IMG/VR virus record: IMGVR_UViG_3300032242_000711
Span: 1 to 59,205 of that record
DNA: 59,205 bases
Direction: 5' to 3' (one strand)
DNA from: a virus
Lineage: Duplodnaviria > Caudoviricetes
The translations under genes were made by a program, and so were the position numbers. Of the stretch, positions 1-59,205 are shown in pieces. Within the stretch, counting starts at the first letter, position 1, and each line of letters starts with the position of its first letter. Below the pieces are notes generated by a model. It made no database searches. It was given only the letters and a program-made list of their open reading frames with translations, and was not told where the DNA came from.

Positions 1-129
1 ATGAACAAGCTCACCATCTTTCCAGTATTCTACCCAAGTGGTCAGTTCGTTGTCGTCCTCAAACGTGCCATCCTTGCGTTCAAGCAACGAGTCATCCATG
101 TCGCCGTAGGTGGTGGTAACGATAGCCAT
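1..129 (-). CDS. small late protein, partial (runs off the window edge)
   Basis: Read by hand: MAIVTTTYGDMDDSLLERKDGTFEDDNELTTWVEYWKDGELVH. Its ATG overlaps the TAA of the upstream gene (TAATG). Not in the ORF track. Confidence 0.75.
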   Translation of the reverse strand, partial: MAIVTTTYGDMDDSLLERKDGTFEDDNELTTWVEYWKDGELVH

Positions 130-548
130 TACGCGATCCTTATGATTGCTGAAGTGTTTGTAGCTGCGGGGAACTGCACAGTGAATGTCGTGGTGGATGT
201 CTTGTCCCCACCAAAATCAAGTATGCACACCGTTTTGTTTCCGTTGGTCACGTCATAGATCAGAGCGCCACGAGCCGTGAGTGCACCAGACCAAGACACA
301 TTGGCAAACGAAATATAGGCCACATTGCCAGAACTACCTGTCGTAGGTGTTGTCGTTACCGTCAGGCTTTTTCCACCAGCCGTGTACCCAGTCCCGGTAA
401 TTTCATTGGTAGATGTGTACGTTGCAGTAGTTGCATCTAACGTAGCATTGGCCGTGTACAGGGCAATTTTGAAAGCATCCGTATTGAAGTTATACGCGCC
501 GTTCATCAGCCCTGTTTTGAACGCATTTGTTGCGGTTTGGGTAAGCAT
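129..548 (-). CDS. putative virion structural protein
   Basis: Thr-rich, beta-type sequence (FKIALYT...GYTAGG) in the morphogenesis operon. TGATG coupling places the start at 548. Confidence 0.7.
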   Translation of the reverse strand: MLTQTATNAFKTGLMNGAYNFNTDAFKIALYTANATLDATTATYTSTNEITGTGYTAGGKSLTVTTTPTTGSSGNVAYISFANVSWSGALTARGALIYDVTNGNKTVCILDFGGDKTSTTTFTVQFPAATNTSAIIRIA

Positions 549-1219
549 CAAGTCACCGCCTGTCTATATTGGCCAGACCTGTAGGCATCCTGACGCTCCA
601 TACCATCACCCAGACGTTTAGCCAACGCAAGTGCTTCTTGGTACTTGGTGTTGTAGAACGCCATGATGTCTTGCTCACCCTTCATGTAGGTATAGGCTTC
701 AACCAACGAGCCATACAACAGCACGCTGTCAAAGTTATCGCCTAGCCATGTTTGCCCGCTAGAAGCGGTTGTGATCGACTCTGGGTAGTAGTAATAGTGA
801 AGCTCAACCGTGTAATTTGAACCCGGCTTTGGCCCCAGAATGAACGACAGTTCATTGGTAATGGTGCTACCAGAAACCGTAGGACCGAACAACGCATAGT
901 ACTTTGGCAACCCAGTATCACTTGGATTGGGATAGGCTTCGCGGATGTAGTTCACATCCTTGTTCAGCAAGTACTGATAGCTGCCATCAGTGTCGATCAC
1001 CGCCAGCGAGTACGGGGCCAAGAAGTCATTAGGAGCCGACAAATAGATTGTTGTCGAGGTCACCGTGCCCGTCATGTTTTTACGCAGTGACGGGAATTGA
1101 ACGGTGTTGTATATACGCTGCTCAGCCTGCGACACAAACACGGGGATTTCGTTTATAAAATCCTGTTCCGTGTTTTCAGTGTATGCACTGATTGCGGCTT
1201 TGAGCTGCGTATAGTTCAT
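548..1219 (-). CDS. putative head-tail adaptor protein
   Basis: 223 aa. N-terminal MNYTQLKAAI..FVSQAEQRI and C-terminal WL..LLYGSLVEA pattern typical of podophage adaptors; late operon context. Confidence 0.6.
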   Translation of the reverse strand: MNYTQLKAAISAYTENTEQDFINEIPVFVSQAEQRIYNTVQFPSLRKNMTGTVTSTTIYLSAPNDFLAPYSLAVIDTDGSYQYLLNKDVNYIREAYPNPSDTGLPKYYALFGPTVSGSTITNELSFILGPKPGSNYTVELHYYYYPESITTASSGQTWLGDNFDSVLLYGSLVEAYTYMKGEQDIMAFYNTKYQEALALAKRLGDGMERQDAYRSGQYRQAVT

Positions 1220-1494
1220 GCCATTGGGCCTCGTGACATCAGACCTTTAGTGGCTGCGCCAGTGCCGCGCATTTTGATGCCAGTGGTCTTTGTGGGTTCA
1301 TTACCAGCAGACTTGCTGTAAGCCCCGACAGACATATCCACGGTATCAACTTTGCTCTTGTTGGGACGAGCATCAAACTGAGCGTAGCCTTCTTTGCCAC
1401 GGCCAGCATACGAGTCCGCAGGCAAGTTGTCGCGGTTAGCACCGACCTTAACAGGTGGGCTGTTCTTGGTAGTGGGTTTGACTTGGGCAACCAT
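1216..1494 (-). CDS. small basic late protein (RGxGAATKG motif)
   Basis: 92 aa ending GIKMRGTGAATKGLMSRGPMA; translationally coupled on both sides. Confidence 0.75.
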   Translation of the reverse strand: MVAQVKPTTKNSPPVKVGANRDNLPADSYAGRGKEGYAQFDARPNKSKVDTVDMSVGAYSKSAGNEPTKTTGIKMRGTGAATKGLMSRGPMA

Positions 1495-1685
1495 TACTTG
1501 CTCCCAGATTTCTGGTTCATAGCACGGGCCAAGTTACGACCATACTTGCGACGATCCATGCCAGTAGGGCCACCTTTTTTCAGCTTCAAGGTAGTGCCCT
1601 TGCCGCCTTTATGCTCTTGAGCATCGTGCTGTTTGAAAGCCTTTTTGATGAGGGCTTTGTCTTGCTTGATATCTTCTTTGTCCAT
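1494..1685 (-). CDS. small basic late protein (LKKGG motif)
   Basis: 63 aa, Lys-rich, AAGGAG RBS. Confidence 0.75.
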   Translation of the reverse strand: MDKEDIKQDKALIKKAFKQHDAQEHKGGKGTTLKLKKGGPTGMDRRKYGRNLARAMNQKSGSK

Positions 1686-1695
1686 GACCGACTCC

Positions 1696-2127
1696 TTATG
1701 TCGTTACTACCGTTACTGTACCAACTTGCACGCCTAAAGCCAAGTCATTTGGCGTCAATACGGCATCAAATTGTTCTGATCCCCCAACCGGGTTCCAACC
1801 CCACTGAAATATGCGGCTACCCTCACTGGGGTATCCAACCGCTCGTTCTCCAGTGCCGCCGTTCAAAGCAATCTGCAATCCTGTCGTGCCCGCCTCATAG
1901 TAGCTCACATCAGGACGTGGTTCGCGCACAGCCTGTGGGTCGTAGACTGGGTACATACCCAATTGCAACTGAGGCTGATCTGGTTCCCAGCACTCTGGGC
2001 AAACCTTGATACTGACCATCTTGGTCTTGATCGTGAGCTTGCGCAATTCCTTGAGCATGTACCGCTGGCCACAGCGATCACACTCTGCAATGGAAAATTT
2101 ACCAGAAGCGTACTTAGGCCCAGCCAT
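1696..2127 (-). CDS. late protein with CxxC-CxxC Zn ribbon
   Basis: CDRC...CPEC in a 143-aa ORF within the structural operon. Confidence 0.7.
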   Translation of the reverse strand: MAGPKYASGKFSIAECDRCGQRYMLKELRKLTIKTKMVSIKVCPECWEPDQPQLQLGMYPVYDPQAVREPRPDVSYYEAGTTGLQIALNGGTGERAVGYPSEGSRIFQWGWNPVGGSEQFDAVLTPNDLALGVQVGTVTVVTT

Positions 2128-2130
2128 ACA

Positions 2131-3072
2131 TCACCTGTAGAACTGAACCCGTGGAACAAACCGATCATTGGCCTTGTCGCGGTCTTCTTCCGCAGCCAGC
2201 TGGAACTGTTGCTCGTATTCTGCCTTCAGCCCCATAACTCGATTAGGGTCAATGTTTGGCAACTTCATAGACAACTTGTAAGCCAGCCCGGCCACCATGC
2301 ATTCCAAGAAACGGAATGGAATGTCTTGGGTCTTAACGCCTGTGCCAGTATCTTGGATGCGCCGCATGCGCCAGTACACCATTGTGTAGTATGGGTTGCC
2401 CGCAGAGCCTTGGTTGGGCACAGGCCAGATGTTTACGCATGGCAGGTTCTGCACCGTGATGGCCGAGCCTACTGCATGAGTTGCGGCTGTTGTGCCGTTC
2501 TGCCCACGAGCGCAGTACAAGAGAGTGCTGTTGACCGTATCCACCGCAGAGTAGCAAATGACTTCTGTGCCCACCAAAATAAACCCAGTAGAACCCAACT
2601 CAGAGATGTTGGTAACCGGAATGGTCGTAGCATCTGCGCTCAACGTACTTGTTCCACCAATTTGTGCGGCGGTCAAATTAGACTCGCCAGACTGGCGGTT
2701 GATCCAGAACTGAATTGGACGGCCCGTGGCGTTCTTGTTGGGGATCGTGGAGTACGTAGACTCGCTGATCCGGTTGATGTTGATGTCAGACTGGTTTGTG
2801 CCGCTACCTGTGCGGGTTACTTGATCCAACAAATCAATCGTATCGGTGGGCAGCGCGTAGATGATCTGGTTAGGGTAGAGCGGAATCTGCCCCTCTTCAA
2901 TCGTCCACAAGTTGATGCCACGGTTGGCCCACTCGATGGTCAACAAGTTAAGGCTACGCCGCGCCGTGCGGAAGTTATATCCCGTGCGCAGTTCCTGACC
3001 ACAACGCTCGAACGCCTCCTCAATGAGGTCATTGACATCAAGGTTGAAGACGGACGTTCCGGTTGTGGTCAT
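2131..3072 (-). CDS. putative neck/adaptor-like structural protein
   Basis: 313 aa (LIEEAFERCG...ARRSLNLL..EWANRG; P.RF..C.VAGLAY) with an inserted beta domain; morphogenesis context. Confidence 0.55.
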   Translation of the reverse strand: MTTTGTSVFNLDVNDLIEEAFERCGQELRTGYNFRTARRSLNLLTIEWANRGINLWTIEEGQIPLYPNQIIYALPTDTIDLLDQVTRTGSGTNQSDININRISESTYSTIPNKNATGRPIQFWINRQSGESNLTAAQIGGTSTLSADATTIPVTNISELGSTGFILVGTEVICYSAVDTVNSTLLYCARGQNGTTAATHAVGSAITVQNLPCVNIWPVPNQGSAGNPYYTMVYWRMRRIQDTGTGVKTQDIPFRFLECMVAGLAYKLSMKLPNIDPNRVMGLKAEYEQQFQLAAEEDRDKANDRFVPRVQFYR

Positions 3073-3245
3073 TTCATGCCCTTAAGGGTTTCCGCAAGAC
3101 GTGCGCGTTGACCAATTTTACCGGGCTTTTTAGCGGCAGCAGCCAGCTTTTTAGCGGGAATAGGTTTACCCGGCTTAGCGCCTAACTCTTTGCGCAAAGC
3201 CCCGGGCTTTTTGATTGCGTCTTTGATCCAATTTTTGGTAGCCAT
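3069..3245 (-). CDS. small Lys/Ala/Pro-rich basic protein
   Basis: Read by hand, 58 aa: MATKNWIKDAIKKPGALRKELGAKPGKPIPAKKLAAAAKKPGKIGQRARLAETLKGMK. Coupled at both ends; below the ORF-track cutoff. Confidence 0.8.
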   Translation of the reverse strand: MATKNWIKDAIKKPGALRKELGAKPGKPIPAKKLAAAAKKPGKIGQRARLAETLKGMK

Positions 3246-3493
3246 TACTTTTTCGCAGTCTTTGCAGATTGGACAAATGCTTGCGCAGTTGGAGCGCCCT
3301 TTGAACCCGGCTTGCGCATATGCTCACCGGAACCTTGGGCTATCCTTTTACGCTTGGCGTTAATGTTGGCATACAGCCCAACTGGTCCACCTTTTTTATA
3401 TTCGGTGAAGTCAGTGTTATCACGGCGTGCTTTACGCGCACCTTTAGGCATTTTGGAGGGGGAGATATCCCCCATACCACGGCTGGCCAACAT
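3245..3493 (-). CDS. small basic late protein (SRGMG, YKKGG motifs)
   Basis: 82 aa from ATG 3493 (MLASRGMGDI...). Confidence 0.75.
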   Translation of the reverse strand: MLASRGMGDISPSKMPKGARKARRDNTDFTEYKKGGPVGLYANINAKRKRIAQGSGEHMRKPGSKGAPTAQAFVQSAKTAKK

Positions 3494-3495
3494 GA

Positions 3496-3690
3496 TTACT
3501 TCTTGGCCATACCACCACCGCACAGTGCCATCACATGATCCATGTGGGGCTTGTGGCCAGCAGCTTGTTTTTGAAACACGTTTTTGTAGTGTTTATGGTC
3601 GCCAGTCTCATGCTTGGAAATGAAGTCGTCGTGACGCTTCATGTCGGGGCCAGACATGGGTTCCATTTGTTCTTTAACCATAGGTCGCAT
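3496..3690 (-). CDS. small His-rich late protein
   Basis: 64 aa from ATG 3690 with AAGGAG RBS; ends ALCGGGMAKK. Confidence 0.7.
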   Translation of the reverse strand: MRPMVKEQMEPMSGPDMKRHDDFISKHETGDHKHYKNVFQKQAAGHKPHMDHVMALCGGGMAKK

Positions 3691-3700
3691 AATGAACTCC

Positions 3701-4024
3701 TTAACAAATTTTGCCACGGGTTTTGCCACGAGCGGCAATCCCATCAGCGCGTGAAGATGCTGTACCACCAGCAGCCATTTTAGTTACTGGGGCCATACCC
3801 ATAGGTTTTCCAGAATCGGAGAACTTCATGTATTTAGCTGTACCACCAGACTTCATACCTACGGTTTTGTTGTAGGCTTTAGTGGTGTCGGCTTGTTCGC
3901 GGTCAGCTTTAGTTTGCTGCTCCATCTCGTACCGTTGTGCAGGCGTAATGTAATCCGCATTGGACTCGTCTGTGCGTTGAGGATTTACAAACCCACGCCC
4001 AGCACCAGCTTCTTTTTTAGCCAT
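3701..4024 (-). CDS. small late protein (MKSGG, MAAGG, ADGIAxRGKTRG)
   Basis: 107 aa, AAGGAGG RBS. Confidence 0.8.
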   Translation of the reverse strand: MAKKEAGAGRGFVNPQRTDESNADYITPAQRYEMEQQTKADREQADTTKAYNKTVGMKSGGTAKYMKFSDSGKPMGMAPVTKMAAGGTASSRADGIAARGKTRGKIC

Positions 4025-4039
4025 GATGGCCTCCTTAAA

Positions 4040-4417
4040 TTAGCAGGCTTTGCCGCCGCGCTTCATGCCTTTAGCGCCGCTCATGATGCCAACGGTTTTG
4101 CCGCTGTCACCCATGTTTTTGCCGCGAGTTTTGCCGCGCTCTGCGATGCCGTCACGGCTTGGAGCGCCAGTTTTGACTTTACCCATTTTTTCGGTTGTCA
4201 TACCGCGACGCTCACTCACACCAGTCATGCCAGTAGTGCTGCCGCCTTTAGCCATTTTCTTCGTTGCCATATCGCCACCTTTTGAAAATTTGCGGCCCTT
4301 GTCCGCGTTAGAAAAATCTTTGCCCACAGACTGTGGGACGCCTACTTTCTTGGCAAACGATGGCGAGTGCGCAATCGCTTCCATGAAGTTGTGCTGCTTC
4401 TTGCTGCTACTTGGCAT
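4040..4417 (-). CDS. small basic late protein (three xxGG motifs, DGIAxRGKTRG)
   Basis: 125 aa from ATG 4417 (TGATG coupling). Confidence 0.8.
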   Translation of the reverse strand: MPSSSKKQHNFMEAIAHSPSFAKKVGVPQSVGKDFSNADKGRKFSKGGDMATKKMAKGGSTTGMTGVSERRGMTTEKMGKVKTGAPSRDGIAERGKTRGKNMGDSGKTVGIMSGAKGMKRGGKAC

Positions 4418-4656
4418 CATCGCCCCGCTTGGATGAGTTGGTCAATCTTTGCTTCAAGTTTGTTAAAGCGTTGGTCAATGTGATCAGTAATGCGCTGAAT
4501 TTCTGTTTGAGTAACGTAATCACGGGCGACCTCCTCGCGTGTCTTGTTGAGCAAGATGTCGATGCGCTTTAACTCGGCAAACTTTTCTTTCAAAGTCATT
4601 CCGATGAGCGTGGTTACAAGAGTCAGCGCCGCTGACCAAATGGTGTTGAAATCCAT
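4417..4656 (-). CDS. small membrane protein (N-terminal TM plus coiled coil)
   Basis: Hydrophobic IWSAALTLVTTLIGM followed by a heptad-like segment (RFNKLEAKIDQL). Confidence 0.7.
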   Translation of the reverse strand: MDFNTIWSAALTLVTTLIGMTLKEKFAELKRIDILLNKTREEVARDYVTQTEIQRITDHIDQRFNKLEAKIDQLIQAGR

Positions 4657-4926
4657 TTAGCATTTCCACCTTGCAAGGGAAGCCGCCTTGCGGGTGGGCT
4701 TTCCGTTTTCGTCTTTCATCGGGCCGGGCATGCCAGACATGCGGGCGCAGAACGAATCCTTGCGCTTGCCGCCTTGAGGCTGGGGAGCCTTCAAGTTGCT
4801 GCCTGTTTCCCGGTTGTACTTGGCGCGGCCCTTGGCAGTCAGACCTGCACCTTTCGATACAGGCAGCTTCTCACCACGGCCAACAGCCAGTGATGGGCCT
4901 TTTTTCTTGGGCGCTGCTTTAGCCAT
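4657..4926 (-). CDS. basic phage protein, DUF6321-like
   Basis: GLTAKGRAKYN..TGSNLKAP...SFCARM...RWKC; start at ATG 4926. Confidence 0.65.
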   Translation of the reverse strand: MAKAAPKKKGPSLAVGRGEKLPVSKGAGLTAKGRAKYNRETGSNLKAPQPQGGKRKDSFCARMSGMPGPMKDENGKPTRKAASLARWKC

Positions 4927-5407
4927 AGAACACCGTAGCTGCAATGTTTGTTGGAACGCCGCAGTAAATACCGTTGGCGGACAGAATACCTTCGCCGGGA
5001 ACAATCACACTAACAGGGACGCTGTTTGTAATGTCAATTTCCATCAAGACGTTGGGGTAGATACTTACGTTACCGCTCTGCGAACCAGAGGCCACCGTTA
5101 CTGTAAATGTGGTCACGCCAGTCACAGTGACTGTGTAAGGCCCAGTTGCAGCACCGCCAGTGGTAAACACCAACAATACACGCATGCCGGTGGACAACCC
5201 ATGACCAGTAGACACTGTAACGGTACATGTAGTCGTGGACACACTATAGGTTCCACTGATGTTAGTGTTGTCTGTAAATGCAACATTGGCGGCAGTGCCA
5301 GAAGAGGTATTCGACACTACAGCGCCCTTAAGGCGGGTGCGGCCTGAATATACCAATCCAGAGCTACCCACCATAATGTGTTGGGATTTAACGTCTGTCT
5401 GCATCAT
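4919..5407 (-). CDS. putative capsid-associated/fibre protein
   Basis: Thr/Val/Gly-rich beta protein, GGAGA RBS, second gene after the capsid region. Confidence 0.6.
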   Translation of the reverse strand: MMQTDVKSQHIMVGSSGLVYSGRTRLKGAVVSNTSSGTAANVAFTDNTNISGTYSVSTTTCTVTVSTGHGLSTGMRVLLVFTTGGAATGPYTVTVTGVTTFTVTVASGSQSGNVSIYPNVLMEIDITNSVPVSVIVPGEGILSANGIYCGVPTNIAATVFYG

Positions 5408-5421
5408 AATCAATCTCCTGT

Positions 5422-5443
5422 AAAACGGGGGCCGAAGCCCCCG
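5422..5443 (-). terminator. rho-independent terminator
   Basis: Minus strand CGGGGGC-TTCG-GCCCCCG-TTTT. Confidence 0.85.
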
Positions 5444-5450
5444 AGATCAA

Positions 5451-5936
5451 TTAGGCTTGGCTAGGGTTGGCAGCGCCATCAGAACCGCGCACTGTATAAC
5501 GGCAAGTCACAGTAGCTGCACCGCCGCTTGCTGTACCAGCGCAAGCATAGATCACTTGCACGATCAAGTCAGTCGAACCAACGTTCAACATAGTGCCAAC
5601 TTGTGCGGCTGTATAAGCCACGGTAGCGCGGCCAGTAGCCAAAGGTGTAGTCGATGCGCTACCAACGGTAGCCAACGAAGAACCGCCAGCAGTTTGAATG
5701 GTAATGGTGTTACCAGTGGTGCCCGAATAAGCAGTGGTAATGTCAACCAAGAAGTCTTGAATTTGAGCGCCAGCAGGCAACACAAACAATGTTACGGCGG
5801 AAGTGTCGTTAACGGTGGTTGTACCAGTCTGAGTAACAACGGTTGCGCCCATGTTACGGATCGTGCCAGCAGTGGTGCCAGTAGTATTCTTAACAGTACC
5901 AAGCAGCCAAGGGCCAAGGTGGGAAGCGAATGCCAT
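5451..5936 (-). CDS. putative capsid decoration/cement protein
   Basis: 161 aa, Thr/Ala/Gly-rich, downstream of the major capsid gene, with its own promoter and terminator. Confidence 0.6.
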   Translation of the reverse strand: MAFASHLGPWLLGTVKNTTGTTAGTIRNMGATVVTQTGTTTVNDTSAVTLFVLPAGAQIQDFLVDITTAYSGTTGNTITIQTAGGSSLATVGSASTTPLATGRATVAYTAAQVGTMLNVGSTDLIVQVIYACAGTASGGAATVTCRYTVRGSDGAANPSQA

Positions 5937-5943
5937 GATATGT

Positions 5944-6017
5944 CCTTCATGCAGTTAAAGGTGCATCAATCTTGCATGACGTCCGCCGGGACGGTTTGAT
6001 ACACCGGAAAGCCCGGA
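5944..6017 (-). ncRNA. structured cis-regulatory RNA leader (pseudoknot), candidate Mu-gpT-DE-like motif
   Basis: 10-bp stem GGTGTATCAA/TTGATGCACC, inner hairpin CGTCC/GGACG, and a 7-bp pseudoknot TCATGCA/TGCATGA abutting the AAGGA RBS. Confidence 0.6.
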
Positions 6018-6023
6018 TAGCCC

Positions 6024-6052
6024 AATATATCACTGCTCTGCGGGGTGTGCAA
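6024..6052 (-). promoter_or_regulatory. sigma70-type promoter
   Basis: TTGCAC-17 nt-TATATT with an extended -10 TG. Confidence 0.7.
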
Positions 6053-6632
6053 GCAGTTTGTTGGACTTCGCAAGATTTTCTTCTTGGGTAATGACGCGCA
6101 GGTTCCACGACACATGCAACCCACATACGGCTTCGCCGCGCAGTGGGACGATGTGGTCAACTACATACTGCTCCCCAGTGGTCTTTGTCATGGTAATAGC
6201 AATCTGATAAATCTGGCGAATTTCAGATTTTTGTTTTCGTGTCAGCCACGGCGGGGTAGCCTCTCTATGTTTGCGGCGACGAACCTTGTTGTCAGCCAGC
6301 ACTTGGGTTTTGTTAGCGGCTTTCCACGCATTTCGGTATTCCCGCAATTGCGCAACGGGGCGTGTAGCTGCGGCTTGTTTTACCTGCTCATGGTTTTCGG
6401 CGTACCACTCATGCTTGCGGTCTTTAACATCTTCTCGCTTGTTGTACTCCCGAAAATACTCTGCGCGGGTTTCCGCAGCTTGTTGCCACTCCACCTTGAG
6501 GCAGTCAATACACGCGCCTTTGGTCTTGCGCGGGGCAATGTGCCCATGCTTGCATGGCTCTCCAGTGAAATAGTATTTGGCCCCCGTTGCTTTGGCGTCT
6601 GCGCGGGTCTTAGGTAAGTTGGCGGTGTCCAT
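6030..6632 (-). CDS. free-standing HNH homing endonuclease
   Basis: N-terminal YFTGEPCKHGH..R...C..C module and C-terminal VDHIVPL...CGLHV..NL......N..KSN. Confidence 0.9.
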   Translation of the reverse strand: MDTANLPKTRADAKATGAKYYFTGEPCKHGHIAPRKTKGACIDCLKVEWQQAAETRAEYFREYNKREDVKDRKHEWYAENHEQVKQAAATRPVAQLREYRNAWKAANKTQVLADNKVRRRKHREATPPWLTRKQKSEIRQIYQIAITMTKTTGEQYVVDHIVPLRGEAVCGLHVSWNLRVITQEENLAKSNKLLAHPAEQ

Positions 6633-6684
6633 ATATGCTCCTGTGACTTAGTAACAGGTAATGTACACGAAAAACTCAGAAATG

Positions 6685-6707
6685 AAAAGAGGCCCCGAAG
6701 GGCCTCT
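6685..6707 (-). terminator. rho-independent terminator after the major capsid gene
   Basis: Minus strand AGAGGCCC-TTCG-GGGCCTCT-TTT. Confidence 0.85.
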
Positions 6708-6732
6708 AAAATTAGGTCTTTCGACCCAATTA

Positions 6733-7644
6733 TCAGGACGCGCCGGGCGAACCGAACATGCCCAGAGGGTCAGACCAGCCGAAGCTGTAACGCTCACGAG
6801 ACTTGTAACGGACGTTACCCGTATCGAAATCACCGTCCATTGAGTTTTGCAATGGAGTGCGCTCGAAGTGCTTCATACCGTTAGGCACATCGGTGGTCAG
6901 ATACCAGCCGTTGTTGTCAGTCAAGAAGTGGTTGACTGTATAGCCTTCAGGGATAGAACCGTTGTTCTTCAAGGCGTTGATGTCGTTGTCGGTTGTACCA
7001 ACGCGCAACTCGGTTTCGAGCAGGCGGGTAGCCACGAACATCAATGCTGGAGGAACAATCAGCTTCTTAGGCTTGGCAGCGATCAACAGACCACGTTCAT
7101 CAGTCCAAGCGGCGATCTGAATAACGGCGGCTTCCAAAGAAGTCTCGTTCAGGTCGGCTGCAACCGATGGGGTGTTGCTGTTGGTACCACCAGACACCAG
7201 TGGGTGAGCGGTGCTAAACAAAGCCACGCCGTCACCACCTTGGTAGCCATTGTTGAAACCGTTGTTGATAACGGCAGCAGCTTTGACTTGCTTGGTGTAT
7301 GCCATAGCACGAGCCAGAGCCTTGGTGTAACGAGCGGACAACGAGTCATACAAGTTGTCTTCGATAGCTTCTTCAGTCAAGCTGAAGCCCAAAGCGATGG
7401 TTTCGTGGTTGTAACGAGAAGTCCATGCTTCCTGTGCGTTGTCATAACGGATGGCAGAGCCTTCGTTCTTGACAGGTGCGGCAGAGAAACCAGACAGTTT
7501 CGTTTCTTCTTCAAAGCTACGCTCAGATGTCTCTGTTTCGTAGATTTCTTTGTGCTCTTCGCCGTAGCGTGCATACTCCAAACCGAACAAAGCGTTCAGG
7601 CCGGGCAGCAATTCCTTGAGCAGTTGTGCGCGTGAAATAGCCAT
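6733..7644 (-). CDS. major capsid protein (Mu gpT-like, HK97 fold)
   Basis: MAISRAQLLKELLPGLNALFG...LIVPPAL...RYKSRERYSFGWSD; AAGGAG RBS, biased codons, terminator behind. Confidence 0.88.
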   Translation of the reverse strand: MAISRAQLLKELLPGLNALFGLEYARYGEEHKEIYETETSERSFEEETKLSGFSAAPVKNEGSAIRYDNAQEAWTSRYNHETIALGFSLTEEAIEDNLYDSLSARYTKALARAMAYTKQVKAAAVINNGFNNGYQGGDGVALFSTAHPLVSGGTNSNTPSVAADLNETSLEAAVIQIAAWTDERGLLIAAKPKKLIVPPALMFVATRLLETELRVGTTDNDINALKNNGSIPEGYTVNHFLTDNNGWYLTTDVPNGMKHFERTPLQNSMDGDFDTGNVRYKSRERYSFGWSDPLGMFGSPGAS

Positions 7645-7655
7645 GATTTATCTCC

Positions 7656-8513
7656 TTAAGCGGCGTAGTAGTTGTGAACGCCAAAGTTCAATTTGACCAG
7701 AACTTCTGGAGACTGAACCAAGACAATCGTTGCACCAGCAGAAGGCGTAGTGGTCACAGCAGCACTGATGGTCAGTGTAGTGTTACCAGTGGTGGACACA
7801 GTAGCGGCAGTAGCCACGTTTGCGCCAACGCCCAATTGCTGAAGCTGACCACCAACCAATTGGAAGATGTCAGTGCCAACGGGGATCACTTGACCAACAG
7901 TCAGACCGGACACAACGAAAGAAGTTGTGGTGGTACTAACGAAGGTTGCAGAGGTGCTGACCTGTGTATCAGGCACGAGACTCAAGATACGGAAAGCGCC
8001 GCCAGAACCAACAGCCGTAGTGGTGTTAGCAGCGACCAAACCAGCACCAGAGTTGCCAGTGGTAGTGCTACCAACAGGAGTGTTCTCCACAGCGTTCAGG
8101 CCAACCATTGCGGATGGGAACGAAGAGATGACGTTAGAAGAAGCCGAAGCCACTGCCACCATCTTGAACACAGTATCAGGATCATCAGCGATGATGGCCT
8201 GAATGTCGCCAGCAGCTGTGCTTGCAGGGTAATACTGCGAGAACAATTTCTGCTTAGTTGTAGGGTTTGTATAAGAACAACCCAAGAAGACACCAATGGT
8301 GCCCTTAGAGGTCAAGCTAGTGTTAGTAGCTGCCGGGATAACACAGCCAGCCGTAGAGCCAGTAGTGCCGAGAGTGACGAGGTCGCCGTAGAAAATGTTG
8401 GTGCCGTAGTTATACGCAATCGGGTATTGGCGAGTAGAACCCGCGTAGACCTGACCACCAATCAAGCTCTGTGGCAGCACGCCGTAAGGTGCCGATACAG
8501 TTGGATAAGCCAT
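7656..8513 (-). CDS. putative minor capsid/decoration protein
   Basis: 285 aa (APYG..P; IFYGD; GVFLGC.YT; DDPD) between scaffold and major capsid genes. Confidence 0.6.
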   Translation of the reverse strand: MAYPTVSAPYGVLPQSLIGGQVYAGSTRQYPIAYNYGTNIFYGDLVTLGTTGSTAGCVIPAATNTSLTSKGTIGVFLGCSYTNPTTKQKLFSQYYPASTAAGDIQAIIADDPDTVFKMVAVASASSNVISSFPSAMVGLNAVENTPVGSTTTGNSGAGLVAANTTTAVGSGGAFRILSLVPDTQVSTSATFVSTTTTSFVVSGLTVGQVIPVGTDIFQLVGGQLQQLGVGANVATAATVSTTGNTTLTISAAVTTTPSAGATIVLVQSPEVLVKLNFGVHNYYAA

Positions 8514-8531
8514 TTAAGACTCCTTGGAAAT

Positions 8532-8981
8532 TTAAAGACCTTTGCCAAAGCTGCTTGAGGATTTCCGCTCTTGGAAGATTGGCATCCGTGGGTCGCTTTG
8601 ACGCATCAAGTTGTTGTCTACAGCTTCCGTCTGAGCTTGTGTTTGCTTGGCAACAAAAGCGTTGCGCTGATCCACAAATTCAGTTGGAGTCTTGCAAAGC
8701 AACAACCCGCCGATCTCGATGTTGTCCTTGTAACGGGACGCGGGATCAGCTAACAGTTGGAATTTGGGTTGTTCCTCAATACCTACAGGCTCCCAACCTT
8801 CTCGTAGTTTGGACGAAAGGTTACGTGGGTCAGCGTTGTTAAGTGTTGAGACGCGAATCCAGCGATAGGCATACCCGGGCTGTCTGTCAGGCTCGGGCAG
8901 CAATTCAGGGTTCATCCACTGCTTTGGACGTTCTGCCATCACACGCGTTTCAAGTTCTCTTGTAAGTCTATTTTCAGCCAT
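8532..8981 (-). CDS. head-module protein of unknown function
   Basis: YRWIR...N....LREGWEPV...GGLLLCK; GGAGG RBS before ATG 8981. Confidence 0.7.
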   Translation of the reverse strand: MAENRLTRELETRVMAERPKQWMNPELLPEPDRQPGYAYRWIRVSTLNNADPRNLSSKLREGWEPVGIEEQPKFQLLADPASRYKDNIEIGGLLLCKTPTEFVDQRNAFVAKQTQAQTEAVDNNLMRQSDPRMPIFQERKSSSSFGKGL

Positions 8982-9918
8982 TTCGGGCCTCCAATTCAAG
9001 TTGTGCCTTCACATATTGTTCGGGCGTCAAACCCAGCTTTTTGGCTAGATTTATTTGGCTCTGCTTCATTTTGACCTTGTTGGAGGCCGTACTCCGCGTT
9101 GCCGGGGCTACAACAGTTGTGGGTTTTGAGCCAGACTGTTTGCGGCCAGTTTGTTCTTCTTCCACGTCGCCAAAGGCATCGGGGAATCGTTTACGCATTG
9201 TTTTGTCTAATGCGCGATAATAGTCATCAGAACCAATTGGTACGCCAGTTTCTTTAAGCTCTTCATGCAAGCCTAAAGCGTAAGCGGTCATCCCCTTATT
9301 CCGACCAAACCAACTGTTGCGTTCTTGCCACGCTTCAGCTTTAGCGTCAGGTCTAGGGGCAGGTTGATACTGTACAGGTTGCTGTTGTACAGGAACTTCT
9401 TGCTCTTGTAAAGAGGGCATGCGAAAGTTTTTTGCCTGCATCAATTTGATGTTGGCCAACTGCAATGCCTGTTGAGCTTCCAATAATTTATCGGAATCCC
9501 CCGCTTCATAGGCTTCTTTATAAGCCCGTTTGGCCATTTCCAACTCCATACCAGCGGAGTTTTGGATGGTAGAAGCGTACTCTTTCTCGCCTGTAGTCAG
9601 GATTTGCTTGATACGCTTGTTCTCTTCAAGCAAGCGTTGCGCCAAAGTCACAGCTTCTTGCTGCTCCCGCAGGGCGGACTCTTTCTCACGGCGCTCATCA
9701 TGCCAAACCTTGCGCATTTGCTTGAGTTTGGTCTTGACGTTGTCGTCATATTGGTCAAGCTCGTCCCGTTCCAACTCCTCAACCAAAGGTTTTGGCAGGG
9801 GTTGGCGACCACGATCTTCTACAGGTGCGTCATCTTCAATCTCGATTTCAATCTCGACATTGTTTTTTGTGTCCTCGACTTCGTCGGGGAACTTAAATTC
9901 TTCAGCATCTAAAGGCAT
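8974..9918 (-). CDS. capsid scaffolding protein
   Basis: Acidic N-terminus, long coiled coil, W...N.WFG, C-terminal AKKLGLTPEQY; lies between portal and capsid genes. Confidence 0.75.
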   Translation of the reverse strand: MPLDAEEFKFPDEVEDTKNNVEIEIEIEDDAPVEDRGRQPLPKPLVEELERDELDQYDDNVKTKLKQMRKVWHDERREKESALREQQEAVTLAQRLLEENKRIKQILTTGEKEYASTIQNSAGMELEMAKRAYKEAYEAGDSDKLLEAQQALQLANIKLMQAKNFRMPSLQEQEVPVQQQPVQYQPAPRPDAKAEAWQERNSWFGRNKGMTAYALGLHEELKETGVPIGSDDYYRALDKTMRKRFPDAFGDVEEEQTGRKQSGSKPTTVVAPATRSTASNKVKMKQSQINLAKKLGLTPEQYVKAQLELEARNG

Positions 9919-9929
9919 TTTGTGCTCCT

Positions 9930-10358
9930 TTACTTACGTTTAATGCCACGAGGATCGTCCACAGTACCATCGACGCTATCGTCGTTAATCATGCGAAATT
10001 CCCGTCCGTGGATGACAAGGCGTGAGCCTGCGTTTGGTTTGACAAGGATGAAATCACCCTTCTTGCACCACGGGCCTGTAGGAAACTTGTTTTTGTCCAA
10101 GTAGCAGTCTGGCCCCAAATCAACAACAAATAAGACCGTTGTAAGAATCTCTTCGTTGCGCATAGTTTCATCAGCCTTGATAAGGCCAACTTCACTGTCT
10201 TCATACTTGCTCTCCGCTTCCGGAATGGCACAAAGGATTTTGTAGCCAGCAGGTCGCGGCAGTTGTTTGCCTTTTTCCTCTGCGGTGGCAGAGAAGTTGT
10301 AGGCTCCCACAACTTGGGGGTTGTTGACGTCTGTAGCCAACAGGATGGAATTAGTCAT
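9930..10358 (-). CDS. groES: GroES-like co-chaperonin
   Basis: P.GYKIL...GLI...V..LGPD...GDF.....AG......G.EFR.INDD.V pattern of the Cpn10 fold. Confidence 0.75.
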   Translation of the reverse strand: MTNSILLATDVNNPQVVGAYNFSATAEEKGKQLPRPAGYKILCAIPEAESKYEDSEVGLIKADETMRNEEILTTVLFVVDLGPDCYLDKNKFPTGPWCKKGDFILVKPNAGSRLVIHGREFRMINDDSVDGTVDDPRGIKRK

Positions 10359-10542
10359 CCGAATGCTCCAAATTTTTAGCGAGGTCTACGATGATTGCGC
10401 ATGCGGCTTCGAGACCCCGAAGCTGACCGCACACGTACTTGTATTCCTCAAAAGTTGCGCAATTCCCACGGTGCACTGCCTCTTGAAGCATTGCCATACG
10501 GTCCTTGTACTCGTTTAAAAGATACTCCAAGTTCTTATCCAT
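10351..10542 (-). CDS. small head-module protein
   Basis: 63 aa (FEEYKYVCGQLRGL), coupled to the portal gene. Confidence 0.7.
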   Translation of the reverse strand: MDKNLEYLLNEYKDRMAMLQEAVHRGNCATFEEYKYVCGQLRGLEAACAIIVDLAKNLEHSDD

Positions 10543-13079
10543 TACTCACCTTTCGTCGGTTGTTTGGGTTGTTGCTGACGCATCTGGATGCGCTCCTGCA
10601 TATGACGCAACTGCTCCTCATGGCTCTTGTTTGACAACTGCGTGAGCACGTCAACACCCAAGTCCATGTACTGCCGCTGCTTGTCGTTCTGCATTTGCGC
10701 GATGTTTTTAACTGCATCCACCTTGATGCGTTTGTCATCGGTGGCTTGCTGCGCTTGGATGCGCTCGCGCTCGATCTGCTGCTGTGCTTGCTTAAGCTGA
10801 ATATCAGCCGCATCTTTCTGAGCCTTGCGTTGCTGGTCAGCTTGCTTGATCTGAAGCTCTTGCATCTGCATCTGCACCAGCGGGTCTTGTGCTTGCTTCT
10901 GTGCTTGCTGTTGAGCGGCTTCTTGCTGATTCTTCTGGACCAACCGCTGCGCTGCTTGCGCCAGCATAGGAGCCAACCGCGCCTCGACCTCGGGGTCCAT
11001 ATGCTCATCATCGCCATACTCATCTTTCTGAGGTGGCAGAGGCATACCCAACTCCTGCTCGATCTGACGGCGATACTCAAAGCCCAAGTGCTCGTTAATG
11101 TGAGCCATCATTGTGGACTGCAACTGCTGCGCCATCGGGTTGTTCTGGAGCAGCGACTGAATCTTGGGGTCTTGCATCGCAGACATGTGCACAACAATGT
11201 GTGACTGGTGGTCTTGAGTTAAGAACGCTTTGACAGGTTTGCCCGACAGCACGTTCTGGTTCTCCGTCACAGGGTCGGTTGGCCGCATGTCTTGGTCCAT
11301 CGGCACAAGTTTTTCGACGTCCTTAACACCCAACACCTCCAGCATCTGTCGATTGAGCAAGGGCAAGTTGTAGAGTTGTGGTGACTGCTGGGCCAACTGC
11401 ATCACAGCCTGATACTGCACGATCTTCTGCGCCATTGTTGAGGCGTTTGGATCGCTGACCGGGATGACATCCACGTCGTCATAGTCACTGCGCTTAGCTC
11501 TAGCCGAACCCTCGACTGGCTCGTAGTCGTAATCTTCTGGGGTGTACGCAGCGATGATCTCTTTGAGCAGACCCAACTCCTGCTTCATGCTGTAGTGCAC
11601 ACGGGCTTGGATAGCCGACATGTTTTTCAGCGTGCGCTCAAGGATAGCCAGCGTAGTGCCCACAGGTGCGTTCGCACTCATGTCACTCACATCCAAGTCG
11701 GTGGAGTTAGCGGCGCGGCGACCCTCGTCCACAATCTGGCCCAAGAGAGCCATCAAAGTCTGACTTGGCTCTTTATATGGCAGAGGCAACAAGTTATCGC
11801 GCAGTGCACCACTTGGCACGTCCACATCACGCCACTCGCCGGGAGAGATCGGTGTATCGTCACCCTTTACACGCAAGCCACGAGTTTTAAAGCCGCCGGG
11901 CAAGTTAGATAGCGTACCTGCATCCACCAACTGACGGATCAATGAAGTGCTGGACTTGGCAAATGCGCCGATCAGGTGGATCAGACCGAAATAATAAAAG
12001 CCAAAGCCGGGCACGTAGCCGTAGTGCACAAAGTGCTGGCGCTTCTGGTACGTCTCATCATCAGGTTCCCAGTTGCGGCGGATCGCCAAAACTTTGCCGG
12101 ACCCTTTCTCAAGCGTCACCACGTATGGCAGTGCGATACCGGTCGGGTTGCCATCCTCATCTTTGTGCTCGTAGCCAGCAAGATCAATGTCCACGTGCAT
12201 CTCAAGAATCTTATAGCGGTCATCACTTGTGGCTCTGAAGCCCAACTTCTCCGCAATCTTCTTCTCAACTTCATCCAACATGTTGTTGGGCGTGCCCAAG
12301 TCAATGTCCCGGTAAAACCCAGCTACTTGCAGCTTGGTCAAATCGTTCTCGGTCTTGCGCATCACGTGAGTCACACGCTCGGCAGACTCCAAGTTACTCG
12401 CGCCGTAGGGCACAACGATGTCTTCTGCGGGGACAAAGAGCGAAACCTGACGGTCAAGGTTAGGGTCAAAGTAGACTTTCTTGAACGCATTACCCGACAG
12501 ACCCAAGCCCCACAGCATGCGCTCGTGCTCGGGGCGGTACTCTTTCATCTCAATGGTCAGCTTGTAGTTCATGTCGTCTGCGACACGCACGGCTGATGCC
12601 TTCTTGGCTGGAGTCTCTCTACCCTTGATTTTTGTCTTCACAGGACCAGCGGCGGGGAATGTAGCCATCATGGTCTCAGACTGGAACTTGACCAGCGCCT
12701 CAGACAGCATCGGGTGGTACACACCGCAAGCACCTTCCCAAGGCTCGGCCCGCTCCTCAATCTTCATGCCCAGCAACTCAAGGCCGTCCACATAAGTTTG
12801 CATCCAGTCTTTGCGGCTGCTCACGTCGTCGCCATAGTCAGACAGCAAGTTACTAGACAGGGACTCTAATACCGACTCTGATACATCTTCTGCAAGGTTG
12901 GCGTTGAAGTCATCTTCCGACTCCCCGTCAGGCTTGATCTCAATCTCCATCCCATCCATACCGATGCGCACGGCCTCGGGGTCTTCGATCTCAATCTCAA
13001 TGTCAGGCTCAGTATCCGCCTGCGCCATCAAATCTTCAATCCCTTGGGGGGCCGCATACAGTGACTTTTCAATTGCCAT
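10542..13079 (-). CDS. portal protein (P22-like, long Gln-rich barrel)
   Basis: 845 aa after terminase; SRKDW, HP.L.EA..FQ, G..FKKVY motifs; Q-rich C-terminal coil. Confidence 0.88.
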   Translation of the reverse strand: MAIEKSLYAAPQGIEDLMAQADTEPDIEIEIEDPEAVRIGMDGMEIEIKPDGESEDDFNANLAEDVSESVLESLSSNLLSDYGDDVSSRKDWMQTYVDGLELLGMKIEERAEPWEGACGVYHPMLSEALVKFQSETMMATFPAAGPVKTKIKGRETPAKKASAVRVADDMNYKLTIEMKEYRPEHERMLWGLGLSGNAFKKVYFDPNLDRQVSLFVPAEDIVVPYGASNLESAERVTHVMRKTENDLTKLQVAGFYRDIDLGTPNNMLDEVEKKIAEKLGFRATSDDRYKILEMHVDIDLAGYEHKDEDGNPTGIALPYVVTLEKGSGKVLAIRRNWEPDDETYQKRQHFVHYGYVPGFGFYYFGLIHLIGAFAKSSTSLIRQLVDAGTLSNLPGGFKTRGLRVKGDDTPISPGEWRDVDVPSGALRDNLLPLPYKEPSQTLMALLGQIVDEGRRAANSTDLDVSDMSANAPVGTTLAILERTLKNMSAIQARVHYSMKQELGLLKEIIAAYTPEDYDYEPVEGSARAKRSDYDDVDVIPVSDPNASTMAQKIVQYQAVMQLAQQSPQLYNLPLLNRQMLEVLGVKDVEKLVPMDQDMRPTDPVTENQNVLSGKPVKAFLTQDHQSHIVVHMSAMQDPKIQSLLQNNPMAQQLQSTMMAHINEHLGFEYRRQIEQELGMPLPPQKDEYGDDEHMDPEVEARLAPMLAQAAQRLVQKNQQEAAQQQAQKQAQDPLVQMQMQELQIKQADQQRKAQKDAADIQLKQAQQQIERERIQAQQATDDKRIKVDAVKNIAQMQNDKQRQYMDLGVDVLTQLSNKSHEEQLRHMQERIQMRQQQPKQPTKGE

Positions 13080-13087
13080 AATTCACC

Positions 13088-14599
13088 TCAGTAGTATTCC
13101 CGCTTGCGTCGAAACTCGCGGGGGTCGTCTTGTTCATCGGAGTCTAATTGAATGAAGCCACCGCGCCGGTAGCGCAGTAGTGCCTGACTCATCGAGTCCA
13201 CCATGTCGTCATGCTCGCCTGACGGGAAGCTGGCTACTTCTTCTACCAGTTCTTCCGCCCAGTGCGTATTAGGCACCCATACTCGCCCAGATGCAAATAG
13301 GTCAGCCACGGCATTCAACCGTGCTATTTTGTCATTACCTTTGCTTGGTGTGAACTCTTGCACGGGGATACCCATGGCCCGAAGCTCAAAAATAAGTGGG
13401 CTTCCCGCCGCTTTGGCTTCCACAATGCACGAATCTGGTTCCCATTCTTTGTACTCTTCGTAGGCCCGGGCCTTGAGTTCTGGGAACTCCATGCGCTTTT
13501 TGAACGCATTGAGCAAGATAATATTGGACTGCGGCCTGCCCGTGTCATCATCCTTGTGAAACACACCCCATGTTGTGCACGCGCTGTAGTCGGCCCGCTC
13601 TGACTTAAGAAACGCCGTATCCCATGACTGGATCACAAAGTCGCAGTATGGTGGGCTGTCATCTTCCCAAGTCTTCCACCACTCCCGCTTGATGATCGCA
13701 CTGACATCGGACGTGGGCTGCTGCATGTACTGCGCCATCCACTTACCCGAAGGCAATTCATTGCGCAGGGACTCCAATTCTTTAATTGACCAGAACCCGG
13801 GCCACAGTGGCCTGCCCGAAGGCAAGATGGCTGGAAACTCAATCACGCGCCACTCATCTCCGTCACGCTGGGCAGCAGCTTTGAGCGCTTGGCCGGTCAA
13901 GTCCTTCTTAGACCAGCGCGTCATCACAATCACAATAGCTCCGCCCGGCTGGAGACGCTGACGCGGACCTGACGTATACCACTCATACGTCTTGTCGTAA
14001 ATCTCGGGGTTGGTTTCCGCTATGGTTGCTTCTTGTTCCGAGTGAGGGTCGTCAATAATGAGGATGTCCGCGCCTTTACCCGTAACCGCACCACCCACAC
14101 CAATCGCAAAATAGTCTCCACCATAGTTAGTCGCCCACCGGCCAGCAGCTTTAGAGTCAGACTGTAGTGAGACTTCCGGAAATATGTCTTTATAGCGGTC
14201 AGAATCAACGAGGTTCCTCACTTTCCGGCCAAAACCCACCGCCAATTCGGCAGTGTGGGACGTCTGAATCACCTTTTTGCCCGGGTACATCCCCAAAAAC
14301 CACGCTGGAAGCAAGTAACTGGCAAACTCAGACTTGGTATGCCGTGGCGGCATGTTAATAATGAGCCGTTTGATCTTGCCCTCGGCCACTTGTTGGAAGG
14401 CTTCTGCCATTTTCTCGTGGTGCCAACCATGAATGAAGCTCGGCCAAACGTATTTAACGAAGGCCATGAAGTCATTTGCTACAACTTCTTTAGTTTTGTT
14501 CCTTCGGGCCTCTGCAATCAACGCACCAACCTTTTGTTTGGCGGCATCAGGCAATGTTGGCAGCAGTTTTTCTGCTTGGGCCAGCAATTCAGGACTCAT
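13088..14599 (-). CDS. terL: terminase large subunit
   Basis: MPPRHTKS Walker A variant, LIIDDP Walker B, MTRW, SWDTA and HDDMVDS nuclease motifs. Confidence 0.95.
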   Translation of the reverse strand: MSPELLAQAEKLLPTLPDAAKQKVGALIAEARRNKTKEVVANDFMAFVKYVWPSFIHGWHHEKMAEAFQQVAEGKIKRLIINMPPRHTKSEFASYLLPAWFLGMYPGKKVIQTSHTAELAVGFGRKVRNLVDSDRYKDIFPEVSLQSDSKAAGRWATNYGGDYFAIGVGGAVTGKGADILIIDDPHSEQEATIAETNPEIYDKTYEWYTSGPRQRLQPGGAIVIVMTRWSKKDLTGQALKAAAQRDGDEWRVIEFPAILPSGRPLWPGFWSIKELESLRNELPSGKWMAQYMQQPTSDVSAIIKREWWKTWEDDSPPYCDFVIQSWDTAFLKSERADYSACTTWGVFHKDDDTGRPQSNIILLNAFKKRMEFPELKARAYEEYKEWEPDSCIVEAKAAGSPLIFELRAMGIPVQEFTPSKGNDKIARLNAVADLFASGRVWVPNTHWAEELVEEVASFPSGEHDDMVDSMSQALLRYRRGGFIQLDSDEQDDPREFRRKREYY

Positions 14600-15185
14600 T
14601 TTTGTCCCCTTCTTGCACGTTTACGGGGCCAAGTTCCTCATCCATGTCGATTTCTGCAATGGATTTGGGCGTTTCCTTGGGCGTCACGTCAATTACTTCG
14701 CCTGTAAACAACTCCAGAGTCTTCTTAAGCTCTGCTTCGATGTCACTCATGGTCCGGTGCGTCACGGTAATGTCGATCCGCTCACTGAACAGCCCCACAT
14801 TTGACACTTTGCCCAGCAACTCCAACGACTTCAAACGCACTTTGGGGTCCGGGTCTGCCGTTTCTGCAATCAATTTGTTGGTCACGTAGTTACGCAGCCT
14901 ACGCCCCACATCCAAAACCTCTTGATCCCATTCCGTCAGCATCGACTCCAAATTAAGTATGGTGCCCGGGGTTACTGCGCTGGGTTTTGGCATTTTTGCA
15001 GACGCAAAAATCCTGTGGCTTTCAGTTTTGTCTTGGGGGGTTATTTCTGGATTTAATCCATGCCCAACCAACGCCTCAATCGTTTTGAAATAGGCATGGG
15101 CTTTCTCTCGGAAGTCGTCAATTTCTTCCGGTGTGGTGTCGAAGGGCAGTGGTATACCGACTTCGGGTGTTGCAACAATGGGCAT
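14589..15185 (-). CDS. putative terminase small subunit
   Basis: First late gene, directly before terL; RLKSLELLGK..VGLF motif. Confidence 0.55.
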   Translation of the reverse strand: MPIVATPEVGIPLPFDTTPEEIDDFREKAHAYFKTIEALVGHGLNPEITPQDKTESHRIFASAKMPKPSAVTPGTILNLESMLTEWDQEVLDVGRRLRNYVTNKLIAETADPDPKVRLKSLELLGKVSNVGLFSERIDITVTHRTMSDIEAELKKTLELFTGEVIDVTPKETPKSIAEIDMDEELGPVNVQEGDKNES

Positions 15186-15216
15186 AAGCGTTTGTAGCTC
15201 CTGCTAGATTGAGCGC

Positions 15217-15246
15217 ACTGTAACACAAAAATATATGGGGGTGCAA
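15217..15246 (-). promoter_or_regulatory. putative late-arm promoter
   Basis: TTGCAC-18 nt-TACAGT with TG extension; same -35 as the 6052 promoter. Confidence 0.5.
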
Positions 15247-15423
15247 CAGGGGACCCAAAAACATGATGGGGGGTGTTTCTATAGCTACTGTAAACCCTAA
15301 CTGGCTACAAATTCAAAGGGGGTAGGGGGTACTGTAAAGTGCTATGGAAATTTGTAATTTAATGTGCAAATCACTATGTAGGGGACGAGCGGGTCCCATC
15401 AACCACAAAACGGGGGGTGGGGG

Positions 15424-15497
15424 TGTCGATAATCGGCTGGAGAAAATCAATTTATTATCAAGGTTAATAAAATAAAATAATGCTTGTCGATAATCGG
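15424..15497 (+). repeat. 13-bp direct repeat TGTCGATAATCGG
   Basis: Copies at 15424-15436 and 15485-15497; the second overlaps a possible TTGTCG/TACATT promoter. Confidence 0.7.
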
Positions 15498-15569
15498 GAT
15501 TATGTTACATTAGAACTGTGGTGAATAACTCACTACACATTAACTTAACTAACTGAAAGAGAGAAACCC

Positions 15570-16091
15570 ATGTCAATCAATCAAGCCACTGAATATTCTA
15601 ATGTCGTCACCGCAGTGACTGCCGCAGTTCGCCAAGATATTAACACGGTTAATAAATGGCAAAACGCAGGCGCATCGGTTCGGGCATTTTTTGGAACTGA
15701 AACCGCCATTAACGAGGTGAAAGCCCAATTTATCGCTGATGCTATTATCCCCGCCATGGACAAAAAGCATGCCACTGCATTATTGAAAGAAACCGTTCGC
15801 AAAGGTAGTGCTGAATATAACGCATTGGACTCAGCGGGTCGGGATGCATGGGAAGCCACTAACACGGCCAAAAAAGACGCAAGGGCGGTCGCACATACTA
15901 TGTTTTCACGTGTCGTCAAGTATGCTTTTCCCCGTGAAAAAACTGAGTCAGAAAGCAAGTCATTGGAAACCAAATTGGCTTACCTTATCAATGAAGCAAT
16001 TGGCAAATGCGAGAAAGCCGAGGCCGCATCTTTTGACGTGCTCAAGACAATCGAGCATCTCAAGGCCGCTTTGTCCATCATCACAAAATAA
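15570..16091 (+). CDS. early hypothetical protein
   Basis: 173 aa, Ala/Lys-rich and helical; purine-rich RBS; followed by a terminator. Confidence 0.8.
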   Translation: MSINQATEYSNVVTAVTAAVRQDINTVNKWQNAGASVRAFFGTETAINEVKAQFIADAIIPAMDKKHATALLKETVRKGSAEYNALDSAGRDAWEATNTAKKDARAVAHTMFSRVVKYAFPREKTESESKSLETKLAYLINEAIGKCEKAEAASFDVLKTIEHLKAALSIITK

Positions 16092-16110
16092 GTTAACACG
16101 TGTTAATCAC

Positions 16111-16132
16111 AGCCCACTTCGGTGGGCTTTTT
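16111..16132 (+). terminator. rho-independent terminator
   Basis: AGCCCAC-TTCG-GTGGGCT-TTTT. Confidence 0.88.
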
Positions 16133-16221
16133 CTTCGCCCTCATTTTTGTGTCCCACATCTTTCATGATAGTTGGGGCGATGATGATGCAGGCGATGATG
16201 CAGATGAAGCACAAAGTACCT

Positions 16222-16543
16222 TGTTCCAGTTGTTCCGCGATGTTCCGGGCACTGGAACAAGCAAAAACGCTTGTAACTTGTTGTTTTATAAAGGTTTTTT
16301 TAATAAATATATTCTGATGTTCCGTTGTTCCACATATATAACATACCTAGCCGTTTCCCTTTTTAGGTTAACAGTGTTAACCAAGGGCTTTGTTCCTTCC
16401 AAAGAGGGTCTCGGAAAGTGCGTTTTTAGGGTGGAACAGCGGAACATCGCGACAACGAAGCGTCTAACATCATGATTTTAAACAACTTTTGCAATTCACC
16501 ACTTTTTGGAACAACAGCAACAAACCCCTGTTTTTCCGGAACA
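16222..16543. repeat. TGTTCC/GGAACA iteron-like cluster, candidate replication origin
   Basis: 11 copies in about 320 bp, an 18-bp inverted repeat and an AT-rich spacer. Confidence 0.7.
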
Positions 16544-16595
16544 AACCCTCAACCAAACACGTGTAAACGCGTTTTTTCTATGATTGGAGTCAAAA

Positions 16596-16808
16596 ATGCC
16601 AAATAACGCCCATCACTTTTGCCGTGAGTGTGGTGACGACATCCCCTCTGCTCGTTGGGCTTTGGGGTTCAAGCACTGCATGGTTTGTGGTCAAGCGCTT
16701 GCCAAGCAGAAAAAGCACACCATCGTGCCCATGCACAAGTCCAACTACATCGTGGTGACCGACCGCACCATCTTGACCGGAATCAACAACAAGCAACAGC
16801 GCAACTAG
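16596..16808 (+). CDS. DksA/TraR-type C4 zinc-finger protein
   Basis: CRECGDDIPSARWALGFKHCMVC matches C..CG..IP..R......C..C; GGAG RBS. Confidence 0.7.
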   Translation: MPNNAHHFCRECGDDIPSARWALGFKHCMVCGQALAKQKKHTIVPMHKSNYIVVTDRTILTGINNKQQRN

Positions 16809-16863
16809 CGGCAATAAGTACCGCTACAACATCAACCCTAAACAAGTTAACAGGAGTTAATAA

Positions 16864-17076
16864 ATGACCAAAATTCTTCAGCTTCAAGAGTTCGCACGTG
16901 CCAACTACGAGCATGGTGGGCATTGGATATATGAGTGCTTCGACACAGGCGACTACCATGAGTTGCTTGAGTACTGCAACGGCAACGTGGACGATGCCAA
17001 GACCGCAATGCGTGAGCGTTGGGAGCGCATCGCTGAGCGTCAGCGTGAGTGCTCATTCGGTGATGGCGAGTTTTAA
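16864..17076 (+). CDS. hypothetical protein
   Basis: 70 aa; AGGAG RBS inside the palindrome. Confidence 0.75.
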   Translation: MTKILQLQEFARANYEHGGHWIYECFDTGDYHELLEYCNGNVDDAKTAMRERWERIAERQRECSFGDGEF

Positions 17077-17101
17077 ATATATTATCAGGGAGTTAATAAA
17101 T

Positions 17102-17338
17102 ATGGAGAAACTGATGGACGACAAACCAACTGGATATAACACGGGCAAGGTGGTGATTGGTTGCAATTACACCAAGCCATTGTGCAAACAAAGCGATGAC
17201 GGTGAGTTCTGGCAATCTGTATTGCTTGGCGATTATCAAAAGCAACAACGATTTAATGTGCAGATAACTCTGTATGTGGTCGGTATATTATTGCTGATGA
17301 TTGTGTTGCTAACTACTTGTGCAAGTCGGACAATATGA
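17102..17338 (+). CDS. small protein with C-terminal TM helix
   Basis: YNTGKVVIG...WQSVLL followed by a hydrophobic tail; GGGAG RBS. Confidence 0.65.
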   Translation: MEKLMDDKPTGYNTGKVVIGCNYTKPLCKQSDDGEFWQSVLLGDYQKQQRFNVQITLYVVGILLLMIVLLTTCASRTI

Positions 17339-17541
17339 TTATTGACCGCAAAACAGGTAACGAGGTGCTTGTGGGTGACACGCTCATTCGCAAGGACTAC
17401 AAGGGGTTTCGCCATCGCTACGAGGTGGTCGAGATAATCTTGCCGCACACCATCCGTGTGAGAAAACTAAGCCAAGGCGACAGGTGGGTATACCTGACCA
17501 TGCCGCTGACTGCACTGCAACTGAACGAGGTGATGATATGA
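17335..17541 (+). CDS. hypothetical protein
   Basis: ATGA-coupled, 68 aa (MIIDRKTGNEV...). Confidence 0.65.
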   Translation: MIIDRKTGNEVLVGDTLIRKDYKGFRHRYEVVEIILPHTIRVRKLSQGDRWVYLTMPLTALQLNEVMI

Positions 17542-17753
17542 ACTGGAACTACCGAATTGTGAACTGCAAGTCGGATAACGGGGGCGATGATTGGTATTGC
17601 CTACAAGAAGTTTTCTATGACGAGAACGACAACCCGATCGGTTATTCCGACCCATGCACAGGCTCTGAGGACATGGAGTCTTTGAAATGGGTGTTTGAGA
17701 AGATGAACATGGCGATGACCAAACCCGCCCTACAAGAGGAGGACTTCAAATGA
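17538..17753 (+). CDS. hypothetical protein
   Basis: MNWNYRIV...LQEVFYD; GAGG RBS, ATGA-coupled. Confidence 0.7.
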   Translation: MNWNYRIVNCKSDNGGDDWYCLQEVFYDENDNPIGYSDPCTGSEDMESLKWVFEKMNMAMTKPALQEEDFK

Positions 17754-17842
17754 GACTGACACCGTGGGAACGCATCGAGCGTTGCGTTTTTCTTCTGTGC
17801 ATCGTTGTCGTTGCACTTGATCTTTACTACTGGAGACCATGA
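17750..17842 (+). CDS. 30-aa single-pass membrane peptide
   Basis: Read by hand: MRLTPWERIERCVFLLCIVVVALDLYYWRP; GGAGG RBS, coupled at both ends. Confidence 0.65.
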   Translation: MRLTPWERIERCVFLLCIVVVALDLYYWRP

Positions 17843-18009
17843 TGGACAAGCATGACCTGAATGAGATCAACGAAGCGCTGGCCGAGATGGAGTTCATGTG
17901 CGCATCGGACATCGGCCATGAGATGCGTCTGCGCATCACTGCACTGTACGTCAAAGCCTTTATGTTGCGGCTCATGAATAGCAACTACAAACAAGTTAAC
18001 AGGAGTTAA
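17839..18009 (+). CDS. hypothetical protein
   Basis: 56 aa read by hand (MMDKHDLNEINEAL...); GGAG RBS. Confidence 0.6.
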   Translation: MMDKHDLNEINEALAEMEFMCASDIGHEMRLRITALYVKAFMLRLMNSNYKQVNRS

Positions 18010-18012
18010 TAC

Positions 18013-18180
18013 ATGAAGAGTTATTTAGTGGAAGTAAAGCGTACAAGCTACATCACTATGACCGTGGAGGCTGGCGATAAGGACGAGGCCGAAGCAAAAG
18101 CGTGGCATGAAATTGAGTATGGTCGTGCCGACATCAACGATGCCCATTGGGAACTTGAATCAATTGAGGAGCAATCATGA
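18013..18180 (+). CDS. small protein, DpnD/PcfM-like
   Basis: Read by hand: MKSYLVEVKRTSYITMTVEAGDKDEAEAKAW...; AGGAG RBS. Confidence 0.65.
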   Translation: MKSYLVEVKRTSYITMTVEAGDKDEAEAKAWHEIEYGRADINDAHWELESIEEQS

Positions 18181-19106
18181 AACATTCAGCAACCCGTAGC
18201 TACGAGTTCTACAAAGCCAAGTGGGACAACACCAAACCTATTCGTGGTCGTGCCGAGGACGTGCGGCCTATAGGTAACCGCAAGCGTACTCATGAACTGG
18301 TTACGCAAAAGAAGTTGCTCAGTGGTGAGGTAAGTTACTGCGCCGTGATGCATGGCACTGAGGTTGTGGAGTACCACAACAATGGCGACATCACCCTGCG
18401 AACTGGTGGTTGGGCCACGCCATTGACCGCTGAGTATATGTACACGCACAGTCCGTTCGGTGCATGGAAGCAAGCCGGTAAGATTTGGGTGAAGGTTCCG
18501 CACGCTGGCTCGGTGCATCCAGACAGCAAGCTATTTGTGGACAAGGAACACAAGTTCATACCCATCGACCGAGAGTTGACCCTGCGGTATGTGGGTGACG
18601 AGTGCTATGAGGTTGTCGGCAAGAAGACCATAACCAAAGAAGTTGTGGATCGTGCGAAGGCCAAGGAGGCCCGCCAATGTGTGCAACCGTTCTTAACATG
18701 GGCCAAGGCGTTCTTGAAAATGTCCGATGGTTGGATCATGCATGAGACACGCAGGGAGTTGCTTACCTTTACGCAAGGCGATGGGTGGCCGCACTTTGAG
18801 TACAAATACCTCAAGTATGAGGACGTGTGCGATGCGGACCCTGAGAACTACGCATGGATCATGTGCCAAGTATTGAGGTGCGATGACTCGGTTCCTCACA
18901 TAGAGCAAAAAATTGCGGCCACGTACGAGTACCACTACACGATGGACAACAAAATAGTTCACACACATTCGCGTAGCTTCTACGACAGGCAGTATGACTT
19001 CAACCAATTAGTAACACGTGTTTATAAATTGGTTGCGTTGGGTGCCGACATACACAGGTACATAGAAGTTGAACCAACCAGCAAGATTGTGTGGAACGCC
19101 GTTTGA
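18177..19106 (+). CDS. hypothetical protein
   Basis: 309-aa ORF, GAGGAG RBS; no motif recognised. Confidence 0.8.
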   Translation: MKHSATRSYEFYKAKWDNTKPIRGRAEDVRPIGNRKRTHELVTQKKLLSGEVSYCAVMHGTEVVEYHNNGDITLRTGGWATPLTAEYMYTHSPFGAWKQAGKIWVKVPHAGSVHPDSKLFVDKEHKFIPIDRELTLRYVGDECYEVVGKKTITKEVVDRAKAKEARQCVQPFLTWAKAFLKMSDGWIMHETRRELLTFTQGDGWPHFEYKYLKYEDVCDADPENYAWIMCQVLRCDDSVPHIEQKIAATYEYHYTMDNKIVHTHSRSFYDRQYDFNQLVTRVYKLVALGADIHRYIEVEPTSKIVWNAV

Positions 19107-19140
19107 TTGGCGTTGACAAATACGAAAGTTTTTGTAACGC

Positions 19141-19169
19141 TTGACATAGGGTTAGCCCTATGCTATAAT
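19141..19169 (+). promoter_or_regulatory. consensus sigma70 promoter with palindromic spacer
   Basis: TTGACA-17-TATAAT with TG extension; CATAGGG-TTAG-CCCTATG lies inside it. Confidence 0.92.
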
Positions 19170-19255
19170 GTTTATAACAGTGGTAAAGTAACCAACTGTT
19201 AGACGAGGTAGAAGTTTTATTAACCGCTGTTAATCAGCAACAAGGAGAGTGCATC

Positions 19256-20329
19256 ATGTCAGTTATCAACTTTGGCCAGTCAGTGGCCTTGAATGAGTTT
19301 GCCCAAGCCATCAGCGTTGTGGGTAAGAAAGTAACAGTTATCGGCCAAGGCGAGCCGGGCATCGGCAAGTCAGCGATGCTTAAACAAATTAAGGCGCAAA
19401 ACCCCGAGTACGAGACAGCGTACATCGACTGCACCTTGCTTGATCTGGGTGACTTTGCGTTGCCCTACACGGTCGAGGCTGGCGGTATGCGTGTTACTAA
19501 GTTTGCACCGAACGCTCGGTTCAAGATGCATGGAGACAAGCCGGTCATCATCATGCTTGACGAGATCGGCAAGGCAATGAAGGCCGTGAAGAATGTGCTG
19601 TTGACTCTCATGCTGGAACATCGCATCGGTGATGACTACTTGCCCGAGGGTTCGATTGTGTTCGGCACGACTAACTTGTTGTCAGATGGTGTCGGGGATA
19701 TGCTCGAGGCCCATGCTCGCAATCGTGTGGCCTTGGTCACTGTGCGCAAGCCTGACCATGATGAGTGGATCGAGTGGGCAATCAACAACAACGTTGCGCC
19801 CGAGATCATTGCATGGGTCAAGCAGTTCCCTCATGCACTGGCAAGCTACACCGACCCAAGTCAGAAAGAGAATCCCTACATCTTCAACCCAACTCGTGCG
19901 GGGATGGGCGCGGTGGTTACACCAAGAAGTTTAGAGAAAGCTAGCGACATAGCAAAACAAAGGGATACGCTTGGTGATGCGTTGACCATTAGCTTGTTGA
20001 CAGGAACCATCGGTGAGAGTGCGGCCCGTGATATGCAAGCGTTCTTTACGGTGGTCGATAAGTTGCCCACGTGGGATGCGATCCTTGCATCGCCAACGAC
20101 AGCGAAGATGCCAACCGATGCGGTCGCAAGATGCATCTTGGTGTTCAGTGCTATCGCTCGGATCGAGAAGGACACGCTGTCCAAGTGGATGCAATACGTC
20201 CAGCGTATGGACAAAGAGTGGCAGGCGCTGTTTGCAACGAGTGTGATGAAGTCACCAAACAAGCAAGCGTTCTGTGTGATGAACAAAGAGTTCAAGGAAT
20301 GGGCACTGACCAACCAGTGGTTGTTCTGA
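19256..20329 (+). CDS. AAA+ ATPase (MoxR/dynein-related)
   Basis: Walker A GEPGIGKS, Walker B IIMLDE, sensor TN, NR, TPRS. Confidence 0.88.
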   Translation: MSVINFGQSVALNEFAQAISVVGKKVTVIGQGEPGIGKSAMLKQIKAQNPEYETAYIDCTLLDLGDFALPYTVEAGGMRVTKFAPNARFKMHGDKPVIIMLDEIGKAMKAVKNVLLTLMLEHRIGDDYLPEGSIVFGTTNLLSDGVGDMLEAHARNRVALVTVRKPDHDEWIEWAINNNVAPEIIAWVKQFPHALASYTDPSQKENPYIFNPTRAGMGAVVTPRSLEKASDIAKQRDTLGDALTISLLTGTIGESAARDMQAFFTVVDKLPTWDAILASPTTAKMPTDAVARCILVFSAIARIEKDTLSKWMQYVQRMDKEWQALFATSVMKSPNKQAFCVMNKEFKEWALTNQWLF

Positions 20330-20346
20330 TTAACAGGAGTTAATAA

Positions 20347-21549
20347 ATGGCTAGCAAATTAACAGTCGAGCAACGTATCCAGAAGGATCACGTGTGGCTC
20401 ATGAAGAACCCGAAGTATTGCCTGTATTCAGGCATCTTGATGATCGGTAAGACCGAGGTCAAGGACGATGTGCAGACAGCTTGCACCAACGGACGCGATA
20501 CCTTTTATGGTCGGGCGTTCAGCGACAAGCTATCGGACAAGGAACGCAGAGGCATGATCTTGCATGAGAATTTGCACAAGGCGTTCAGGCACACAACCAT
20601 GTGGAAACATCTCTACAAGGACTGGCCGCAAGTGGCAAACATGGCGTGTGATTATGTTATCAACCTGTTAATAAATGACAGCGATACAGGTCATGTCGAT
20701 GTCAAGCTACCTGATGGTGGGTTGCTTGATGAGAAGTTCCGTGGGCTTGATGCCGGTGAGGTATTCCGCAGACTTAAAAAGGAAGCGGAGGACAACGGGT
20801 CTATCAACGTGAAGACTATTGATAACCCCGAGGGTCGAGACGTGCCGGTCGAGGAGGGCGGTGGGTTTGACGATCATGATTGGGAGAGCGCAGAAGGGAT
20901 GACCAACGAAGAGCGCGAGACACTTGCACGTGACGTGGACCAAGCGTTGCGCCAAGGTGCGATTCTAGCTGGAAAGATGTCTGCCAATGTGCCCCGAGAG
21001 ATTGAAGAGCTTACCGAAGCCAAGGTGGATTGGCGTGAAGCCATGCGTGAGTTCGTGACATCGTTTTGTCAGGACAAGGACGAGAGCACATGGCGGCGGC
21101 CATCCCGTAGGTGGATCGGACAAGATGTTTATATGCCTAGCTTGATCGGTGAGTCCGTCGGTCGCATCGTGTTGGGTATTGATATGTCAGGCTCGATTGG
21201 CCGTGAGGAGATCAGCGAGTTCTTATCCGAGGTCAAGAAGATTTGCGAGACTGTGCGGCCCGAGGGTATCGACTTGTTGTATTGGGACACAGACGTGTGT
21301 CAGCATGAGAAGTATGAACAAGACCAACTGGACAACTTGTTGTCAACAACCAAGCCCCGAGGCGGTGGTGGGACTGACCCGCAATGCATCGTGGACTACG
21401 TGATCGACAAGAAGATCAAGGCCGAGTGTGCGGTCATCTTGACCGATGGCTACGTGAGTTCGTGGGGTCAAGGTTGGCCATGCCCTACGTTGTGGGGTAT
21501 CACAACCGATATGGTCAGCGGCATTGGTAAGACGGTGCACATTGGCTAA
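20347..21549 (+). CDS. DUF2201-like metallopeptidase plus VWA domain protein
   Basis: TACTNG, HENLH (HExxH), N.ACDYVIN, MIDAS DMSGS, GGGGT, LTDG. Confidence 0.85.
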   Translation: MASKLTVEQRIQKDHVWLMKNPKYCLYSGILMIGKTEVKDDVQTACTNGRDTFYGRAFSDKLSDKERRGMILHENLHKAFRHTTMWKHLYKDWPQVANMACDYVINLLINDSDTGHVDVKLPDGGLLDEKFRGLDAGEVFRRLKKEAEDNGSINVKTIDNPEGRDVPVEEGGGFDDHDWESAEGMTNEERETLARDVDQALRQGAILAGKMSANVPREIEELTEAKVDWREAMREFVTSFCQDKDESTWRRPSRRWIGQDVYMPSLIGESVGRIVLGIDMSGSIGREEISEFLSEVKKICETVRPEGIDLLYWDTDVCQHEKYEQDQLDNLLSTTKPRGGGGTDPQCIVDYVIDKKIKAECAVILTDGYVSSWGQGWPCPTLWGITTDMVSGIGKTVHIG

Positions 21550-21763
21550 CGAGAAGTATGGCTACGGCTGGTCTGATTTCCGTGGCATGTATGACAACGT
21601 GTCGGACTTTTTTGTTTACCGCAAGGTAGCGCAAGATGTCCAACCGTGGTACAGACTGAAGCGGATGCGCAAGTACCGCATCATGTGGGGCACTAGGGTG
21701 ATCGGGTCCGACCTAACGAGCGACGAGGCTGATGCCTTGTTGAAGATTCTGCAAACAGATTAA
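21542..21763 (+). CDS. hypothetical protein
   Basis: Fills the gap in the operon; start uncertain. Confidence 0.5.
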   Translation: MANEKYGYGWSDFRGMYDNVSDFFVYRKVAQDVQPWYRLKRMRKYRIMWGTRVIGSDLTSDEADALLKILQTD

Positions 21764-21776
21764 CAGGTGTTAACAA

Positions 21777-22013
21777 ATGCGCAAGCAATGGTTTGACAGC
21801 CGAGCTGACGATGGTCAGTATTTCACAATCGTTATGAGAGAAGAAAGGAGATACAACATCAACATGTGGGCAACTGAAATCCGTATATGGTACGAGCCGA
21901 TCAGCTTTGCAAGTGCGAAGCACAAGAGCAAAGCCATGTACGGAGTGATGACAAAAGACGAAGCCATAGCTATGGCTAAATTACTTAACGCAACAGTAGG
22001 AGAGAGCAAATGA
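21777..22013 (+). CDS. hypothetical protein
   Basis: 78 aa, preceded by the palindrome. Confidence 0.65.
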   Translation: MRKQWFDSRADDGQYFTIVMREERRYNINMWATEIRIWYEPISFASAKHKSKAMYGVMTKDEAIAMAKLLNATVGESK

Positions 22014-22879
22014 TTCAGAACAGTGCAATGTTGGTTGACTTGAACATCAGCGTATGGACAGGTCGCAAGATGGACAAGAAAGTATCCGATGAGATCGGAG
22101 TGAGCAAGAACGCCAAGGGGCGGGTGGGCAACTATCATAAAAGTTTGCTCGGGCATGAGGGGCGGCTGGCTGATTTGCAAAAGCTGGTGTCGGCCATTCG
22201 CATTTGGCATTACGAGCAAACGTTGCCGTGGTCGGATGGTGGTTCACGCTTACTGCCAATGAAAAACTTCTTTGACTACAAGGCTACGTTGGCTAACTAC
22301 CAAACGCAGTTTGAAGAAGCCGTGGAATCGTTCTTGAAAGAGTACCCCATTCTGGTAAGTGCGGCGGCATTTCAGTTGGGTGATTTGTTTGACAGTGAGG
22401 AATACCCCGAAGCCCACAAGCTCGAAAGCAAGTTCAAGTTCAAGTACGTGTTCTTGCCTGTGCCCGAGGTGGGCGACTTCCGCATCGACGTAAGCGAAGC
22501 AGGAAAGGCTGAACTGAAAGAACAGTACGAGAAGTTTTACAGTGACAAGCTAGGCGAAGCCATGCAAGACGCATGGGACAGGTTGCATGAGTGCGTGGCG
22601 CGTATGAGTGACAAGCTGGCTAACACCCCGACACCCCGAGTGGGCAAGGACGGTGAAGAAAAGCACGTGCAGATTTTCCGTGACTCACTTGTCAACAATG
22701 CTGTGGACTTGTGCGAGTTGCTGACCAAGCTGAACGTGACCAACGACCCCAAGCTGGAGCAAGCACGCAAGAAGTTGGAGAGCGCGGTCAGTGGTGTGAG
22801 TGCCAAGGAGTTGCGTGAGAATGATTACTTGCGGCTTGGTGTCAAGGCCGAGGTCGATAAGATTCTGTCGATGTTCTGA
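22010..22879 (+). CDS. DUF3150-like protein
   Basis: LV.L.IS.WTGRK.D...TLPW...YP......KF pattern; helical C-terminus; neighbour of AAA/VWA genes. Confidence 0.6.
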   Translation: MIQNSAMLVDLNISVWTGRKMDKKVSDEIGVSKNAKGRVGNYHKSLLGHEGRLADLQKLVSAIRIWHYEQTLPWSDGGSRLLPMKNFFDYKATLANYQTQFEEAVESFLKEYPILVSAAAFQLGDLFDSEEYPEAHKLESKFKFKYVFLPVPEVGDFRIDVSEAGKAELKEQYEKFYSDKLGEAMQDAWDRLHECVARMSDKLANTPTPRVGKDGEEKHVQIFRDSLVNNAVDLCELLTKLNVTNDPKLEQARKKLESAVSGVSAKELRENDYLRLGVKAEVDKILSMF

Positions 22880-22896
22880 TTAACAGGAGTTAATAA

Positions 22897-23100
22897 ATGC
22901 CAAATGATCTTGATGCAATGCTAGAGATGGCGACAAGCATCGCCATTGTGCTTGGGTTCCTTGTGTTTATTTGCCTGTGTGCGTGGATGTTCCCAACCAT
23001 GACCGAAGCTAAACGAGTGGACTGCGCAATGGCTGAGTTCAGTCCTGACGTAAGTCTTGAAATCAAACAACTGTGCCGAGAGGCGAGGAGTAAGAAATGA
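22897..23100 (+). CDS. small membrane protein
   Basis: TM segment IAIVLGFLVFICLCAW followed by C..AEFSPD. Confidence 0.7.
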   Translation: MPNDLDAMLEMATSIAIVLGFLVFICLCAWMFPTMTEAKRVDCAMAEFSPDVSLEIKQLCREARSKK

Positions 23101-23258
23101 ACCTGAACCAAGGCGCAGTGGCGCAACATTTGGTTGATGACTTGCTTGACAAGATTCACCAGTACGACGAAACGCTCTACATGTCCACGGTGATTGGTGT
23201 GTTGGAGATCGTCAAGCAACAACTGATTAACGATTCACTGGAGGATGCAGATGAGTAA
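23097..23258 (+). CDS. hypothetical protein
   Basis: 53 aa read by hand (...STVIGVLEIVKQQLI...); GAGGAG RBS. Confidence 0.65.
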   Translation: MNLNQGAVAQHLVDDLLDKIHQYDETLYMSTVIGVLEIVKQQLINDSLEDADE

Positions 23259-23475
23259 AAAAATGACAGACTGGTTCCCGCCAAACATCAAGCCCGTACA
23301 TGAAGGCGTGTATGAGGTTCGCTTTGTGTACAAAACCTTTGGAAAGTTGTACGCAAGGTGGGATGGCAACAAGTGGTCAAACTCATCATGGCTTTTAACA
23401 GGTTTACACCTTAAAGAATTTAAAGGCGCAGAGCAGAAAAAACTCTGGCGCGGGTTTACGAAGGAGCAGAAATGA
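23251..23475 (+). CDS. hypothetical protein
   Basis: TDWFP..IKPV..GVYEV...WDG..W...WRG; GGAGG RBS. Confidence 0.7.
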   Translation: MSKKMTDWFPPNIKPVHEGVYEVRFVYKTFGKLYARWDGNKWSNSSWLLTGLHLKEFKGAEQKKLWRGFTKEQK

Positions 23476-23537
23476 CTGAACGCAAGTGGCCCGACAACTG
23501 GCCTTTTCCCCCATACCCATTACGAGGTGAAGCATGA
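23472..23537 (+). CDS. 21-aa micro-protein (WPFP)
   Basis: MTERKWPDNWPFPPYPLRGEA; AAGGAG RBS, ATGA-coupled. Confidence 0.45.
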   Translation: MTERKWPDNWPFPPYPLRGEA

Positions 23538-23629
23538 AACGACAAACCAAACTTGAGATTGCCGTAGCGGTGCTGTGTACCGTGTGTTCGTCAATGATCG
23601 CATGGAGGTTCTATGAGTGGATGGCGTAA
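23534..23629 (+). CDS. 31-aa hydrophobic micro-protein
   Basis: MKRQTKLEIAVAVLCTVCSSMIAWRFYEWMA; GAGGT RBS. Confidence 0.45.
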   Translation: MKRQTKLEIAVAVLCTVCSSMIAWRFYEWMA

Positions 23630-24635
23630 ACGAACCATTATGGAGATGGCGCGGGAGGCTGGCGCTATTGAAATGCGTGATAACGATTCAATGGGTTGGG
23701 GTTGTGAGTTTGAGTTACATCAACTTGAAGCCTTTGCCAAGCTGGTGCGTGAAGATGCTTTGGCACAGCCAGAACCTGTGCAGGAGCCATCAGGTTTTTT
23801 TCGCAGAGAAGACGCATGTGGCGATGAAGTTGGGCCGCCTGTCCCGTACTACCTCACGCCACCAGCACCTGTGCAGGAATGGATGAAGCCGAACCCTAAG
23901 TGCGACGAAGCGTGCCTGTTTCAATGCACAAAAGGGTTTACACAGTTTCCCGAGTGTGCCGCCACCCCACCCGCACAACCAGCACCCGGAGACATCCGAG
24001 CTTTGAAGCATCGCATTCATGAGCTTGAAGGCGAGGTTTTGGGCTACAAGCAGATGTTTGATCTCGCAGAAGAAAAGTTTAAGGGAGCACCTGTGCCAAA
24101 TGGATGGAAATTGGTTCCTGTGGAGCCGACAAGAGAAATGTGGACAGCCGTTAACAAACTGGACGATCAATGCGCGGCAGGTAACTATGACGGCAAAGGA
24201 TGCTCTATTCAGCAGGCGTGGAATTGTTTGCTTGACGCTGCACCTACCCCACCCGCACAGCCAGCACCTGTGCAGGAGCCTGTGGGGTGGATGGAAATGG
24301 TCGTAACAAACCTTGTGCGCGAAGGCGTTAACAAACATAAAGCGCGTGCGCTTGCAGAGCATTTTTATACTACCCCACCCGCACAGCCAGCACCGTACAT
24401 AGCTGTATCAAACGACCGCATGACTATTGACCCGCACACAGGCTATGTAAGCATTGGCACTGTGGCACAGCGCACATGGGTTGGTTTGTCGGATGAGGAG
24501 GCAGATGAAATATACGCCTCTGTACAGGAAGAAGTTAACGAGCATTGGGACAAGGGTGGCACAACCATGATGTTCCCCTTGACGTTATACAAAGCGATTG
24601 AAACCAGACTTAAGGACAAGAACAATGCCGCTTAA
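23613..24635 (+). CDS. mosaic protein of short modules joined by TPPAQPAPVQEP linkers
   Basis: Five related linker copies at both protein and DNA level. Confidence 0.8.
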   Translation: MSGWRKRTIMEMAREAGAIEMRDNDSMGWGCEFELHQLEAFAKLVREDALAQPEPVQEPSGFFRREDACGDEVGPPVPYYLTPPAPVQEWMKPNPKCDEACLFQCTKGFTQFPECAATPPAQPAPGDIRALKHRIHELEGEVLGYKQMFDLAEEKFKGAPVPNGWKLVPVEPTREMWTAVNKLDDQCAAGNYDGKGCSIQQAWNCLLDAAPTPPAQPAPVQEPVGWMEMVVTNLVREGVNKHKARALAEHFYTTPPAQPAPYIAVSNDRMTIDPHTGYVSIGTVAQRTWVGLSDEEADEIYASVQEEVNEHWDKGGTTMMFPLTLYKAIETRLKDKNNAA

Positions 24636-24810
24636 ACCACACCCAACAGACCCAGACAAGATGGTCTATTACAGCCGCCAGTACGACCTGCCACAGCGCA
24701 CATGGGTAGGCCTGACGGACAAAGAACTGGAAGAATTTTCAGATGCCGAGCTTGGGTCGTATGACCTGTGCCTCGAAGTCGAAGCCAAATTAAAGGAGCG
24801 CAACACATGA
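24625..24810 (+). CDS. small protein (QRTWVGLT..E family)
   Basis: Shares QRTWVGL.D.E and a (I/V)E.(R/K)LK.(K/R)N end with the preceding gene. Confidence 0.7.
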   Translation: MPLKPHPTDPDKMVYYSRQYDLPQRTWVGLTDKELEEFSDAELGSYDLCLEVEAKLKERNT

Positions 24811-24953
24811 GATTTAGCGTCAAACTTTTTAAAGTTCGGTACGTTTTGAAAGTGTATTTTCCACCTGAGCGGTACATCAAATGGTTGCCAGCAATATTTT
24901 GGGCAAAAGTTGGCCCTGTAACAGTTCCAAAAGATAAGAACAATGCAAATTGA
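24807..24953 (+). CDS. hypothetical protein
   Basis: 48 aa, AAGGAG RBS, ATGA-coupled. Confidence 0.55.
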   Translation: MRFSVKLFKVRYVLKVYFPPERYIKWLPAIFWAKVGPVTVPKDKNNAN

Positions 24954-25140
24954 TACAGACATGAGCGCGATTGACAAAGCCATTGCAGACGCATTGACAT
25001 GCGGCACAGGGGTCATGAAGTTCAACTTCACAAATGGGTTGGTACTGTGTGACCATGTGCCAATCAAAGACTTCTTGCAATTCAGCGAAGAACTGAAATG
25101 GCGTTCAGAAATCTCTACTCATGAGGAGAAGAACGGATGA
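24943..25140 (+). CDS. hypothetical protein
   Basis: 65 aa (DAL..GTGVMK), ends THEEKNG. Confidence 0.65.
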   Translation: MQIDTDMSAIDKAIADALTCGTGVMKFNFTNGLVLCDHVPIKDFLQFSEELKWRSEISTHEEKNG

Positions 25141-25358
25141 AAGTACACCACCTGAAAGATTGGGATGCCACTGCCATGCTCACCCATGCAATAGAACGCA
25201 TAGCGCCAGATCAGTCTTGCATTGTGCTGTTTTATGAAGACGATGAGCTGAAAACACTTTCGTCGCACGTAGACAACCAACATGCCGTATGGATGTACGA
25301 ACTGGCAAAGCTGGTCGTACTGCATCAATGTATTACTCATGAGGAGAAGAACACATGA
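25137..25358 (+). CDS. hypothetical protein
   Basis: 73 aa, ends THEEKNT. Confidence 0.7.
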   Translation: MKVHHLKDWDATAMLTHAIERIAPDQSCIVLFYEDDELKTLSSHVDNQHAVWMYELAKLVVLHQCITHEEKNT

Positions 25359-25534
25359 TCGTCACCAAGGTCCGTGGCCAGGAAAAAGTCGGCAAGATTC
25401 TGATATCTGCATCTGAGGCACATGTCGCCAAGAGCTTGGGCCTACCGGTCGAGAAGTACATCAAGCTCCTGCTCGCCGACATTGCCAAGAAGCGCAGGTG
25501 GAAATGGTATTTCAAACAGCAGGAGAACACATGA
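25355..25534 (+). CDS. 59-aa protein resembling the scaffold C-terminus
   Basis: Read by hand: MIVTKVRGQEKVGKILISASEAHVAKSLGLPVEKYIKLLLADIAKKRRWKWYFKQQENT; GAGGAG RBS, coupled at both ends. Confidence 0.7.
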   Translation: MIVTKVRGQEKVGKILISASEAHVAKSLGLPVEKYIKLLLADIAKKRRWKWYFKQQENT

Positions 25535-25710
25535 TTCTGACGCCCGAAGAAGATGAAGAATTCAACCGCATCGAGCGCGAATCTATCGCGCGCAAGATGA
25601 CGGTGGCCTACAACCTCAAGATGCAGCGCATGCGCGAAGAGGTCCCTGCAGGCATTCCATTTATCACCCCTGAAGAACTGCAAGAGTTTTTGAAAGACAT
25701 AGATGACTGA
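25531..25710 (+). CDS. hypothetical protein
   Basis: MILTPEEDEEFNRIERE...; AGGAG RBS. Confidence 0.7.
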   Translation: MILTPEEDEEFNRIERESIARKMTVAYNLKMQRMREEVPAGIPFITPEELQEFLKDIDD

Positions 25711-25876
25711 GCATCCCTATTCACCTTTTTTGTGGAAACAAGATCCCCGTCCGAGCATCATCCTGCAGGACAAGAACATCAAGGCATCAGAGACTGCACG
25801 CCGTCAAGGGCATCGGTCAAAGAACATTTCGTTCACGACCTATTCAAAAGCGCGGGTCGCCCCCAAAAGCAAGTAA
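25703..25876 (+). CDS. small basic hypothetical protein
   Basis: 57 aa read by hand (MTEHPYSPFLWKQDPRPSI...); fills the operon gap. Confidence 0.5.
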   Translation: MTEHPYSPFLWKQDPRPSIILQDKNIKASETARRQGHRSKNISFTTYSKARVAPKSK

Positions 25877-25897
25877 CCAATTTTAAGGAGAGTGCAA

Positions 25898-26743
25898 ATG
25901 TTGAATCTGAAATTAAACGACAAAGTGTCCCCCACCATCGTCAGTATCTTGACGGAGTTCCGGCGGTCTCAAGTGAGCCGCTTCCCAATAGAAGTTGAGG
26001 CGCATGAAAACGATGCTTGCAAGGTACGGTTTGTAGATTCGCGGTTCCCAAACAACTCTTGGAGATTACACAACGTGTTGGCCAAGCTAGACATAGTGGA
26101 CTATGACAAACACAACAAGCCTGTATTCCAGATCACGTGCCGGTTGATTAACAACGAGAAGTACGTATCATACAACGAGTTATACAACACCAAAGAAACT
26201 AGCGATCCCAAGAAGCTGTTGAAGCTGTTGAAAGATTACGTCAAGCCGTACTCTGCACAAGAAATTGCGCACAAGAGTTATGAGGCTATAGATTTAAAGT
26301 TCAGTGCATGGACACATGAACCCTCTGAATTGTTTCAGGAGTGCACCCGGGGACTGACACGTAGCGACATAGCTGAAGAAGTTATACGGTTAAAGATGGC
26401 AGGGGTACAGTTCCACACAGAGAAGTTCCAGAGGGTTGCCGAGGAAGGGCTTGAGCATTACTACGAATCCAAGCGCCGCGCGAGTATAAAAAGTTGCAAG
26501 ACCCATGTGCTTGTGCAACCCGATTCGTCCGTGGTCATTACGACCCTGCCAAATGGGGCAGTGGAAACAGGCAACGCTACGTATGAAAACATGGAGACCG
26601 TACCGGTAGCCATACAGCAAGCTGTTGCTATGTTGCGCATGGTTGAGGCAAATACATTCGTTCCTGAGACAGGTATGAAAGTCAGCGACAACCGTTTTTG
26701 GGTTGAGGTAAACCCCGAGGAATTTAATTATTCAAACACTTGA
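25898..26743 (+). CDS. hypothetical protein
   Basis: 281 aa, AAGGAG RBS. Confidence 0.8.
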   Translation: MLNLKLNDKVSPTIVSILTEFRRSQVSRFPIEVEAHENDACKVRFVDSRFPNNSWRLHNVLAKLDIVDYDKHNKPVFQITCRLINNEKYVSYNELYNTKETSDPKKLLKLLKDYVKPYSAQEIAHKSYEAIDLKFSAWTHEPSELFQECTRGLTRSDIAEEVIRLKMAGVQFHTEKFQRVAEEGLEHYYESKRRASIKSCKTHVLVQPDSSVVITTLPNGAVETGNATYENMETVPVAIQQAVAMLRMVEANTFVPETGMKVSDNRFWVEVNPEEFNYSNT

Positions 26744-26768
26744 CAAACCTATAAGAGTCCTATATATT
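26740..26768 (+). promoter_or_regulatory. sigma70 promoter
   Basis: TTGACA-17-TATATT. Confidence 0.8.
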
Positions 26769-26774
26769 ATGGAC

Positions 26775-27050
26775 ATGAACAGAAGATTTGTAGCGCAAGT
26801 GCGTGTTAACGAGGATGGTGAAATTTTGTACGTCTTGGCTTTGGACAACGAGTCCCTTGCCGTGAGACCGATTGAGCCTAGCAAAGCACCTGAGTTTCTT
26901 GTTGAGCGCGTTGCGCTGTTGCGCCTTTGTGAAATCAGCCCCGAGGAAGGAGAAGCTATCGGAAGAAAATTTTCAATGGAACGTTTTAATGTGTACTTGT
27001 CATTCGATGAGTACAAACAACTAATTGATTTAATCGGAGTGCAAAAGTGA
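26775..27050 (+). CDS. hypothetical protein, possibly leaderless
   Basis: ATG at 26775 lies 7 nt after the -10 box; no SD sequence. Confidence 0.65.
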   Translation: MNRRFVAQVRVNEDGEILYVLALDNESLAVRPIEPSKAPEFLVERVALLRLCEISPEEGEAIGRKFSMERFNVYLSFDEYKQLIDLIGVQK

Positions 27051-27481
27051 AACACAAAAATTCTATTCCCCAACGCATCATGCGTGTGCTTGAAAGCCAC
27101 AGCATTGATGGCATGAAGCTGGCCGAAGTTGCCGATGCTTTAAAGGTAGACAATACAAAAATCTACGCCCCCATGTGGAAACTCAAAACCACAGGCAAGG
27201 TCAGTCTGAAGGATCACTATTACAGATTAACAACTGTTAATAAGCCTGATGCCCAAGAGTTGCCAATCACCATGCAAGAAGAACCACAGGACGAACCTGC
27301 TGACAATTCGGTTGCTACACACAAGCGCTTGATCGTGAAGCTACGCAAAGAAATTGAGTCTCTGAACGAGGCCAACAAGAAGTTGGGAGCAGACTGGCGC
27401 AATGCCCGTGAATCTTCCCTCCACTATGAGCGCTTGTATTTGGATACGCTTGCTGTTGTCAAGTACCTAGAATCCAAGTAA
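27047..27481 (+). CDS. winged-HTH plus coiled-coil protein
   Basis: IMRVL...GMKLAEVADAL......IY....KL...GKV pattern. Confidence 0.6.
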   Translation: MKHKNSIPQRIMRVLESHSIDGMKLAEVADALKVDNTKIYAPMWKLKTTGKVSLKDHYYRLTTVNKPDAQELPITMQEEPQDEPADNSVATHKRLIVKLRKEIESLNEANKKLGADWRNARESSLHYERLYLDTLAVVKYLESK

Positions 27482-27832
27482 ATGGCAACACCCGAGGCAA
27501 AAGTCAAGGCATTAGTGAAACGTGTGCTTACGAAGCACGGTGCCTACTTCTTCATGCCAGCTACACATGGATACGGTTCATCCGGTGTCCCTGATATTGT
27601 GGCTTGCATGAGGGGTAGGTTCATTGGTGTCGAGTGCAAAGCAAATGGCGGCAAGCCCACAGCCCTCCAGATGAAGAACCTGATGCAGATCGTTGACCAC
27701 GGCGGCATTGCGTTACTTGTTGATGAGACAGGTATTGGTGTGCTTGATATGCTATTCAGCACTTGGAACGACAACGGCATGCCTCCACAGGGATACATCT
27801 CCGAGTTGTTGAAAAAAAGCCATGAGAAGTAA
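27482..27832 (+). CDS. VRR-NUC domain endonuclease
   Basis: TPE.KVK...GVPDI.....G.FIGVECK.....PT.LQ. Confidence 0.88.
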   Translation: MATPEAKVKALVKRVLTKHGAYFFMPATHGYGSSGVPDIVACMRGRFIGVECKANGGKPTALQMKNLMQIVDHGGIALLVDETGIGVLDMLFSTWNDNGMPPQGYISELLKKSHEK

Positions 27833-28031
27833 ACCCACAGATGGCACAGCACGAAGACTACTACGCATCATGCAAGGCAAATACGCAATGTCTGTGCATG
27901 ATGTTGCTAGGAATTTAAAGATCAGCACCCGACACGCATGGCGGTTCATCAGCCACCTTGAAGCAGAGGGTCTTATCTATCTACGATACCGGCAACGGTG
28001 TAACTATTACGCAATCAGGAGAAACAAATGA
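27822..28031 (+). CDS. small HTH DNA-binding protein
   Basis: MSVHDVARNLKISTRHAWRFISHLEAEGLI. Confidence 0.7.
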   Translation: MRSKPTDGTARRLLRIMQGKYAMSVHDVARNLKISTRHAWRFISHLEAEGLIYLRYRQRCNYYAIRRNK

Positions 28032-28330
28032 AGTTGGACAAATTGGCACAAGGTATAGCCCTCGCCCGATGGCAATTCAATCTGGACGCCACGGACATCT
28101 TGGTGCTGGACTATGCGGCAAGCGCAATCAAAGAGCGCAAGAGCGTAACTATCATGGAAATTGTGGATCAGTCGGGCATCGCGTCACCGGCAACCATCCA
28201 CGCAAGGATCAAGCAGCTATGCGACCAGCGCTACTTTGACAAGATCGCGCACCCGACCAACATGCGATACAAGATGTTGGAATTTGGACCTGCGTACACG
28301 CGGTTCATCGAAGGACTAAAAGGAGTTTGA
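28028..28330 (+). CDS. MarR-like winged-HTH protein
   Basis: TIMEI......SPATIHARIKQL......K......R.K.L. Confidence 0.65.
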   Translation: MKLDKLAQGIALARWQFNLDATDILVLDYAASAIKERKSVTIMEIVDQSGIASPATIHARIKQLCDQRYFDKIAHPTNMRYKMLEFGPAYTRFIEGLKGV

Positions 28331-28331
28331 C

Positions 28332-28616
28332 ATGGCAGAACACAACAACGCGCCGGTAGATACCGAGGCTGTTTTAAAAGATATGTTTGACCAAGTAACC
28401 AAAGAAGTCACCAATGGTTTAGACGATGACTCTGTTGAGGTTGCGACCATACTGGATAGCAAGATCAATGAGCGTATTGATGCAATATTTAGGCATCATT
28501 GGAATACAAGGTTGCGCAGTTATATAAACGCACGTATCTCTGAAGAAATTGCAGAGCAAGCAATGCTATTGGGCAAACGCTTGGGTCAACTAAATGGAAG
28601 CCGAGGTGAATTATGA
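28332..28616 (+). CDS. hypothetical protein
   Basis: 94 aa, AAGGAG RBS. Confidence 0.65.
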   Translation: MAEHNNAPVDTEAVLKDMFDQVTKEVTNGLDDDSVEVATILDSKINERIDAIFRHHWNTRLRSYINARISEEIAEQAMLLGKRLGQLNGSRGEL

Positions 28617-28924
28617 GCGAAGAAAAATTTTCAGGTGTTGATACGTTGGTCGAGCGCATGAAAACGCACCCCGAGGAGTTCTTTGAGACTGGCGATAAAC
28701 GAGGCCGTTGGTCGTTCGTGTACAAGGATTACTTCAGAGACGCGATGACCGAGATCGAGAAAGGTCGCTTGCATGAAGCCCTCAAGACTGTGCGCCGCAT
28801 GGAGTTCGATGCGATGGTGGTCAAAGAGTTGATGAAGGAAGAGCTAACCGAAGAAACAGTTGCAAATGAACTGTCGAATTTTGGTAAGGCAGTTGCCAAA
28901 GGTCAAGGCCAGAAAGTGAAGTGA
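28613..28924 (+). CDS. hypothetical protein
   Basis: GV..L.ERMKTHPEEF motif; ATGA-coupled. Confidence 0.7.
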   Translation: MSEEKFSGVDTLVERMKTHPEEFFETGDKRGRWSFVYKDYFRDAMTEIEKGRLHEALKTVRRMEFDAMVVKELMKEELTEETVANELSNFGKAVAKGQGQKVK

Positions 28925-28926
28925 TA

Positions 28927-29367
28927 ATGAAATTCATAGAAAAAGTTTACCGCAGGTTTTGCGCAGATGAGGTTAAGCTGATGCTTGACCACATGGAAGA
29001 TAACTATGCTGATTTTGAAAGCGTCCTCAACCATTGGTCTGACATAGTTGACTCTAACGAATACACTGCTGTGGAGAGAGCCGCAATTAACCTTGCACGC
29101 AAACGACTACGCAAAGATGCAAAACGTCAGAGGTTGCTTGCAGACATTCTTACTCAGAAGCTCAACCCCAAGCAATCTCGAAGGGAAGAAATAGAGCAGG
29201 GTAGAAAATATGCAAGTGCATTGCATAGCAAAATACTAGCAGGCCAACAAAATATGTACAACAATCAACTTGCGCAATACGCTCAGCAGCAACACCAACA
29301 ACACATACAAACGCATGAAGAATACGCAAGGCAACAAGCGAACATGCTATACGGCAAACAACCATGA
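28927..29367 (+). CDS. hypothetical protein with Gln-rich tail
   Basis: ORF coupled to the polymerase start. Confidence 0.65.
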   Translation: MKFIEKVYRRFCADEVKLMLDHMEDNYADFESVLNHWSDIVDSNEYTAVERAAINLARKRLRKDAKRQRLLADILTQKLNPKQSRREEIEQGRKYASALHSKILAGQQNMYNNQLAQYAQQQHQQHIQTHEEYARQQANMLYGKQP

Positions 29368-31205
29368 ACGTAATCACAATCGACTTTGAGACGTATTACA
29401 GCAAGGACTTTGGGTTCAAGACCCATACCACTGAAGAGTACGTGCGCGGGGACCAGTTTGAAGTTATCGGTGTATCTGTTGCCGTTGGCGATGCTGATCC
29501 TGTATGGTTCAGTGGGTCTGATGAAGACACACGACAATTTCTTATGCAGTTCAATTGGGCAGGCTCATTTGTGCTGGCTCACAACACGCAGTTTGATGGA
29601 GCAATTCTGTCGTGGCGTTACGGCATCAAACCAAAAGGCTGGCTGGACACACTGTGCATGGCACGTGCGATCCACGGTGTCGATGCGGGTGGTAGCTTAA
29701 AAATCCTAGCCGAGCAATACCATATCGGTGTCAAAGGTACTGAGGTGGTAAATGCGTTGGGCTTGCGCCGCAAAGACTTTCCCGAGGATCAGTTGGCGCA
29801 GTATGGCGAGTACTGCAAAAACGATGTGGAGTTGACGCGCACTTTGTTTCACAGGTTCATGCTGCCGGGAGTTGGTGAAGGCTTTCCTGTAAAGGAGTTA
29901 AAGGTTATTGACTGCACCTTGCGTATGTTTGTGGAACCCACACTGACGCTTGACTTGTCGATGCTGGAGGCGCACCTTGAGGGAGTCAAAGCCAAGAAGG
30001 CAACCTTGCTTGAAGCGGCGGCGGCAGACAAAGATACGTTGATGTCTAACGACAAGTTTGCAGAACTGCTGACCAAGCTCAACGTTGTGCCCCCTCAGAA
30101 AACAAGCCTGAGAACTGGCAAGAAAGCATGGGCATTTGCCAAGACCGATGAGGAGTTCAAAGCCCTCTTAGATCACCCCGATCCAAGGGTGCAAGCAGTG
30201 GTGGGCGCTCGGTTGGGAACCAAGACCACGTTGGAAGAAACACGTACACAACGCTTTATAGATATAGCCAAGCGTGGCCCTCTTCCAGTGCCTATCAAAT
30301 ACTATGCCGCACACACCGGAAGGTGGGGTGGGGACGACAAGATCAACTTGCAGAATTTGCCAAGTCGTGGGCAGAATGGTGGCAAGTTGAAACGAGCAAT
30401 TCAAGCCCCAGAAGGTTACGTCATCATCGACTCGGACTCATCACAGATTGAGGCGAGAACAGTTGCGTGGCTTGCGGGACAAACCGATTTGGTGGAGGCA
30501 TTTGAAAATGGGCATGACGTCTACAAGATCATGGCTACTGCTATATATGGCAAGGGGATTGAAGAAATCTCAAAAGAAGAAAGGTTCGTTGGTAAGACAA
30601 CAATTCTTGGCGCGGGGTATGGCATGGGAGCGCTCAAGTTCCAAACGCAACTCCAGACGTTTGGCGTTAATGTTACGTTGGATGAGTGTCAAAGGATTAT
30701 CAGTGTTTACAGATCGACTTATGACAAGATACCTGCGCTATGGCGACAAGGCCAAACTTGCATCGAAGCGATTGTTACAAACAGAGCGGCGACATTCGGA
30801 AACGTAAACGCAGTTCATTTTGATGCAACCCGCAAAGGGTTCCTTTTGCCAAGCGGTCTGTGGCAACGCTACGAAGGGTTGTACACAACAAGCACCCCAG
30901 AAAGCCGCACAGAGTACTGGTACAAAACACGCAAAGGCCCAGTGCGCATCTACGGCGGCAAGGTCGTTGAGAACATCTGTCAAGCTGTTGCAAGGTGTGT
31001 GATCGCTGAGCAGATGCTGTTGATTAGCAAACGGTACAAGGTTGTGCTGACGGTGCATGATGCCGTGGCCTGTATCGCCCCTGAAGCCCAAGCCAAGGAA
31101 GCGCAAGATTATGTTGAGCAATGTATGCGCTATCGACCAGAGTGGTGCAAGACGTTACCTCTCAACTGTGAATCGGGTGTCGGACAAAGTTATGGCGACT
31201 GTTAA
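29364..31205 (+). CDS. polA: DNA polymerase family A with 3'-5' exonuclease
   Basis: IDFET, AHN..FD, Y...DV (exonuclease); TGRW, NLQN, DSSQIEAR (motif A), R..GKTTILGAGYG (motif B), VHD (motif C). Confidence 0.95.
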   Translation: MNVITIDFETYYSKDFGFKTHTTEEYVRGDQFEVIGVSVAVGDADPVWFSGSDEDTRQFLMQFNWAGSFVLAHNTQFDGAILSWRYGIKPKGWLDTLCMARAIHGVDAGGSLKILAEQYHIGVKGTEVVNALGLRRKDFPEDQLAQYGEYCKNDVELTRTLFHRFMLPGVGEGFPVKELKVIDCTLRMFVEPTLTLDLSMLEAHLEGVKAKKATLLEAAAADKDTLMSNDKFAELLTKLNVVPPQKTSLRTGKKAWAFAKTDEEFKALLDHPDPRVQAVVGARLGTKTTLEETRTQRFIDIAKRGPLPVPIKYYAAHTGRWGGDDKINLQNLPSRGQNGGKLKRAIQAPEGYVIIDSDSSQIEARTVAWLAGQTDLVEAFENGHDVYKIMATAIYGKGIEEISKEERFVGKTTILGAGYGMGALKFQTQLQTFGVNVTLDECQRIISVYRSTYDKIPALWRQGQTCIEAIVTNRAATFGNVNAVHFDATRKGFLLPSGLWQRYEGLYTTSTPESRTEYWYKTRKGPVRIYGGKVVENICQAVARCVIAEQMLLISKRYKVVLTVHDAVACIAPEAQAKEAQDYVEQCMRYRPEWCKTLPLNCESGVGQSYGDC

Positions 31206-31452
31206 ATTAACCAAGTGGCACGATGACATACGAGACGTATTGAAGCAGTCAGAGGACGGACTTACAATCAGCGAAATATCGTCAAAGTTGTTGCTTGACG
31301 AAGATAATTTGCGCATCTCAATACGTTCTATATTCGGCGTGTACATTGACCGTTGGAGTGGCCCCCATCGAGGGCAGTATGCGGCTATCTACATGTGCGC
31401 TGAAGTGCCAGAAAACGCACCCAAACCGGAGAAGAAAAATGAACGAGCATGA
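31192..31452 (+). CDS. HTH-like protein
   Basis: IRDVL....DGLTISEI...YIDRW. Confidence 0.6.
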   Translation: MATVKLTKWHDDIRDVLKQSEDGLTISEISSKLLLDEDNLRISIRSIFGVYIDRWSGPHRGQYAAIYMCAEVPENAPKPEKKNERA

Positions 31453-31657
31453 AGATAACTTACGCGACCTTGCATCCATGTTTGCGATGGCGGGTCTGCT
31501 GATGAATAACGAAAATTACTCTATGCCAGAAGTTGTGGACAAAGCACATCAGCTTGCTGAGTACTGGATGAACGCCCGAAACCGAGAATCACTTGAAGAC
31601 CAAGGCATAGCCGTACTCAAACCCAAAAGGAAATATGAGCGAAAAACAACCGATTAA
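31439..31657 (+). CDS. hypothetical protein
   Basis: LRDLASMFAMAGLL...A..M..R; GGAG RBS. Confidence 0.65.
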   Translation: MNEHEDNLRDLASMFAMAGLLMNNENYSMPEVVDKAHQLAEYWMNARNRESLEDQGIAVLKPKRKYERKTTD

Positions 31658-32324
31658 ATACACGTGGTCGTATTCCTCCATTGACCTGTTCAAGCAGTGC
31701 CCGCAAAAGTACTTTCGTTTGCGCGTCCTCAAAGATGTTAAGGAGCCTGAGTCTGATGCCATGCGTTACGGCACTGCCGTACACAAAGTGGCCGAGGACT
31801 ACATCCGAGAAGGCACGCCCATACCAGAGCAATATGCGTTCATGCGTGAGCCGTTGGAGTCTTTGAAAAATTGTGAAGGCACGCACCTGTGCGAACACAA
31901 GATGGGATTGACGAAAGGGTTAGAGCCTTGCGACTTCTACGACAAAGATGTTTGGTGGCGCGGCATCGCTGACCTGATTATTCTTCAAGGCGAAGTGGCG
32001 CGGGTTGTGGACTACAAGACAGGCAAGTCAAGCAAGTATGCAGACACCAAGCAACTTGAGTTGATGGCGCTGTCGATCTTCAAGCATTTCCCCCAAGTCA
32101 AGAAGGTCAAGTCCGGTCTGTTGTTTGTGATTGCCAAGGATTTTGTGAAGGCCGACTTCAGTGCGGACAAGCAAGGGGTGCATTGGATGCGCTGGCTGGA
32201 AGACACTGCGCGGTTGGAGAAAGCGTTTGAGGTAAACGTGTGGAACGCACGACCTAACTTCAGTTGCAAAGATTGGTGCGTGGTTAAAGACTGCGTGCAT
32301 AACGGGAAAGGATCGTACCGGTGA
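31635..32324 (+). CDS. PD-(D/E)XK exonuclease (RecB/Cas4-like)
   Basis: WSYSS...F.QCP, GT.VH, RGIAD, DYKTG, QL, C.WC....C. Confidence 0.88.
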   Translation: MSEKQPIKYTWSYSSIDLFKQCPQKYFRLRVLKDVKEPESDAMRYGTAVHKVAEDYIREGTPIPEQYAFMREPLESLKNCEGTHLCEHKMGLTKGLEPCDFYDKDVWWRGIADLIILQGEVARVVDYKTGKSSKYADTKQLELMALSIFKHFPQVKKVKSGLLFVIAKDFVKADFSADKQGVHWMRWLEDTARLEKAFEVNVWNARPNFSCKDWCVVKDCVHNGKGSYR

Positions 32325-32644
32325 CTAAAATTGATGTGAGGCTTGGGCAATTAGGGCCAGATTCCGCCGTGTTTCATGACTTGCGCTACGCAAATGACCG
32401 CGAAGGCGGCAACAATAACGAGACAAAATTGGAAATTCGCAATTTATCAGGCAACACACTTGATGTACAGATTGGTTTCAATGAGCAAAATAAAAACGGC
32501 AAATGGCAATACAAATGGCGGTCGTTAAGCAATGTAGATGGAGTCAGAGTCAAAATTAGCGGGGCGTGCGAGAACGCAGAGTTTCTGAGCATGTTGCAGT
32601 TGATTCTTGAAACTGAGAAAATGGTAGACATCATCAAACCGTGA
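32321..32644 (+). CDS. hypothetical protein
   Basis: 107 aa, GTGA-coupled. Confidence 0.6.
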   Translation: MTKIDVRLGQLGPDSAVFHDLRYANDREGGNNNETKLEIRNLSGNTLDVQIGFNEQNKNGKWQYKWRSLSNVDGVRVKISGACENAEFLSMLQLILETEKMVDIIKP

Positions 32645-32651
32645 GGCCCGT

Positions 32652-32942
32652 ATGGCAACCAAAACCCCCCGCAAGTACGCCCAAGCGGTCAAGTACGAAG
32701 ACACCCCAGAGCAGGTCAAGAACCGCGAGGAACGCAACCGTGCACGGTACAAGTTGTTGAAGGAAGGCAAGGTTCGCAAGGGTGATGGCAAGGACGTTGC
32801 TCATGTGAAGGCCGCTGACAAGGGCGGCACAATCAAAGACGGCGTGCGTGTAGAACCTAAGTCTGTAAATCGTTCTTTCAAGCGCGACAGTAAGGGTAAC
32901 CTCGTATCCGAAACCAGCAAAAAAGAACGTAAACGCGCTTGA
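32652..32942 (+). CDS. small HNH-like basic protein
   Basis: R..RN.AR...KGDGKDVAH.....KGG......NRS; degenerate HNH motif. Confidence 0.6.
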   Translation: MATKTPRKYAQAVKYEDTPEQVKNREERNRARYKLLKEGKVRKGDGKDVAHVKAADKGGTIKDGVRVEPKSVNRSFKRDSKGNLVSETSKKERKRA

Positions 32943-32966
32943 CACGCCGTGTGGTCGGCTTAGAAT
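32939..32966 (+). promoter_or_regulatory. sigma70 promoter
   Basis: TTGACA-16-TAGAAT. Confidence 0.65.
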
Positions 32967-33069
32967 AGCCAGTGAAATAAAAAGAAGCGAGTGACTGCCG
33001 TAAGCGGTCAACCAAACCTGAATGTGAAAAACCCACATTCGGGCTATTTGCTATTGGAGTGCAGATTCA

Positions 33070-33291
33070 ATGACAAGAAATGAGTTCATAGCTTTGTTGA
33101 AATTACAAGATCGGGATTTAATGATGTGCGATGTACACACAACAGTGCACAACGAAAAAGACAACCGATTTGCCGCTGACGTGGTAGATAAGAATTGGAA
33201 TGTTGTGATGAATGGCCCGACCGCAAAAACAAAATCCGCCGCTGTTCAAAGAGCAATCGCCAAATACTACAAGCGCTATGCAAATAATTGA
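33070..33291 (+). CDS. hypothetical protein
   Basis: 73 aa, GGAG RBS. Confidence 0.65.
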   Translation: MTRNEFIALLKLQDRDLMMCDVHTTVHNEKDNRFAADVVDKNWNVVMNGPTAKTKSAAVQRAIAKYYKRYANN

Positions 33292-34825
33292 TAACAAAGC
33301 GCTGTTGCTGAAGGTCAAAGAGCCTACACGCATCACAACCGTTATACCCAAAGCCCGACAAGTTGGTGACAACGAAGTGCTGGTCAAGTGGGGCTTGGAA
33401 GAAGCGCAGGTGCTTAAAAACTTGCGCCTTAAAAACATCCCTTCACCCATCGACGCACACTACAACTGGCCGGGACTCTACAAACCGTTTGCACATCAAC
33501 GCACAACCGCATCGTTCCTGACAATGCACCGCCGTGCTTTTTGCTTCAACGAGCAAGGCACGGGTAAAACATCGAGCGTCATCTGGGCATCTGACTACCT
33601 GATAAACATTGGCATCATTCGGCGCGTCTTGGTTGTGTGCCCCCTGTCGATCATGTCGTCTGCATGGGAGGCTGACTTGTTTAAGTTTGCCATGCACCGC
33701 ACGTGCGCCATCGCACACAGCTATTCAAAAGAGAAGCGTATTGCCGCCGCACGTGGCGAAGCTGAGTATGTGATTTGCAATTTTGATGGGCTTGACATCA
33801 TCAAAGACGAGATCGTCAACGGTGGGTTTGATCTGATTGTAATTGACGAAGCCAATGCATACAAAAACGTATCTACAAAACGGTGGAAAACTTTGAACGC
33901 CATCATTCAGCCTGACATGTGGGTATGGATGCTGACCGGCACCCCCGCATCGCAGTCGCCTACTGATGCGTATGGCTTGGCTAAGATCATCAACCCATCG
34001 GGCGTGCCTCGGTTCTTTGGTGCGTTCCGCGATCAAGTCATGACCAAGATCACGCAGTTCAAATGGATTCCAAAAAAGTCTTCAGAGAACACGGTGCACG
34101 AAGCCTTGCAACCCGCCATCAGGTTCACAAAGGACGAGTGCCTTGACTTGCCTGACATGACGTACACAACTCGGGAAGTCCCTCTAACGCCACAGCAACA
34201 GAAGTTTTACGAAACCCTACGCAAGAACATGATGGCCGTGGCCGCTGGCGAAGAGATAACAACTGTTAATGCGGCGGCAAACCTTAACAAGCTGCTTCAG
34301 TTGTCGTGTGGCGCAGTCTATTCGGACAATGGTGAAACCATTTCGTTTGATGCCAAGACTCGCATGACCGCACTGCTTGAGGTCATTGAAGAAGCAAGCC
34401 ACAAGGTCATTGTGTTTGCCCCCTTTCGACATGCCATTGAGATCATCGCTGAAGAACTTAAGGTAAACAAGATACCGTGCGAAGTCATACACGGTGGCGT
34501 CAACGTCAACAAACGCACGGAGGTGTTCGCTAAATTTCAATCTGAGAAAGACCCGCAAGTATTGGTCATCCAGCCGCAAGCCGCCGCGCACGGAGTTACG
34601 CTCCACGCCGCCAACGTTGTGGTGTGGTGGGGGCCAATCACATCAACAGAAACATATCTACAAGCCAACGCACGTGTGCATCGTGCTGGCCAACGCAACC
34701 CCTGTACGGTTGTGCACATTCAAGGCAGCCCCGTGGAGAAACGCATCTACGCCATGCTGTCGGAAAAAGTGGACATCCATACAAGGCTGATCGACCTCTA
34801 CAAAAATATTGTCGAAACCACTTGA
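33278..34825 (+). CDS. SNF2-family (SF2) helicase
   Basis: EQGTGKT, VVCPLS, DEAN, LTGTP, HGVTL, QANARVHRAGQ. Confidence 0.92.
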   Translation: MQIIDNKALLLKVKEPTRITTVIPKARQVGDNEVLVKWGLEEAQVLKNLRLKNIPSPIDAHYNWPGLYKPFAHQRTTASFLTMHRRAFCFNEQGTGKTSSVIWASDYLINIGIIRRVLVVCPLSIMSSAWEADLFKFAMHRTCAIAHSYSKEKRIAAARGEAEYVICNFDGLDIIKDEIVNGGFDLIVIDEANAYKNVSTKRWKTLNAIIQPDMWVWMLTGTPASQSPTDAYGLAKIINPSGVPRFFGAFRDQVMTKITQFKWIPKKSSENTVHEALQPAIRFTKDECLDLPDMTYTTREVPLTPQQQKFYETLRKNMMAVAAGEEITTVNAAANLNKLLQLSCGAVYSDNGETISFDAKTRMTALLEVIEEASHKVIVFAPFRHAIEIIAEELKVNKIPCEVIHGGVNVNKRTEVFAKFQSEKDPQVLVIQPQAAAHGVTLHAANVVVWWGPITSTETYLQANARVHRAGQRNPCTVVHIQGSPVEKRIYAMLSEKVDIHTRLIDLYKNIVETT

Positions 34826-34849
34826 CAATGTAAATGTAGGCTATATAAT
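34822..34849 (+). promoter_or_regulatory. sigma70 promoter
   Basis: TTGACA-16-TATAAT. Confidence 0.8.
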
Positions 34850-34881
34850 AGTTAGACCTTTTACAAACGAAGGAGAGTGTA

Positions 34882-35265
34882 ATGAGTGAAGAACCAACAG
34901 TTGAAAAGCTGACCCGCATCTACGTCAAGATTCGGGACAAGCGGCGCGAACTTGAGGAAGAAGTTGCCGCACTGAAAGAGAAGCAAGACACCGTTGCCGG
35001 TGAACTGCTTGAAATCTGCAAAGCGCAAGGCGCGTCAACCATCCGTACCGATTACGGCACGGTATCCAAACGGGTCACCAAGAACTACTGGACTAGTGAT
35101 TGGGATTCGTTCTACAAATTCATCAAAGACCATGATGCCTTTTCGTTGATGTTCCAACGAATCAACTCCGCGAACATGGCTCAGTTCCTTGAAGAAAATC
35201 CCGATTTACTACCGCCGGGACTCAATGCGGAAGTAAACCAAACCATCACCATTTTGAAACGCTAA
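34882..35265 (+). CDS. replication-module coiled-coil protein
   Basis: Y.KIRD...T..GT.......DW..F..F.........PPG pattern; AAGGAG RBS. Confidence 0.7.
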   Translation: MSEEPTVEKLTRIYVKIRDKRRELEEEVAALKEKQDTVAGELLEICKAQGASTIRTDYGTVSKRVTKNYWTSDWDSFYKFIKDHDAFSLMFQRINSANMAQFLEENPDLLPPGLNAEVNQTITILKR

Positions 35266-35274
35266 GGAGAAACC

Positions 35275-36177
35275 ATGAGCAACGATCTCGCTATGTTGGA
35301 TGTAGGACTGCCTTCCTACCTGAAAGAACTTGAACTGGATGACGCAACCAAAGCCCTTATGGGTGGTAGCGGTGTTGGTTCCAAACGCATCTCCATCAAA
35401 GGTGGTGTATGGCGCATGATGGTCAACGGCAAAGAAGTTGCCAAGAACGAAGACCGTTCAATGAACGTAGTCATTGTTGCCGCTGCACCCAAGGTGTCGC
35501 GCACGTTTTATTTGAAGCAGTACTCTGAGGGCAACGAGCCATCCGCACCTGACTGCTGGTCTGCTGACGGTGAAGTGCCTGATGCCAAATCCATAATTCC
35601 GCAAGCTAAACGCTGCGTGGACTGCGATCAAAACGCCAAGGGTTCTGGTCAAGGCGATAGCCGCGCATGCCGTTACAGCCAACGTTTGGCAGTGGCGCTG
35701 GCCAATGACATCAAAGGCGATGTGTTCCAACTGACGCTTCCAGCCGCATCTATCTTTGGAGAAGGCGCTCCGGGAAAGTGGCCATTGCAGACATACGCAA
35801 AGATGATTGGTGGTAAGGGTATCCCAATCACTGCTGTGGTTACGGAGATGCGGTTCGATACGGACAGCGCTACACCACGTTTGACTTTCAAACCAGTACG
35901 TGTTTTGGAGAGCGAAGAGCACAAGACTGCTATTGAGCAGGGTCAGTCAGAGCCAGCAAAGCGTGCGATTACCATGACTGTGGCTGAAGCTGATGGCGTG
36001 AAGTTGCCAAAGCCCGAAGCACCCAAAGCAGAAGCCCCTAAAGCAGAAGCGCCCAAGCCTGAGAAGGTTGCCGCTGAGTCTGTGGAAGAACCCGTCAAGC
36101 GTGTCGCTAAGAAAGACGAGCCTGTTGCAGACAAGAAAGACCTGTCCAAAATCCTTGACGAGTGGGATGACGAGTAA
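35275..36177 (+). CDS. putative ssDNA-binding protein
   Basis: RISIKGG.., P.CWS..G..P, C..C..N..GS...RAC; PKAEA repeats; acidic-aromatic tail DEWDDE. Confidence 0.6.
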   Translation: MSNDLAMLDVGLPSYLKELELDDATKALMGGSGVGSKRISIKGGVWRMMVNGKEVAKNEDRSMNVVIVAAAPKVSRTFYLKQYSEGNEPSAPDCWSADGEVPDAKSIIPQAKRCVDCDQNAKGSGQGDSRACRYSQRLAVALANDIKGDVFQLTLPAASIFGEGAPGKWPLQTYAKMIGGKGIPITAVVTEMRFDTDSATPRLTFKPVRVLESEEHKTAIEQGQSEPAKRAITMTVAEADGVKLPKPEAPKAEAPKAEAPKPEKVAAESVEEPVKRVAKKDEPVADKKDLSKILDEWDDE

Positions 36178-36407
36178 TGGCTAAAGGTTACTCCACACTT
36201 ACAGTGCAGGAGGTTAACGAAGCAAATGCAAACCTGCTTGGTGTTAAGCTGGGCAGGATTTGTGTTGAGCGGGACATCCCTGTGACGGACGTATCAGACT
36301 TCTTTGGCGTGAGCCGAGTAACTGTTTATTCGTGGTTTCGTGGAAAGACAGTTGTTTCAGGCAAGCACGCCGACAAGATGCAAAAGCTGATTGCCAAATT
36401 GGCTTAA
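36177..36407 (+). CDS. Cro/CI-type HTH protein
   Basis: VTDVSDFFGVSRVTVYSWFRG. Confidence 0.75.
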   Translation: MAKGYSTLTVQEVNEANANLLGVKLGRICVERDIPVTDVSDFFGVSRVTVYSWFRGKTVVSGKHADKMQKLIAKLA

Positions 36408-36413
36408 CGGTTT

Positions 36414-36474
36414 GAGTGGGATAGGGTAGCTCCCGAAAAGGATGGGTGCCGTCACATCCCTTCCCTACTCTTTT
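36414..36474 (+). ncRNA. c4-antisense-like three-way-junction RNA
   Basis: GAGTGGG/CCTACTC closing stem, GGG-TAGCT-CCC, GAAAA linker, GGATG/CATCC with loop GGTGCCGTCA, then TTTT. The loop is complementary to downstream TGACGGC. Confidence 0.65.
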
Positions 36475-36502
36475 ATAACAAATGACGGCGCAGAGGACGG
36501 CT

Positions 36503-39352
36503 ATGGTTTCAAGAAATGAGTTCCTCTCATTGGTGCTACCGCCACTTCAAGATGGCGAGCATTATTGCAGTTGGGGCAATAAAAAAGAAAATGGAGAAGA
36601 CGTAGTTCGACAGCGGTTTGCAACCAATATCGAAGACCTAAGTGATAAATCAGATGCACTGCAAGCAGACGGGTTTAACGCTTTTTACGGCATGGCCAAG
36701 TTTGGGCCTATTTCTAACGGACGGTTTGCGACCAACGCAATCGCGCTCAAGTCGTTTTTTATTGACTTGGATTGCGGTGAGGGTAAACCCTATGACACAT
36801 TAGATGCAGGGCTTGTTGCCCTCAAAGAATTTTGCAAGGCAACCAAGTTGCCCAAGCCAAGCATTTTGCAGTCTGGGCGCGGTGCACACGTGTACTGGAT
36901 TCTTGAAGAGCCGATGGCTAAGACCGATTGGAAGCCACATGCTGAGCAACTCAAGCTGTTGTGTGAGCAAAACAAGTTTGACATTGATCGCGCTGTACCG
37001 GCTGACGCGGCGCGTGTGTTGCGGATGCCAGAAACGAATCACCTGAAAGACCCAACCAATCCGATTCCGGTTGTGGTGTTGCACATGGCCCCGCTGATTC
37101 CCAACGCCAGAATGAAGGAACTGCTGGAGCCAGTACAAGACGTTTTGTCTGCGCTAGACCGAGCCGAATTTAAACGCCCACTGGACGCAGTGACTTTGGC
37201 CCTGATGGGCGCAAGCGAGTCCAAGTTTAAGACGATCTTGGTCAAGTCGGTTGAGGGCACAGGATGTAACCAGATTGCGCATATCTACCGCAACCAAGAA
37301 ACAATTGACGAGCCGCTGTGGAGGGCTGGCCTGTCGATTGCCCAACATTGTTCTGACCGCCACAAGGCTATCCACGTGCTGTCTAATCAGCACCCCGAAT
37401 ACAACGCCAACACAACTGAGAAGAAGGCCAACGAAACCAAAGGCCCGTACACGTGTGAGACATTCAAAAAGCTCAATCCTTCAGGTTGCGAAGGGTGCGC
37501 ACACAAATTTACTTCTCCGATCCAATTGGGTCGTGAGATCATTGAAGCGACTGAAGAAGACAACATCATCACCGACCTTGAGCCTGAAACAAAAGAGGCC
37601 AAGACTTACGTCATCCCCAAGTTCCCATTCCCATTTTTCCGTGGCAAGAACGGCGGTGTGTTTGTGCACACCAAGGACAAGGATGGCAACGACATTGACG
37701 ACATCATTTATCCATACGACTTCTATGTGGTTAAGCGGATGCAAGACCCCGACTTAGGGGAGACCTTGCTGCTCCGTTTGCACTTGCCAAAAGATGGTGT
37801 CAGAGACTTCATCATGCCTTTGGCCGGGGTTTTGTCCAAAGAAAAATTTGTGGCAACGATTGCCTCCCACGGTATTACCGCGCTTGGCAAGAAACAGGAC
37901 ACGCTGATGCAATACGTAGCGAAATGGGTTGAGGATTTACAGATGCGAGCAAACGCTGAAAAAGCGCACAAACAGTTTGGCTGGATTGAGGATGAGTCTG
38001 GCATCATCATTGGCGACCGAGAAATCAGAGCTACGGATGTTGTGTACAGCCCACCGTCTTCTCCGACACTTCCGCACGTGCCGTTGTTCCAACCCAAGGG
38101 CGACTTCCACGTATGGAAAGACACCATCAACATCTATGGCGGTGAGGGTATGGAGTACCGTGCCTTTGCTTTCTTTTTGGGATTTGGCACGATGCTGATG
38201 AAGTTCACGGCGCTTGACGGGTTCTTACTCAACTTGGTCAGCCGCGAATCAGGTTCAGGCAAAACGACCATCTTGCATGCTATCAACAGCATTTACGGCA
38301 GACCCAAGGAATTATTGCTGTCACCCAAAGACACATACAACTCCCGCATGAACCGCCTTGGCGTGATGCAAAGCATGGCTGTGACAATGGACGAGATCAC
38401 AAACATGCCGCCTGACCAAATGTCAAACCAAGTTTATGACGTGACTTCGGGTCGGGGTAAGAACCGCATGAAGCAGCACGACAATGCGGAACGCCTTAAC
38501 AACACCAAGTTTCAGACTGGGCTTATCACGTCATCCAATCGGTACGTTACCGATGCGTTGCTTTCCATCAAGGGCTTTCCCGATGGCGAACTGAAACGGA
38601 TTATGGAGATCAACGTTAAACCAGATGCCCGAGATGATGCTACGTGGGCACGGCAACACTTTGGTAGGTTGATGAACAACTACGGCCATGCTATTGAGCC
38701 GTTCTCTCAAGCGCTGGTTGGCCAACTGCCTATGGTCAAAGCCAAACTTGCAGAAGTGCAACTGCGCATCGAACAGGCCGCAGGCATCAAGAACGCTGAA
38801 CGGTACTGGGCGCTTATCAGTTCGTTGGCAATTGCTGGTGGGTCAATCTCTAAGCATCTTGGGTTGCATGACATACCGGTCAAGCCCGTGTTTGATTACG
38901 CAGTAAACCTTATCAAGGAGACTCGTACCCGCACACATGAATACATGTTTGATACTGATGAGTTTGTGGGTGGCTTTTTGCAGAAGCACTTCCATGAGAT
39001 TCTTGTTATCAACGGCAGTAAGGATATGCGCAACGGACTTGAGCATGCCCCCATCCGTGAGCCACGTGGCGCATTGACTGCGCGTTATGAGCCTGACACA
39101 AAGATGCTCTATATTGTGACCCGCACGTTTCGAGAAGATTGCGCAAAGATCATGGCTAACTACGAAGAGGTGATTGCCCCGCACCGCAAGAGTGGTGCAT
39201 TGGTGGACACCAAGAAAAAACGCATGACCGCTGGCACTGTTGCCAACACGCAAGCTCCCGTGAACGCGCTGTGGTTTGACACAACCAAGCTGGACTTCTT
39301 TAACGCAACCGCTTTGTTAGATGCAGATACTGGGACTGCCGATTCTGATTGA
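36503..39352 (+). CDS. primase-helicase fusion (primase-like N-terminus, Cys cluster, DUF927 helicase)
   Basis: DLDC, SGRGAHVYW, D.ARVLR.P.T; C..F.......C.GC; Q.GW; SGSGKTT, MDE. Confidence 0.85.
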   Translation: MVSRNEFLSLVLPPLQDGEHYCSWGNKKENGEDVVRQRFATNIEDLSDKSDALQADGFNAFYGMAKFGPISNGRFATNAIALKSFFIDLDCGEGKPYDTLDAGLVALKEFCKATKLPKPSILQSGRGAHVYWILEEPMAKTDWKPHAEQLKLLCEQNKFDIDRAVPADAARVLRMPETNHLKDPTNPIPVVVLHMAPLIPNARMKELLEPVQDVLSALDRAEFKRPLDAVTLALMGASESKFKTILVKSVEGTGCNQIAHIYRNQETIDEPLWRAGLSIAQHCSDRHKAIHVLSNQHPEYNANTTEKKANETKGPYTCETFKKLNPSGCEGCAHKFTSPIQLGREIIEATEEDNIITDLEPETKEAKTYVIPKFPFPFFRGKNGGVFVHTKDKDGNDIDDIIYPYDFYVVKRMQDPDLGETLLLRLHLPKDGVRDFIMPLAGVLSKEKFVATIASHGITALGKKQDTLMQYVAKWVEDLQMRANAEKAHKQFGWIEDESGIIIGDREIRATDVVYSPPSSPTLPHVPLFQPKGDFHVWKDTINIYGGEGMEYRAFAFFLGFGTMLMKFTALDGFLLNLVSRESGSGKTTILHAINSIYGRPKELLLSPKDTYNSRMNRLGVMQSMAVTMDEITNMPPDQMSNQVYDVTSGRGKNRMKQHDNAERLNNTKFQTGLITSSNRYVTDALLSIKGFPDGELKRIMEINVKPDARDDATWARQHFGRLMNNYGHAIEPFSQALVGQLPMVKAKLAEVQLRIEQAAGIKNAERYWALISSLAIAGGSISKHLGLHDIPVKPVFDYAVNLIKETRTRTHEYMFDTDEFVGGFLQKHFHEILVINGSKDMRNGLEHAPIREPRGALTARYEPDTKMLYIVTRTFREDCAKIMANYEEVIAPHRKSGALVDTKKKRMTAGTVANTQAPVNALWFDTTKLDFFNATALLDADTGTADSD

Positions 39353-39548
39353 ATGGAACAAGTTCAAGCCGGGCACATCGTTCTTTGTGCCTTGCTTGGA
39401 TAGCCGTGATGTTCGCCGGTTTGTCAGATCAGAAGCTAAGCGACTTGGCTTGACCGTTATATGCAAACAAGTCATTGAGAACCATGTCTACGGCTTGCGC
39501 GTTTGGCGAACAGACGGTATACTAGACACGCACTCTGCCTCTCCTTGA
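39321..39548 (+). CDS. hypothetical protein
   Basis: W..F.PG.SFFVPC...GLRVWR; last early-arm gene. Confidence 0.7.
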   Translation: MQILGLPILIEWNKFKPGTSFFVPCLDSRDVRRFVRSEAKRLGLTVICKQVIENHVYGLRVWRTDGILDTHSASP

Positions 39549-39555
39549 AGAGTTT

Positions 39556-39584
39556 AGCCCCCTGTTAACGCAGGGGGCTTTTTT
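39556..39584 (+). terminator. rho-independent terminator at the convergence of the two arms
   Basis: AGCCCCCTG-TTAACG-CAGGGGGCT-TTTTT. Confidence 0.85.
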
Positions 39585-42500
39585 AATCCTCGTCCGAGAA
39601 AAACTCTTCACGAATTTCAGGCAGCAGCTTCTTATCAAATCGCACACCGTGGATCATTTGCTTCTCAGCAGCCTTTCGGGCGGCGATTGATTTTTGCAAC
39701 GTTTCCGCTGTGATGCGCTTGACTGGAAACTTTTGGTTAAACTCCGCAATCATGTCACGGGTTTCCTGTTGCATGTCGTAGTCACCAGCATGCTTGGCCA
39801 TGTCAAAACGATTGAGCAGTTGGGTGCGTCTAGCGTTAACCTCACGCTCGTATCCTTTGGCGGCTTGCAACTTCTCGTAAGTCGTAGACAGGTCAGCAGG
39901 GGCAAACCCAATGACTTGCATCAATGCGTTGTACGCGCTTACGTCTTCGTTGATTGCATCACCCTTCATGGTGACCGCGCCTTCAGTCAGATACCTAGCG
40001 CCCTTAAGGCCGTTACGCGCCCAGCTAGGCAGCAACGCTTCAACACCACGCTCTACGTGCCCTTCATTCATCGCCTTGATACCGCGCTCTACGTTGACTG
40101 CGTAAGAACCCAACGGGCCGAAGGCTTGCTGCATAGCAGACAGCGCGTAGCCGTGCTCTGCAATACCACGGGGGTCATCACGAAAAACTAAGTCGGTTGC
40201 AATACCAACACGGTTGGAGATTTCAAGGTTGGTGGCGTAATTGAGTGCGCCCTTATAAAACAACTCACCAAAGAACCGGCGCATCTCTTCATCGAAGTCA
40301 AACGGCTCATCATCTCCGAACAAAGCGTTGAGCATCGTAGCCAGTGTAGAAGCAGCGCCATAGAACGGCATACCTTTGACACCAGCAAGCACGGTAGCCA
40401 TACCGTACATTCCAATAAGTTGTCGCTGTGCGGCTTGACGTATGTCTTTGGTCTCGCCTTTGTAAGCCTGATGGAAAGAACGCGCTACCACAAATGCGCT
40501 GTTCCACGCAAAAGACTTGAAGGTAAAGAATACGCGGCCAATCGGGTGCTGCATCCAGCGCGGTGCAGTTGCCGCCAAGCCTGATGTGTGCGCATCTTTG
40601 GTTGTGTTAAGGGCGTATTGAACTGCGTTCGCCTCGTTCATACCCTTGGCTCTGGCCAAGTCATAGGCAGCAATTGCTGTGGTTGCACGGTTGTAGCGTT
40701 CGCTTGCGGCAAATGGAATAGATATGCCGTTCAAAAGTTTGGCGTACAGGCCGTTATATTGGGCAGTGCTTTGACGGCGACCTTCCAAAATCTCCCGAGC
40801 CATTGTGTGCTGAAGTTGGCCATGCTCCATCAACGTTTTGTACAAGTTGGCGTACCGTGGGCTTTTCTCCATGCCGTTGATAGCAACACGGCTGGCGTTC
40901 ATCATGGCAGATGACGCTTCAGCAAACCCAAACCTACCGCTGAGTATTGGCCACACCAGCATGGGCAACGAGGTCAAGTTGACGATTGCCGAAGAGATGT
41001 TGCCAGCAATGTACTCAAAGTAACTCAGGGCAGCAGCCGAGTGCACAAGGTTGTTGTAATTGGGGTTATGGAAAAACTCGCCCTGACGCAAAATAGTTTT
41101 GGCCGCTTCCTCAATCTGGAGGCTACCTGAGTTCTCACCCTGCGTGGCAATCTCACCAAGTGCCCGATCAATTTCTGGGGTGTACTCAGAGTTAGCCAGC
41201 TTGCGTGCCCAACGCACCATGATGTCACCATAATTGCGCACCATATCGCGCTCCATACCACGCACGTTCTTGGCTTTCATGAACTGCTTGAGGATGGACT
41301 CGCCGGGGAACAACGTCAGATAAGACTGATACACGCTGTCAAGTTGCTGTTGAGACGCCCCCTGCTTTTGCAGGTCAGCCATGACTTTGCCAATAAACGA
41401 AGTGGGCACCACGCCTTGCGACCGGTATGCAATGCTTTGCAAGTTCTGGTATGACTTGTGCGTTATGTTCTTAGGCGTGAGCATGGTGTCAATGAACTGT
41501 TGACGTTCACGCACTGACTCAAATGCAGAAGCTGCACGCTCTCCAGTCTGTGGGTCTGCATACTCAACCCAGAAATCACCGTGGCGCAAGAACGGGATGT
41601 AACCGGTAACGCCCTTGAGGTTTTGAAACTCGTTGGCCAGCCGGTCTTTAAGGGATATTGAGACGCTATTAATCAGCAACTCTTGGTATTGTTTCAAGGA
41701 ATTATCGTAATCTCCGCGCATCGTGTTGTACATGCCCTGCACATCAGCAGGCAACGTATTAAATTGAGCCTTTAATTTTTTATACGCGGCGTCTCGTTTA
41801 GCTTCGTTTGCTAAAAATTCTTGTTTCGCCACGGCGGACATTTTGTCCCACTTAGCTTGTGGAACTTGTTTGTATTTAAAAGGTTGGGACAAGTCAACTT
41901 CAGCCAGACGGGCGTCGATCGCCAAGTCACCCATGCGCTCTACCGCCTGCGGATGCTTCTTCTGGATGTCCACAAACTCGCGGTAATTGTCGTTGGCGGT
42001 TTTAATGCGCTGCTCTTGGACACCGTTGCGGCGCTCCAAAGCATTAAGAAGTTTTTGTATGCTTGGCAACTCTTTCTTGTAGAGCGTATTCAGGTTGTCC
42101 AGACGCAGCAAACCAAGACCGGCTTGCAGTATGTTGACATCCTTCACATTGGAAAAGGTGTTCTTAGTCTGGTTGATTGTCTGCCCAACGAGGTTAGGCA
42201 TTGCTTGGCCAATTTTGCCAACAGCTTGGAAATTACCCATACCCAAAAACATCTTTTGAGAAGCGCTAGCTTCTACGTCGCCTGAGATGTCTACGGCGTC
42301 GCTAACGAATTTAGTACCCACATCAAGCGCACTCTTACCAAAGCCAAAGAACTCAGCAATAGACTGCATGACGCGCTGGAACATGTTCCCACTGCGGGGA
42401 GCCTTGATGGTTTTGAGGATGGCTTGGAATTCGGGGTTGCCAATCAACTCAGAAGCAAACTCTTGCAAGTCTTGCGCACCATAAGCAGCGCCAAGGCGAT

Positions 42501-45500
42501 CTTGAATCTGCACGAAGAACTGCTGGAACTGTTTGGTCAGCGGATGGTTGGGGCTTGCCAGCACGTGCGAAACGGCAGCGTGTGTAACCTCATGCAAGAA
42601 CGTGTGCGCGTTCATCCCGTTCTGCGGATCAAGCGTGATCGTGTTGGTAGCTGGATCGTAAGAACCAGCTTTGCCGTCTTCGACTTTACCAATAACAACT
42701 TTGGCGTTGAGGTTCAACGAGCGGATGCGGCGCAGTACCTGCTTGATCTCAGGGTTTTTAATCCCATCAAGCAAGCTACGCAATAAGCCATTCACATCGC
42801 CGCGCTGTGCAAGTTGCATCTGTGCTTGGTCAAATGCTGGGCCGGTGTACTGTGGGAGAAACAATTTGCTGCCAAGTTGTTGGAACGCCTTACCCAACTT
42901 TGTTTTGCCGGTTGCTTCCGCTAACGCTGCATACGCTTCTTCTACCTCTTGGTCAGAAACGGCTTCAGGCTTTTCTAATGGGGCGGCCCTACTGGTTTCT
43001 ATTTCAGCTTTAATCTTGGCCACTTTGTCGGCAGCTTGCTTATCAAACTCTTGCATGCCCAAGCGGTTAAGCTCAGAGAGCATTTTGGTCTGCTCTTTAA
43101 CGGGCATTTGCTGCAAGCGTTGGAACATTTCCATCGCGTCTGGGCCAGAAGCGGCAATAGCCTCTTCAATCTGTTTAATCTGCTGCTCGTTTTTAGCCTG
43201 CTGTGGAGTGCCTTCGGATTCGCGCAGGGTCTCTACGGAATCCCTGTGCTGGGCAAACAAAGCTGGCAACCGCAAGAAGTTGTGCAAGTCCGTACCACGG
43301 TAGTTTTCCGTGGGCACTTCTTTGGCTTTGATCCCAGCATCTTTTGCTTTCTCATGCAGGCGGGAAGTCAACAGCGCATCAACGTTGGAGTCCACATCCT
43401 CAATGAACTTAGCCTGCTCTTCAGTAGCAGCCTGCCGACCTTTCTCAGCTTTGCTCAGATCAGTCTTTTCACGCTTGCCTAGCTCTCTTGGTTGTGCGGG
43501 AGCGGCAGGCAATTCTTTACGAGCGGCGTCAAGCGCATCAATTTGGGCAAAGGTTTCATCAGTTTGCGCATTAAGGTCATCTAACTTTTGGCGCAGCGGC
43601 GATTCATACGCTTCTGAAGGGGCTAGGTTATGCAGTTCTCCGGAAACTTTTTCCGTTTCTTCTGCGAGCGCATCAGCTTTAGCGATTAGTTTTGTACGCT
43701 CTTCAAGATTTTTTATATAATCCGCATCGTCTTTCGCACGCTCTTCACGATTTTTTATATAAGCCTCATCGCTTACTGGGACGGGCTGTTTTGCTTCTTG
43801 TCTTTGCGTTTCTGTTTGCTTGGTTTCAATGGGCGCAGCGCCAATTTCGGCTCCTTCTACTTTAGGTTGTTCAATTTCTTGAACTAATGCACGGGGTTGC
43901 TGTCCTTCTCTTGCAGCAGGGTACTCAGTAGCTGCTCCAGCAGGTACCACTCCATTGGGTTCAGTTGCTCCAGCGGCCTCGGGGGTGACTCCTGCACTGG
44001 GCTGGCTAACCACGCTAGGGCTTCCTCCAACTGGTGGTTCGACAGGTTTTGTAACATCAGTGGCTCCTTGGAACTCTGGTCGTGCAAGGTATGTTTCAAT
44101 CTTCTCACGGATGGGCTGACTCCGGTTTTCTACGTAGGCTTCCAGCGTGCGTTTGACTTCGGTAGCATCCTCTGGGTTAGTGATGTCTTTGCCTTCTAAT
44201 ATTTTGTTTTTGCGAATCAACGCGGTGTGACCCAGCCCCAAACCTTTAAGCACTTCGTCATTGACGACAGCGGGCATAGTCTGTGGCGTAAGTGGTTCTG
44301 GCTTTTTGACCAGCGTTGGCTCCGTGATAGTTGCCTCTGGAGAAGGGGCCGCCGCAACGGGTTGCACTCCACGCTTTGCAGCCAGCTTGTCCATTTCGCC
44401 ACGCACCTGACCAATTGTTTGGGCCAACGGCGATGGCTGTTTTGCTAACGACAAAAGGTCGGTGGGTACGTTTGTCAACTCACTCAATGATTTTTTCAGC
44501 TTCGCTTGCGCTTCTTTAAGCTCCGCAGCTTGGCGTTGCTCTTCTTGACGTGCGCGGATAGCAGCCGACTTTTCATCTTTGGTGGCCAGCTTTTCTGCCC
44601 CGGGCGTTAAGCCACCCTCGGGCGTGAACATTTCAAGCTGTTTGCCTTTAGGTTCTTTGGGTCCAGCAGGTTCTTGCTCTGGTGGTGTGTACAAAGCAGA
44701 GGCGGGTCCAGCTTCAAAACCGGGTAACTGCATCTGTTGTTCTTGCGCTTGGGCAGCTTCAATCTCAGCGGATTGACGGCGAACTTCTGCCGCTTGCTGG
44801 CGTTGGCCACGGCGCTCCAAAGCATCAGCGTACTCATTACGGCGCTCGGCAGCGGCCCGACCTTGTTCAACTGCGCCACCCAAACCACCAAATGCACCAC
44901 CGGACACTGCGCCCTTGATGCTGGACTCCATGATCCGGTCCCACTCTTTGCTACCAAACACGTGTGGGTGTTTATCAACAAAGTTCTCGGCAGCAATGCT
45001 GATGGCTTCTTGTGCGCCTTCGGTCAAACCTTCGGCAGGGATACCTGTAAGCGTTTCTGCGGTTACGGAGCGCAGCAACCCCTTGTCCATACCGGACTTC
45101 TCAAGAATCTTTTCAACAATACCTGCTTTGACTGGACCGCTGATGTTTTTCATCAAGCGTGCGGGAAGCACGGAATCTAATGCGGCTGATGCAGCACCAA
45201 AGATCGCGGCTGCGCCGGGGGCCAGTTGGCCTGTATTCTCATAGATGTTTTGGAATATTTCAGGAGCGTTTTGCGCATACGCGCCCAAGTAAGTACCAGC
45301 ACCGACAGCAGCAGCTTTTCCAGCAGCCGTAAGACCTGCACGGGTTGCAGCAACGCCAGCGCCAACGCCCGGAATCAAGGAAGTTGCAATGTTGGGAACT
45401 TGCTCACCAATGCTTTCGGCTAGGAACTTGGGTACGTCACTAAGCCCCTCAACATCTTTGTATGAACGGAATACCGGCGCGGCTTCGGCTTCACGTGCTT

Positions 45501-45798
45501 GGCGCTTAGCTTCTGCTTCGGCCAGTTGTTCTCTGGCAAAGTCATTAAAGCCCAGTGCGCTTGCGCCCATAGCTGGAATGATGTCGGTAAAGGTTGAGCC
45601 AAGTTCGCCCATCCCACGCTTAACCCCACGGCCAAACGTCTCCATGATGCCGGGGCCATACTCTTTTTGCAGGCGCTTGGTGTCCTCTGCGTCCACCTGT
45701 TGCTGAACAAAACCAAAAAGCGTGTTCTGGTCTGCGTTTTCTGGCCCCTCTACTTTGTAGACTTTTCCGTTTGGCGCTTGGACGTTATAGATTGGCAT
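39583..45798 (-). CDS. giant internal virion/ejection protein (large polyvalent type; zincin HExxH, PLxRFG-like region)
   Basis: 2071 aa; GSYDP...I.L......TFLHEVTH; YIPFLRHGDF; last late gene. Confidence 0.7.
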   Translation of the reverse strand: MPIYNVQAPNGKVYKVEGPENADQNTLFGFVQQQVDAEDTKRLQKEYGPGIMETFGRGVKRGMGELGSTFTDIIPAMGASALGFNDFAREQLAEAEAKRQAREAEAAPVFRSYKDVEGLSDVPKFLAESIGEQVPNIATSLIPGVGAGVAATRAGLTAAGKAAAVGAGTYLGAYAQNAPEIFQNIYENTGQLAPGAAAIFGAASAALDSVLPARLMKNISGPVKAGIVEKILEKSGMDKGLLRSVTAETLTGIPAEGLTEGAQEAISIAAENFVDKHPHVFGSKEWDRIMESSIKGAVSGGAFGGLGGAVEQGRAAAERRNEYADALERRGQRQQAAEVRRQSAEIEAAQAQEQQMQLPGFEAGPASALYTPPEQEPAGPKEPKGKQLEMFTPEGGLTPGAEKLATKDEKSAAIRARQEEQRQAAELKEAQAKLKKSLSELTNVPTDLLSLAKQPSPLAQTIGQVRGEMDKLAAKRGVQPVAAAPSPEATITEPTLVKKPEPLTPQTMPAVVNDEVLKGLGLGHTALIRKNKILEGKDITNPEDATEVKRTLEAYVENRSQPIREKIETYLARPEFQGATDVTKPVEPPVGGSPSVVSQPSAGVTPEAAGATEPNGVVPAGAATEYPAAREGQQPRALVQEIEQPKVEGAEIGAAPIETKQTETQRQEAKQPVPVSDEAYIKNREERAKDDADYIKNLEERTKLIAKADALAEETEKVSGELHNLAPSEAYESPLRQKLDDLNAQTDETFAQIDALDAARKELPAAPAQPRELGKREKTDLSKAEKGRQAATEEQAKFIEDVDSNVDALLTSRLHEKAKDAGIKAKEVPTENYRGTDLHNFLRLPALFAQHRDSVETLRESEGTPQQAKNEQQIKQIEEAIAASGPDAMEMFQRLQQMPVKEQTKMLSELNRLGMQEFDKQAADKVAKIKAEIETSRAAPLEKPEAVSDQEVEEAYAALAEATGKTKLGKAFQQLGSKLFLPQYTGPAFDQAQMQLAQRGDVNGLLRSLLDGIKNPEIKQVLRRIRSLNLNAKVVIGKVEDGKAGSYDPATNTITLDPQNGMNAHTFLHEVTHAAVSHVLASPNHPLTKQFQQFFVQIQDRLGAAYGAQDLQEFASELIGNPEFQAILKTIKAPRSGNMFQRVMQSIAEFFGFGKSALDVGTKFVSDAVDISGDVEASASQKMFLGMGNFQAVGKIGQAMPNLVGQTINQTKNTFSNVKDVNILQAGLGLLRLDNLNTLYKKELPSIQKLLNALERRNGVQEQRIKTANDNYREFVDIQKKHPQAVERMGDLAIDARLAEVDLSQPFKYKQVPQAKWDKMSAVAKQEFLANEAKRDAAYKKLKAQFNTLPADVQGMYNTMRGDYDNSLKQYQELLINSVSISLKDRLANEFQNLKGVTGYIPFLRHGDFWVEYADPQTGERAASAFESVRERQQFIDTMLTPKNITHKSYQNLQSIAYRSQGVVPTSFIGKVMADLQKQGASQQQLDSVYQSYLTLFPGESILKQFMKAKNVRGMERDMVRNYGDIMVRWARKLANSEYTPEIDRALGEIATQGENSGSLQIEEAAKTILRQGEFFHNPNYNNLVHSAAALSYFEYIAGNISSAIVNLTSLPMLVWPILSGRFGFAEASSAMMNASRVAINGMEKSPRYANLYKTLMEHGQLQHTMAREILEGRRQSTAQYNGLYAKLLNGISIPFAASERYNRATTAIAAYDLARAKGMNEANAVQYALNTTKDAHTSGLAATAPRWMQHPIGRVFFTFKSFAWNSAFVVARSFHQAYKGETKDIRQAAQRQLIGMYGMATVLAGVKGMPFYGAASTLATMLNALFGDDEPFDFDEEMRRFFGELFYKGALNYATNLEISNRVGIATDLVFRDDPRGIAEHGYALSAMQQAFGPLGSYAVNVERGIKAMNEGHVERGVEALLPSWARNGLKGARYLTEGAVTMKGDAINEDVSAYNALMQVIGFAPADLSTTYEKLQAAKGYEREVNARRTQLLNRFDMAKHAGDYDMQQETRDMIAEFNQKFPVKRITAETLQKSIAARKAAEKQMIHGVRFDKKLLPEIREEFFSDED

Positions 45799-45819
45799 TG
45801 GGGCATCCCATTATGGAGA

Positions 45820-47514
45820 TTAAGGCACCATTTTATATCCCGCATACGGGTTTTGTGTAAGTTGCCCTGCGCCCCCTGCATTACCTGTAAGGTAACGATT
45901 AACGTGCTTACCTATTTCATTTTCGTATGCGTTTTGGAATCTTGCGTCAAAAGTTTTGTCCGCCCCGGGAGCAGGGGTTTTTGAAAGATTAAGTTGTTTA
46001 GCAAGCGTGGTGCGCAACTCATTAGGGTCTACACGCTTTTCAGCTTCCATACGCAACCGCGCTATTTCATACTGTTTTAAGCCATCTTTGTTCATTGCAC
46101 CTAAAGCATGCCCAGCAAGTGAATATTTACCGGCAATCTCATGGCCAGCAAGTTGATACTGCCCCGCCAGATTAGTCCTGTCGAGGTCCGCCTGCGTGGT
46201 GTACCGAGTCTTTGTCATATCGTAAGCCTGCGCACGGTCGATACCATATGCTTTTGACAGCGCTTCAGTGACGTGCATATCACGGGCATCTTTACGATCA
46301 CTTGATTTTTGGATGTACTCAATGGCTTTATCGCGGTCACCAACAGCTTCCGCACGGCGTGCCTGCTCAATAAGCGACATCTCTTTGCGGTTTTCTTTCT
46401 CCGCTTTCTTGATATCTTTGGCAGCAGCTTGGTAGTCTTCCAACCCAGCCATCGCACCCGCGCCAATATTTACAAGGCCGTGCTGTGAAGTGCCAGCCAT
46501 CATGGCCAAGCCTGCTTTAAAAATAGCCATAGCTTTGGCATCTGCTTTATCAGCACCAAATGTTTTAGCTTCGTCTTCCAAAGTCTTTTGGTAGCCTTCG
46601 TATGCTTGGCCTTTGACACCTTTACGGGCTTCAGCAATAGCATCTTCAGCCAATTTATCTCGTGCGGCGGCGCGTTCGGTATACCCATCAGCACCTTCGT
46701 AACCGCCCAGCATCTCCATCGTTTGCGCAGTCATGCTCTTACCGGCTGGAGGAGTAAATTCATTTTGTGGTTTTATACCCATGCCCGGGAAGCGACCCGA
46801 AGCGCTTTGCCCGCCAATACCAAGACCACCTAACAACTGCTTAATGCCGTCTGCCACAGGGGGTTTGTTGTCCGCTGCTGGCGCAGGTGCAGGTGCCGCA
46901 GTTGCTGCTGGAGTTGCGGTAGAAGTTTCAGTTGGGGCAGCTGCCGTAGTTGGAGATAATATTCCCGGCTTAACAAAAGGATTTGTTGGCAACAATTGCC
47001 CACGTTGCGACAACAAACTTTGACGTTCCGCTTCACGTGCTTGAGCATTTTGTGCTTGTTGCTGGGCCTGCCGAGCGGCATCCGCCTGCAATACACGGCG
47101 CTTAAAATCATCAAACGACTCATTGGGGTCGCGCTGTACCAATGGGTTTACACCAAGAATTCCTTGACTCTGCGGTGTGCTAGGCATATTAAGGCTAACA
47201 GGCTGGTTTGGATTATCCCCAAACGCCACAATGCCGCCACCTGCATACTCTTGCGGCAAGTTAGAGGCAAGCGCAGACACCCCAGAAGGGCGGCGGTCAA
47301 GTTGCGCGGCTTGCGCCAATACTTCTTCTGCAATCGGAGGCTGGTTGGGCTGTTGCCCCATACCCATAGCTTGTGCCTGCTTTTGTTTTTGTATCTTGTC
47401 TTGGATAAGCGGGACACCGATATACGCAGGGATAGTGCCGTCTTGCACGCCCTGAGTAAGCTCTTGGACCGAATACTTCTGAGGGCTGCTTAAAATTTTC
47501 TGGGCTATGCTCAT
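45820..47514 (-). CDS. internal virion/ejection protein
   Basis: 564 aa, Ala/Gln-rich, YAGGGIVAF motif; position before the giant gene. Confidence 0.6.
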   Translation of the reverse strand: MSIAQKILSSPQKYSVQELTQGVQDGTIPAYIGVPLIQDKIQKQKQAQAMGMGQQPNQPPIAEEVLAQAAQLDRRPSGVSALASNLPQEYAGGGIVAFGDNPNQPVSLNMPSTPQSQGILGVNPLVQRDPNESFDDFKRRVLQADAARQAQQQAQNAQAREAERQSLLSQRGQLLPTNPFVKPGILSPTTAAAPTETSTATPAATAAPAPAPAADNKPPVADGIKQLLGGLGIGGQSASGRFPGMGIKPQNEFTPPAGKSMTAQTMEMLGGYEGADGYTERAAARDKLAEDAIAEARKGVKGQAYEGYQKTLEDEAKTFGADKADAKAMAIFKAGLAMMAGTSQHGLVNIGAGAMAGLEDYQAAAKDIKKAEKENRKEMSLIEQARRAEAVGDRDKAIEYIQKSSDRKDARDMHVTEALSKAYGIDRAQAYDMTKTRYTTQADLDRTNLAGQYQLAGHEIAGKYSLAGHALGAMNKDGLKQYEIARLRMEAEKRVDPNELRTTLAKQLNLSKTPAPGADKTFDARFQNAYENEIGKHVNRYLTGNAGGAGQLTQNPYAGYKMVP

Positions 47515-47516
47515 GA

Positions 47517-49406
47517 TTAACCTCTTGTTGCGTTGTACAGACCCAAGGTATCTAAACCGCTTACTCGCGTAGTTTTAAAGTCTTTGGGCAGGCCACCAGA
47601 CGCGCCTTTGGCCAGTTGACTTAGACCATACCCAGCAGTGCCCAGACCCGCCAGTTGCGATGATAACGCTGGCGCTGCCTGATACGTTGTAGAAGTTTGA
47701 CCCGGAATAGCATACCCACGCAAAATCGCGTTGTACGCGTTGTATTGTTGCAGCGGATAATTCTGCGCTTGTGCGTAGTTGTTGATGGCGTTGTTGATGA
47801 TGTCTTGTTGAGCTTGTTGCTGCTGTGCGCCAACTTGGTTCTGCAACCCGATGATGCCTGTCTGAGCAGCCAACTGCTGCTGGCCCAGATTACCCAGATT
47901 ACTGGCGGCTGTATTACCCAGCCCATAACCCGACTGCGCAGCGCCCACACCCTGAAGACCCACGCCAGCACCTTGCATACCTTGCGCTGTGCCCTGAAGA
48001 CCTAAACCTGCACCTTGCAGTGCATACTGACCCGCATTGGTAGCTTGACCAACACCTTGCAGACCAACCCCAGCACCTTGCATACCCTGCGCCGTACCAG
48101 CCAACTGAGTATTGACAGCTTGCAAGCCTGTGTTGACGCCTTGCAAGCCTTGTGCTTGTCCGGCCAATTGAGTGTTGACACCTTGCACGCCCGCATTTAC
48201 ACCTTGCAATCCAGTTCCATAAAACTGATTGGCAGCATTAAGCCCACTGATGCCAGCCTGTTGCCCTTGCATGGCTGTACCGATGCCAGACAAACCCAGT
48301 TGACCGCCTTGCAGTGCGGTACCCAGACCTTGCTGAGCGCCTTGCAAACCTTGCAGATTAAGGTTTGAGCCATACTGCATATTTTGTATGGCGTTGTTGT
48401 ATGCAGTATTCAAGCCTGTGGCTTGGTTGGTGTTCATCAAAGACTGCAAAGCGCGATTGGCTTCTGCGTTTTCAATGGCCTGACGAGAGCCACCAAAGGC
48501 TCCAGCTTTAGCTGCGTTCGCACCGCGCTGGGTGCTTGCAATATCCGCTTGTCGTTGAGCCGCTTGGTTTTGGACGTCAATTACATTTTGAGCATACGGG
48601 TTCATATACTGCTGAACCGCATACGGATTGGTAATTTGGTTGGCGTAATTTGCCCCAGCGTTTGCGGCTTGCGCAGCGTAGTTTTGCGCTTGATTACCTA
48701 CATTTTGGCCATAGTATTGGGCATTCAAACCCATTTGACCAATGTCCGCAGCATTTTGCCCATACATTTGAGCAGCGGGAGCCAAACCAGCTGCTTGCTG
48801 GCCATAATACGCGGCTTGGTTAACTAGATTGCCGCCTTGATCTTCTCCAATTTGGCGACCCCTGCTTCCATAAAACAAGGCTTGATCTTTTAAATTCTGT
48901 CCTTGGCTTACAGCAAGGTTTTGTCCTGTAAGTCCAGATTGCTGGCCTTGGCCACCATAGCCGTATGCAGCATTTTGCAATGCGTTGGCATCTTGTGCGG
49001 ACTGTTGGGCGGCGTATTGGCCTTGAGCCAGACCCTGCATACCAGCGTTGTAACCCGCAGTACCGAACCCATAAGCCTGATCCGCAGACTGCATGCCACC
49101 TACACCTGCTGCGCCAGCAAGTTGGGACGCTTGGCCATACTGGCCGGGCACTTGTAAGTTAGCGGCGTTGACTTGAGCTTGTGTTTGAAGAGGGCTGAAA
49201 CCCGCTACATAATCTGCTGGATTGGCACTGTAAGGAACAAAAGGGGCAACCCCATTGATGTCAAACTGGCCTGTTTCTGCGTTGGGCTTGACATTAAAAA
49301 TTTGCTGCGTAGCACCGCCGATCAAACTTGTAACCTGTGGCTTGAGCCATTCAGGAATGTTTGACGTTACGGTTGTTGATTGTGTTGGGCCGCCTCCACC
49401 GCTCAT
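47517..49406 (-). CDS. Gly/Gln/Ala-rich DNA pilot/ejection protein
   Basis: MSGGGG start, YMNPY...V, GAFGGSR, heptad GLQGV repeats. Confidence 0.65.
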   Translation of the reverse strand: MSGGGGPTQSTTVTSNIPEWLKPQVTSLIGGATQQIFNVKPNAETGQFDINGVAPFVPYSANPADYVAGFSPLQTQAQVNAANLQVPGQYGQASQLAGAAGVGGMQSADQAYGFGTAGYNAGMQGLAQGQYAAQQSAQDANALQNAAYGYGGQGQQSGLTGQNLAVSQGQNLKDQALFYGSRGRQIGEDQGGNLVNQAAYYGQQAAGLAPAAQMYGQNAADIGQMGLNAQYYGQNVGNQAQNYAAQAANAGANYANQITNPYAVQQYMNPYAQNVIDVQNQAAQRQADIASTQRGANAAKAGAFGGSRQAIENAEANRALQSLMNTNQATGLNTAYNNAIQNMQYGSNLNLQGLQGAQQGLGTALQGGQLGLSGIGTAMQGQQAGISGLNAANQFYGTGLQGVNAGVQGVNTQLAGQAQGLQGVNTGLQAVNTQLAGTAQGMQGAGVGLQGVGQATNAGQYALQGAGLGLQGTAQGMQGAGVGLQGVGAAQSGYGLGNTAASNLGNLGQQQLAAQTGIIGLQNQVGAQQQQAQQDIINNAINNYAQAQNYPLQQYNAYNAILRGYAIPGQTSTTYQAAPALSSQLAGLGTAGYGLSQLAKGASGGLPKDFKTTRVSGLDTLGLYNATRG

Positions 49407-49834
49407 AGTAGTACCTCGACTAAAGTATTTCTGGGTTCAAAGTTGTAACGCTTCCAAAGGCGCACAATGGACGGACGTCCGTATCCTTGTATTTTCGTCG
49501 CGCCACGCTGTTTCAGCAAGTCTTTTAACTGCGCCATCGTGTCTTCGCTGGAAATCAGTTTACCCCCAATTGCAGTTACAAACGCCACACGGTGCAGGGG
49601 GTAGTTGATAAATGATACGGTGCAGCAGCCGTGGATGACATTTTCCTCATCAATCGCCACCAAAAGCAGCCATTGCCCGCTGGTCAGGAACAGCTGAATA
49701 TGGTCAACCGTATAGCCAGCCGCCCAGTCAGGGAAATCCCCGCCCTTTTCCATCGCTTCCGCGATATAGGGCTGCACCATTGGCCACGTCTGGCTGACGT
49801 AGTTGGTGTCTACGTGTCGGACACTGAGGTTCAT
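49403..49834 (-). CDS. GNAT-like protein of the internal-protein module
   Basis: LLV.....IHG......YP..R.AFV..IGG...G...I....R....RLW..Y.F. Confidence 0.5.
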   Translation of the reverse strand: MNLSVRHVDTNYVSQTWPMVQPYIAEAMEKGGDFPDWAAGYTVDHIQLFLTSGQWLLLVAIDEENVIHGCCTVSFINYPLHRVAFVTAIGGKLISSEDTMAQLKDLLKQRGATKIQGYGRPSIVRLWKRYNFEPRNTLVEVLL

Positions 49835-51525
49835 CGGCGGCGCAGTAAAGAGGCAATCCCACCACGCGCCATATTGTTTGCGGAAGAATCAGAACTTGTT
49901 GCTTGTGCAGACGGAGTAGAAGCCGCAGCTTGCGCTGCATTGTAATTGGCAATAGATGTATCCATAATGCTTTGCGCATCAGTCAATGGCATGCTGGACA
50001 GTACTTGCTTTTCTGTATCAGTCAAAGGACGGCCATACGTTTGCATGGCGTATGCATCTAAAGGTGAAGTTGTAGGAGCGTTCGTGTCCGTAAACGGATT
50101 GGTTAGATCGGGAATAATTCCTAAAGCGCCGCTGCGAGTAATTGTTTCTGGCGCACCTATGTCTGGTCGTGGTGTTGAAGTAGGTGTTGGATTAGGAGAT
50201 GGGCCGGGGCCAGCCACAAGACCCGCCGCTGCACTAGCTGCCGCCGCTTGTTTGTTCCATGCTGCTGGGTCAGTGGAGCGCAAAAGCCAAGACTGTAAAT
50301 TGTCGCCAGTTAATCCTGTTTGAGCAGAGAACTGGGCTGCATACGCAGGGTCTGTCATAACCTTTTGGGCGGTTGTATAGGCTTCTTTGTTTGTGCCTTG
50401 ATACTTTTGCCAATTAGGGTCTTGCCAAGGCGCTATGTTAGCGCCCGGAGGACTGCTGGCCCCAGAAGAGCTAATAAGGTTAGCGCGGTCATTTGCCCTT
50501 GAATTTTGAGAAGACGCAATTGAAAGCACTTTGGGGTCAGTGTACGGATCAGTAACGCCCTGATCTTTAATAACTTCTGCGTTAGTTTTTCCAGTCATGG
50601 TGGGCTGCGCCAACCACCAAGTAATAAACGCTTTATTATCAGCGGCTGATGGCGTGTAGTTTGATGTGGCTGGGGTATTTGTATTTGTTGATGTATTATT
50701 TCCACCAGTAGTAAATCCGCCGGATGGACCCGGCCCTGTAACAAACCCATTTGTTGGCGTCCCTGCTGTTGGCCCCACAACAGGCCCGGGAGTAAACCCT
50801 GTTGCCGTAGCTCTAGGTGGATTGGAAGTCGAAGTCGAAGTCTGAGTTGGCGGGGATATTCGAGTTGCTGTTGGGCTTCCGTTTATGTACGCTTGCATCG
50901 CTGCAATCAGCGCATCAATCCCAGTAGGCGTGCCTGTTTGTGTTCCTGTCTGCGTACCTGTTAGCGCAGGAAACATACCGCCGGGTCCAAATATGGGTGT
51001 AGTCCCACCAGTTTGAGTTCCGCCAGTCTGAGCACCGGGAGTTTGAGTGCCATAACTGCCATAGCCACCATAGCCCATACCACTGCTGGCACTGATGTTG
51101 CCGCCCCTGTATGTGAAGGGATTGTACATGCCGCCCATGCCACCTTGACTGCCATAGCTGACACCGGGTGGAGCATAAGAGAACGGGTTCTGCAAATACT
51201 GAACGCCCTTGCCATATTGGCTGGCACCGTAGGGGGTGTCTACGTTGTAGTTCTGGTACGACTGCTGCTGGATGGGCTGGTAGTATTGAGGAGCAGATTC
51301 AAATTGCTGGTTTCCATTTTTATCATACGTAGCATTCCCTTTTTCATCAAGGATTGGCTTGTTGTAATCAAAAAAACTTGGCCGATACCCACTAGGCGGC
51401 GTTTCCATAGAGGCATTAAATGACGGATATAAATGGCTATACCCCAAGGAATTTTGAACTTGGTCCAAAGGAACAAGTCTTCCATCTACGTTATAACCCA
51501 AAGGCCCAGAATTTGTAGTAGCCAT
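49831..51525 (-). CDS. low-complexity putative internal virion protein
   Basis: 564 aa, T/P/G-rich, ends MARGGIASLLRRR; AAGGA RBS. Confidence 0.6.
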   Translation of the reverse strand: MATTNSGPLGYNVDGRLVPLDQVQNSLGYSHLYPSFNASMETPPSGYRPSFFDYNKPILDEKGNATYDKNGNQQFESAPQYYQPIQQQSYQNYNVDTPYGASQYGKGVQYLQNPFSYAPPGVSYGSQGGMGGMYNPFTYRGGNISASSGMGYGGYGSYGTQTPGAQTGGTQTGGTTPIFGPGGMFPALTGTQTGTQTGTPTGIDALIAAMQAYINGSPTATRISPPTQTSTSTSNPPRATATGFTPGPVVGPTAGTPTNGFVTGPGPSGGFTTGGNNTSTNTNTPATSNYTPSAADNKAFITWWLAQPTMTGKTNAEVIKDQGVTDPYTDPKVLSIASSQNSRANDRANLISSSGASSPPGANIAPWQDPNWQKYQGTNKEAYTTAQKVMTDPAYAAQFSAQTGLTGDNLQSWLLRSTDPAAWNKQAAAASAAAGLVAGPGPSPNPTPTSTPRPDIGAPETITRSGALGIIPDLTNPFTDTNAPTTSPLDAYAMQTYGRPLTDTEKQVLSSMPLTDAQSIMDTSIANYNAAQAAASTPSAQATSSDSSANNMARGGIASLLRRR

Positions 51526-51534
51526 GTTTTTTCC

Positions 51535-52581
51535 TTAAGCGGGCATGTACTTGCCGGGGTTAATCTCGCGGCCTTGAGACTTGCGGCCAGTGCGTGCTTG
51601 ACGAACTTTGTCCATCATGTGGTACAGCTGATTCGCACCTGCGTCTGTGGAACCATTACCAAGATGGGAGACCACATCGGCTGGAACAACAAATTCACCT
51701 TGGGCCAAACGAGCAGGGCGCTTACCAGCAATGCTGGCAGGGATGCTGTCAGACATACCATCGCCCGGACCTTCAAGCATACGACCACCATCAGAGTAGC
51801 TGCCCAGATCAGAAATGCCGCCGCTTGCCATATAGCTCACAGGGAATGAACCAGCTTCCCATGAGGACGGGTTGCTCTCGCCTTGAGCAGCGGGATTGTC
51901 ATTACCTACCACCATGTTATTGCCGCCCAAAGAAGTAATGCCGCCACCCGCATAAGGGCGTGAAGGCATGAAAGTGGCAGGGTCGTAGTGAAACTTCTTT
52001 AGCGGATTGTTTGTATCCTCACCGGGGAAATGCGGCATGTAACGCGCACCCGTAGCGCCAGCCAGTGCAGCACTACCCATCATCATCTTGTGGCCGCTCA
52101 TGTACCCAAGTGGGTCATTCATAGCTTGTTGGAAGCTAGAAACTGGCTGTGTTGGTAGATTTGCCGGGTTAAACCCGCCTGTATCAATAGAAGACATTGC
52201 CTGACCCGGCGCTGGTAAATTTGCCGGATTAAACCCACCTGCATCAATAGCTGACATTGCATTGCCAGTAGGCAAAGCGCCAATTCCCGCAGTTTGTGTG
52301 GCGGTTTGGGCAGCGGTTTGAGCGGCAGCGGTTTGAGCAGCGGCGGTTTGAGCAGCAGCTTGTGCGGCAGCATCACCTACACCAGAAACAACACCCGGTG
52401 TAGCACCGGAGACAGCGCCCGGCATAGCACCAGACATCATGCCGCCAAGGCCAGCACCAATACCGCCTGTTATGCCACCAAGCAAAGCGCCTTTGAGGGG
52501 ATCCCCGCCCGTAATAGCAGCAGAGCCACCACCCATAGCTGCGCTAAGCAGCATTGCTTCACCGATTCCAGCGTCTGCCAT
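51535..52581 (-). CDS. putative internal virion protein with GPG.G.SDSIPA...GEFV domain
   Basis: Glycine-zipper N-terminus, AAAQT repeats, three xxGG motifs. Confidence 0.65.
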   Translation of the reverse strand: MADAGIGEAMLLSAAMGGGSAAITGGDPLKGALLGGITGGIGAGLGGMMSGAMPGAVSGATPGVVSGVGDAAAQAAAQTAAAQTAAAQTAAQTATQTAGIGALPTGNAMSAIDAGGFNPANLPAPGQAMSSIDTGGFNPANLPTQPVSSFQQAMNDPLGYMSGHKMMMGSAALAGATGARYMPHFPGEDTNNPLKKFHYDPATFMPSRPYAGGGITSLGGNNMVVGNDNPAAQGESNPSSWEAGSFPVSYMASGGISDLGSYSDGGRMLEGPGDGMSDSIPASIAGKRPARLAQGEFVVPADVVSHLGNGSTDAGANQLYHMMDKVRQARTGRKSQGREINPGKYMPA

Positions 52582-52596
52582 AACAGGCTCCTTGTA

Positions 52597-52905
52597 TCAA
52601 ACTTTGATTTTAAGCACTTTGGTGGTGCTATCGTAATAAACCGAACCTACCCGTAGGTTAGCGTAATCTGCATCAGTGGGCAAGCTCACTTGAAACGTAT
52701 TTGGCGTTGCTGGGTTAGGCTCAATAAAGCTCAAACCAGAAATTACATGCGTCCCATTCCGCTGTGTAGCGCCCGACATTGGCCCAGCGTTACTGATCTG
52801 ATTGAAAAACAAACGCAAAGCATTTGTTAGTTTGTCAAAATACTGCTGATCATATGTGCTCGGTGGCAACGGCAGGTTGGGTGGGGTGACGTTATTCTGT
52901 GCCAT
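52597..52905 (-). CDS. small tail-module protein
   Basis: PNLPLPP..Y......L.N.LRLFFNQI; coupled to the nozzle gene. Confidence 0.6.
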   Translation of the reverse strand: MAQNNVTPPNLPLPPSTYDQQYFDKLTNALRLFFNQISNAGPMSGATQRNGTHVISGLSFIEPNPATPNTFQVSLPTDADYANLRVGSVYYDSTTKVLKIKV

Positions 52906-54767
52906 TATCTACGTCCATCCTGACGGATATCAATACGTGGTGCACCCAACTGCCAAGATGTATTGATCTGGTTGGAACTGATCTTGAAGATCATCTGCCG
53001 CCCACGGAACCGTGTGTAAATCTGCCCCGTAAACTCTTCGGTGATGTAGTACGCATTACCCTTGACCACTGGCTGGCTTGCATCGCTGGTCACCCCAGAG
53101 CCTGAGTTAGCCAGTCCATACAGTTCCATCTTGACCGTAGGAGGAGTGCCATCAGGCGCGGCAGTGGAGTTATCAAACGTCAAGTCAGGCAGCATGCGCC
53201 ACACAAACGCAAAGTTGTGGCCGTCACCAATATCAAATTCAGACGATGAGATGAACGCAGAAATGGCTTTAGTGGTTCCGTTCTCCACATCGTTCATACC
53301 CGTTTCTTGGTTGACGATGTTTTGCGAATAGGTAGCAGCAATCGGGTTAGGCAATAAGCCAGTATCCAGCCATGCAGTGCGGCCCATCGTGCCGTAGTAC
53401 CACGTGTTTTCAAGGTAGTTGTACACGACATACTTATCCACAACCGTAGAGTTTGCCGAGCAATAGAACCACCAGACTTCGTTGAAACTCTCAACAGTGC
53501 CTGAGAACACCTGCTGGGCTTGCAGCAAATTCAAGTCACTGAATACGTAGCGGCGCAGATCGCAGTTGAGCGTTTGCACACGGCCATCGTATTTGTAGAA
53601 CTTCTCAGTCCCCATCCAGTACACAATACCGGAAGCCAACGACACGGCGTTTGGCCCCATGACGGAAATGTTGTCACCCAAGAGTTGGCTGCCCCACACA
53701 TAAGGTGGGCCAAGGTATTGCAGCGAATACACGGCTTGGTCGGTCAGCACCACAATTTCCTGACGGGTCTGAATGGCCGTGATGATCTGTGAGCCGTGAG
53801 ACAGACGAATACTGCCCGCTTGGTTGGTGGCTGCTGGCGTCCAGACGTTGGGGTTTTCTTGGTCTGACCAGCGGATCAGCATGGGGTCAAGAGTGCTCGT
53901 CCCGTAATCGTTTGTGCCAAACACAATCACAAACCGCGAGGTATCAGACACAATGATGTAGTTCTGAAAGAGCGGTGTATCCGCATCGCCTGTAGTGGTC
54001 AGGTTAACCCCGCGAGTAGTCACGCCAGCATTGGCAGACCAGTAATAGATACCCGCACCGCGAGGCCCATACACAAGGTCTTGGCCAAAGTTGTACTGGT
54101 TCCAAAGCTGCAAAGAGTTGATGGACGTGCCGCCCACACCCCAAGTGCCCTGACCCCATTTGCCGCCACCCCATCCTACCAAAGGCACTTCGGCGGCTGG
54201 GCCAGTGTTGATCTGATATTTGGCAGTGACTGTGCCACCACCGGGAGAGCCTGAAACGTCCGCAGCGGTAGCTGTAACTGAGACTTTGATGGTGTAGCTA
54301 TTGGTGTCTACTACCGTAATTTGGTACTCGGCATTAAGCACAGTACTGGTAACGTTACCACCTAGACCCGTAGCGCCAGTGAATGTAACAAAGTCGCCCG
54401 TAATCCCGCCGTGTGCCGCAGAAGTAACGGTAATAACAGAAGAGCCAAGAGTCGCAACAAACGGGTTGGTCAGTGTGCGTGTTGTACGAATAGGCGTGAT
54501 GTCGTAGTAAGCACCGCCTTGGTTGATATAGAACTTGAGGTTTGTGCCGACCCCAATCAGGTTTTGACCACCCAGAGTGATCCAGTTCCACAACGAACGG
54601 CAAATGCCTAGAAACGTATACCCGCTAAATGGAACCCAGCCCCCAATAACTTCGGGATTGCCTTGGCGAAAACGAACTTTGTCGCATTCATACCAGCCGC
54701 CCTCAGTGGTATAGCGTGTGTTTTCCCGGTTTACACCCGGCTTTAGCAGGATTTTTTGTAACGGCAC
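52905..54767 (-). CDS. tail nozzle/stabilization protein (P22 gp10-like)
   Basis: 620 aa, beta-propeller-like (IRWSDQE..W; YWMG..FY.YDG; EVWWFY; W.LG..R.D...DGRR). Confidence 0.7.
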   Translation of the reverse strand: MPLQKILLKPGVNRENTRYTTEGGWYECDKVRFRQGNPEVIGGWVPFSGYTFLGICRSLWNWITLGGQNLIGVGTNLKFYINQGGAYYDITPIRTTRTLTNPFVATLGSSVITVTSAAHGGITGDFVTFTGATGLGGNVTSTVLNAEYQITVVDTNSYTIKVSVTATAADVSGSPGGGTVTAKYQINTGPAAEVPLVGWGGGKWGQGTWGVGGTSINSLQLWNQYNFGQDLVYGPRGAGIYYWSANAGVTTRGVNLTTTGDADTPLFQNYIIVSDTSRFVIVFGTNDYGTSTLDPMLIRWSDQENPNVWTPAATNQAGSIRLSHGSQIITAIQTRQEIVVLTDQAVYSLQYLGPPYVWGSQLLGDNISVMGPNAVSLASGIVYWMGTEKFYKYDGRVQTLNCDLRRYVFSDLNLLQAQQVFSGTVESFNEVWWFYCSANSTVVDKYVVYNYLENTWYYGTMGRTAWLDTGLLPNPIAATYSQNIVNQETGMNDVENGTTKAISAFISSSEFDIGDGHNFAFVWRMLPDLTFDNSTAAPDGTPPTVKMELYGLANSGSGVTSDASQPVVKGNAYYITEEFTGQIYTRFRGRQMIFKISSNQINTSWQLGAPRIDIRQDGRR

Positions 54768-54775
54768 GGGCTACC

Positions 54776-55288
54776 TCATGTGGTCATTGTCGATGCAACG
54801 CTGGTGACTTCTGAAACCCGTCGCGCCCAGCCTTTGCCAAATGTACCCCACGTAGGTAAGTCAGTCAAGAATGACAGGCGGCGCTTGCCGTAATCTTCGA
54901 CCAGTTGTTTGGGGTTCATGGCGTTGACCGCAGCCAGTGTTTTGGGGCCAATACCGCCGTCAGGCTCGACACCCACGCAGGCTTGCAACCACTTGGCCGC
55001 ACGGCCCGGGCCAGAGTTGATAGCGGCATCAAACACCACGTAGTCAACACCTGCTGGCAGGTCGTCACCCTTTACCTTGTCCCAGTACTTGTTTTTGTAC
55101 AGCGGGGCAACATCGGCAGGGGTCAGCGCACGCATGGCTTTCTCGTCCACTGGGTGACCGCAGTGCTCTTCCCAGACAGTTTTGGTACAGCCAAGGTTTG
55201 TCATTCCGCCCGGGTCTTGGGGGTGGTTGACAAACCCACCTTCGTGTACGAGAACGGCGGCAAGGGCTTTTTGGAAGTTGTCTTTCAT
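54776..55288 (-). CDS. endolysin, glycoside hydrolase family 108 with PG-binding domain
   Basis: HEGGFVNHPQDPGG.TN.G.T, FD.A.NSG, LQ...G...DG.IGPKT, FGKGW.RRV. Confidence 0.92.
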   Translation of the reverse strand: MKDNFQKALAAVLVHEGGFVNHPQDPGGMTNLGCTKTVWEEHCGHPVDEKAMRALTPADVAPLYKNKYWDKVKGDDLPAGVDYVVFDAAINSGPGRAAKWLQACVGVEPDGGIGPKTLAAVNAMNPKQLVEDYGKRRLSFLTDLPTWGTFGKGWARRVSEVTSVASTMTT

Positions 55289-55289
55289 G

Positions 55290-55751
55290 TCAGTGCTTGT
55301 GTGAGTTGCCAAAATAGTAGGACAGGATCAGCATGTTGGCGGCATCCAGCGAACCCAGCATACGAATCACAATCTCGCGCATGCCATCAGGAATGGCGTT
55401 GTTGAGCAGCAAAAGATTGACTGTGCCCCAGAGAATGAACATCCCAATGGCCAAGGTGGGGGTGACCATCTTGCTGTACCAAGGAGCCGCTGCGCTGGTG
55501 GCGATCTCCAACTCACGCTTACGTGCGCTGTCACGGTCAGCCGCATCCAGTCGGGCGTATTCCAACTCTAAGTCAGCCAGTTTCTGCGCCGCTTGTGGGT
55601 CACCGGAAATTGCCTTCGCAACAGCTTCCACAGAGTCTGAGACACCAAACTTAGCAGCGATAGCGGTAACAGCAGCGCCACCAAGAGGGCCAGCAACGGC
55701 AGTTGCCAGAGCAGGTGCAACGCCTTTAAGTAATCCGAGTAGTTCATCCAT
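55290..55751 (-). CDS. putative holin (3TM/GTA-holin-like)
   Basis: AP.LATA..GPLGG, D.DSAR.RE, two TM helices, YYFG.S; adjacent to the endolysin. Confidence 0.65.
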   Translation of the reverse strand: MDELLGLLKGVAPALATAVAGPLGGAAVTAIAAKFGVSDSVEAVAKAISGDPQAAQKLADLELEYARLDAADRDSARKRELEIATSAAAPWYSKMVTPTLAIGMFILWGTVNLLLLNNAIPDGMREIVIRMLGSLDAANMLILSYYFGNSHKH

Positions 55752-55760
55752 GATTTCTCC

Positions 55761-55910
55761 TTAAAAAGGTAAATAACTCAACGCCTTGTCCATCGCCCGC
55801 TTGGCAAGTGGTTCAGGCAGCACATACACAAAGTCCAAAAACCACCAGATGCAGGCAACGTAGCAGAACAGCTTGAACCACTTTTTGAAGCCTTCAACGA
55901 TTTCCTGCAT
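55761..55910 (-). CDS. 49-aa membrane protein
   Basis: MQEIVEGFKKWFKLFCYVACIWWFLDFVYVLP... Confidence 0.55.
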   Translation of the reverse strand: MQEIVEGFKKWFKLFCYVACIWWFLDFVYVLPEPLAKRAMDKALSYLPF

Positions 55911-56385
55911 GATCGCGTATCTGGTATATACCAAATCCAACCAAAGCAAGTAATAGGGCAGCGGCAAGTAATCCCACAACCAGTTCGATAGCTTCTTTAG
56001 CCTCTTTTTTGCGTTTAGCTGCGGCATCTTTTTCCTTCTTGGCAGCTTTGGCAAACTCGGCTTCCATCGTTGCAGCGCGGGCCTTGATGCGGTTCCAGAG
56101 CTCCATGTGGTTGGGGTAGAAGAGCTTGTTCTTCACGTCCTCTTCAAACTGCCTGCTGCGCTCAAGCGCCATTTCAATTTCCATCGCCTTGCCCAGCGCG
56201 GAACCTTTGAACGTGCCGTTCTTGGACTCAACTACAACCTGAAGCGCGTTGGCCTTGGCGTCAAAATATCGGCCCAGAAAAGGGCCAAGGGACTCCACGT
56301 TTTGCGCGGTGTTGGCCGCTTTTTTCACAAGATTGACTGCCGAGTTGATGGCGTCAAGTGCTTCAGATGGGTCGATCGGGATCAT
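55894..56385 (-). CDS. helical protein with C-terminal TM anchor
   Basis: MIPIDP start with GGAG RBS; hydrophobic tail. Confidence 0.7.
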   Translation of the reverse strand: MIPIDPSEALDAINSAVNLVKKAANTAQNVESLGPFLGRYFDAKANALQVVVESKNGTFKGSALGKAMEIEMALERSRQFEEDVKNKLFYPNHMELWNRIKARAATMEAEFAKAAKKEKDAAAKRKKEAKEAIELVVGLLAAALLLALVGFGIYQIRDHAGNR

Positions 56386-56453
56386 ACTCACTCCAATTTG
56401 GGGCAGACTTCAACCCAACAGGACGGTCTGCCAGCGCCCCCTTTACCCCGGAG

Positions 56454-56636
56454 TTACGGGTTGGGTTGTTCAGGTTCCTCTGAAGGCGTAGGAATTTGTG
56501 GGATTGTCTGCGCTCTGATGGCTTGCACCAAGTCAGCAACTTGCTCATAAGGCGCTTTGGCCAGAGCAGACAAAATCATATTCACTGCGCCCAAAGGCAA
56601 AGTCAGGTTGATGGACGTGTTCAGTTCTTCACTCAT
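56454..56636 (-). CDS. small tail-associated protein
   Basis: L.L....VN.IL.AL...PY.QV..L...I..Q; GGAG RBS. Confidence 0.65.
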   Translation of the reverse strand: MSEELNTSINLTLPLGAVNMILSALAKAPYEQVADLVQAIRAQTIPQIPTPSEEPEQPNP

Positions 56637-56689
56637 ATAAAGTTCTCCAGTACCGCTGAGAAGGGGCAGCGGCGTGACCCCGTATTATT

Positions 56690-57016
56690 TTAAGCTGTGG
56701 CCCAAGGCAGTGCAGGCGACACCACTGGAGGATTGATCTGGTTGTCAATCTGAGTCTGCACAGCGGCTTCAGCAGAGGCTTTGTCCACGCCAGAACCCCA
56801 AATCCAACCCAGCACCTGATCCTGCGTCAATTGGGCGTAGGGGGTGTAGGGTGTGCCCGCAGCGTAAGTCACGCCGCAAGTGGAGTAGACCGAGCCAGTG
56901 TATGTGCCGTCAACACCAGAACAAGTCCAGTGTACGGTGAACACCACGTCAGTCTGACCCTCGGCTTGAGGGTAGCAGTCCATTGCGGTCACGCTCCATG
57001 TGATTTGAGTAGTCAT
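56690..57016 (-). CDS. tail-fibre-associated protein
   Basis: W....MD......DVV..VHW...PY..LT...V.GW...LPW; follows the fibre gene. Confidence 0.65.
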   Translation of the reverse strand: MTTQITWSVTAMDCYPQAEGQTDVVFTVHWTCSGVDGTYTGSVYSTCGVTYAAGTPYTPYAQLTQDQVLGWIWGSGVDKASAEAAVQTQIDNQINPPVVSPALPWATA

Positions 57017-59073
57017 GCTTTTCCTTCCAGTGCCGTGAGGCGTTTGCGTAATGATTGAATTTCAGCTACAAGGTCAGCAATGACCTCAGAGCTACTTGCT
57101 TGCATTGCTTGATAAACAGGTTTGCCGTTTGCATCAATAGCGTCTTTTGCTCCTGTCACGCTGTCGGCATAAACTTCTTGGAATTTGTGAGCCAAAAAGC
57201 CACGGGTACGTTGACCGTTTGAGTTCCATGTGTATTCAATAGGCTCAAGCGCATCAATACGCTCACCAGAACCAGACACAGCACCAACAACAGTTTTTAA
57301 ACGATAGTCAGAAGTAACCCCGTAAGTTGTTGTTGTTCCATTGGTGGTAATTGTGCCAACCAATGTTGACCCACCATAATAAAAACCCGCCAAATATGGC
57401 GCAGTATTGTCCACTCGCAATAAAAGAGCACCAATTCCTGATGAGGTTGATGTCAAATAAGAAGATAAACCCCAAGTAGCTGCTGTCTGGCGCACTTCCA
57501 TTTTTGGAGAGCCGCCCCATGCGCTTGTAGTCCCCACCAGCAAATTCCCACTGGAGTCTATACGGGCACGTTCTGTTGCTCCACTACTGCGAAAAATTTG
57601 TGTGTCAGCATCAAAATAATTGGTACTAGTGTCGCCAATAATTATTTTTCCTGTAGCACCAAATACACGCAATACACCGCCAGTTGTTGTAGTCCCCACC
57701 AGCAAATTCCCACTGGCATCCAACGTCATCGCCTGAGTAAACGTGATGGCATTACCTGCTGTGCCAGAGGGAGCGATATACCATTGATGTGCGCCAGCGC
57801 TTACGGCATAACGAGATGCAGAATATGTTTCAATATATTTAAAAGCGTTATCGGCATTTGCGTATGCGTTTGATAATAATTCAATGCTGTCTGTTCCACT
57901 GTAATTTCCAATAGCGGCTTTAGTTCGAAACTGCATTGCTGAGTAATTTGCTCCCCAAGCACTCGGAGTAACACCCAGTCCAAGGTTACCGGAGCTGTTT
58001 AAGACTAATTGGTCTGTGCTTCCATCATTGGATACATACAACGCACCTCCAATATTGGTGATGTAACTTGTGCCAGATACTGCGCCTAAAAGAGAAAGAC
58101 CCGCAGAATTAACATAACCATTACCAATGGCTTTTGATGTCAATCTAGCACTAGGAGAACTCGTCCCAATACCCAACCCTGTGCTGGTCAGGCGCATTTG
58201 TTCGGCTGTATCTAAATACCAAGTATGAAATCCTCCAAAGCCAACCGATAACCCAACTTCATGCCGATATTCACCAGTCCCCGCTGTTGCTCTATCTCTT
58301 GCAAAAGCAGTGCCTGAATATTGAAAAATAGTTCCCGCCAATGTACTGCTTGAGGCGTTGTTAATAATTGCGTTAGGCGTAGTAGCGGCAACTGTCAGAT
58401 TATTCCCATCAAACGTCAGCGCAGAACCAGTAGCCAATGCACTTGTGGAGCTTGCGTAGACCACACCGTTAGCGGTGAAGGATGTTAGACCTGTTCCACC
58501 GTAAGTTGTTCCCAGCGCGTTTGTCAGGTTAAGCGTGTTGGCTGTAAGCGTGGTTCCGTTAAAAGTCAAGTTGGCAGAGTCAGTCTCAAGACCGCCTGTA
58601 GTGGAATACACCACACGGCCCGATGTCAGGCCAGTGTTGGTAATAGAAGAGAAAACCCCCGATCCAGCCGTGTTGCTGATCTTGATGAAGTCTGAGCCGT
58701 TCCATGCGCACAGAGCCGATTCGCCCTTGATGATGGTCACGCCTGTGGTTGGGCCTGCGCCTACCAGCTTGATGCTCTGTGTGCTTGAGCTTGCGTTGAT
58801 GACCGTGTAAATCTTAGACTGCGCTGGAGCCGTAATGTTTCGAGTAACCGTGCCGCCCGCTGTCCACAAGAGAATCGCTTCACGCGCTGTGTTGGCCGCG
58901 CCTGCCGTAGTGGTCAGCGTGACATCAGCATCAGTGCTCAGAGTGGTTGTGCCTGCAACAGCAGAGTCCAGAAGGGATGTAATACTTTGGTTAACTAAAT
59001 CACCCCATGTCCCTGAATTTTCACCAGTTACTGGAAGAGCCAAGCCCAAGAGTGATGTATATGCTGTAGTCAT
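57013..59073 (-). CDS. tail fibre with C-terminal S74 intramolecular chaperone
   Basis: Repeated (D/N)xSGNL(L/G)xG units; TSDYRLK cleavage motif, GFLAH, terminal coil. Confidence 0.88.
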   Translation of the reverse strand: MTTAYTSLLGLALPVTGENSGTWGDLVNQSITSLLDSAVAGTTTLSTDADVTLTTTAGAANTAREAILLWTAGGTVTRNITAPAQSKIYTVINASSSTQSIKLVGAGPTTGVTIIKGESALCAWNGSDFIKISNTAGSGVFSSITNTGLTSGRVVYSTTGGLETDSANLTFNGTTLTANTLNLTNALGTTYGGTGLTSFTANGVVYASSTSALATGSALTFDGNNLTVAATTPNAIINNASSSTLAGTIFQYSGTAFARDRATAGTGEYRHEVGLSVGFGGFHTWYLDTAEQMRLTSTGLGIGTSSPSARLTSKAIGNGYVNSAGLSLLGAVSGTSYITNIGGALYVSNDGSTDQLVLNSSGNLGLGVTPSAWGANYSAMQFRTKAAIGNYSGTDSIELLSNAYANADNAFKYIETYSASRYAVSAGAHQWYIAPSGTAGNAITFTQAMTLDASGNLLVGTTTTGGVLRVFGATGKIIIGDTSTNYFDADTQIFRSSGATERARIDSSGNLLVGTTSAWGGSPKMEVRQTAATWGLSSYLTSTSSGIGALLLRVDNTAPYLAGFYYGGSTLVGTITTNGTTTTYGVTSDYRLKTVVGAVSGSGERIDALEPIEYTWNSNGQRTRGFLAHKFQEVYADSVTGAKDAIDANGKPVYQAMQASSSEVIADLVAEIQSLRKRLTALEGKA
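57525..57716. repeat. 30-bp perfect direct repeat in the tail fibre gene
   Basis: TTGTAGTCCCCACCAGCAAATTCCCACTGG at 57525-57554 and 57687-57716. Confidence 0.85.
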
Positions 59074-59083
59074 GTTTAAAACC

Positions 59084-59205
59084 TCAAGTTACGACTTCTT
59101 CCCATGCGGGGGTCTGTGCTGTTTCAACACCGCTCCAAGCAGGCGTCTGCGAAGTACCGACATTTTGCCAGTTTGGAGTCTGCGTGTCACCTATTAACGT
59201 CCAAT
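59084..59205 (-). CDS. C-terminal end of a late protein with QTPxW repeats (partial)
   Basis: Read by hand: WTLIGDTQTPNWQNVGTSQTPAWSGVETAQTPAWEEVVT*; 11-residue periodicity. Confidence 0.7.
   Translation of the reverse strand, partial: WTLIGDTQTPNWQNVGTSQTPAWSGVETAQTPAWEEVVT

Follow-up and report, generated by a model that had tools for sequence, protein, structure and literature searches.

Does a small gene in the replication arm of an aquatic phage encode a free-standing copy of the end of the phage's own scaffolding protein, and, if so, does this copy still dock on the capsid protein? The question is raised by an open reading frame (ORF) at positions 25355 to 25534 (+ strand) of a 59,205-bp stretch of viral DNA, hereafter called the window, which is a whole IMG/VR virus record with an estimated completeness of 94%. 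The original prediction was that this ORF encodes an early mini-protein that mimics the C-terminal tail of the phage's scaffold and thereby binds coat protein, and it put forward a gapless alignment of 27 residues with the end of a 314-aa ORF of the same genome. Three roles were suggested for such a free coat-binding domain: it could block the assembly of competing related phages, delay the head assembly of the phage itself, or hide capsid protein from host sensors.

The ORF (P0001) starts with an ATG at 25355, stops with a TGA at 25532 to 25534, and encodes 59 aa, with 13 K/R versus 5 D/E and thus a net charge of +8. A Shine-Dalgarno-like GAGGAG (25341 to 25346, + strand) is located 8 nt 5' of the ATG, within a 15-mer, CATGAGGAGAAGAAC, which occurs without mismatch at both 25120 and 25338 and is also found 5' of the preceding ORF. 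ATGA start/stop overlaps couple the mini-protein ORF to both the preceding and the next ORF. Two protein collections contain an identical protein. A collection of 5.8 billion proteins yielded 4 close relatives (59 to 60 aa, 58 to 62% identity), and an exhaustive search of 1.84 billion representatives yielded 29 proteins at E ≤ 0.001, 28 of which are small (45 to 92 aa) and one of which has 597 aa. The family analyzed here comprises 33 protein sequences, across which the length is conserved; 37 loci were found in IMG/VR, and one further locus was found on a 58-kb contig of a metagenome-assembled genome (MAG). Comparison of 30 full-length coding sequences, restricted to the pairs with 0.05 < pS < 0.6 (146/435), gave a median dN/dS of 0.28 and a maximum of 0.55, the mark of a gene under purifying selection. 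The reading frame, its relatives, and the dN/dS value bear out the existence of the ORF as originally predicted, and we conclude that it is a real gene, a conserved accessory of the replication-arm operon. The mini-protein hit no family in PHROGs and nothing usable in the ESM Atlas, tblastn against 50,697 phage records returned only a match at E = 6, and blastn of positions 24500 to 26500 against phage records matched nothing.

We then looked into the position of the gene relative to those for replication and head assembly. An ATPase, an HNH endonuclease, a DNA polymerase, an exonuclease, a helicase, and a primase are encoded on the + strand in an arm that extends from position 15.5 kb to position 39.3 kb, approximately. 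The mini-protein ORF is located in this arm, upstream of the polymerase by about 4 kb, amid small ORFs and away from the head genes. These lie on the − strand and include genes for the terminase (13091 to 14599), the portal (10545 to 13079), a GroES-like protein (9933 to 10358), the 314-aa protein (8974 to 9918), a 285-aa protein of unknown function (7656 to 8513), and the major capsid protein (6733 to 7644); virion and tail-fiber proteins are encoded beyond 39.5 kb, also on the − strand. The position in the replication arm would fit an early gene, as originally predicted, and it is the position that suggests this timing. The ORF is situated midway in a translationally coupled run and has no adjoining promoter, and a scan of positions 21500 to 29500 found promoter-like and terminator-like sequences in the same numbers as in shuffled sequences.

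The 314-aa protein (P0002), which matches phrog_28737 (unknown function, E = 5.4e-34) and whose copies in relatives carry no scaffold annotation, is presumed to be the scaffolding protein from its position between the portal and GroES-like genes and the major capsid gene, its charged helical make-up, and its C-terminal helix-loop-helix. Its nearly invariant columns concentrate in the C-terminal tail, which is the best-conserved part of the protein; distant phages match it over residues 188 to 304 only. The tail of the window's own scaffold is ordinary for its lineage, so that, were the mini-protein a decoy, no visible feature would protect the assembly of the phage itself. The proposed target of docking is the major capsid protein (303 aa), which was identified by Pfam (Phage_capsid_4, E = 4.3e-15; Mu-like gpT) and PHROGs (phrog_371, major head protein), and its counterparts are labeled capsid protein in HTVC023P and others. 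The N-terminal arm of the capsid protein is acidic, with 9 E in residues 28 to 48. The capsid protein is very conserved in this phage group (the best 120 relatives are 92 to 96% identical), which comprises at least 8,000 capsid clusters. By scaffold and capsid, the relatives are pelagiphages HTVC023P and HTVC027P, Roseobacter phages CRP-901 and CRP-902, Planktothrix phage Pag-Yong1, and phage DSL-LC04; the phage that carries the mini-protein gene is a member of an abundant, aquatic, podovirus-like group and is related to HTVC023P by its head genes.

The 27-residue gapless alignment between the mini-protein and the end of the 314-aa ORF proved correct, with 11/27 residues identical. As a single pair, the two proteins gave 11/28 identities, 24 bits, and E = 1e-4 in BLASTP, and a six-frame search of the whole record returned the scaffold tail as the sole match other than the mini-protein itself (E = 0.0035). 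A hidden Markov model (HMM) built from 5 mini-protein relatives, used to rank all 1,121 stop-to-stop ORFs of ≥30 aa in the record, also placed the scaffold first among nonself matches (E = 8e-4; next, 2.7), and a reciprocal HMM of the tail ranked the mini-protein ORF first (E = 0.028; next, 0.75). The profile-profile comparison of the two families, which had been suggested with the original prediction, gave a much sharper answer: hhalign of the 33 mini-proteins with 82 distinct scaffold tails reached a probability of 96.3%, P = 2e-9, and a score of 45.8, in a gapless alignment that places mini-protein residues 14 to 45 on scaffold residues 281 to 312 (8983 to 9078, − strand). By comparison, when the columns of the tail alignment were shuffled 200 times, the score averaged 9.3 (standard deviation, 2.1; maximum, 17.5), and the reversed tail alignment scored 8.3. 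An attempt to stretch the homology to mini-protein residues 1 to 13, by way of the TVVAP motif of the scaffold, found a fitting spacing and gained no score.

The relationship is also seen in other genomes. We searched 16 other long related records with the mini-protein profile, 8 with scaffolds 65 to 78% identical to that of the window and 8 from a second scaffold lineage, and the C-terminal tail of the scaffold ORF (about 300 to 335 aa) was the only match in 16/16, with 15.5 to 24.1 bits and per-record E values between 1.9e-6 and 1e-3. In the opposite direction, 20/37 mini-protein loci were matched by the tail HMM at E ≤ 1e-3. The best pair of a mini-protein and a tail has 16/27 residues identical, and in one MAG the two share a run of 7 residues, GVPLELY. 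When mini-proteins were compared with the tails of their own and of the other genomes, the tail from the same genome ranked first in 1/4 (the MAG pair is not among these 4), so that the mini-protein was not closer to its own tail than to others. The sample is underpowered for this comparison, which weighs little, all the more because the capsid protein is so conserved in the group. At the residue after the conserved glycine, the mini-protein has L in 2 genomes where the tail has L and has M, I, or V in 3 genomes where the tail has V (Fisher p of about 0.1, calculated by hand and ignoring relatedness).

Could the resemblance nevertheless be due to chance or to a generic helix-turn-helix (HTH) pattern, the ORF being no gene or one unrelated to the scaffold? 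The single-pair evidence is modest, as the bit score and the within-genome E value given above indicate, and the pattern S-x-x-x-hydrophobic-A-K-K-L-G-hydrophobic...E-x-Y resembles a classical HTH, with Sigma70_r3 matched at E = 0.08. This Pfam match, however, concerns 1/33 members of the family and reaches 13.5 bits against a cutoff of 25.3, and no Pfam model of an HTH or ribbon-helix-helix (RHH) domain was matched at threshold by any of the 33. Among 177,635 distinct PDB sequences, none scored above 14.6 bits with the mini-protein profile and none of the matches was an HTH or RHH protein; the five matches at E ≤ 10 were all ADAM17 chains. The shuffles, which never approached the real score, the consistency across 16 independent genomes, the dN/dS value, and the length kept across 33 proteins also speak against chance, which we consider most improbable. 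As far as sequence statistics go, this explanation is refuted, and with it the generic HTH-like pattern with an insignificant score that the original prediction had named as one of its possible refutations. Mini-protein residues 14 to 45 thus very probably share ancestry with the last 32 to 35 residues of the scaffold.

We then analyzed the parts of the mini-protein and their predicted structure. Residues 1 to 13 (25355 to 25393) form a family-specific N-terminal part, MxVRKVRGxxK, predicted to be the first strand and turn of a β-hairpin; residues 14 to 45 (25394 to 25489) correspond to the scaffold-tail-like module, a strand followed by a helix-loop-helix according to hhalign and the AlphaFold2 model; and residues 44 to 59 (25484 to 25531) contain the basic-aromatic motif IAKKRRWKWYF and the tail of the protein, as seen in the alignment of 33 sequences, whereas scaffolds lack this motif. 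The AlphaFold2 model of the mini-protein, computed from the 33-sequence alignment, is compact (mean pLDDT, 90.5), with strands at residues 2 to 5 and 12 to 16 and helices at 19 to 27, 32 to 47, and 50 to 58. In a model of the last 125 residues of the scaffold, a small part made of three helices is followed by a linker predicted to be disordered (pLDDT of about 44 to 52) and by a terminal helix-loop-helix, whose helices (97 to 105 and 110 to 124 of the fragment; pLDDT, 76 to 85) coincide exactly with mini-protein helices 19 to 27 and 32 to 47 in the ungapped mapping. The tail profile common to both families reads K-V-x-L-[ST]-x-[ST]-Q...A-K-K-L-G-[LIV]...E-x-Y, and the positions conserved in both (K92/K14, V93/I15, L95/I17, Q99/E21, K104/K26, L106/L28, G107/G29, Y113/Y35, and K115/K37, tail/mini-protein) include charged residues. 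The models indicate that the mini-protein is the terminal module of the scaffold supplemented with an N-terminal strand and a C-terminal helix. It is thus a stand-alone paralogous module of the terminal part of the scaffold and not a scaffold; unlike in the scaffold, the module is internal to a 59-aa replication-arm protein and is followed by 14 more residues.

What is known of scaffold tails makes docking on the capsid a candidate function. In phage P22, the C-terminal HTH of the scaffold (residues 271 to 300) binds acidic residues of the coat N-arm via R293 and K296 (PMC9965877), and the docking of residues 271 to 300 of gp8 on the coat N-arm is also supported by 10.1101/2022.12.13.520362. 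The P22 tail (NMR structure 2GP8) and the tail studied here are both basic, and in each case a long helical scaffold ends in two short helices that a tight turn connects; our model gives the scaffold of the window the same layout, and the N-arm of its capsid protein is acidic. Unlike these features, the sequences show no detectable relationship to those of P22, and the capsid protein is of the Mu gpT/Phage_capsid_4 type. Searched against the PDB at E ≤ 10, the profiles of the mini-protein family and of this scaffold retrieved no scaffold protein, a result that has to be read with the caution that so short a domain can be missed. A fold search with the C-terminal model of the scaffold gave a best Z of 4.8 and nothing informative. 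We know of no free-standing copy of the coat-binding domain in P22.

The closest precedent for a free-standing copy is CpmB of the Staphylococcus aureus pathogenicity island SaPI1, considered together with the scaffold of phage 80alpha. The C terminus of the 80alpha scaffold docks beside the N-arm helix of the capsid protein, and CpmB, the C terminus of which is homologous to that of the 80alpha scaffold, competes for the same capsid site (PMC5644958). According to the same source, CpmB was modeled over 72 residues to its C terminus, dimerizes via an N-terminal domain to change capsid size, and has its scaffold-like part at the very C terminus, as a helix-and-hook whose RIIK motif is common to the helper's scaffold (PMC5644958). 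The mini-protein resembles CpmB in being a small protein with a part homologous to the C terminus of a phage scaffold, a likeness that suggests functional analogy rather than membership in the same family. The differences are several. CpmB is the product of a satellite, a pirate of the phage, whereas the mini-protein gene lies in the phage's own replication arm, in a 94% complete record that, unlike a satellite of this kind, has genes for the terminase, portal, capsid, tail, and replication. Moreover, the scaffold-like part of the mini-protein is internal and continues into the basic-aromatic extension, and the RIIK motif is missing from both the mini-protein and the scaffold of the window. 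In the literature, a nonexhaustive search by title and start of abstract retrieved no description of a phage-encoded free copy of a scaffold tail.

By analogy with P22 gp8 and the 80alpha scaffold, docking on the capsid protein, at its inner face or its N-arm, would fall to the scaffold tail. We propose, tentatively and at somewhat less than even chances, that the mini-protein retains this docking activity as a free-standing module. It would then amount to a monovalent tail without the long oligomerizing body of the scaffold, which might compete with the scaffold for capsid subunits and so modulate or poison procapsid assembly, or might ride into procapsids bearing its basic C-terminal motif. 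Both the scaffold tail and the mini-protein are basic, and the N-arm on which they would dock is acidic. On the side of docking, we counted the homology of tail and mini-protein, the coinciding helix boundaries, the jointly conserved positions, the acidic capsid N-arm, and the analogies with P22 and CpmB; counted on the other side were the invariant residues outside the scaffold-like part, the location in the replication arm, and a likeness to HTH repeats described below. In the predicted compact domain, the fold around the internal module could bury the docking face. Complex prediction for the capsid protein with the mini-protein scored 0.01 and 0.00 versus a mark of 0.32 (30 + 33 alignment rows, run without controls) and carries no weight either way.

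The pattern of conservation in the mini-protein family points in another direction. Residues A44, R47, W49, and W51 are invariant in the 33 sequences, within the motif IAKKRRWKW, and these residues, together with the N terminus, make up the strongest conservation of the protein, all of it outside the scaffold-like part. Selection is therefore strongest on something that scaffolds lack. This would be expected if the mini-protein bound nucleic acids, as an early regulator or as a DNA- or RNA-binding factor, and did not bind the capsid; its HTH would share ancestry with the scaffold tail and would now work via the invariant basic-aromatic helix AKKRRWKW. The net charge of +8 and the location among small ORFs of the replication arm are in line with such a function, as are the weak Sigma70_r3 match and a likeness to the four HTH repeats at the C terminus of P0155, a NUMOD4/HNH_3 homing endonuclease. 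This likeness covers helix A, the LG turn, and a long helix B that ends in K-K-R-W-K at the same spacing from the glycine, and it was found at E = 6e-4 in a library-wide phmmer search and by hhalign at a probability of 72.7%, P = 3.2e-5, and a score of 26.6, above the best tail shuffle (17.5). It is weaker than the match to the scaffold tails: its probability compares with 96.3, the family profile gives the endonuclease 14.5 bits versus 21.5 bits for the scaffold and at most 8.5 bits per repeat, and a single protein is involved. In the model, the mini-protein has a β-hairpin where the P0155 repeats, like a classical three-helix HTH, have helix 1. The scaffold tails themselves did not match the P0155 repeats (hhalign probability, 2%).

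Fold comparisons hint at DNA binding as well, at levels far from significance. Neither the PDB nor BFVD yielded a Foldseek match to the mini-protein model at E ≤ 0.001, and a VIA-wide search gave a best Z of 3.7, for the N-domain of trigger factor. The weak top matches were mostly RHH DNA binders (Arc, CopG, ORF56, NikA, MatP, and ParD; Foldseek E of 3.8 to 9 and VIA Z of 2.5 to 3.2). The mini-protein shares with RHH repressors of the Arc, CopG, and MetJ class its small size and the order of strand, helix, turn, and helix, but, beyond these poor scores (Foldseek E ≥ 3.8, VIA Z ≤ 3.2), it differs in its model, where the hairpin is intramolecular and a third helix is present, in place of the intertwined dimer. 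Among RHH families of Pfam, none was matched at E ≤ 1 in 32/33 members, and the remaining member matched CcdA at E = 0.099, below threshold. The absence of HTH and RHH proteins from the Pfam and PDB matches and the placement of the gene inside a coupled run, away from any promoter of its own, likewise weigh against a nucleic-acid-binding function, which we regard as a credible but rather doubtful explanation. Of the original proposal that the mini-protein mimics the scaffold tail to bind coat, the first half thus holds, the module being a genuine helix-loop-helix homologue of the tail, while the binding of coat is put in question by the conservation outside the scaffold-like segment, the internal position of this segment, and the weaker likeness to HTH repeats of the DNA-binding type.

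All mini-protein-bearing records that were long enough to include a head module (6/6; the window, G001, G002, G003, G008, and G027 contig 55) have this type of scaffold and capsid, a distribution that fits a capsid-linked role. The gene is nevertheless a rare accessory with a patchy distribution: the same collection has, next to the 37 loci, scaffold-bearing viral contigs in numbers of at least 592 plus at least 594, and the gene was missing from 16/16 long related records searched, 6 of which are at least 90% complete. A search for 11 genes of the window in the 37 loci revealed no conserved neighbor, the commonest being present in 4/37, and the genes flanking the ORF in the window were weak or missing in 4 complete relatives.

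Patchy spread with no conserved neighbor is typical of accessory genes directed at a host or a competitor, and a third explanation is that the scaffold-like module was reused without touching the capsid protein, its partner being the tail or body of the scaffold, the portal, the terminase, the GroES-like protein, or a host protein; it might in this way tune assembly or an unrelated process. Solid tail homology combined with family-specific N- and C-terminal parts that are the most conserved of the protein would suit this explanation. None of our results, however, suggests a partner, no co-occurring gene emerged from the 37 loci, and we know of no self-association of P22-type scaffold tails; we therefore hold the explanation to be improbable.

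Capsid docking and the conserved C-terminal motif might also be combined. The helix-loop-helix could serve as an address tag to the scaffold site in the procapsid, where AKKRRWKW would then act. The mini-protein might in that case bind DNA as a small protein of the head interior, be packaged, and perhaps be injected. Another version is that it poisons scaffold-driven assembly in trans, between coinfecting members of the group, whose capsid proteins are nearly identical. We consider these more specific versions, tag or poison, unlikely as they stand. If either were true, no free-standing scaffold tail encoded by a phage would have preceded the mini-protein.

Capsid shells are built with scaffold tails as handles, and the one free mimic that has been studied well, CpmB, comes from a satellite that hijacks a phage. 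A phage that holds a spare, free copy of its own scaffold tail would, if our proposal is correct, point to a new layer of assembly control, interference between phages, or cargo targeting. The group of aquatic phages concerned is very abundant, with at least 8,000 capsid clusters and at least 592 plus at least 594 scaffold-bearing contigs. The module would also represent a natural capsid-docking tag of 32 residues and would open the unexplored interface between scaffold and capsid in Mu gpT-type capsids to direct tests. If the mini-protein binds DNA instead, the scaffold tail and a DNA-binding HTH would share ancestry, which would bear on the origin of scaffold docking domains.

Several genes near the major capsid gene (6733-7644, minus strand) are notable. 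The interval between the portal and scaffold genes is occupied by a GroES-like protein of 142 aa (9930-10358, minus strand), which matched phrog_3188, the PHROG family for the GroES co-chaperonin (E = 5.7e-7), and returned nothing from Pfam at an E value of ≤0.01. A phage-encoded GroES-like protein beside head genes brings to mind gp31 of phage T4. Between the scaffold and capsid genes lies a Thr/Ser/Ala/Gly/Val-rich protein of 285 aa (7656-8513, minus strand), for which a Pfam search gave nothing at an E value of ≤1 and a PHROG search gave only a weak match (E = 0.0035). Two distant relatives have a counterpart of 190 to 220 aa at the same position, and the protein may decorate the capsid or act as a second shell protein. 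Immediately downstream of the capsid gene, a 200-aa protein (6030-6632, minus strand) had no Pfam match at an E value of ≤0.01 and ends, as judged by eye, in an HNH-like motif (...VDHIVPL...WNL...).

Three adjacent genes on the minus strand (3701-4024, 4040-4420, and 4657-5004) encode small basic, Gly/Lys-rich proteins, all of which terminate in cysteine (...GKIC, ...GKAC, and ...RWKC). The first two are paralogues (BLASTP E = 6e-6) with a common DGIA-x-RGKTRGK motif, and the third matches DUF6321 (E = 7.4e-24). All three could function as internal proteins of the head or in association with DNA.

The mini gene (25355-25534, plus strand) was also found on contig 55 of G027 (locus L223), together with genes for a scaffold (36% identical) and a capsid protein (66% identical). 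This contig of 58,391 bp was binned into an "uncultured Armatimonadetes" MAG, which also contains another scaffold gene, on contig 138, and another capsid gene, on contig 455. Since it is as long as a complete phage genome from the group, contig 55 is probably a phage contig binned together with a bacterial genome, and the MAG label is therefore no evidence of host.

In the representative library, the NUMOD4/HNH_3 homing endonuclease P0155 (597 aa) carries four tandem HTH repeats of 60 residues, each terminating in IRNKKRWKHISDKF; no Pfam model seems to cover this repeat family at threshold.

The exact 15-mer CATGAGGAGAAGAAC occurs on the plus strand at two successive gene junctions (25120-25134 and 25338-25352), where it contains the ribosome-binding site of the gene that follows and dictates a ...HEEKN C-terminus for both upstream proteins. 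A looser version, CAGGAGAACACATGA, is found at the junction 3' of the mini-ORF. Allowing ≤3 mismatches gave three matches, which is not above chance (13/100 shuffles reach three); the two exact copies, spaced 218 bp apart, stand out although this count does not. The 15-mer might serve as a cassette for translational coupling or mark a recombination joint within the mosaic region.
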